From: Candidatus Zixiibacteriota bacterium
GTDB taxonomy: Bacteria > Zixibacteria > MSB-5A5 > GN15 > JAAZOE01
Length of the DNA: 21,581 nt
NCBI GenBank assembly: GCA_043819555.1
Contig: JBDREQ010000005.1
Location: 1-21,581, forward strand
Direction: 5' to 3'
This document shows, one piece after another, positions 1 through 21,581 of the stretch (positions within the stretch are counted from its first letter, which is position 1; each line of letters starts with the position of its first letter). The notes under the pieces were generated by a model. The model was not told the origin of the DNA. It did not search any database and saw only the letters and a list, made by a program, of their open reading frames with translations. The translations under genes were made by a program, and so were the position numbers.

Positions 1-136
1 ATTTGGCTACACTTACTGATGATCGCTTCTTCAAACTCATTTGCGCTTATAATAACACTCCAAGGAAATGTCTGGACTTTCGAACCCCAGCTGAGTTATT
101 TGGAGATAAACTGTTGCACTTCAAATGTGAATCCAC
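1..136 (+). mobile_element. Right end of an IS30-family insertion sequence (partial); probable terminal inverted repeat ~113-136
   Basis: Transposase C-terminus in + frame 3, followed by GTTGCACTTCAAATGTGAATCCAC, which resembles IS30-family ends. The left end lies outside the window, so the IR pair and target duplication cannot be checked. Confidence 0.7.
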
Positions 137-158
137 CTGCCAGCGTGCACTGGAATGA
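3..158 (+). CDS. IS30-family transposase, C-terminal fragment (5' partial; not in the ORF track)
   Basis: Manual translation: LATLTDDRFFKLICAYNNTPRKCLDFRTPAELFGDKLLHFKCESTCQRALE*. N-x-x-PRK-x-L-x-(F/Y)-x-TP-x-E is the characteristic IS30 integrase-core tail. Confidence 0.85.
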   Translation: MATLTDDRFFKLICAYNNTPRKCLDFRTPAELFGDKLLHFKCESTCQRALE

Positions 159-159
159 C
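140..159. repeat. REP-like palindrome half, probable IS target
   Basis: CCAG-CGTGCA-CTGG-AATGAC: a short hairpin ending in GGAATGAC, as in GTCATTCC...GGAATGAC-type extragenic palindromes. It lies just beyond the IS end. Confidence 0.45.
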
Positions 160-178
160 CACCCAAATATCTTCTCGA

Positions 179-215
179 TAAAAATTAAGGAAATGGGTCT
201 GGACTCCCGTTCCCT
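179..215 (-). terminator. Possible intrinsic terminator for the - strand tonB transcript
   Basis: Minus-strand RNA AGGGAA-C-GGG / 8-nt loop / CCC-A-UUUCCU followed by UAAUUUUUA. Confidence 0.4.
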
Positions 216-357
216 AAAATAGATTTTATTAGAATAGCGGTGTGGGGGCCGTTTTGGGGACGACCCCCAGGTAACCAATGAGCGCAGGTATCATCCAGAA
301 AGAGCTCCCAGCCAATGCTCCTTGGATGATTTTTAATAAATTTCCCCTAAACAGACA

Positions 358-1113
358 TTACTGCTGTCCCTGAGTATTCTTATTATCAATGACAAATCTC
401 ACGACATACGAAATCCAAACCTCGGTCGGTTCGAGATTTTGAATCGCAGGGCGATATCGACATTTATAGGCGGCCTTCACAGCGGCTTCTTCAAAACCCA
501 TATTAGGCCGAGTACAGTGCTTTGCCTGAGCTTTTTTAACGTTTCCGTTAACGTCAATGAAGGCCTGTATAATTACTTTTGCCGTAAATCCTCCCTCCAA
601 TGCCAAACGAGGATAGACCGGCTCTTCCTCATAAATCTGCACCGGCTGTACTTCAACCGGCTTAAACTTATCGGGCATTATCGCATAAGCGCTGTCGGGA
701 ATATCAATGATAAGTTCATTTCCCTGGCCTTCTTCGTAACGAAATGTCGGAACGTTGAATTCGTACTTTTCCAGGCGAGTTGCAATCACAATGTCTTCAT
801 CAATAACTTCTTCATCATCGACAGCGGCAGGTACACCAACTTTGGGAGCGACGACTTTCGGCTTATCGATATTAATTTGCGGAGGTTTGGTGTCCAGCGA
901 TGGAGGAGGACCCAATTCCATAAAAGTTTTAATTTGTATGATATCTTTCGGTTCAACAACATCATAAGTCACAGTCTTGTACAACCATATCCCAAAGCCA
1001 ATCAAAATGGTCAGAAATAAAGTTGAGAGATTACCCAGCATCATATTACGCTGATATGTCGACTTTAACTCAAACGCCCCGTATGGTATTCTAGTAATAT
1101 GCGGCATAATCAT
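358..1113 (-). CDS. tonB: Energy transducer TonB (paralog 2)
   Basis: N-terminal YGAFELKSTYQRN plus one TM helix, a Pro/acidic linker, and a TonB C-domain (PVYPRLA...AFIDVNGNV...FEEAAVKAAYKCRYRPAIQN). GGAGGTG RBS upstream; start could be either Met of MIM. Confidence 0.9.
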   Translation of the reverse strand: MIMPHITRIPYGAFELKSTYQRNMMLGNLSTLFLTILIGFGIWLYKTVTYDVVEPKDIIQIKTFMELGPPPSLDTKPPQINIDKPKVVAPKVGVPAAVDDEEVIDEDIVIATRLEKYEFNVPTFRYEEGQGNELIIDIPDSAYAIMPDKFKPVEVQPVQIYEEEPVYPRLALEGGFTAKVIIQAFIDVNGNVKKAQAKHCTRPNMGFEEAAVKAAYKCRYRPAIQNLEPTEVWISYVVRFVIDNKNTQGQQ

Positions 1114-1403
1114 TCACCTCCCCTCATATTTTGCTCAATCACATTTCCAATTGCATGATGCAATTGGAGATTAATTTCAGCTTTTTCATTTTGATATTGA
1201 ATATCCGGCGTGGACATTGCTGTTCGATACGGATTCATGTAATGTATAAATATCGCCGCCCCCCCGGCAAAAATAAATATACAGCCAAAGACGACGCCAA
1301 GTAATGATCCCATAATCCATTGACGAGGCTGGAATGAATAAGCGCTTTTGTTGCGGTATTGTGAGGTTGGGGGATTATGCAAATTAACTGAAAAAAGACT
1401 CAT
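1110..1403 (-). CDS. Small single-pass membrane hypothetical protein (97 aa)
   Basis: ATG at 1403 preceded by GGAGGGAG. One hydrophobic segment (WIMGSLLGVVFGCIFIFAGGAAIFI). Stop overlaps the tonB start (ATGA). Confidence 0.6.
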   Translation of the reverse strand: MSLFSVNLHNPPTSQYRNKSAYSFQPRQWIMGSLLGVVFGCIFIFAGGAAIFIHYMNPYRTAMSTPDIQYQNEKAEINLQLHHAIGNVIEQNMRGGE

Positions 1404-1483
1404 ATCTCCCTCCTGACACAAAGGATTTAACAGTACTTGCACTGCGATATTGTCCGAGCCTTTTTTCTCGATATTTGTCAGTA

Positions 1484-1747
1484 TTAGCCGATTGTCATTG
1501 TGTATCTCATATCGGTATTCGCCAGAGATACAGTCGAATTCCTCTTTATATCATTTTTGATACTCGATGCTTCGGGCCTATGGATTACAATTGTAACTGA
1601 AACAATCATGGCAAACACCATCAGCGCCAGAATAGCTGCCAAAACAAATTCCCGAAACCAGTCCTGCCTCCAATGGAACGCTATTATTTCTCGGGTGGTT
1701 GAGAGCCTTTCGATTGAAGAGTGAACTTCCGCATTCTCACAATTCAT
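1484..1747 (-). CDS. Small single-pass membrane hypothetical protein (~87 aa)
   Basis: One strong TM segment (FVLAAILALMVFAMIVSVTIVI). Purine-rich stretch before the ATG at 1747; the ORF-track start at 1786 is an alternative. Confidence 0.55.
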   Translation of the reverse strand: MNCENAEVHSSIERLSTTREIIAFHWRQDWFREFVLAAILALMVFAMIVSVTIVIHRPEASSIKNDIKRNSTVSLANTDMRYTMTIG

Positions 1748-1911
1748 TTTCCATCCCTTCTTTTTGGCGGCAATCATACCGCGCATTACGCCTGTTTTCT
1801 CGGATTAATGAACCTGAATCATCCCGGTCAGACCGGGAGACGGAAAATTATGCGCTGCTTAAATTGTGAGGTAAAGACGATGTCAAGCGTCTTTGGCGGG
1901 GATTTTTTATG

Positions 1912-1940
1912 GAGAGAGTGTTTTATTATTTCACTCTCTC
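1912..1940 (-). terminator. Stem-loop just downstream of tonB paralog 1 (terminator or 3' stabiliser)
   Basis: GAGAGAGTG-11 nt-CACTCTCTC, a perfect 9-bp stem 17 nt past the stop. No clear U-tract. Confidence 0.45.
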
Positions 1941-1957
1941 AAAATCAAAAGTATCAA

Positions 1958-2677
1958 TTACATCGTAAAGTCGACCACGTATGAGATCCAGCAGCCAATT
2001 GGAGCTCCGTTTTGAATGGCCGGCCGATATAAACATTTATACGCGGCTTTTACAGCTGCTTCTTCAAAGCCCATATTGGGTCTCGTACATTGTTTTGCTT
2101 GAGCCTTTTTTACATTACCATTTTTGTCGACGAATGCCTCAATCACTACTTTTGCGGTAAAACCGCCTTCCTGGGCCAAACGAGGGTATTCCGGAATTTC
2201 CTCATAGGTCTGCACCGGATATACTTCAACCGCGACAAACTCATCGGGCGATGGCATGTAGTCTTCTTCGGGAATATCAATGACAAGATCAGAGCCTTCG
2301 CCTTCTTCGCCAAAGACAGGCGCGTTTATCTCCTGCAATTCATCACGCGATGCAATTACGATATCTTCATCGATGACTTCATCGTCATCGACCGCGGTCG
2401 GAATTCCGACCGTGGGAGCGGCGATTTTCGGTTTATCGATATTAATTTGCGGAGGTTTGGCCGCCAGCGACGGAGGCGCGCCCAATTCCGCGATCGTTTT
2501 AATGCGAATGACGTTGGTCGCTTCCATATCCTCATAGGTAATGATCCGATAAATCCAAACTCCAAAACCAATTACAATAGTCAAGGCAATGGTTGAAAGA
2601 GTGCCCAGCATCATATTGCGCTGATAGCATGATTTTAATTCAAACGCGCCGTAGGGAGTAGCCATTGAATTTGCCAT
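1958..2677 (-). CDS. tonB: Energy transducer TonB (paralog 1), 239 aa
   Basis: Start reassigned to MANSMATPYGAFELK (ATG 2677, GGAGGTG RBS, just after the exbD stop). TM anchor, Pro/acidic linker, TonB C-domain (PEYPRLA...AFVDKNGNV...YRPAIQNGAP). Confidence 0.93.
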   Translation of the reverse strand: MANSMATPYGAFELKSCYQRNMMLGTLSTIALTIVIGFGVWIYRIITYEDMEATNVIRIKTIAELGAPPSLAAKPPQINIDKPKIAAPTVGIPTAVDDDEVIDEDIVIASRDELQEINAPVFGEEGEGSDLVIDIPEEDYMPSPDEFVAVEVYPVQTYEEIPEYPRLAQEGGFTAKVVIEAFVDKNGNVKKAQAKQCTRPNMGFEEAAVKAAYKCLYRPAIQNGAPIGCWISYVVDFTM

Positions 2678-2678
2678 T

Positions 2679-3296
2679 TTATTCACCTCCCCCAAGAACT
2701 TTTTCAACCATTCGCGTATCGCGGTTTTCCCATGGAGCCTGGGCATAGCGATACGAAAATCGCCTGGACCTGAACTCTTCTGCCCGTTCATGATCAGGAT
2801 CATTAAAGTCCCTAATGGATACGTCGAGTTCTTTGGCCGTCGCAGCATTAAATGATCGTTCGATCAAATCGATTTCATCCAGGATATCGACAAAAGCACT
2901 GTAACGGGCATCTTCCTGGATGATAATCAGCGTATTGAGCTTAGCGTTTTCTTTGTTCTTATCGACCAGTAACGTTCTCAGGGAATCGCTTCTCATAGGG
3001 GTTGGTAAATCCCGTCCGATAGCCCAGTAGAAATTATTCTTGCCGTCAATCCGAATAGTCAGAAGATTACTATCTTTTATTTTAATTTCCTCTTTCGTGT
3101 CTTCTATGGGAGGCAGGTTGATTTCCATTGCCTGCGGCATGGAGAATACAGTCGTAACCATATAAAAAATCAAGAGGAGAAATGCGATATCAACCATCGG
3201 CGTCATATCGATACGAATAGCAAGACGTCGTTTGGGACGCCTGAGACCTCCGCCTTTTGCTTTTTGCGGTCGATCGCCTACAGGTGCTCCACCCAT
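2679..3296 (-). CDS. exbD: Biopolymer transporter ExbD/TolR family
   Basis: IDMTPMVDIAFLLLIFYMVTT TM motif with the essential Asp; periplasmic domain ending ...VDILDEI, plus a C-terminal extension. Confidence 0.93.
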   Translation of the reverse strand: MGGAPVGDRPQKAKGGGLRRPKRRLAIRIDMTPMVDIAFLLLIFYMVTTVFSMPQAMEINLPPIEDTKEEIKIKDSNLLTIRIDGKNNFYWAIGRDLPTPMRSDSLRTLLVDKNKENAKLNTLIIIQEDARYSAFVDILDEIDLIERSFNAATAKELDVSIRDFNDPDHERAEEFRSRRFSYRYAQAPWENRDTRMVEKVLGGGE

Positions 3297-3343
3297 TTAA
3301 ATCACCACCTTTAAAAAACTGTTTTCATAAATAATCCCGGACA

Positions 3344-3814
3344 TCATATTTCAGACTCCAATTTGGTTATAATCTGGAATCGTGGCAGATGCTGTTCCTG
3401 AAGCGTTTTCATAATCTCCTCCATCGTCCCGAAACTCGATTCCTTATCCGCCTTAATCACCAAAAACGCCCTGGGATTTCTAACACGGGCTTCGTTAATA
3501 TAGCTTCCAACATCACTTGAAGTCACCTCGAAATATTGCCTAATCGGCTGCGAAATTTCCCTGTTATCAATTGTCACCATCCGTTTAATGATATAATCGA
3601 CGAAAATCGAATCGTCGGAAGTAACAGTGACATTTATAATGTCTCTGTCCGGTAAAGAAACCATCGAATGCGATGACGGCAAATCCACCTTCTTCTTCTC
3701 CGGAGGTTTAAACTGAGTAGTTGACATATAAAAAATGAGAAGCAGAAAGGCGATGTCAACCATCGGAGTCATATCGATGAGGATGCTAATCCGCCGTTTC
3801 TTCTTTATCTTCAT
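3344..3814 (-). CDS. exbD: Biopolymer transporter ExbD/TolR family
   Basis: IDMTPMVDIAFLLLIFYMSTT, V-x-LP-x-S and VIKADKE motifs; start overlaps the exbB stop. Confidence 0.95.
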   Translation of the reverse strand: MKIKKKRRISILIDMTPMVDIAFLLLIFYMSTTQFKPPEKKKVDLPSSHSMVSLPDRDIINVTVTSDDSIFVDYIIKRMVTIDNREISQPIRQYFEVTSSDVGSYINEARVRNPRAFLVIKADKESSFGTMEEIMKTLQEQHLPRFQIITKLESEI

Positions 3815-4569
3815 TTATTATGCTCCCTGGCTTTCAACATCTGAAGAATCTCATAACTGGCTTCATCAGTGGTATAGTTGAAAGCATCAACTTTATTAAC
3901 AAAAAAATTGTAGAAAAAGATTCCCAAAATACCGGAAGCTAACCCACCGGCTGTATTAACCAACGCTTCGGAAATCCCGCGGGCCAATGCCTGAGCGTCA
4001 ATAACGCCTCCGGCAGTGTGGCCGGTTGCGGCAAAAGCACGAATCATTCCGATTGTAGTTCCCAGAAGTCCGACCATAGTAGCAATTGATGCAATCGTCG
4101 AAAGAGCGATCAAGTTGCGTTCCAGGAGCGGTCCCTCAAGAGCATTGGCTTCTTCGATGGCCGCTTGCGTTGCCGCGATTTTCTTATCAGTATCCATCGA
4201 CCCATCTTCTTTGATGCGCATGTACCGTTCAATCCCGGCGCGAAGAACGTTGGCTGTTGTGCCCCGCTGTTTATCGCAGGCAGCCAAAGCTGATTCATAA
4301 TCATTGCTCTGAAGGTGGCCGATTAAATTTTTGAAATACACCTGAACCGAACTTTTTCCTTTGGCCACTTTTAACGACATGAATCGTTCTACAACAAATG
4401 CCAAAAGCATCAGTAGAATCGCAATCAAAATAACAACCAGAGGTCCCCCCTCATATAAAGTATGCAAAATCGATCCGGTTTCCGCGTTCTTGAAAATTAC
4501 GCCCCATAATACACCGCCCACAGCAAACGAGATTATGGTATTGAGGGTTACAAAAATAGTTTGTTTCAC
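3811..4569 (-). CDS. exbB: MotA/TolQ/ExbB proton channel protein
   Basis: LSTIASIATMVGLLGTTIGMIRAF and LARGISEALVNTAGGL signatures; GTG start after a GGAGG RBS. Confidence 0.95.
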   Translation of the reverse strand: MKQTIFVTLNTIISFAVGGVLWGVIFKNAETGSILHTLYEGGPLVVILIAILLMLLAFVVERFMSLKVAKGKSSVQVYFKNLIGHLQSNDYESALAACDKQRGTTANVLRAGIERYMRIKEDGSMDTDKKIAATQAAIEEANALEGPLLERNLIALSTIASIATMVGLLGTTIGMIRAFAATGHTAGGVIDAQALARGISEALVNTAGGLASGILGIFFYNFFVNKVDAFNYTTDEASYEILQMLKAREHNK

Positions 4570-4607
4570 AGCTACAATTCCTCCACCTTATATTTACGTT
4601 TCACAAC

Positions 4608-5588
4608 TTAAATTTCTTTACCTTTTAGGGCTAATATCAAAAAAGCGCCCAAAGCCACAAACATGCCGCCGGAAGTTAATCCGATAAAGGACATTACTGA
4701 ATAAGAATCGCCTACCTGCGCCACCTTATCCGATGGATCAAATCCATACGGAGCGCCGATAAATGACAAAACCAGCATCCCCAGCCAGATAAGCACCGGA
4801 ATCCAGTTGTATTTCAGAGTATTCTTTAAATGAAGAGCAAACGCGTCGGCATCTTTGATTTTGACTCCAAACAGCAAATACAAATTGTACGCGCCCATTC
4901 CGACACAAGATAATATGAATAGGATCATTAGAATGCCGCTCAGGATCAGAATAAAGCCGCTTGAAAAAACATAAGAACCAAAAGTTCCTGCCGAAATTAA
5001 AGCCCCGATTCCAGTTATCGAGCGCCGGTCATAGCTAACCTCGGTAACTGTCGTCATATTGGCCGGAATAGTGCCCTCCTCGGTCATCGTCGCCAAAAGA
5101 TTTTCAATAGATGTCGTAGAATCAGCTTGTGCCACAACTTTCTCGGCACGCTCTTCATCAGTAAGCGTTTCAACCTTATCCGAAACCTTCTGAGCGGCTT
5201 CGGCGATTACTGCCGAATCGGTCAAAGCCTCTGTCGCTGCTACATCGGCCGCAGTATTTGCGGTAACAATTGGTACAAGACTCGTCTTCACAATCTCAAA
5301 ATACCCCGAAAACCACGGTAAGAATATTGCCAAAACCAAAATCAGTGACACTGCCGCCAAAAACATTTTTTCAAAATTCGAAACCCTGACTTCAAGTAAG
5401 GTGCAGTCATCCCTTACTTCACCCTGGCTCTGTCCGAATTTGGCCATTACTTTCTCAATAATCGATTTGCGTTCTTCATCCGATTTGAAAATGTCTCCCG
5501 CTTTTCCCGGAAACACGTCAAATCCGATATATTTAAACCGCTCATCGGAACTATCATACGGTTGTTTTTTCTTATCACCGTCAGTCAT
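4608..5588 (-). CDS. Hypothetical membrane protein (~4 TM, large Ala/Thr/Glu-rich loop)
   Basis: Four clear hydrophobic segments, GGAGA RBS, tightly packed between the TPR gene and exbB. No family recognised. Confidence 0.8.
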   Translation of the reverse strand: MTDGDKKKQPYDSSDERFKYIGFDVFPGKAGDIFKSDEERKSIIEKVMAKFGQSQGEVRDDCTLLEVRVSNFEKMFLAAVSLILVLAIFLPWFSGYFEIVKTSLVPIVTANTAADVAATEALTDSAVIAEAAQKVSDKVETLTDEERAEKVVAQADSTTSIENLLATMTEEGTIPANMTTVTEVSYDRRSITGIGALISAGTFGSYVFSSGFILILSGILMILFILSCVGMGAYNLYLLFGVKIKDADAFALHLKNTLKYNWIPVLIWLGMLVLSFIGAPYGFDPSDKVAQVGDSYSVMSFIGLTSGGMFVALGAFLILALKGKEI

Positions 5589-5629
5589 AAAATCTCCCGT
5601 AAAAGCAACTCCAACAACTTAACTATATA

Positions 5630-7417
5630 TCAAAATTCAAACTCGGTATCCGACTTGCCTTGTTTGGCGTCGGCATTCCCCGGTTCGCATTTCAAAACTT
5701 TATTATACCAGTCAAATGCATCCTTAAAAAATGGACGCGATTCCTCTTTTTTATCTTTTTCCAGCAAATCGGCGGCATGGAGATGGTAACCCTGGGCAAC
5801 ATAAAGCATAACATTGGCGCTGCCGCAATTGTCCATGCCCTTTTCCTTGAAACAATTTAATGCTCGCTTAAAATATCCTATGGCTTTCAAATAGTTGGTA
5901 TAGCATTCGGCGCCAAAATATGAAAACCCAAGGGTAATCAAAGCCTCGCAATTGGTGGTATCCAAAGCATATGCCTTTTCAGTCCACAGTATTCCGTTTT
6001 CACAGTCCCCCAACTGGCGTATATAAGTATCCGATATAAGCAAATAGGCTCGAGTTTTGGTAGAATCCAACTCAACCACTTTAAGTAAATAATCTACCGA
6101 TTTTCCCCAGTCTTCAAGCTGCAACGTGCAATAAGAGGCATTAAGATATATACCGGCATCGTCCGGACCGATATCAATACGGCGGTCATAATAAATAAGA
6201 GCATCGGCGTATTCCTTAATTTGATGAAATGAAATCGCCGCCGAAACCGCATATCTTGAATTTTCCGGTTCAAGTTCACTGGCCTTAACATAATAACTGG
6301 CCGCACTGGCATAATCATCCAGAGCCTTATAAGCATCCGCAATCCTACGATTCAAATCGGCATCCGGCTCCCATTCGGAATCCTGCCCTTTCATCCATTC
6401 TATATGCTTAATTAAATTATCGATGCCGACCTGGTATTGTTCCAATGCAATTTTGGAACGGCCAAGATAAAGATAAATATTGCTGGGTACGTCACCGATG
6501 GAAAGAACGTAACTGAGAGCCGAATCGGCCGATTCATAACCGCCCAGGTTAAAATAAGCTCGGCCAATATTAAAAAAGACTTCGCCATCGGTGCTGTCGT
6601 TCGATAATTCCAGGAATTTCCTGTAAGAGCCGATCGTTTCAGTAAATCTCTGTTTTTTCGTCCCCTGATCGCGTGCTGACAAACCTGCCATGATATATAG
6701 TTTGCCTGCTTCTTTCCAGGCATAAGCATAGGTCGTGTCCCGGCTGAGTACAATGCTCAATTGATTCAGGGCCTCGGTATATTGGTTTTGAACCATGTAT
6801 GCGCGAGCCAGTCGAAAATACACGTCAAGATTGGTTGTATCCATTTCAATAACTTGATTATACTCATTAATGGCTAAAGGATATATTTTCGAAAAATAAT
6901 TGGCATCGCCAAGATTGACATGAAATTCCGCCTGATCCGGACCGATCTGGATTGCTTTACGGAATTCAATATCGGCCTTGGTATATTCTTCCCGCTCCAT
7001 AAATACCAATCCCAGGCCGTTATGAAACCATGATTTTTCTTCCTTGGCCTTATTTATCCCCTTATTAAAGTCCTTTTCAGCATCATTTATTTTGCCTTGC
7101 TTCAGCAATACTGAGCCCTTTAAATATAGGGCCTCATATAATTTCGATTTTTTATCCAGAGTAATCTCAAATTGCTCTAGAGCTTCCTCAAATTTACCCC
7201 GGGCATTAAATATTTTTCCTTTTAATAGATAATTGTAGGCATATGAGGGATCAGTCCTTATAGCGCCATCAAGTGATATCAAAGCCTGGGCCGTGTCAGA
7301 ATTATCTAATGCTGTCAAAATTTGGGGATCAATTTCCTCGGCAAAAATGGTCGAAGAAAATACCCCCACCATAATTATTAATATACAAATCCATCTTGAT
7401 GTTTTAATAAAAGCCAT
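5630..7417 (-). CDS. Exported tetratricopeptide-repeat protein (~595 aa)
   Basis: Start reassigned to MAFIKTSRW (signal peptide ...STIFA|EE). Many TPR motifs (e.g. WFHNGLGLVFMEREEYTKADIEFRKAIQIGP); Cys-rich C-terminal repeats. Confidence 0.9.
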   Translation of the reverse strand: MAFIKTSRWICILIIMVGVFSSTIFAEEIDPQILTALDNSDTAQALISLDGAIRTDPSYAYNYLLKGKIFNARGKFEEALEQFEITLDKKSKLYEALYLKGSVLLKQGKINDAEKDFNKGINKAKEEKSWFHNGLGLVFMEREEYTKADIEFRKAIQIGPDQAEFHVNLGDANYFSKIYPLAINEYNQVIEMDTTNLDVYFRLARAYMVQNQYTEALNQLSIVLSRDTTYAYAWKEAGKLYIMAGLSARDQGTKKQRFTETIGSYRKFLELSNDSTDGEVFFNIGRAYFNLGGYESADSALSYVLSIGDVPSNIYLYLGRSKIALEQYQVGIDNLIKHIEWMKGQDSEWEPDADLNRRIADAYKALDDYASAASYYVKASELEPENSRYAVSAAISFHQIKEYADALIYYDRRIDIGPDDAGIYLNASYCTLQLEDWGKSVDYLLKVVELDSTKTRAYLLISDTYIRQLGDCENGILWTEKAYALDTTNCEALITLGFSYFGAECYTNYLKAIGYFKRALNCFKEKGMDNCGSANVMLYVAQGYHLHAADLLEKDKKEESRPFFKDAFDWYNKVLKCEPGNADAKQGKSDTEFEF

Positions 7418-7496
7418 TGTTCGCTCAAACCCTTTCAATTCAAAAGAAATCGAGAGTTCCATAATACAAAATACGCTTCTTATGTCAAGCTGTTTT

Positions 7497-7751
7497 TCAA
7501 GAGTCATTATCCTGACCAACTTCCTCAACCAATTCATGCAAACTCTCATTTTCTTTTCCCCTTATTTGCTTAAAAGCGATTATTGATTGTCCCATTCGAG
7601 CCACAAAATAAAGGCTTACGAAAATGCCAATCACCCAGCGAAATGAATCACCCAATGAACCGGGATAATAAATCGCTATGGCCATCCCGCCAATAAACAT
7701 GACAAATGCCGAAAACATGTTTATTGCAATTTGTAAACCGCTGGTCGCCAT
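7497..7751 (-). CDS. Small 2-TM membrane hypothetical protein (~84 aa)
   Basis: MATSGLQIAINMFSAFVMFIGGMAIAIYY...FRWVIGIFVSLYFVARMG: two TM helices and an acidic tail. Confidence 0.65.
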   Translation of the reverse strand: MATSGLQIAINMFSAFVMFIGGMAIAIYYPGSLGDSFRWVIGIFVSLYFVARMGQSIIAFKQIRGKENESLHELVEEVGQDNDS

Positions 7752-7828
7752 ATTATTTATACCATCAATAATACAATTAAGAACAACAATTCTTCCCGGC
7801 AAAAGTTTGAATAATATGAATTTAACGA

Positions 7829-7844
7829 ATCAAAACCCGTGCCA
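7829..7844 (-). promoter_or_regulatory. Candidate sigma-54 (-24/-12) promoter
   Basis: Minus strand TGGCACG-GGTT-TTGAT versus consensus TGGCACG-N4-TTGCW (A instead of C at -12). Lies ~80 nt upstream of the 7751 start. Confidence 0.45.
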
Positions 7845-8016
7845 TCAAACAGGATTGTATAAAATTTTTATCTTGTTGTTAATCAGCGAGTTATTAATTC
7901 TGCTCCAAGCTTGAAATTACCCGTTTCAATGCTTTTATCGTCGGATTCCCCGACGATAACAATCATCAACCAAACTATTCTATTACAACATCTTACGATT
8001 CGCAATATTTGCGGAA

Positions 8017-9171
8017 TTACTCCAGCCATTCGGCATTACATACGATTTTTTTCTCGAAGCCTATCTCAATCATTATTTTACCGCGATATCCCTCAAAATC
8101 TCCTTTTGTATTAACAGCAGGATACCAGGTAAACCTTGACATGATTTCTGAAATATTTTCTTTTAGTTTATCAGAGACACTAGAAGGTGAAAAATTTATC
8201 GTATTCCCATCCTGATTAATATAGATTATGCCTGATGCTCCGCCAAATGCGTTTTTAGTCAGACTGCTGGCGTTTTTATATCCCAGGGGAAAATTTCTCG
8301 GGATTGGAAAGAGGCTAATATCATCGGGATTTAGGCTGAGTGTCATAAAATATTTTTCTGCATGTGTCATATCTCCAGAACTGTCAATGGATTCAGTTGG
8401 TGAATAAGGATAGTCTATATTATCAAAAAACCTGAAGACAAAAAGAAAATCAGACGCAATCGCTGTACCATTGATTGATGCCGGTGTGAATTCGGAATTT
8501 ATCAAAGCTGTCAATACCGAATGCGTACCCTTATCCATCCCTGAAAACGGGAAGGATACATCAATTAATTCTCCCATTTCATCTATTATAATTCGAGCTG
8601 CGACTATTTCATATTGGCCGCTTTTGCGGGACGGATCGACACGAAATTTCATCGGCGGTATTTTTTTTGCTTCAGGCAAGACGATAGTATTTAATCTCAA
8701 AAATTCATAGGCCAAATCTCTATCGTATTTGTACCCGGATTCGGTTTCATTATCCTGGAGTACAAAAGGCAGCTGGAGATCGATTGAGCCATTCACGAAA
8801 AACTCATAGCCAAATATTACTTTGATGGGAACACTTATTGGCTCTCCCAATTTTCTACCTATGGTAAACTGGAATTGGATTTTTTTGAGTTTCTTTTTCA
8901 CCGATTCAATCCAGCGCAAAGAATCCGGGGAAAAATTTATCTCCTGGACCTTACCCTTTCCATCAATACTGAGAATGGCTTTGATTTCAGACTGCGAAAA
9001 TCGTTTTTTAGATATTTTGTGATCCAGTTTTATTTGCGGAATCTCTTTGGGGTAAGGCAAAGAAATTCCTAAATAGTTATGAAACGAACCTATATTGGAA
9101 GCCGATCCAATATTCGTTCCCAAACCCAAACAGATAATAATTAAAGCCGGGAAAATCCAATTTCTAACCAT
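8017..9171 (-). CDS. Exported protein with three TonB C-terminal-like domains
   Basis: N-terminal signal/anchor, then three I-[DN]-x-x-G beta-hairpin motifs (SIDGKGKV, IIDEMGEL, YINQDGNT), two followed by FTPASINGTAI / WYPAVNTKG-type TonB-C motifs. Confidence 0.7.
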   Translation of the reverse strand: MVRNWIFPALIIICLGLGTNIGSASNIGSFHNYLGISLPYPKEIPQIKLDHKISKKRFSQSEIKAILSIDGKGKVQEINFSPDSLRWIESVKKKLKKIQFQFTIGRKLGEPISVPIKVIFGYEFFVNGSIDLQLPFVLQDNETESGYKYDRDLAYEFLRLNTIVLPEAKKIPPMKFRVDPSRKSGQYEIVAARIIIDEMGELIDVSFPFSGMDKGTHSVLTALINSEFTPASINGTAIASDFLFVFRFFDNIDYPYSPTESIDSSGDMTHAEKYFMTLSLNPDDISLFPIPRNFPLGYKNASSLTKNAFGGASGIIYINQDGNTINFSPSSVSDKLKENISEIMSRFTWYPAVNTKGDFEGYRGKIMIEIGFEKKIVCNAEWLE

Positions 9172-9763
9172 CTTAAGAAGTTATACTCAGAAAAGAAAAT
9201 AGTAAACAAAAAATTTAGGCGTCTTCCGAGGAAATATTAAAAAATCCGCCAATTTTACCATATAAAAGTGAAAATTTTGACCTAATTTTTTTTTTGAAAT
9301 ATAAATGCGTATTGAATGAAATTATTATAAATTGTGCTGTTTCAGCCTAATCCGGACACAGGGGTGCAATTGGCTGATCGAGCTGCACCACGAAAATCCG
9401 GCGCTGATAAATCCACGTACCGCCGCCAGATTTGTATTTCATAAGGCATTCCCACCCATGTTAATAACATAATTTCATGCGTGGGAGACTCAAACTTGGG
9501 TTCGATGTGTTAGATGGATACAGTGGTAAAAGTGGCAAAGGTTTGACAGGGAAAGAGCATAAAGCCGAGACATGCGAAGCCAATGATTTAATGATTTATC
9601 CATTGTGAGCATGGACTGACGATTTCGTTTTTTTTGCTTGTCGCCAAATTATTAGGAATATCTTCAGAGAAATATCATATTGGCTGGTAATTCCCACGGG
9701 CAAACTTATATGTTTATTCGCGACATCGGCCAAATACTTATTTAATCAAAGACTGGCTCTCAA

Positions 9764-10990
9764 TTACCTTTTATGGCATTGAATACATAAATCCATAGCC
9801 GGATCAAGCGGAAGATAGTTTTCAAAATTAGCGCCATGGAGTTTGTGGCAACTAAGACAGGTCAGCTGCTTCTGAGTTCGGGGATCTGTTATATTGCCTC
9901 CCGCTGGATGTGATACCTTATGTGCTGAAACATGACAAGTCGGGCACAAATTCATGCCATCGGCGTTCAAGTATCGGTCATTATCAGAACCATGCGGAGA
10001 ATGGCAATTGGAACAATCCATACTATTATGCGTGATATATTCGGATTTCTTTTTGACCGAAAACTCCGGACCGGAAAAATGACAGCCCATGCATAATTCG
10101 GATTGCCCGCTTGCCAGTAGGGATTTTCCTGAAGATGAATGCGGATTGTGACAATAAAGACATGATTTTTCGGTATTGAGGTTATGGGTATATTTTATAT
10201 CGACTTTCGTTCCAATAGAGGAATGACATTTTCTACATATAGTTTTGACATCGGAAACTAACTCAAAACTGGATTTCCCTTCAGAAGTTTTATGACAAAT
10301 TTCACATTTATTGTTTTTGAAAGGAGCATGTTGATTTTCCATTAATAGGTTCCCGGTGGATGTTGCATGGGGATCATGACAAGTCATGCAATTAGCCTTT
10401 GACATATTATAACCCTTATGCCGGGTATTGAAACTTTCATCCCGATCATGGCAATCAAAACAGATAAAGGGAATGTCACCGACTAACAATTTTGGATTAT
10501 TTGAATTGTGAGGCTGGTGACAGACCTGGCAATCCCCATCTTCCACTGGTGAATGCACTACCGCCCTATTTTTCCACTCGGCCACATTAGTATGGCAATT
10601 CGCGCAAAGCTCAGTTGTGGGAGAAATAAGTTGACTGGTAAAACCGGAGGCATGAGGATTGTGGCAAAGAGTGCAATCTCCTTCTCGAACCGGGCCATGA
10701 ATCGATCCACCTTCCGCCATATGCCCAATTTCTTCGTGGCAATTCATACAAATGATTTGATTATCGTCATTAAGAAGCGAAGCGTGCTGGGAGGCATGGG
10801 GGTTGTGGCACGATGAACACTTACCGTTCGCGAAAGCAGTATGCTGATGCTTTTTGCCCAATAAATCTTCGATTTCTGAGTGGCAAACCAGGCACACCGA
10901 AGGCTCATCGACAACAACATTTGCCGCTGATATCGGACTTATCAGGACAAGCAAGAGTATTATTCCGCTAAGGTATGTTCGGGTTTTCAT
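9764..10990 (-). CDS. 16-heme periplasmic c-type cytochrome (doubled-CxxCH repeat type)
   Basis: Sec signal peptide; 16 CxxCH counted, in repeating H-x-P...CxxCH-x-PH...LCxxCH units. ATGA overlap with the upstream gene. Confidence 0.97.
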   Translation of the reverse strand: MKTRTYLSGIILLLVLISPISAANVVVDEPSVCLVCHSEIEDLLGKKHQHTAFANGKCSSCHNPHASQHASLLNDDNQIICMNCHEEIGHMAEGGSIHGPVREGDCTLCHNPHASGFTSQLISPTTELCANCHTNVAEWKNRAVVHSPVEDGDCQVCHQPHNSNNPKLLVGDIPFICFDCHDRDESFNTRHKGYNMSKANCMTCHDPHATSTGNLLMENQHAPFKNNKCEICHKTSEGKSSFELVSDVKTICRKCHSSIGTKVDIKYTHNLNTEKSCLYCHNPHSSSGKSLLASGQSELCMGCHFSGPEFSVKKKSEYITHNSMDCSNCHSPHGSDNDRYLNADGMNLCPTCHVSAHKVSHPAGGNITDPRTQKQLTCLSCHKLHGANFENYLPLDPAMDLCIQCHKR

Positions 10991-12987
10991 TGTTCATCCC
11001 CCTGCTTTTCGGTATCGACTTTGGTGTGGCAGATACTGCAATCTCCTCCCTCAAAAGGATCGTGCGAATTGGCCCTCATTAATGCACCCTTGGCTGAGGC
11101 ATGAGGATCGTGACATTTGCGGCAATCGATTTGATCACCGCTCAATCCGAGATGCCTGGATTTAAATCCGGAATCTTCCCCATCGTGACAATCCAAACAT
11201 AACGCCGGAATACCGGAATTCAACAGGCTTTCATGTGCCGCGGTGTGGGACGAGTGGCATCCAAGGCATTCTCCCCTCCCGACCGGTGCATGGGGCGGAC
11301 CGGAGGCAAGAAGAGTTTTCAATTCGGTGTGGCATGACAAACACAATTGATCCTCTTTATCAAGCAATAGCGATGGCAATTTGGCATAATGGGGATTGTG
11401 GCATTTTATACATTCACCGTTGATCACGGGCTGATGAGCGCTGACCAGAGTTTCCGGATTGCCTCTTATATCGTCATGGCAGTCAGAACATAAGGCATTA
11501 AGATCCTGTGCCAAAAGTCCATTGAAATCAGAAGAATGAGGCTGATGACACTGATCACAGGCATGATCTTCGAAGGGGGGATGAATAGTGTAATCATCGG
11601 AAGAAACCGCCAATCCTTCATGACAAGTGAAACAAAGTTCATTGCGGTCATCCCGCAACATAAATTCCCGGCTTGAAGTATGAGGATCATGACAGGCAAT
11701 GCATCGGCCAGCTTTCAAAGGAACATGAACGTCTTTCTGCACCATCCAATCGTTAATTTCATTGTGGCACTCGCCGCAGAGAACAAGCCCTTTGCCTTTT
11801 GTCAGTTTATTTTCATCGGAACCATGAGGAAGGTGGCAATCAAGACAAGTCCCATCGGCAAAGGGGAAATGCGCGTGTTCAGGTGATTGATTTGCCTTCC
11901 AATCGGCATGGCATTTGTCGCATAGCTCGCTTATTTTCCCCGCAATGAGTTTTTTATTCTTCTCTCCGTGACCGTTATGACAAAGAGTACAATCTTCCAT
12001 AGCCGGCTTATGGGTGGACGCCTTAACCAGTTCCGGGGCAATATCACCGTGACATTCCAGACAAAGTTGTTGCGGACGCCTGGTCAAAAGCGCCTTGTTC
12101 GGGGAACCGTGAGGGGCATGGCATTCAAGACATTTGCCAGCCGCGACCGGGTCATGGACATCATCTCCCCCCATATCAGACTCATCATGACACGTCAAAC
12201 ACAAATCGCCGCCTTCAATTTGTACTCCAAAGGGATTTGAATCATCCGCATCGTTGTGACAACTCTCGCAATCGCCATCCGTCATAGGTGAATGAGCCGA
12301 AATTGTGAATAAACCGGGTTCGTTAGATGAATGGGCCGAGTGGCATGAAGAGCAATCCATTTCGGCGACCGGATACCCGGCATGGGATTTCCGTAAATTT
12401 TCAGACTTAATATCATGACAATCACCGCATAATTCCAATTGAGGTTTTAATAATAAATGCTCATTAGATGCTGAATGAGGATCATGGCAGGCGAAACAGC
12501 CTTCTTCAAGCGGTTTATGTCGATGCTCCCGTTCGAAATCGGCGCGATTATGGCAGGCAAAGCACAAATCAGGCATGGCTTCGGTCAATAATGCCGAACC
12601 TTCACCGGCGTGGGGATTGTGGCAAGCAACGCAATTGCCGTCTTTAACCGGTTGGTGCACAACGGGGAGATCAGGACCGAGTTTGGATTTTTCATGACAC
12701 TCAAAACACAGTGTCTGACCCGGGGTTTTTAGACGCAGCATACCGACCAGTCCATGGGGTTTATGACATGATAAGCATTCCTCTTTTTCAAACGGCTGAT
12801 GACTGTCAGAACCTTTAAAGTCATCCGCCTTATGGCATTCGAGGCATTTGCCTTTTGAAGAAAATCGTTGGCCGCGCTTCACCTGGGCCGAAACCTCTTC
12901 AACACTTAATACTAATATCAAGGCATTGATTATACCAATTAATAACATCAATCTAATAAAAAGAGATTTTAGTATCATAGCCTTCAC
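10987..12987 (-). CDS. 26-heme c-type cytochrome (doubled-CxxCH repeat type)
   Basis: Signal peptide/anchor; 26 CxxCH counted, with a regular distal-His pattern. GTG start after AAGGA. Confidence 0.97.
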   Translation of the reverse strand: MKAMILKSLFIRLMLLIGIINALILVLSVEEVSAQVKRGQRFSSKGKCLECHKADDFKGSDSHQPFEKEECLSCHKPHGLVGMLRLKTPGQTLCFECHEKSKLGPDLPVVHQPVKDGNCVACHNPHAGEGSALLTEAMPDLCFACHNRADFEREHRHKPLEEGCFACHDPHSASNEHLLLKPQLELCGDCHDIKSENLRKSHAGYPVAEMDCSSCHSAHSSNEPGLFTISAHSPMTDGDCESCHNDADDSNPFGVQIEGGDLCLTCHDESDMGGDDVHDPVAAGKCLECHAPHGSPNKALLTRRPQQLCLECHGDIAPELVKASTHKPAMEDCTLCHNGHGEKNKKLIAGKISELCDKCHADWKANQSPEHAHFPFADGTCLDCHLPHGSDENKLTKGKGLVLCGECHNEINDWMVQKDVHVPLKAGRCIACHDPHTSSREFMLRDDRNELCFTCHEGLAVSSDDYTIHPPFEDHACDQCHQPHSSDFNGLLAQDLNALCSDCHDDIRGNPETLVSAHQPVINGECIKCHNPHYAKLPSLLLDKEDQLCLSCHTELKTLLASGPPHAPVGRGECLGCHSSHTAAHESLLNSGIPALCLDCHDGEDSGFKSRHLGLSGDQIDCRKCHDPHASAKGALMRANSHDPFEGGDCSICHTKVDTEKQGDEQ

Positions 12988-13026
12988 TTCAGATCCTTTT
13001 AATAATAATTTCCCTGTTCCCCATAT

Positions 13027-14715
13027 CTAAAACATTGAATCAAAGTACTCACTAAGCGCTTCTTTGTTATACTCTATCTGAGAATTTTCCTTGATAATAT
13101 CCAACGTTTCATCGAGCATTTCTTTAAACATGCGCTGAAACATTACTTTTCGAATTTCCATTTCCACATCGGCCAGCGCCTTCACTCGTCCAGCTCTTCG
13201 AGAGATGACATTGAAAATAATAAATCCTTCAGCGGTTTTGTACAATCCGCTCGATTGCCCCGGCATGAGATTTATAATTTCGGCTCTTACAGAAGCCGGA
13301 AATCTATCAATGGTAATCCATTCATGCCCTTCCGTTTCCCGTTGCTGTGTCTTTTCGTATTGAGATTTCAAGAACTTAAAATCAGCGCCGTCTTGCAGGC
13401 GCCGAGATACTTCCTCAGCAGTGGACGAATCGGCGATTTCAATTCTATTGATCTGAAATTGTACCGATTCCCGAAAGTCGTCCTGATGAGAGGAATAATA
13501 TTCTTCAAATTCGCCATGATTAAATTTTATCTTTGGAAAAACCATTTCTCCCAGATAATGATCAACCAGGGCACTATCAAGACTTTGTTCATATAACGCA
13601 GTGACTATATGATTATCGAGATAGCCACCCTCTTTAGCCGCGGCGGCAAGCAGCAACTCTTCACGCATATCTTCAATGCCCGCATTCATGTTGTACTCAA
13701 AGGATTGGTCTCCGGCTGACATGGCCGAGCGCGAAACGGACCTTCGCAAATCCTGTTCAGTCATTTCAACCCGACCGTCAATCCGCATTGCGACCGAATC
13801 AGATCCATTCATAAATTCCTGAGTAAAAAGAGATGACGAGTCTTCAATAATGTCTCGTATCATTGCGGAATCCATTTCAATGCTGTAGTCAAGAGCGAGG
13901 TCTTTCAGGAAAGAGCTCCAGGATTTTTCTCTTTTTTCGCTGATTTGGATTCCTTTAATTTTCCTTTTTAAAGTTTCCAGTTCCGATTCATCGGAAGATA
14001 CCGACTTCTCCAATCGTAAAAATGCAAAAACTCTGCGATATGAAAAAACGGGAGACAGTTCTCCGGGGGATAGTTTTTGGGCCTGACTTCTGAGCGCTTC
14101 TTCGACATCGGCGTAGTATTTGAGTTTGTGCAGCCCCCCCTGGTATTTATACATATCAAGAGATAACCCTGACGCAATACTGTCCATATCAGCCCCATCC
14201 TGCACCATTTGATGAATTTTCTCGGCATCATCTTTTAATTGTATAGAAATGGTCCGGATCTGCATCTTAAAATAATTTTTCCGGAAGAATTCTAATATTT
14301 CTTCTTCTCCAATTGAATCATTTGGCTGATAATTGTCACTGACATATTTACTAATTGCATTTTTGAGTCGGCTTTTTTCCAACTCCAAATGAAGGTTTTC
14401 ATTTTCATCCAGTCCCAGCGCGTATGCTTCTTGTACTATCAAACGGTCGTTGACCAATTTGGTGAAAAGCTGCCGATAATTGAAACCTTCTCTTTCTTTA
14501 CTATCTTTTCCGGAATGCGATTGCACAATTTCCCGATCAAGCGAACTGGAATAAATGGTATCTCCGTTCACGACCGCCAAAACCTGGTCGTTTAGTGCGG
14601 ATATGTCTTTAGTTTCACTCTGGCCATGAGCATATGGGGAAATCATCAAAACAGCAATTGCTATAAAAATCACATTCCAGCTGTGGTTCCAGTTTTTAAT
14701 AGTTTCAAATCGCAT
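13027..14715 (-). CDS. SurA/PrsA-like chaperone with two parvulin (rotamase)-like domains; OscH-like
   Basis: Signal peptide, VLAVVNGDTI...LVNDRLIVQEAYALGLD N-domain, and two parvulin-like segments (QDGADM...GGL...LSPGELSPV; QDGADF...LMPGQSSGLYKTAEGFIIF). Confidence 0.88.
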   Translation of the reverse strand: MRFETIKNWNHSWNVIFIAIAVLMISPYAHGQSETKDISALNDQVLAVVNGDTIYSSSLDREIVQSHSGKDSKEREGFNYRQLFTKLVNDRLIVQEAYALGLDENENLHLELEKSRLKNAISKYVSDNYQPNDSIGEEEILEFFRKNYFKMQIRTISIQLKDDAEKIHQMVQDGADMDSIASGLSLDMYKYQGGLHKLKYYADVEEALRSQAQKLSPGELSPVFSYRRVFAFLRLEKSVSSDESELETLKRKIKGIQISEKREKSWSSFLKDLALDYSIEMDSAMIRDIIEDSSSLFTQEFMNGSDSVAMRIDGRVEMTEQDLRRSVSRSAMSAGDQSFEYNMNAGIEDMREELLLAAAAKEGGYLDNHIVTALYEQSLDSALVDHYLGEMVFPKIKFNHGEFEEYYSSHQDDFRESVQFQINRIEIADSSTAEEVSRRLQDGADFKFLKSQYEKTQQRETEGHEWITIDRFPASVRAEIINLMPGQSSGLYKTAEGFIIFNVISRRAGRVKALADVEMEIRKVMFQRMFKEMLDETLDIIKENSQIEYNKEALSEYFDSMF

Positions 14716-14718
14716 GGA

Positions 14719-15819
14719 CTAATTTACCTGTTTTGTATCCCACTTTTTTAAACCAGAATCCAGTTTATCAAGCAGTTTACTTAATGCCGCGCTGATAAGC
14801 TTGCCATCAGAATAGTTTTTCTTTGCACCCAATAATGTCTCTGAATTACTTCCGGACATGGTCAGGTCATAAGCCGCGATTATATATCCTGTTTTTGAAC
14901 ACAGATAGCGCCCGCTGAGTTCAATCACCGGTCCCGGACCTCCAGTAGTGCCGCTTCCCGGCTGGAAAAAATTCACACTTCCGGTGAGCAGTAAATCAGC
15001 TCCAAGCTCATTATTAATCTTCTCAGCCAATTTTATATCAATTCCTCCGCGCGGCATTTTTTGGTTTTGACGGAAAAAAGATTCAACCAGGCTTGGCTCA
15101 ATCACTCGATATTCTTTGCGAACTAATTCCGATATTACTCTTACCGATGCGATATCGCCGGCATATTGGGATGATGATAAATTATCAAAAGGTACAACGG
15201 CAATTTTTAATGAATGAGGCGGATCGGATATTGCTCCGCCATCAGAAACCTGAGGGATGGTAAAATCCTCAAATAATCGGTCGATCAATTTGTCCATAAG
15301 CGTATCGACCGAAACAATTCGGCCTAGATCAAACAAGCCGCCAAATCCACTACCCTCGGCCCCGATTGATTTTGCCCAGATAATTATTTGATCATCAGTT
15401 CGCATTAAGCGCAGAGAGATACCCAATTCAGGGTTTTCATCATCTCGATACTTATCGATTGACCCAAGAAGCAGGAGATGAACGTCCAGTTCTTTTTCAA
15501 TGGCACGTATATCAAGAGATGATAATGCGCCGGGAATACGAATGCGGTTATTTCTCAGAGTGTTTCTCAGATCAAGAGAGTCGACAACGTTTATATCTTT
15601 TTGGCTGCAATACCCGTAAAATTTTTCGGTTATTACCCGTTTGGCCTCATTTGTTTCCGCATAATTGGCCAAAGGCAGGATCGCTATTTTGGGCCTTGAT
15701 GCCTCGACTTCATCATTTATTGGGTCAGGCGATTTTTCACCGAAAGCGCAAGGTGTCATCACAAGATATATTAATAAAAAAAACATCGCGAGACCGATAT
15801 ATCTGATTTTTATATCCAT
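14719..15819 (-). CDS. Exported protein with two tandem CsgG/TolB-N-like domains; OscG-like
   Basis: Two repeats starting KIAILPLANY and KIAVVPFDNLS, each with ELxxxLLLxGS and a closing (R/G)-x-x...(W/Y) strand pattern; similar to the neighbouring lipoprotein. Confidence 0.75.
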   Translation of the reverse strand: MDIKIRYIGLAMFFLLIYLVMTPCAFGEKSPDPINDEVEASRPKIAILPLANYAETNEAKRVITEKFYGYCSQKDINVVDSLDLRNTLRNNRIRIPGALSSLDIRAIEKELDVHLLLLGSIDKYRDDENPELGISLRLMRTDDQIIIWAKSIGAEGSGFGGLFDLGRIVSVDTLMDKLIDRLFEDFTIPQVSDGGAISDPPHSLKIAVVPFDNLSSSQYAGDIASVRVISELVRKEYRVIEPSLVESFFRQNQKMPRGGIDIKLAEKINNELGADLLLTGSVNFFQPGSGTTGGPGPVIELSGRYLCSKTGYIIAAYDLTMSGSNSETLLGAKKNYSDGKLISAALSKLLDKLDSGLKKWDTKQVN

Positions 15820-15823
15820 AAAT

Positions 15824-16399
15824 CTACTTAATCAGTGTTCGCAGAATACTTGAGACGCAATCTCTAATCGCCTGGCTTTGCGATTTTCCTCCGGTTCCAA
15901 ATAAAGAGGACCAGAATCCCCTACCGCCGGAATTTTGTGTGGCCGACCAGACTATCTCACCGGATTCAGTCTCGACCATTCGCACTACCAGAGTCACTGA
16001 ATTAGTTACTGCATTCCCGCTCCTGGTTGAAGCTAATTCATTTACTGCTCCCAGAAAAAGTCCCTGAACTTTTAGTTCTGTTCCAATAGAAATAATCTGT
16101 TCTTTGGTCAGGTTACTGGTGCGAACGATACCATGTTTTTCAAGAACGCGACTGACCTCCCCCGGTTCAACTACGTCAAAGGCTTTGCTGGAAAGAAGTT
16201 CGGTTAGAAATACATGAGTTACTCGAGCGCCCGCTCCCTGTTCTTTTGACAGATTATCAAAAGGAATTATCGCCACGCGTTCTACAAAATTAAAAGTAAA
16301 TTCGGGGTGCAAAAAAACTGTCGCGCGATTGCCGGCGCACCCCCCCAAAAGCCCCCCCGCCACTATTATTGCTATTAATGTTGTTGCCAAGTACTTCAT
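15824..16399 (-). CDS. CsgG-like (DUF799/GNA1162-like) lipoprotein; OscF-like
   Basis: Lipobox-like LLGG|C; RVAIIPFDNLS...LFLGAV...LVVRMVETESGEIVWSA pattern typical of the CsgG/LpoB fold. Confidence 0.8.
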   Translation of the reverse strand: MKYLATTLIAIIVAGGLLGGCAGNRATVFLHPEFTFNFVERVAIIPFDNLSKEQGAGARVTHVFLTELLSSKAFDVVEPGEVSRVLEKHGIVRTSNLTKEQIISIGTELKVQGLFLGAVNELASTRSGNAVTNSVTLVVRMVETESGEIVWSATQNSGGRGFWSSLFGTGGKSQSQAIRDCVSSILRTLIK

Positions 16400-16418
16400 T
16401 TATGCATCCTGATATATC

Positions 16419-18602
16419 TTAAAACCCGGACCGTAATCCAAACTGGAGCGACGTCACACGGGATCTGTCAATCTGTGGAAACTTGCTGTTGGTGTAATTT
16501 ACGTTCAATGCAGTTCGTTTGCCAAGTAAATAATTTAAATGGATATTCCGCTGCAAGGTTTGAGCATTTATTTCATCGTCATTTAGTGTGATCAAACCTC
16601 CTATGGATATACGGGGAGTTACATTCCAACTTAGATTGAATTCATAAAACGTATTTTGGTGGGTGTTATCGGTGTTAAGTATTAATGAACCGCGCATTAA
16701 TATTGTTTGCGTTGCGCGTAAATCCATGCTGGTTGTCAATTGACGCCGTATTCTACTGTCATTGTCGGATTGGCCATGGCTTGTTTGGTACAGCAGCCCA
16801 GTAACTACATCAAGGGCTTGACTTAAATTACTATTGACCATTAAACGGTAGGTCCAACTGTCAATATGAATCTTAGAATCATAGCTATTGTTTCTGCTAT
16901 ATCCGGCCTCGCCGGATAAATTGAGGCCCGGCAATAATTGTCCATTCGATTTAAATGAAAGATTATTTGTTTCTTGAACAGTCGCCTGATCAACCGACGT
17001 AAGCCTCGAAAAAGCACCGAGTGACAGTTTAAGGGTGGAAAAAGGATTATACGCCAAGCTATATGAAAAACTGCTATTGCCGTTGCGTACACCGCCGGTT
17101 TTGAATTTTGATACCCCCGCCTGATATCTTATCCCATGCTTTACATTTGAGGATATTTTGTGGCTGGTTGATGCCGCATAATATATCTGGCTTCGGCTGT
17201 TCACGAAATCGCCGCGGGGCTGGTAATTCCAGGAAAATTCGATGGAAGATTCGACGTTTTTTGAAAACATGTAGGTACTTGAGATTTCGGTCCGATGAGA
17301 CGTTTGTTTCCTGGTATCCTTGCTCATATCGGCCGATTCCTCCAGGACCTGGATTTCAGTAACATAAACGTTAACCGCGTCGTTAATTCCGTAATTAACG
17401 GCTTTAATATAGCGCGAATGCGCGGTCGGCGAAAATACCTCATATCGGCCGTAACTACTGTTGAAGCTGCTTGCAACATCGGAAACCTTGGTCCATATCA
17501 GGTTATCTGAAGAGGTGTAAACATCCCAGTAAATCAATGGTCCCGAAGGCGCATCCGTATAAATATATATCGCATCTATGCCATAATCAAAACCGAGATC
17601 AACACCGATATTTTGATTTGCATTCCCTTCGCCAATATTAATTGGAGGCTCCGTTGGTTGAGTAATATCACCGTCGGACAGAGCCTCTATATCTGTCAAT
17701 TCTCCCTGATCGGGAGTTTGATCATAAGCATATAATGCTGAAGCAAAATGAATTTCTTTATAAACAGGGGCCGCGAAATCTTGTTGTGTTGACCGCATTC
17801 GATGCGAGAGATTATATCCCGAATTCAGTCGAAGTTTTTTGTTAAAGAACTGGGCAGATTGATTCCAGCGAAACAGATGATTGTTTTCATCGATTATCAA
17901 ACCGGTCGCATTATTACGGTTATGACTAAATGCCAGATTATAATACAAATTAAAGGTATTCAGCTGATAGCTGGCGCCGGTCTGAATTCTGGTTTCACTA
18001 TCATTTCGGTTACTTAGATCAATATCATTGTAAGAATGGTTGCGATCAAACTGAATTGTCAAAATAGGATAGTTCGGTGAATTGGTAGAAAAACGCAAAT
18101 TTGTATTGTCCCGATGCAGATTGGTGGCTTCATTATTACTAATTGATTTTTGACGGCTGATTAATCCTCGAAAAATAAAGTCGGAATGATTCCAGGCCAT
18201 CTGGGCTGACGGTCTCAACCTTTGCCTCCATGAGTTTTCGCCGAGACTGTGATCTATCCCCAGATCATTGTATTGCAGCGACAAATGAGTTTTGACATAC
18301 GGCAATAATTGTCGAGACCAACTAATTGAATAATCCTGATTGAATGTCTTATCGATCTCCCCGGCGGTTGTGGATTTCACACTGTTTAAATTAACAGTAC
18401 CTCTGATAGATTCAGGAGGAAAAGCCAAGGTATTGGAATACAAAAAGATAGTCCAAATAAAGGAGACGGCAATTGTATATAAAGGAGTAATACCGGATGA
18501 ATTCGGGAAATCCAGTGAGGAAGTGCTGGCTGATTTCCGGCTTCGTGTAAAATGGCTTCCAAGCATATGTAACAAGTTGACAAACATTTTATCTATCATC
18601 AA
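16419..18602 (-). CDS. Large outer-membrane beta-barrel protein with inserted discoidin-like domain; OscE-like (start uncertain)
   Basis: Alternating amphipathic strands rich in Y/W/F/N/S, C-terminal LQFGLRSGF (terminal Phe, BAM-type signal), and signal-like ...FLYSNTLA|FPP. The true start is probably downstream of 18602. Confidence 0.82.
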   Translation of the reverse strand: MMIDKMFVNLLHMLGSHFTRSRKSASTSSLDFPNSSGITPLYTIAVSFIWTIFLYSNTLAFPPESIRGTVNLNSVKSTTAGEIDKTFNQDYSISWSRQLLPYVKTHLSLQYNDLGIDHSLGENSWRQRLRPSAQMAWNHSDFIFRGLISRQKSISNNEATNLHRDNTNLRFSTNSPNYPILTIQFDRNHSYNDIDLSNRNDSETRIQTGASYQLNTFNLYYNLAFSHNRNNATGLIIDENNHLFRWNQSAQFFNKKLRLNSGYNLSHRMRSTQQDFAAPVYKEIHFASALYAYDQTPDQGELTDIEALSDGDITQPTEPPINIGEGNANQNIGVDLGFDYGIDAIYIYTDAPSGPLIYWDVYTSSDNLIWTKVSDVASSFNSSYGRYEVFSPTAHSRYIKAVNYGINDAVNVYVTEIQVLEESADMSKDTRKQTSHRTEISSTYMFSKNVESSIEFSWNYQPRGDFVNSRSQIYYAASTSHKISSNVKHGIRYQAGVSKFKTGGVRNGNSSFSYSLAYNPFSTLKLSLGAFSRLTSVDQATVQETNNLSFKSNGQLLPGLNLSGEAGYSRNNSYDSKIHIDSWTYRLMVNSNLSQALDVVTGLLYQTSHGQSDNDSRIRRQLTTSMDLRATQTILMRGSLILNTDNTHQNTFYEFNLSWNVTPRISIGGLITLNDDEINAQTLQRNIHLNYLLGKRTALNVNYTNSKFPQIDRSRVTSLQFGLRSGF

Positions 18603-18604
18603 TG

Positions 18605-18635
18605 GGAACGCCCGGACTATTTGCCCGGGCGTTCC
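18605..18635 (-). terminator. GC-rich stem-loop between the omcS-like gene and the barrel gene
   Basis: GGAACGCCCGG-9 nt-CCGGGCGTTCC, a perfect 11-bp stem. No U-tract on the - strand. Confidence 0.65.
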
Positions 18636-18693
18636 ATTCTTTATTATCCTGGTTCTGTTTTACTTCAGAATCTAAGATATTAAGCCCGCAAGA

Positions 18694-19752
18694 TTATGGG
18701 GCAGCTATTTCAATGTGGTCACCAGCATCCTTTACATGGCATTTGTTGCAAAGTGAACGCTGATTGGGGCTTGCGTATGGATCCTCAATAGCCAAAGATC
18801 CGGACTCAACACCATCTTCTTCCAAAAGCGTTACATTGAAATCCCAGCGTCCGGCATTCGGAGCTGATGAGGCGTGCGCGCGATGGCAAGTCAGACACAT
18901 AACCTTACTGCCTGCATCTGGACCATCTGTTGACGCAACCGCGGCATTCGCATCTTCAAATGGCACAGCTGCCAGATAGGAAGTCAGCGGATTGCCGCCG
19001 ATTATATCTTCGGTTCCGTTATAGAGACCATAGGCTGTAGCCACATCACCGCCAAGAGTCGAACCTGATGGGTGAATTAACTTGGTGCTGTTATCATGAA
19101 AATCACCATGGCAATTTCCACACCACTCGCTCATACCGCTCTTATAGGCAGTATGATTATCATCCAACTCATCCGTATTCCTGGCATCGATACCTTCGGC
19201 ATCCGGAGTGGCGCTGGTGAAGGTATAGAGGCCATCCTGTATCGTGCCAACGGTATTCAGGAAACGAAAACCGTCATTGCCATGAGGATCATGGCAACTG
19301 GAACAACCAAGAGCGGTGGACGGAAACGTTCCACCCGGGGCTGCCAAAAGAGTAGCGTCTGCACTAACTCCCTTAGATGGGGCGTCGATATTATGACCGG
19401 CGGCATCGCCGACAATTGGGTGACTCGCGCCTGAATGACCGTCATTAAGGTTGTCTTCGGTTAGGAACACAAAATCGCCGCCTCCGTTCAGCCCGTTCGG
19501 GGCCAAAGGATCGGCGGCAAAAACGCCGCGAGAACCGGTGCTATGACAGGACAGACAGACGTCACTGGGTGTCTCGTCCTTCAATAGCCAGGCATTTCCA
19601 TCGGGGCTATCGGTGTCAACCCATGCTCCGTTTTCGCTATTGTGCATCGTATGACAACCATTACAATGTGCCACACCGGCATCATGAAATGCCAATGCGT
19701 TGCCGCCAAGCGCAAAACAAAGAGCGGCAATCAGTAGTAGGTACCTATGCAT
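18694..19752 (-). CDS. omcS: OmcS-family hexaheme cytochrome c (candidate nanowire subunit)
   Basis: Signal peptide ...NALA|FHDAGVAHCNGCHTMHNS; 6 CxxCH. OmcS-like motifs GGDF, GHNI, APGGTFP...CSSCHDPHG, GMSEWCxNCH, HP, PFE, CLxCHRAHAS and QRxLCNKCHxKD occur in the OmcS order. AAGGAG RBS. Confidence 0.92.
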   Translation of the reverse strand: MHRYLLLIAALCFALGGNALAFHDAGVAHCNGCHTMHNSENGAWVDTDSPDGNAWLLKDETPSDVCLSCHSTGSRGVFAADPLAPNGLNGGGDFVFLTEDNLNDGHSGASHPIVGDAAGHNIDAPSKGVSADATLLAAPGGTFPSTALGCSSCHDPHGNDGFRFLNTVGTIQDGLYTFTSATPDAEGIDARNTDELDDNHTAYKSGMSEWCGNCHGDFHDNSTKLIHPSGSTLGGDVATAYGLYNGTEDIIGGNPLTSYLAAVPFEDANAAVASTDGPDAGSKVMCLTCHRAHASSAPNAGRWDFNVTLLEEDGVESGSLAIEDPYASPNQRSLCNKCHVKDAGDHIEIAAP

Positions 19753-19789
19753 ACCTGTTTCTCCTTAATACAAAACAAAGGTGGTTGTA

Positions 19790-19824
19790 GGTTAACATGT
19801 TAACCATGTAGCTAACACATGTGT
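19790..19824. promoter_or_regulatory. Palindromic putative operator upstream of the omcS-like gene
   Basis: Perfect 16-bp palindrome GGTTAACATGTTAACC (19790-19805) and 10-bp ACACATGTGT (19815-19824). Confidence 0.45.
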
Positions 19825-19854
19825 ATTTATTTATTTTAAATTCTTGATTTGAAA

Positions 19855-20961
19855 TCATTGAAGTTTCCCCCCATCCAATGTATACGTGGAATTGTTTTTT
19901 GAGGTCAATTCCAGCTGAGAATTCGATGAGTCCTTATTATTAAATTCTGCATTGCGATTTGTGACGAATAACGGCAAATGACACGCTTGTACCCTGTTTA
20001 AGAATACCTGGCCAATAAAAATAGTACCCGCATCGTCGACGGCCAACCAGGCCGGGTGGTAAAACCAGCCCAAACTTGATCCCTTGCCGCCAAATTCCCC
20101 AAGGAATTTTCCATCAAAGTTATAACAGACAACGGCAAAACGGTGCTTATCAAGGACGAGAATAATCTGATTATCGGTCATCGTGGCCGAAACAGGGAAG
20201 TTCAATTCCCCCATGTTATTCCCCCGATAACCGATCGCTTTGATAAATTTCCCGGATAAATCATATAGATAGACAGTGCCCAGAGATGCGACAGGCAGGC
20301 AGATCACGTTGCCAACTACCGAGATCGAGCCAAAAACGAGTTCATTTCCTCTTTCACCTGACAGGTCTTCCACGACGGGAAATCGGTTGCAAACCTCACC
20401 CTCAACGGTAATACAGATTATTTGCTTTTCAAAGGCATCCAGAGCCCAGATATTGCCATTATCATCCGTCGCAATTGATTCCAGCCTACGTGAATCTATT
20501 CCGGATTTTTGAGAATATTCCATTTTATCCAGGTATGTGCCATCATAGTCAAATATATGAATTTCTCTTCCCCGCTGAGTAGAGCCGAGTACATATATCC
20601 GGCCTGATGGGTCCACCGCAAAATCCTGCGGCAAACCACAATATTCGCTAACGGAGAATTGGTATTTGTACACCCCCTGACCCGAAAAAATAACAATCCG
20701 GTTATTTCCACAATCAGCTATATAGATTTCGTCGGTGTGTGAATCGGCCACTATTCGTCCAGGGCGCAGTAAGTTGTTCTGGCTGCCGGGAAGCTGAAAT
20801 TGATAAGAAAACTCGGCCGGAACTGAAAGCTGGGTTATTTCCTGCGAAAATCCATGGATTTGAAGAAATAATAAAAACGCCCCAGCCAATATTGCAGATT
20901 TAAGCAACAAATTGGGCGATATAAAAGGGAAACTTCTTATCCTACTAATCAATTCAAACAA
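19855..20961 (-). CDS. Exported NHL-repeat six-bladed beta-propeller; OscD-like
   Basis: NHL repeats (LLRPGRIVAD...IYIADCGNNRIVIF; PQDFAVDPSGRIYV; GELNFPV; GWFYHPAWLAVDDAGTIFIG). TTG start after AAGAGG; signal-like N-terminus. Confidence 0.9.
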   Translation of the reverse strand: MFELISRIRSFPFISPNLLLKSAILAGAFLLFLQIHGFSQEITQLSVPAEFSYQFQLPGSQNNLLRPGRIVADSHTDEIYIADCGNNRIVIFSGQGVYKYQFSVSEYCGLPQDFAVDPSGRIYVLGSTQRGREIHIFDYDGTYLDKMEYSQKSGIDSRRLESIATDDNGNIWALDAFEKQIICITVEGEVCNRFPVVEDLSGERGNELVFGSISVVGNVICLPVASLGTVYLYDLSGKFIKAIGYRGNNMGELNFPVSATMTDNQIILVLDKHRFAVVCYNFDGKFLGEFGGKGSSLGWFYHPAWLAVDDAGTIFIGQVFLNRVQACHLPLFVTNRNAEFNNKDSSNSQLELTSKNNSTYTLDGGKLQ

Positions 20962-21005
20962 ACCTCTTAAGCTCCCAGTCTTGAGGAGTAATTTCGATAG
21001 GACAC

Positions 21006-21023
21006 TTGTGATTTATTTCACAA
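21006..21023. promoter_or_regulatory. Rex-type / CRP-FNR-type operator
   Basis: TTGTGA-TTTATT-TCACAA: one mismatch to the Rex consensus TTGTGAA-N4-TTCACAA and a perfect TGTGA-N6-TCACA. Lies 44 nt upstream of the first cluster gene. Confidence 0.7.
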
Positions 21024-21441
21024 CATTATCTACGACAACTTAATCGCTACTATTAAGGCCTTTCTAATCCCGTATACATAACTTGCCCCAATTTAATACG
21101 TTTTCAGAAATACGCAAGTATATTTATCCTGTTTTTTTGCATTATTCATGGTGTAATTTGTCCTCATTAATTAGGCATTATATTTGCTATTTTATCCAAA
21201 ATACAATTGAAAAATGAGTAACAATAGGAACAAGATATTTTGATCTTTTATTTCAAAGATGAGCCCATTTTTGGGCCCCTGAAAACGGCTTTTTAATCCA
21301 GTTTTTAATATCGACTTTGCGTATAAGAGCAAAACAATGATGTAATTATATCCGATTCGCCAAGCTAACGGGATTTAAAAGAATCTTATGCGACAGACGT
21401 CCCGTCTGCCCCCGCCAAAATCAGTAAAATTACCAATAAAG

Positions 21442-21528
21442 CGGAGAGGCTGGGATTCGAACCCAGGAACGAGTTGCCCCGTTAACTGCTTAGCAGGCAG
21501 CTGCCTTCAGCCGCTCGGCCACCTCTCC
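21442..21528 (-). tRNA. tRNA-Ser(GCT)
   Basis: GGAGAGG/CCTCTCC acceptor stem, anticodon arm GCTGC-CT-GCT-AA-GCAGT, long variable arm, CTGGG-TTCGAAT-CCCAG T arm, G discriminator. CCA not encoded. Confidence 0.97.
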
Positions 21529-21541
21529 GTAATGAATCGTC

Positions 21542-21569
21542 AATATAATGACATTTTCAAATTTTTCAA
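21542..21569 (-). promoter_or_regulatory. Possible sigma-70 promoter of the tRNA
   Basis: Minus strand TTGAAA-16 nt-TATATT ending 13 nt before the tRNA 5' end. Confidence 0.35.
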
Positions 21570-21581
21570 CTTATTTCTTGA

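Follow-up and report, generated by a model that had tools for sequence, protein, structure and literature searches.

We consider it probable that the osc-type operon described here serves to produce and secrete a hexaheme cytochrome of the OmcS family; once outside the cell, this protein would most likely polymerize to give a heme wire. The operon lies on a contig of 21,581 nt, which was analyzed in its whole length (hereafter, the window) and belongs to a 97% complete genome of 79 contigs from Zixibacteria. The earlier note on this DNA had supposed a host other than Geobacter, and this proved right. An Ignavibacteriales host was considered and set aside, because 10/12 ExbB homologues with a named organism come from Zixibacteria and none from Ignavibacteria. 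An OmcS-type system has already been published and described as widespread, and another copy is not surprising.

Layout of the gene cluster

Eight intact, full-length ORFs, all on the minus strand, span positions 20961 to 9764. The intergenic gaps are, in run order, 102, 91, 19, 4, 3, 39, and -4 nt, and the three cytochrome genes contribute 6 + 26 + 16 = 48 CxxCH motifs. The Pfam families detected were NHL propeller, paired-CXXCH cytochromes, LpoB/CsgG-like, and Rotamase. The features are as follows:

21441..21528, minus: tRNA-Ser(GCT) (ARAGORN), the upstream boundary, outside the system
19855..20961, minus: NHL-repeat beta-propeller, OscA equivalent, 368 aa (Pfam NHL, 2.6e-14)
18694..19752, minus: OmcS-family hexaheme of a short clade, 352 aa (331 mature), presumed filament subunit (phmmer, fold, His residues)
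18601..18638, minus: 16-bp RNA hairpin without U-tract, 3' of the hexaheme stop and extending over the earliest possible start of the barrel gene
16419..18602, minus: outer-membrane beta-barrel, OscE equivalent (AlphaFold2, Pfam F5_F8_type_C_2)
15824..16399, minus: PelC-like lipoprotein, OscF equivalent, 191 aa, lipobox Cys21 (profile matches to PelC)
14719..15819, minus: double PelC-like-domain protein, OscG equivalent, 366 aa (profile match to PelC)
13027..14715, minus: SurA/PrsA-like parvulin PPIase chaperone, OscH equivalent, 562 aa (Pfam Rotamase_2, 1.2e-17)
10987..12987, minus: 26-heme cytochrome of paired-CXXCH, DmsE/MtrA-like modules, GSU2495 equivalent (26 CxxCH)
9764..10990, minus: 16-heme cytochrome composed of the same kind of modules, closing the run (16 CxxCH)

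The co-orientation of the eight genes and the 48 heme motifs, both noticed earlier, were thereby confirmed; the distal gaps, described as mostly under 40 nt, are in fact all five below that length. Likewise, the absence of an adjacent regulator gene holds for this contig, on which the cluster is followed upstream by tRNA-Ser(GCT) and, 53 nt beyond it, by the contig end. Promoter and terminator scans of the region remained at chance level. A recent island at the tRNA was considered but found no support: no tRNA-end repeat occurred among the 20 largest of 30 repeat families, mobile genes were not found, and the GC content resembles that of the genome. A genome of the same genus is rearranged at the tRNA region, which is why no clean indel was callable there.

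Kinship with the osc cluster

The osc (omcS-companion) cluster of Geobacter sulfurreducens was reportedly described by Shen et al. 2025 (Cell Chem Biol 32:239). As canonical queries we used OmcS-clade metagenome loci, which stand in for the G. sulfurreducens genes; in one of them (L120), the first hexaheme scores 645 bits against 6ef8 and a 467-aa gene has named Geobacteraceae homologues. The osc letters were set by counting back from the 26-heme gene GSU2495, so that the PPIase becomes H and a gene of ~470 aa becomes D, the latter in agreement with the 473 aligned residues for OscD. For each of the seven canonical genes tested (A, S, E, F, G, H, and the 26-heme gene), the window gene in the same position was the best genome-wide match in this one-way test, at low identities of 21-38% for the accessory genes. 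The 16-heme gene was compared with kin loci, the canonical loci ending before its position, and follows the 26-heme gene in 5/5 full-length kin clusters inspected (L157-L159, L163, L164).

As described in the literature, the osc cluster (GSU2505-GSU2493) shares with the window the propeller, hexaheme, barrel, small lipoprotein, double-domain protein, PPIase, 26-heme, and 16-heme genes in the same order. In contrast to the three hexahemes and eight downstream accessory genes of osc, the window has one hexaheme and six accessory genes, being without the OscD-position propeller and the eighth gene; it also lacks an OscB-like gene, and its host is a member of Zixibacteria. The proposed kinship is supported by the one-way best matches of the canonical stand-in loci and by the conserved order. 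According to PMC12977616, Geobacter 'clade 3A' clusters have only a GSU2501-like hexaheme ahead of the eight-gene block. They resemble the window in the lone hexaheme gene before the secretion block, whereas they keep all eight block genes, and the window subunit falls outside the OscC-like group in our tree.

The presumed filament subunit

The hexaheme matched OmcS (6ef8) with a phmmer E value of 1.6e-40, and OmcS was its only PDB match by sequence. Its AlphaFold model (pLDDT 82) gave a Foldseek TM score of 0.74 to 6ef8 (on query) and no other significant match; because the model alignment contained OmcS-clade rows, the structural match adds no independent evidence to the match by sequence. 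Exactly 12 His residues are invariant in 10/10 OmcS-clade rows; the short clade retains the full set in 60/60 rows, including the window hexaheme. According to PMC6584659, OmcS has 12 His ligands, one of them supplied by the neighboring subunit.

With OmcS (6EF8/6NEF), the window protein shares the fold, the six CxxCH motifs in the same order, the 12 conserved His, and a Phe-His N-terminus following the signal peptide, at an identity of about 30-35%. It differs in being shorter by about 70-80 residues (mature 331 vs 407 aa), with deletions of ~38 residues net near OmcS positions 154-199, 11 near 303-316, and 22 at 371-392, in a short C-terminal tail, and in extra clade-conserved His at 85, 179, and 198. 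The residues missing relative to OmcS may include interface. A complex prediction for two hexaheme copies with four hemes scored 0.01 and carries no weight for or against.

The hairpin behind the hexaheme gene reaches a z value of -4.6 at the window site, and z was below -2 at this position in 51/51 related loci as compared to 4/40, 1/39, and 2/46 in controls. The operon would be read as a single transcript, on which the hairpin may keep the subunit more abundant than the machinery.

Probable secretion apparatus and large cytochromes

The OscA equivalent was the best genome match of the propeller upstream of omcS in 3/3 canonical clusters (24-25% identity), and the barrel that of the canonical barrels (21-25%). 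The AlphaFold2 model of the barrel (pLDDT 90, pTM 0.63) has 28 strands, a CBM32/F5-8-like domain inserted after strand 11, and a C-terminal Phe. The real start of the gene is probably downstream of the TTG, and the mature barrel begins near 18422. An OscD-OscE fusion was tried as an explanation of the barrel and rejected (hhalign probability 0.3%).

In profile searches, the OscF equivalent retrieved the PelC structures 5t11, 5t10, and 9h80 at E values of 3e-9 to 1e-7, and the OscG equivalent retrieved 9h80 PelC at 5e-14 in two stretches; identities to the canonical genes amount to 34-36% and 26-30%, respectively. Cys21 of the OscF equivalent is invariant across 53 rows. The earlier designation of this pair as CsgG-like retains a weak Pfam CsgG match (E 8.6e-5), but PelC structures rank first, and CsgG was absent at E <= 1 from the PDB profile searches of both proteins, a comparison by sequence profile. 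The pair resembles PelBC (9H80; PelC 5T10/5T11/5T0Z) in its lipoprotein fold, encoded beside an outer-membrane barrel. The window system differs in three PelC-like domains on two genes, in a presumed cytochrome cargo, and in a barrel model much larger than PelB, which ranks 41st (Z 13.5). The OscH equivalent was the best genome match of the canonical PPIases (21-22%); its assignment leans on gene order, since a second PPIase on contig C63 scores only slightly lower.

The 26-heme cytochrome scored above the TIGR03508 cut-off and is 38% identical to a canonical partial gene; GSU2495 is given as a protein of ~70 kDa with 26 hemes in PMC12977616. The genome also encodes a membrane cytochrome with a NapC/NrfH domain, as well as two cytochrome b-multiheme fusions. 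Hydrophobic N-termini are present on the cluster proteins, and the genome has a CcmF-like gene.

In the reading that we favor, the proteins would cross the inner membrane by their signal peptides and receive hemes from the genome's Ccm-type system, whose activity we infer. By homology to OscH, the PPIase may chaperone the subunit, which would pass through the 28-strand barrel above a ring of PelC-like lipoproteins, an assembly suggested by PelBC and by the reported secretion role of OscEFG. Outside, subunits are predicted to stack head to tail, with one His coordinating a heme in the following subunit, as happens in OmcS, where we take His16 to be the inter-subunit ligand; the residues are conserved. 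The 26- and 16-heme cytochromes could span the periplasm from quinol-oxidizing inner-membrane cytochromes encoded elsewhere.

Alternatively, the cluster might encode a giant porin-cytochrome conduit instead of a filament factory, with the 26- and 16-heme MtrA/DmsE-like cytochromes threading the barrel, the hexaheme acting as a surface monomer or short oligomer that reduces or oxidizes minerals, and the PelC-like ring and PPIase only assembling the complex. We regard this as unlikely. MtrB is the top Foldseek match of the barrel, whose model is free of an N-terminal plug domain, and each of the two large cytochromes scores on the decaheme model for DmsE; with MtrAB (6R2Q) the system shares a large barrel and DmsE/MtrA-type multiheme modules, whereas it differs in the inserted CBM32-like domain and the extra chaperone and lipoprotein genes. 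However, big barrels all look alike: the TM score to MtrB is only 0.42, FimD usher and TonB-dependent receptors score similarly, VIA-align placed MtrB second (Z 18.2, rmsd 7.7, 386 aligned) in a tie with BtuB, and the barrel profile gave no sequence match to MtrB. Moreover, the hexaheme has no lipobox and keeps all 12 His, the hairpin on its transcript suggests excess production, and a separate decaheme-plus-neighbor locus exists beside the ccm genes of the genome. Conduit and export are also compatible, as one barrel might serve for exporting the wire as well as for charging it.

Family position of the hexaheme

The claim of a single OmcS gene stands as to number, one hexaheme copy being found in a genome-wide search. 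As to the strict name OmcS, the sequence does not establish it: the protein has the length difference given above, and it belongs to a short clade outside both the OmcS-like and the OscC-like groups (SH-aLRT 99, quick tree), and so does not join OmcS (GSU2504) in preference to the paralogues. PMC12977616 presents OmcS as the only family member known to form a wire, the functions of OmcT, OmcJ, and GSU2501 being unknown, and sequence models as unable to pick true wire subunits outside the genus. Even in Geobacter, it is contested how much OmcS wires matter for electron transfer (PMC13194489).

The hexaheme could instead be OscC-like, that is, a cap, a nucleator, or a secreted redox protein without long wires, in which case the cluster would be an ancestral cytochrome-secretion system later co-opted for OmcS by Geobacter. 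The same alternative is raised in PMC12977616. The position of the hexaheme directly before the accessory block is that of GSU2501, and its bit scores against OscC-like paralogues lie slightly above those against OmcS-like ones (172 vs 165 and 164 vs 149). These differences are small, however, and set against the placement of the clade outside both groups; the gene also lies directly after an OscA-type propeller, as omcS does, and a lone hexaheme leaves no other subunit to cap. We judge this alternative improbable.

Absent modules and distribution

Canonical OmcS clusters carry a YncE-type propeller of ~470 aa between hexaheme and barrel, and some also a spermidine-synthase-domain gene of ~1000 aa. 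No OscD-position propeller was found in the window, and the best match in the 97% complete genome was partial at E 1e-8, as compared to E < 1e-160 for true copies; neither remains of OscD in the window nor a copy in the rest of the genome could be found. An OscB-like gene was absent from the window, and no orthologue-level score occurred in the 79 contigs. Behind the 16-heme cytochrome, at the position of GSU2493, which we take to encode an NHL-repeat protein, the window holds no such gene, and the genome showed no close NHL paralogue as queried without a canonical copy. Hence, contrary to the earlier claim, the cluster is not complete; it probably lost the OscD and OscB modules or never acquired them.

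The gene order is shared by 32/80 related loci, whose records name several phyla. OscD is missing in 29/51 related loci and, within the order, in 10/24 genomes that bear the cluster, one of them 98% complete on a single contig; in a close relative (L001), whose subunit is 80% identical, it is present. A second hexaheme was considered for the genes between hexaheme and barrel in kin, which turned out to be OscD-like or transposase-like. The fold-and-secrete module envisaged earlier is upheld by best matches and conserved order, but its streamlining is not special, given how many related loci lack OscD. That the losses mark a decaying, non-working remnant is highly improbable, since the eight frames are intact and the OscD-less layout recurs, even though neither hexaheme nor lipoprotein finds a match in the sole genome of the same genus (97% complete). 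Our literature search returned no paper title on an OmcS-type cluster in Zixibacteria, the genome lists of Shen et al. 2025 lying outside its scope, and PMC8478452 links OmcS to other taxa.

Implications

The window copy defines a recurring eight-gene core without OscB, OscD, and extra hexaheme paralogues. More tentatively, and as a reading that is less likely than not, the short-subunit OmcS branch, which is spread over Zixibacteria and further phyla with few cultured members, may build a nanowire of new structure, thinner, with ~75 fewer residues per six hemes, more exposed hemes, and extra conserved His. Its export would proceed through a 28-strand barrel wide enough for a folded subunit (estimated C-alpha diameter ~5 nm; OmcS filament ~4 nm), the large cytochromes would charge the wire via the same pore, and OscD would be a dispensable module that evolution has repeatedly turned on and off.

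Deletion of oscD is reported to bundle OmcS wires into cables; if this holds, OscD-less genomes such as the present one would be natural cable makers, and the eight genes of the window the smallest working nanowire kit. Close kin such as L001 offer natural pairs with and without OscD. The compact cluster is suited to asking whether OmcS-family proteins besides OmcS polymerize, a question called open in PMC12977616. If polymerization is true, cytochrome nanowires would extend to Zixibacteria, and a shorter subunit would become available for bioelectronics.

Cluster layout and host

ORF calling in the window, an entire contig of 21,581 nt, yielded eight minus-strand ORFs spanning 20961 to 9764 and separated, in cluster order, by 102, 91, 19, 4, 3, 39, and –4 nt. 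The earlier note had described eight co-oriented genes with 48 heme motifs, which agrees with the ORF calls and with CxxCH counts of 6, 26, and 16 in the three cytochromes. The cluster is flanked by the following features.

21441-21528: tRNA-Ser(GCT), upstream of the cluster
358-9171, minus strand: two TonB-like genes, two ExbD-like genes, ExbB, a membrane protein, a TPR protein, and a 384-aa gene

The 384-aa gene lies ~590 nt downstream of the cluster, ahead of the TPR/ExbBD/TonB-like run. In the 80 best of the 247 loci related to the cluster, the 384-aa, TPR, and ExbB genes did not co-occur with the hexaheme, save for one weak TPR match. The 384-aa gene was present in all five same-family genomes searched and is unrelated to the cluster. 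DNA similarity to the same-genus genome G006 (L175, L176) is interrupted across window positions 9220-21440, its limits being 9219 on one side and the 3′ end of the tRNA (21441) on the other. G006 carries different genes at both break points, and neither of the two cluster genes searched had a match in that genome.

The host genome (3.35 Mb, scored 97% complete) contains one copy each of the hexaheme, propeller, barrel, lipoprotein, and double-domain genes, confirming the claim of a single hexaheme. A non-Geobacter host, also proposed previously, is supported by the flanking ExbB: 12 of 120 listed homologues were organism-named, ten of them Zixibacteria, one "FCB group", and one "bacterium". 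The top Zixibacteria match among the homologues listed was 93% identical. Ribosomal protein S3 showed 86% identity to a same-family genome, 74-79% to three Zixibacteria-titled entries, and 60% to a Calditrichaeota-titled entry.

Relationship of the accessory genes to osc genes

As canonical stand-ins for the G. sulfurreducens region, 34 metagenome loci were found by the OmcS N-terminal motif. The longer ones begin with a propeller and a ~440-aa hexaheme, in some loci followed by a ~1000-aa gene with a spermidine-synthase domain (OscB-like); then come a YncE-type propeller of ~470 aa, a barrel of ~730 aa, a lipoprotein of ~190 aa, a protein of ~390 aa, a PPIase, and a large cytochrome. Counting back from GSU2495, named as the 26-heme cytochrome in a passage of PMC12977616, we infer from position that the PPIase is OscH, the 390-aa protein OscG, the lipoprotein OscF, the barrel OscE, and the 470-aa propeller OscD. 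These letters agree with an excerpt of PMC13194489 on roles (OscH in folding, OscEFG in secretion, OscD in morphology) and on OscD length (473 aligned residues). For all 15 canonical queries (A, S, OscC, E, F, G, H, and 26-heme), the top genome-wide match was the window gene at the same position (21-38% identity), so the proposed kinship with osc genes is supported by one-way best hits from these stand-ins. The three canonical B and D queries gave only partial matches on other contigs of the genome.

The lipoprotein and double-domain protein had been called CsgG-like. This label seems imprecise, as PelC structures rank first in the profile searches of both. The barrel model (pLDDT 90, pTM 0.63) has 28 long strands by manual count and, by geometric estimate from the model, a C-alpha diameter of 50-53 Å. 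An inserted all-beta domain matches CBM32/F5-8. The top Foldseek match, one among many barrels, was MtrB (TM 0.42).

The hexaheme subunit

The hexaheme sequence matched OmcS (6ef8) alone among solved structures (E 1.6e-40). Its AlphaFold2 model (pLDDT 82), for which 10 of 130 alignment rows were OmcS-clade, had 6ef8 as the sole significant structural match (TM 0.74, Foldseek). Of the histidines in an alignment of 72 rows, exactly 12 did not vary across the 10 OmcS-clade rows, and each of the 60 rows of the short clade (hexahemes like the window subunit) kept every one of them. Because all 12 are present and OmcS, according to a passage of PMC6584659, has 12 His ligands, 11 from its own subunit and one from the neighboring subunit, the window hexaheme most likely retains the inter-subunit ligand. 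The mature window subunit is shorter than OmcS (331 versus 407 aa), with three main deletions, and median mature lengths are 330 aa in the short clade versus 416 aa in the OmcS clade. The inter-subunit ligand of OmcS is presumably His16. Three additional histidines of the mature window subunit (18694-19752, minus strand), His85, His179, and His198, occurred in 56/60, 60/60, and 60/60 short-clade rows and were scarce in OmcS-clade rows (1/10, 2/10, and 5/10). They are possible extra metal or ligand sites.

From sequences and models, we lean toward a system in which the hexaheme would be chaperoned and exported through a PelC-like ring and the large barrel, exported subunits would polymerize head-to-tail, and the 26- and 16-heme cytochromes would charge the polymer. 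An excerpt of PMC12307469 terms the secretion mechanism "still speculative". A porin–cytochrome conduit with a non-polymeric surface hexaheme, which the MtrB match favors and the retention of all 12 histidines speaks against, is a possible but clearly less favored explanation.

A quick tree built with IQ-TREE from 81 rows, whose rooting on four distant rows with long branches was flagged as unsure, placed 53 short-clade rows on one branch (SH-aLRT 99) outside 22 OmcS-like and two OscC-like rows. The rows came from 105 candidates with six motifs and the N-terminal motif; left out were 21 with unscored OscD status, two second copies, and one near-duplicate. In BLAST against the paralogues of one locus, the hexaheme scored 172 bits with the OscC-like and 165 bits with the OmcS-like protein. 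Because of this tree position and these scores, the window hexaheme belongs by sequence to the OmcS family but is not demonstrated to be an orthologue of OmcS. Of the designation "OmcS-like hexaheme", family membership is upheld by the 6ef8 match, the fold, and the 12 histidines; strict OmcS identity is not. An OscC-like non-wire protein, in keeping with the bit scores and at odds with the branch position, appears rather unlikely, and we retain the polymerizing hexaheme as the preferred reading.

OscD and OscB-like genes not found in the genome

The cluster had been called complete, which is not supported: the OscD-position and OscB-like genes were not found in the genome despite its 97% completeness. 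Whole-genome searches with OscD-position profiles gave only a partial match on another contig (E ~1e-8), compared with E < 1e-160 for full kin copies. The OscB-like profile gave only a stand-alone ~297-aa protein matching the spermidine-synthase domain.

Of the 80 best stretches from the 247 related ones, 51 had the barrel at most 4.5 kb downstream of the hexaheme; OscD lay between the two in 22 of these and was absent there in 29. Five OscD-less genomes, searched whole, contained partial OscD matches only (best E 1.7e-22). In the order, 49 of 160 genomes had a lipoprotein match at E <= 1e-20, a close one in 24 (53-66% identity, plus the window genome). OscD matched at E < 1e-50 in 14 of these 24 and gave no such match in 10, among them a single-contig, 98%-complete genome. 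OscD presence needed 13 changes across the 53 rows of the subunit tree, in which 24 of 78 branches were weakly supported. The gene distribution shows that OscD was gained or lost repeatedly, with the exact number and direction not fixed by the tree. Seven genes, from propeller to 26-heme cytochrome, kept the same order in 32 of the 80 loci (30 of the 44 with enough flank). With all eight frames intact and the OscD-less layout recurring among kin, a decaying cluster is hardly credible, and the export and polymerization system remains our preferred reading. In the Fibrobacterota-titled loci L010, L024, and L026, similar transposase-like ORFs, judged by eye, lie between hexaheme and oscD.

A further element follows the hexaheme stop codon.

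18601-18638, minus strand: 16-bp hairpin without U-tract (z –4.6)

The 120 nt past the hexaheme folded with z < –2 in 51/51 loci, compared with 2/46 at the barrel end, 4/40 after the propeller, and 1/39 after the PPIase; the scores derive from approximate dinucleotide shuffles, part of the control sequence is coding, and the related loci are not independent of one another. The hairpin would fit a subunit that outnumbers its machinery, as polymerization would require. In L001, the closest relative (same family, subunit 80% identical), OscD directly follows the same hairpin. The 3′ end of the hairpin (L001:2958-2995 in the relative) overlaps the oscD start codon in L001 and the barrel start codon in the window, which suggests that oscD was cleanly removed while the control element ahead of it was retained.

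Other cytochromes and variant clusters

The genome encodes 18 ORFs with at least three CxxCH motifs. Among them are one hexaheme that has a NapC/NrfH domain and a membrane-type N-terminus, two fusions of cytochrome b with a multiheme part, and, adjoining ccm-like genes, a DmsE-like decaheme. These proteins could feed the large periplasmic cytochromes. They may resemble ImcH and CbcL. A ~255-aa heptaheme cytochrome flanks many related clusters (L157:4295-5086, L158:3013-3804, L159:16529-17287, L163:699-1457, and 17 further loci); the genome search found no full-length counterpart in the window genome.

Other genomes of the order carry a second, more distant osc-like type (L160, G043:C37; L161, G034:C3) with two separate PelC-like genes, a ~570-640-aa gene at the barrel position, and several ~300-aa hexahemes; L161 also has a 42-heme cytochrome. 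Lipoprotein matches of this type (32-40% identity) occurred in 25 genomes of the order, and none of the 160 genomes had both types at E <= 1e-20. At L162:10244-12402 (G083:C1), an NHL propeller accompanies two PelC-like genes, and the surrounding 20-kb stretch lacks a multiheme cytochrome; this is possibly the same export module with other cargo. Seven loci (L042, L043, L045, L049, L061, L076, and L077), several titled Thermoanaerobaculia, are rearranged, the hexaheme either following the large cytochromes or lying on the strand opposite to that of the secretion block.

Relation to published systems

The osc system has already been published, under a title terming it widespread. From the passages available, a layout with a single hexaheme is already described for Geobacter (PMC12977616), OmcE clusters likewise have a barrel and a propeller (PMC13712944), and OmcS is tied to taxa other than Zixibacteria (PMC8478452). 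The present analysis defines a short-subunit clade and adds OscD as an optional gene, PelC-like ring proteins, a barrel model with 28 strands, and a hairpin that is conserved.

Follow-up and report, generated by a model that had tools for sequence, protein, structure and literature searches.

A predicted compact, acidic OmcS-family hexahaem cytochrome within an osc-type gene cluster of a Candidatus Zixiibacteriota bacterium

The window, that is, the whole stretch of 21,581 nt analysed here, carries a gene for a six-haem c-type cytochrome, seven neighbouring genes on the same strand and a conserved hairpin (Table 1). The reading frame of the cytochrome gene opens with an ATG codon at 19752-19750 on the minus strand. 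After removal of the predicted signal peptide, the mature protein begins FHDAGVAHCNGCHTMH, is 331 aa in length and contains six CXXCH motifs, at positions 9, 45, 129, 190, 265 and 314. The cleavage site agreed with that of OmcS, as query residue F22 and the first residue of mature OmcS were paired in the phmmer alignment against the PDB, and Phe-His was found at the mature N-terminus in 118/118 close relatives. This gene is the single OmcS homologue of the genome, which also carries cytochrome c assembly genes.

Table 1. Features of the cytochrome locus, in the order in which they are read on the minus strand (positions are those of the window).
Feature	Coordinates	Strand	Description and basis
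NHL-repeat six-bladed beta-propeller with signal peptide	19855..20961	-	upstream neighbour; Pfam NHL 2.6e-14
Shine-Dalgarno-like AAGGAG	19761..19766	-	8 nt upstream of cytochrome ATG; from sequence
OmcS-family hexahaem cytochrome gene	18694..19752	-	open frame; 352-aa precursor; stop codon 18694-18696
Sec-type signal peptide, 21 aa	19690..19752	-	cleaved after NALA; mature N-terminus Phe-His; from sequence
His2 codon, non-motif, presumed distal ligand	19684..19686	-	99% conserved in family
Haem motif 1, CNGCH, mature 9-13	19651..19665	-	invariant in 96/96 sequences
His16 codon, CAC	19642..19644	-	retained in 96% of 114 aligned family sequences
Haem motif 2, CLSCH, mature 45-49	19543..19557	-	motif scan, family alignment
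His99 codon (GHNI), non-motif, invariant	19393..19395	-	family alignment
Haem motif 3, CSSCH, with invariant His136 (CSSCHDPH)	19282..19305	-	motif scan, family alignment
Haem motif 4, CGNCH, mature 190-194	19108..19122	-	motif scan, family alignment
His206 codon (IHP), non-motif, invariant	19072..19074	-	family alignment
Haem motif 5, CLTCH, with invariant His272 (CLTCHRAH)	18874..18897	-	motif scan, family alignment
Haem motif 6, CNKCH, mature 314-318	18736..18750	-	motif scan, family alignment
Clade-specific C-terminal tail, ~10 aa (AGDHIEIAAP)	18697..18726	-	past OmcS end point; low pLDDT
16-bp RNA hairpin	18601..18638	-	directly 3' of cytochrome gene
Large outer-membrane beta-barrel with inserted galactose-binding-like domain (residues ~280-423)	16419..18602	-	Pfam F5_F8_type_C_2
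LpoB/CsgG-like lipoprotein, lipobox LLGGC	15824..16399	-	domain searches; 51-64% identity in 14/14 loci
FlgO-like (LpoB/CsgG-fold) protein	14719..15819	-	Pfam; same-phylum loci
Periplasmic PpiC-type peptidyl-prolyl isomerase (SurA/PpiD-like)	13027..14715	-	Pfam, NCBIfam; same-phylum loci
26-haem cytochrome, 26 CXXCH in 666 aa	10987..12987	-	Pfam; motif count
16-haem cytochrome, 408 aa	9764..10990	-	Pfam; motif count; 4-nt overlap with 26-haem gene

When searched against the PDB with phmmer, the protein matched only OmcS (6ef8/6nef), with an E-value of 1.6e-40 and three collinear stretches spanning query residues 22-342; the compact clade described below was absent among these matches, Geobacter OmcS being the only entry. 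The AF2 model of the cytochrome (pLDDT 89) had 6ef8_A as its sole significant Foldseek match (E 1.5e-19, TMq 0.75), and the superposition on this chain by VIA-align gave Z 31.0 and an rmsd of 2.4 Å over 314 of the 331 mature residues. In the structural alignment, identity to OmcS (GSU2504 of Geobacter sulfurreducens, 6EF8/6NEF) was 38%. The two proteins share the six CXXCH motifs in the same order, the twelve conserved His residues, the fold and the Sec signal peptide, together with a mature N-terminus of the pattern FH..GVA.C.GCHTMHNS, which includes His16 and is nearly identical over its 18 residues. Based on the sequence and the model, the cytochrome is assigned as a true OmcS-family hexahaem protein with the OmcS fold, in line with the homology proposed in the initial annotation. 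The tetrahaem OmcE nanowire (7TFS) is a more distant parallel: it has an insulated haem chain and an inter-subunit His (excerpts of PMC9473688 and PMC12954529), and its gene clusters encode a large outer-membrane barrel and a beta-propeller lipoprotein (excerpt of PMC13712944), whereas its four haems, unrelated sequence and weak partial structural match (Z 4.1) set it apart from the cytochrome.

The mature chain of 331 residues compares with 407 in OmcS (PDB chain; excerpt of PMC6584659), leaving the cytochrome without ~76 OmcS residues. The two main losses follow haem motifs 3 and 5. After motif 3, OmcS residues 154-199 face only query residues 165-172, making the cytochrome ~38 residues shorter, and after motif 5 the 22 OmcS residues 371-392 are unmatched. 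Both lengths and both shortened segments had been recognized in the initial annotation, and all were borne out by the alignment. The spacings between consecutive motifs were 36/84/61/75/49; the corresponding medians over 61 long family sequences were 40/89/104/89/67. At the C-terminus the cytochrome is instead the longer of the two, continuing for ~10 residues beyond the point where OmcS ends (...KD); 13 residues follow motif 6, compared with medians of 10 in the 118 close relatives and 3 in the 61 long forms.

The 18 Cys and His columns of the haem motifs were all invariant across 96 family sequences. Exactly twelve His residues were invariant or near-invariant in the family, namely the six of the CXXCH motifs and H2, H16, H99, H136, H206 and H272, and each of the twelve axial candidates was found in the cytochrome, which on sequence grounds is predicted to provide bis-His ligation to all six haems. 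Apart from His16, the five distal ligands were assigned by conservation and are presumed. The ligand that OmcS offers to its neighbour's haem 5 is reported to be residue number 16 (Wang et al. 2019). The CHTMH His occupies position 16 in the cytochrome and in OmcS alike, as the annotation of this codon had stated, and the number agrees both with the phmmer alignment and with an excerpt of PMC6584659. Of the 12 His ligands in OmcS, one on haem 5 is supplied by the neighbouring subunit (excerpts of PMC6584659 and PMC9473688). By homology, His16 of the cytochrome would serve as the sixth ligand of haem 5 in the following subunit, and its own haem 5 would presumably accept His16 from the subunit on the other side.

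His16 was retained in 196/201 other family members, comprising 118/118 close relatives, 18/22 short and 60/61 long representatives. It is also present in the Geobacter hexahaem cytochromes of the type that directly precedes the companion block; within Geobacter, OmcS alone is described as polymerising, and not paralogues such as this hexahaem (excerpt of PMC12977616). Since the residue is nearly family-wide, it does not discriminate polymerising members, and on the alignment it appears to be a necessary rather than a distinguishing attribute.

The pI of the mature protein was 4.47, with D 33, E 13, K 7 and R 6, and this value with only 13 Lys and Arg residues separates it from OmcS. The initial annotation had described the protein as acidic and Asp/Glu-rich. 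The acidity stands, but the Asp and Glu content is only moderately high (13.1% of the precursor, and 13-17% in several proteins encoded beside it), and the low pI is caused mainly by the scarcity of Lys and Arg (4.0%). A halophile-type acidic proteome was rejected as its source, as the median pI over 1362 long ORFs was 5.83 and the neighbouring barrel and lipoprotein had pI values of 7.9 and 8.7. The compactness and charge could also mean, as the initial annotation suggested, that the wire is distinctly thinner than that of OmcS, leaves its haems more exposed to solvent and has a different, strongly anionic surface, a reading we regard as doubtful. It draws on the 55 residues per haem compared with 68 in OmcS, the concentration of the losses after motifs 3 and 5, and a net charge of approximately -33 against a median of -8 in the long family forms; the haems of OmcS are almost completely shielded (excerpt of PMC6584659), so that loss of loops could expose them. 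However, superposition of 314/331 residues at 2.4 Å suggests that the core wrapping is retained, and the trait belongs to a whole clade and not to this gene in particular.

That clade was evident among the 118 closest relatives, whose median mature length was 329 aa and median pI 4.73. The compact sequences formed a separate, well-supported branch (SH-aLRT 100), and their records are labelled Zixiibacteriota, Fibrobacterota, Krumholzibacteriota, Ignavibacteriota and Acidobacteriota. In the tree this branch was placed outside the entire long clade, and its members are therefore orthologous to neither OmcS nor the Geobacter paralogues of OmcS. Compactness and acidity are the norm of a large clade. 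The cytochrome is representative of a sizeable group that occurs in many uncultured bacteria, and as a candidate it is sound but unremarkable.

The eight genes of the block (propeller, hexahaem cytochrome, barrel, two lipoproteins, peptidyl-prolyl isomerase, 26-haem and 16-haem cytochromes) were recovered together in 14/14 same-phylum loci examined, the propeller gene adjoining the cytochrome and the barrel being kept in every one. In the companion block that runs from the barrel to the 16-haem cytochrome, the genes are separated by -4 to 39 nt. The AF2 model of the barrel was all-beta with pLDDT 85.8, falling below 50 in residues 1-38, and the listed TTG start of this gene is probably too far upstream. 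Its best Foldseek matches were MtrB (6r2q_B), TonB-dependent receptors and pilus ushers, at low TM values of 0.40 or less. The same companions, ordered almost identically, accompany OmcS homologues in Geobacter sp. (loci L067 and L105), Geomonas (L073 and L083), Nitrospirota and others, and at least three of four core companions were present in 37/70 clean loci. According to papers that cite it, a 2025 study by Shen et al. describes the osc (omcS-companion) cluster of Geobacter, the only genus with genetic evidence for its role.

The Geobacter osc cluster consists of a GSU2501-type hexahaem, named oscC (excerpt of PMC13194489), and the eight-gene block GSU2500-GSU2493, which has been tied to OmcS maturation and secretion (excerpts of PMC12977616 and PMC13194489). 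There, as here, a single OmcS-like hexahaem directly precedes the block. The barrel, the two lipoproteins, the isomerase, the 26-haem cytochrome and a second multihaem cytochrome are shared, with homologues in that order in L067 and L105, and the count of 26 haems equals that given for GSU2495, a protein of ~70 kDa (excerpt of PMC12977616). The sole difference in order concerns the NHL propeller gene, which comes before the hexahaem in the window and after it in L067 and L105, where it is likewise next to the hexahaem. The companion proteins are 20-38% identical to their Geobacter counterparts, and the matching of Osc letters to genes was inferred from the locus-tag order in excerpts of PMC13194489 and PMC12977616. 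The extra paralogues of omcS/omcT type are absent from this genome, and a conserved eighth gene after the 16-haem cytochrome, the position of GSU2493 in Geobacter, was not found in the 14 same-phylum loci; the ORF at 8017-9171 that follows the 16-haem gene gave no Pfam or NCBIfam match and no tblastn match in the loci of the 14 relatives. As the gene set and its order are almost the same as those around the Geobacter and Geomonas OmcS homologues, the cytochrome gene is placed, by sequence comparison, in the published osc-type assembly and export cluster. By likeness to the Geobacter genetics, this cluster may act in folding, secreting and shaping the cytochrome. The surroundings also bear on whether the protein could be confined to carrying electrons in the periplasm and have no connection with the adjacent outer-membrane genes. 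A signal peptide by itself reaches no further than the periplasm, but the barrel, lipoprotein and propeller genes beside it are strictly conserved across phyla, the protein is homologous to an extracellular filament protein, and the cluster already has two dedicated large periplasmic cytochromes, making this reading highly improbable.

The 111-nt stretch containing the hairpin had a folding energy of -38.7 kcal/mol (z -4.6), and 0/200 shuffled sequences folded as well. A stem of at least 11 bp was present at the same place in 29/29 sequences with at least 57% protein identity, the window included. The hairpin was not flagged by a simple terminator scan and has no T-run, and it is accordingly not named an intrinsic terminator. 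Its conservation would fit an output of the subunit in excess over its machinery.

The explanation we favour, with moderate confidence, is that the cytochrome is a Sec-exported six-haem c-type member of the OmcS family, from a compact (~330 aa) Lys/Arg-poor clade, and the structural cargo of the adjoining co-directional osc-type cluster. Haems would be attached in the periplasm, after which the isomerase and the lipoprotein/barrel module would fold the cytochrome and move it across the outer membrane. Outside the cell, subunits would stack in head-to-tail fashion like those of OmcS, whose interface is ~1900 Å2 (excerpt of PMC9473688) and may involve the ~76 residues absent here, with His16 completing the bis-His ligation of haem 5 in the next subunit to give a continuous haem chain, which the large periplasmic cytochromes would feed or drain. 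Filaments have been demonstrated for OmcS, and for the compact cytochrome they are a prediction. Given the OmcS family and fold, the twelve His residues with His16, and the osc-type cluster, filament formation is a reasonable expectation, and by analogy polymerisation of the compact cytochrome is plausible. The interpretation first advanced for this gene, a polymerisation-competent OmcS homologue, is upheld to that extent; what does not carry over is the weight it gave to His16, compactness and acidity, as these are not special to the gene. A prediction with two copies (residues 22-352, four haems) scored 0.00 and, without control runs, weighs neither way.

The cytochrome might instead be exported without forming long filaments, working as a monomeric or short oligomeric terminal reductase or oxidase at the surface, or sitting at the barrel opening as a cap or anchor, with the cluster serving as a secretion system or porin-cytochrome-like conduit. 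We judge this possible although rather unlikely. The near family-wide occurrence of His16 means that it is no proof of polymerisation, and the top fold match of the barrel was MtrB of the porin-cytochrome complex, albeit at a low TM of 0.40. Conversely, haem 5 of OmcS receives a single ligand from the chain that holds it, and with the same twelve His residues and fold a monomer of the compact cytochrome would leave its haem 5 five-coordinate and His16 unused. The near identity of the N-terminal 18 residues to OmcS and the conserved hairpin, which suggests over-production of the cytochrome alone, likewise argue for the filament-forming explanation.

At present, the gene is one further example of a recognized and widespread family. 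If the compact protein does polymerise, cytochrome nanowires would extend to uncultured phyla that are common in sediments and the subsurface and remote from Geobacter, and the protein would be the smallest OmcS-type subunit known. It would help to define what OmcS can lose without harm to conduction and assembly, and one subunit with a seven-gene helper set would be simpler to transplant for engineering use than the paralogue-rich Geobacter locus. A more speculative and tentative extension is that the compact clade constitutes a minimal OmcS nanowire system, in which a strongly anionic subunit of 55 residues per haem and seven companion genes, distributed across uncultured Zixiibacteriota-, Fibrobacterota-, Krumholzibacteriota-, Ignavibacteriota- and Acidobacteriota-labelled lineages, would form a structurally distinct, thinner filament from a subunit over-produced by means of the conserved 3' hairpin. 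Such a system could be near the ancestral arrangement behind the Geobacter expansion to omcS, omcT and GSU2501.

The GC content of the cytochrome gene was 0.517 against 0.436 for the genome, yet its GC3 of 0.456 was ordinary, and horizontal transfer was rejected on this basis. The raised GC is explained by a composition rich in Gly, Ala, Asp, His and Cys.

The hexahaem cytochrome is an OmcS-type protein in family, fold and ligand set. Its ATG is preceded at 8 nt by AAGGAG, and the first 21 residues, ending in NALA, constitute the signal peptide. The mature chain of 331 residues begins FHDAGVAHCNGCHTMH and carries six CXXCH motifs, at mature positions 9, 45, 129, 190, 265 and 314. His16 is encoded by the CAC codon at 19642-19644, where the initial annotation had placed it. 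The mature chain contains 33 Asp, 13 Glu, 7 Lys and 6 Arg residues. Its earlier description as Asp/Glu-rich held in so far as the pI was 4.47; however, an Asp/Glu content of 13.1% was not exceptional, as several neighbouring proteins had 13-17%, and the low pI is due more to the scarcity of Lys/Arg (4.0% of the precursor).

When every PDB chain sequence was searched with phmmer, a single distinct sequence was matched, that of the nanowire cytochrome OmcS from Geobacter sulfurreducens (6ef8/6nef, 407 residues, E 1.6e-40). Three collinear stretches were aligned; F22 of the query corresponded to the first residue of OmcS, and in both proteins residue 16 was the His of CHTMH. Modelling with AlphaFold2 from a family alignment of 96 sequences gave a mean pLDDT of 89.0 and a pTM of 0.86. 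The model's sole significant Foldseek match in the PDB was 6ef8_A (E 1.5e-19, TMq 0.75), the next being at E 0.98. With VIA-align, residues 22-342 of the model were matched to OmcS 1-407 at Z 31.0 and rmsd 2.4 A (314 aligned residues, 38% identity), whereas the tetrahaem subunit OmcE (7tfs) scored just Z 4.1. The phmmer and VIA-align scores bear out the proposed homology to OmcS, and on the VIA-align and Foldseek matches the cytochrome, as modelled, is the OmcS core with loops removed.

The difference in length from OmcS was as first estimated, and the phmmer alignment located it. OmcS 154-199 lay opposite query residues 165-172 alone, and OmcS 371-392 had no query counterpart. Approximately 10 and 15 further residues were lost within the aligned stretches, and about 10 additional query residues followed the OmcS end point. 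Motif-to-motif spacings were 36/84/61/75/49 in the query, and 61 long representatives had median values of 40/89/104/89/67, which, with the phmmer gaps, confirms the segments after motifs 3 and 5 as shorter. It had also been suggested that the protein forms a thinner wire with more exposed haems. The ratio of 55 residues per haem, compared to 68 in OmcS, makes this plausible, but 314 of the 331 residues still superpose on OmcS; we regard it as less likely than not, as a sub-claim of the filament reading to be judged within that reading and not added to its alternatives.

Histidine conservation was analysed in a full-length alignment of 114 six-motif sequences (the query, 30 close relatives and, from the 50%-identity set, 83 representatives). 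Cys and His residues of the motifs did not vary, and exactly six non-motif His were kept: H2 (99%), H16 (96%), and H99, H136, H206 and H272 (100% each). H198 was found in 64% of rows, while H8, H85, H90, H179 and H325 were not conserved. The 96-sequence family alignment agreed on the conserved His. OmcS is described as having twelve His ligands, eleven from the same subunit and one, for haem 5, from the neighbour (PMC6584659; PMC9473688; PMC12954529). The six proximal and six further conserved His, all present in the query, equal this total, so that the twelve axial positions could be mapped as had been proposed, the distal roles being predicted from conservation. Wang et al. 2019 reportedly identified residue 16 as the neighbour-subunit ligand in OmcS. 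His16 was carried by 118/118 close relatives, 18/22 short representatives and 60/61 long representatives.

The family is large. A word-indexed search scored 8000 candidates, and 4072 proteins had E <= 1e-5; in the best 120 of these, length ranged over 331-398 residues and identity to the query over 62-100%, the upper value being that of the window's own protein. The closest named ones carried labels such as Zixibacteria (P0007, P0016) and Acidobacteriota (P0010). An exhaustive search of 50%-identity representatives gave 827 at E <= 1e-3, 363 at <= 1e-10 and 103 at <= 1e-30. Six CXXCH motifs were present in 203 of 270 proteins, 202 of them with at least 320 residues, and precursor lengths ran continuously from 331 to 484. 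The 118 close relatives shared the motif spacings of the query and had a median mature length of 329 (321-341), pI of 4.73 (101/118 below 5) and net charge of -24; the corresponding medians for the 61 long representatives were 406 residues, 6.07 and -8. With a net charge of -33, the query ranked fifth in negative charge among 202 proteins. A compact, acidic chain and His16 are norms of the clade or family, not very special to the query.

Scanning one genome per species for the pattern confirmed at least 211 relatives, of which the best 80, corresponding to 79 loci, were used. Among these 80, records at 47-71% identity were labelled Fibrobacteria, Gemmatimonadota, Zixiibacteriota, Krumholzibacteriota, Ignavibacteria and Acidobacteriota/Thermoanaerobaculia, and a single one Alphaproteobacteria; labels at 29-40% were Geobacter, Geomonas, Desulfuromonadales, Nitrospirota, Anaeromyxobacteraceae, Rokuibacteriota and others. 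Nine loci (L029, L041, L044, L045, L048, L052, L058, L092 and L096) were left out of the tree, their extracted frames either not having exactly six motifs or missing the N-terminus. In the resulting quick IQ-TREE analysis (70 loci plus query; short search, no bootstrap, unrooted), the query branch held 21 rows, 20 with at most 345 mature residues, and the long Geobacter-type proteins formed a separate 35-row branch, both with SH-aLRT 100. Within the phylum, 57/201 sampled genomes (G000 included) reached E <= 1e-10. The match was strong in 37 of the 57 (E <= 4.1e-62). In the other 20 (G096, G133, G146, G097, G010 and 15 more) it was weak (E 1e-11 to 1e-18, 29-34% identity, frames of ~320-380 aa) and probably represents another cytochrome family whose members are of comparable length. 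The genome of the window has a single copy of the cytochrome, cytochrome c assembly genes and a modest multihaem repertoire of 18 frames with at least three CXXCH. Surveys ascribe iron-cycling cytochrome genes to Zixibacteria (PMC8478452; PMC7005843). Our literature search found no paper describing the compact clade as such, though it may be covered by Shen et al. 2025 with its supplementary material.

The window is a complete 21.6-kb contig of the assembly, and all its genes lie on the minus strand.

Features of the contig, ordered along the direction of the cytochrome gene
Feature	Coordinates	Strand	Remarks
tRNA-Ser(GCU)	21441-21528	-	anticodon GCT; upstream of NHL gene
NHL beta-propeller	19855-20961	-	
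Hexahaem cytochrome	18694-19752	-	open frame, 352 residues
RNA hairpin	18601-18638	-	16-bp stem; between cytochrome stop and barrel gene
727-aa protein	16419-18602	-	galactose-binding-like insert
LpoB/CsgG-like lipoprotein		-	3' of 727-aa gene
FlgO-like protein		-	3' of LpoB/CsgG-like gene
PpiC-type prolyl isomerase		-	3' of FlgO-like gene
666-aa cytochrome		-	26 CXXCH; 3' of prolyl isomerase gene
408-aa cytochrome		-	16 CXXCH; 3' of 26-CXXCH gene
384-aa secreted protein	8017-9171	-	after 16-haem cytochrome, 592-nt gap
ExbB-ExbD-ExbD-TonB set and second TonB-C protein	358-4569	-	downstream, same strand

From the 727-aa gene onward, intergenic gaps in the block were -4 to 39 nt. The model of the 727-aa protein (pLDDT 85.8) was all-beta, with ~11 strands, an inserted beta-sandwich (~280-423) and ~17 more strands. 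Its top Foldseek matches were MtrB of the Mtr complex, TonB-dependent receptors, pilus ushers and LptD, at TM <= 0.40, a level that indicates the class alone, that of a putative large outer-membrane barrel. Residues 1-38 were unstructured in the model (pLDDT <50), and relatives aligned just from residue ~37-85. The TTG start listed for the gene overlaps the hairpin, and the true start is therefore probably further in.

Fourteen strong same-phylum matches were chosen for sufficient flank, and all eight genes from the propeller to the 16-haem cytochrome were found in the same order in 14/14. The 384-aa secreted protein had no Pfam or NCBIfam match, and neither it nor the TPR and ExbB/ExbD/TonB ORFs had a match in these 14 loci; these downstream ORFs are therefore probably outside the unit. 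In some same-phylum relatives, an additional 512-aa gene (L013:3608-5146, plus strand), with YVTN-type beta-propeller repeats by eye, lay between the cytochrome and the barrel. Similar 1.5-kb gaps were seen at L014, L015, L016, L020 and L024; the window, without this gene, has a gap of 91 nt.

The same companions recurred among the 79 cross-phylum loci from the best 80 of at least 211 relatives. Four companions were counted as core (barrel, two lipoprotein types, prolyl isomerase), and three or all of them were present in 37/70 clean loci, many others having short flanks. In Geobacter sp. (L067, L105) the order was hexahaem, NHL, barrel, LpoB-like, FlgO-like, PPIase and large cytochrome, and Geomonas (L073, L083) was similar; the window differs in that its propeller gene precedes the hexahaem. 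OmcS homologues and their partners have been called widespread (PMC10954620; PMC12954529). A GSU2501-type hexahaem is described as always preceding an eight-gene block, GSU2500-GSU2493, that is linked to OmcS maturation and secretion and includes GSU2495 (~70 kDa, 26 haems) (PMC12977616). GSU2501, GSU2495 and GSU2494 are named oscC, oscI and oscJ, and Shen et al. 2025 proposed roles in folding for OscH, secretion for OscE/F/G and morphology for OscD (PMC13194489). The cytochrome of the window lies in an osc-type cluster, in a simple arrangement of one hexahaem plus companions. From gene order and homology, the putative assignments are OscD for the propeller, E for the barrel, F and G for the lipoproteins, H for the prolyl isomerase, I for the 26-haem cytochrome and J.

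By analogy with OmcS, we consider it rather probable that the cytochrome is a nanowire-type filament subunit. As judged from homology to Geobacter, it would be exported through the barrel/lipoprotein module, polymerise head-to-tail via His16 and receive electrons from the two large cytochromes, of 26 and 16 haems. That it acts purely in the periplasm is very improbable. An exported cytochrome that does not polymerise is less likely than a filament subunit. Of the four hexahaem paralogues in G. sulfurreducens, OmcS alone is described as known to form a wire; an ancestral status is suggested for GSU2501, which might make a wire of its own that awaits characterisation, or secretion may have been the earliest function of the block (PMC12977616). 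In the 56 loci whose flank on one side was 8 kb or longer, His16 was present in 34 and absent from 1 where at least three companions occurred, and present in 17 and absent from 4 where there were fewer, a weak trend for His16 to track the cluster, the rows being related and the counts small. The OmcS-family paralogues without His16 (L064, L084, L085, L086, L087 and L104), mostly Geobacteraceae and Nitrospirota records, may be non-polymerising relatives; 5/6 do not adjoin companion genes.

The long, perfectly paired hairpin that directly follows the cytochrome gene lies in a 111-nt stretch with a folding energy of -38.7 kcal/mol (z -4.6; as good in 0/200 shuffles). No T-run was present 3' of the stem, and a terminator scan did not flag it. 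The 130 nt 3' of the stop codon were surveyed in 48 loci including the window, with z calculated against mononucleotide shuffles. An uninterrupted stem of at least 10 bp was found in 41/48 loci and z < -3 in 29/48; for rows with at least 57% protein identity, the stem was at least 11 bp in 29/29 and z < -3 in 23/29. The values for L022 and L035 were identical, and these rows may be the same DNA. By analogy with pilus operons, the hairpin may be an attenuator or mRNA 3' stabiliser that raises the subunit-to-machinery ratio. Hairpins of differing sequence occupy this position across the compact clade (L013-L059).
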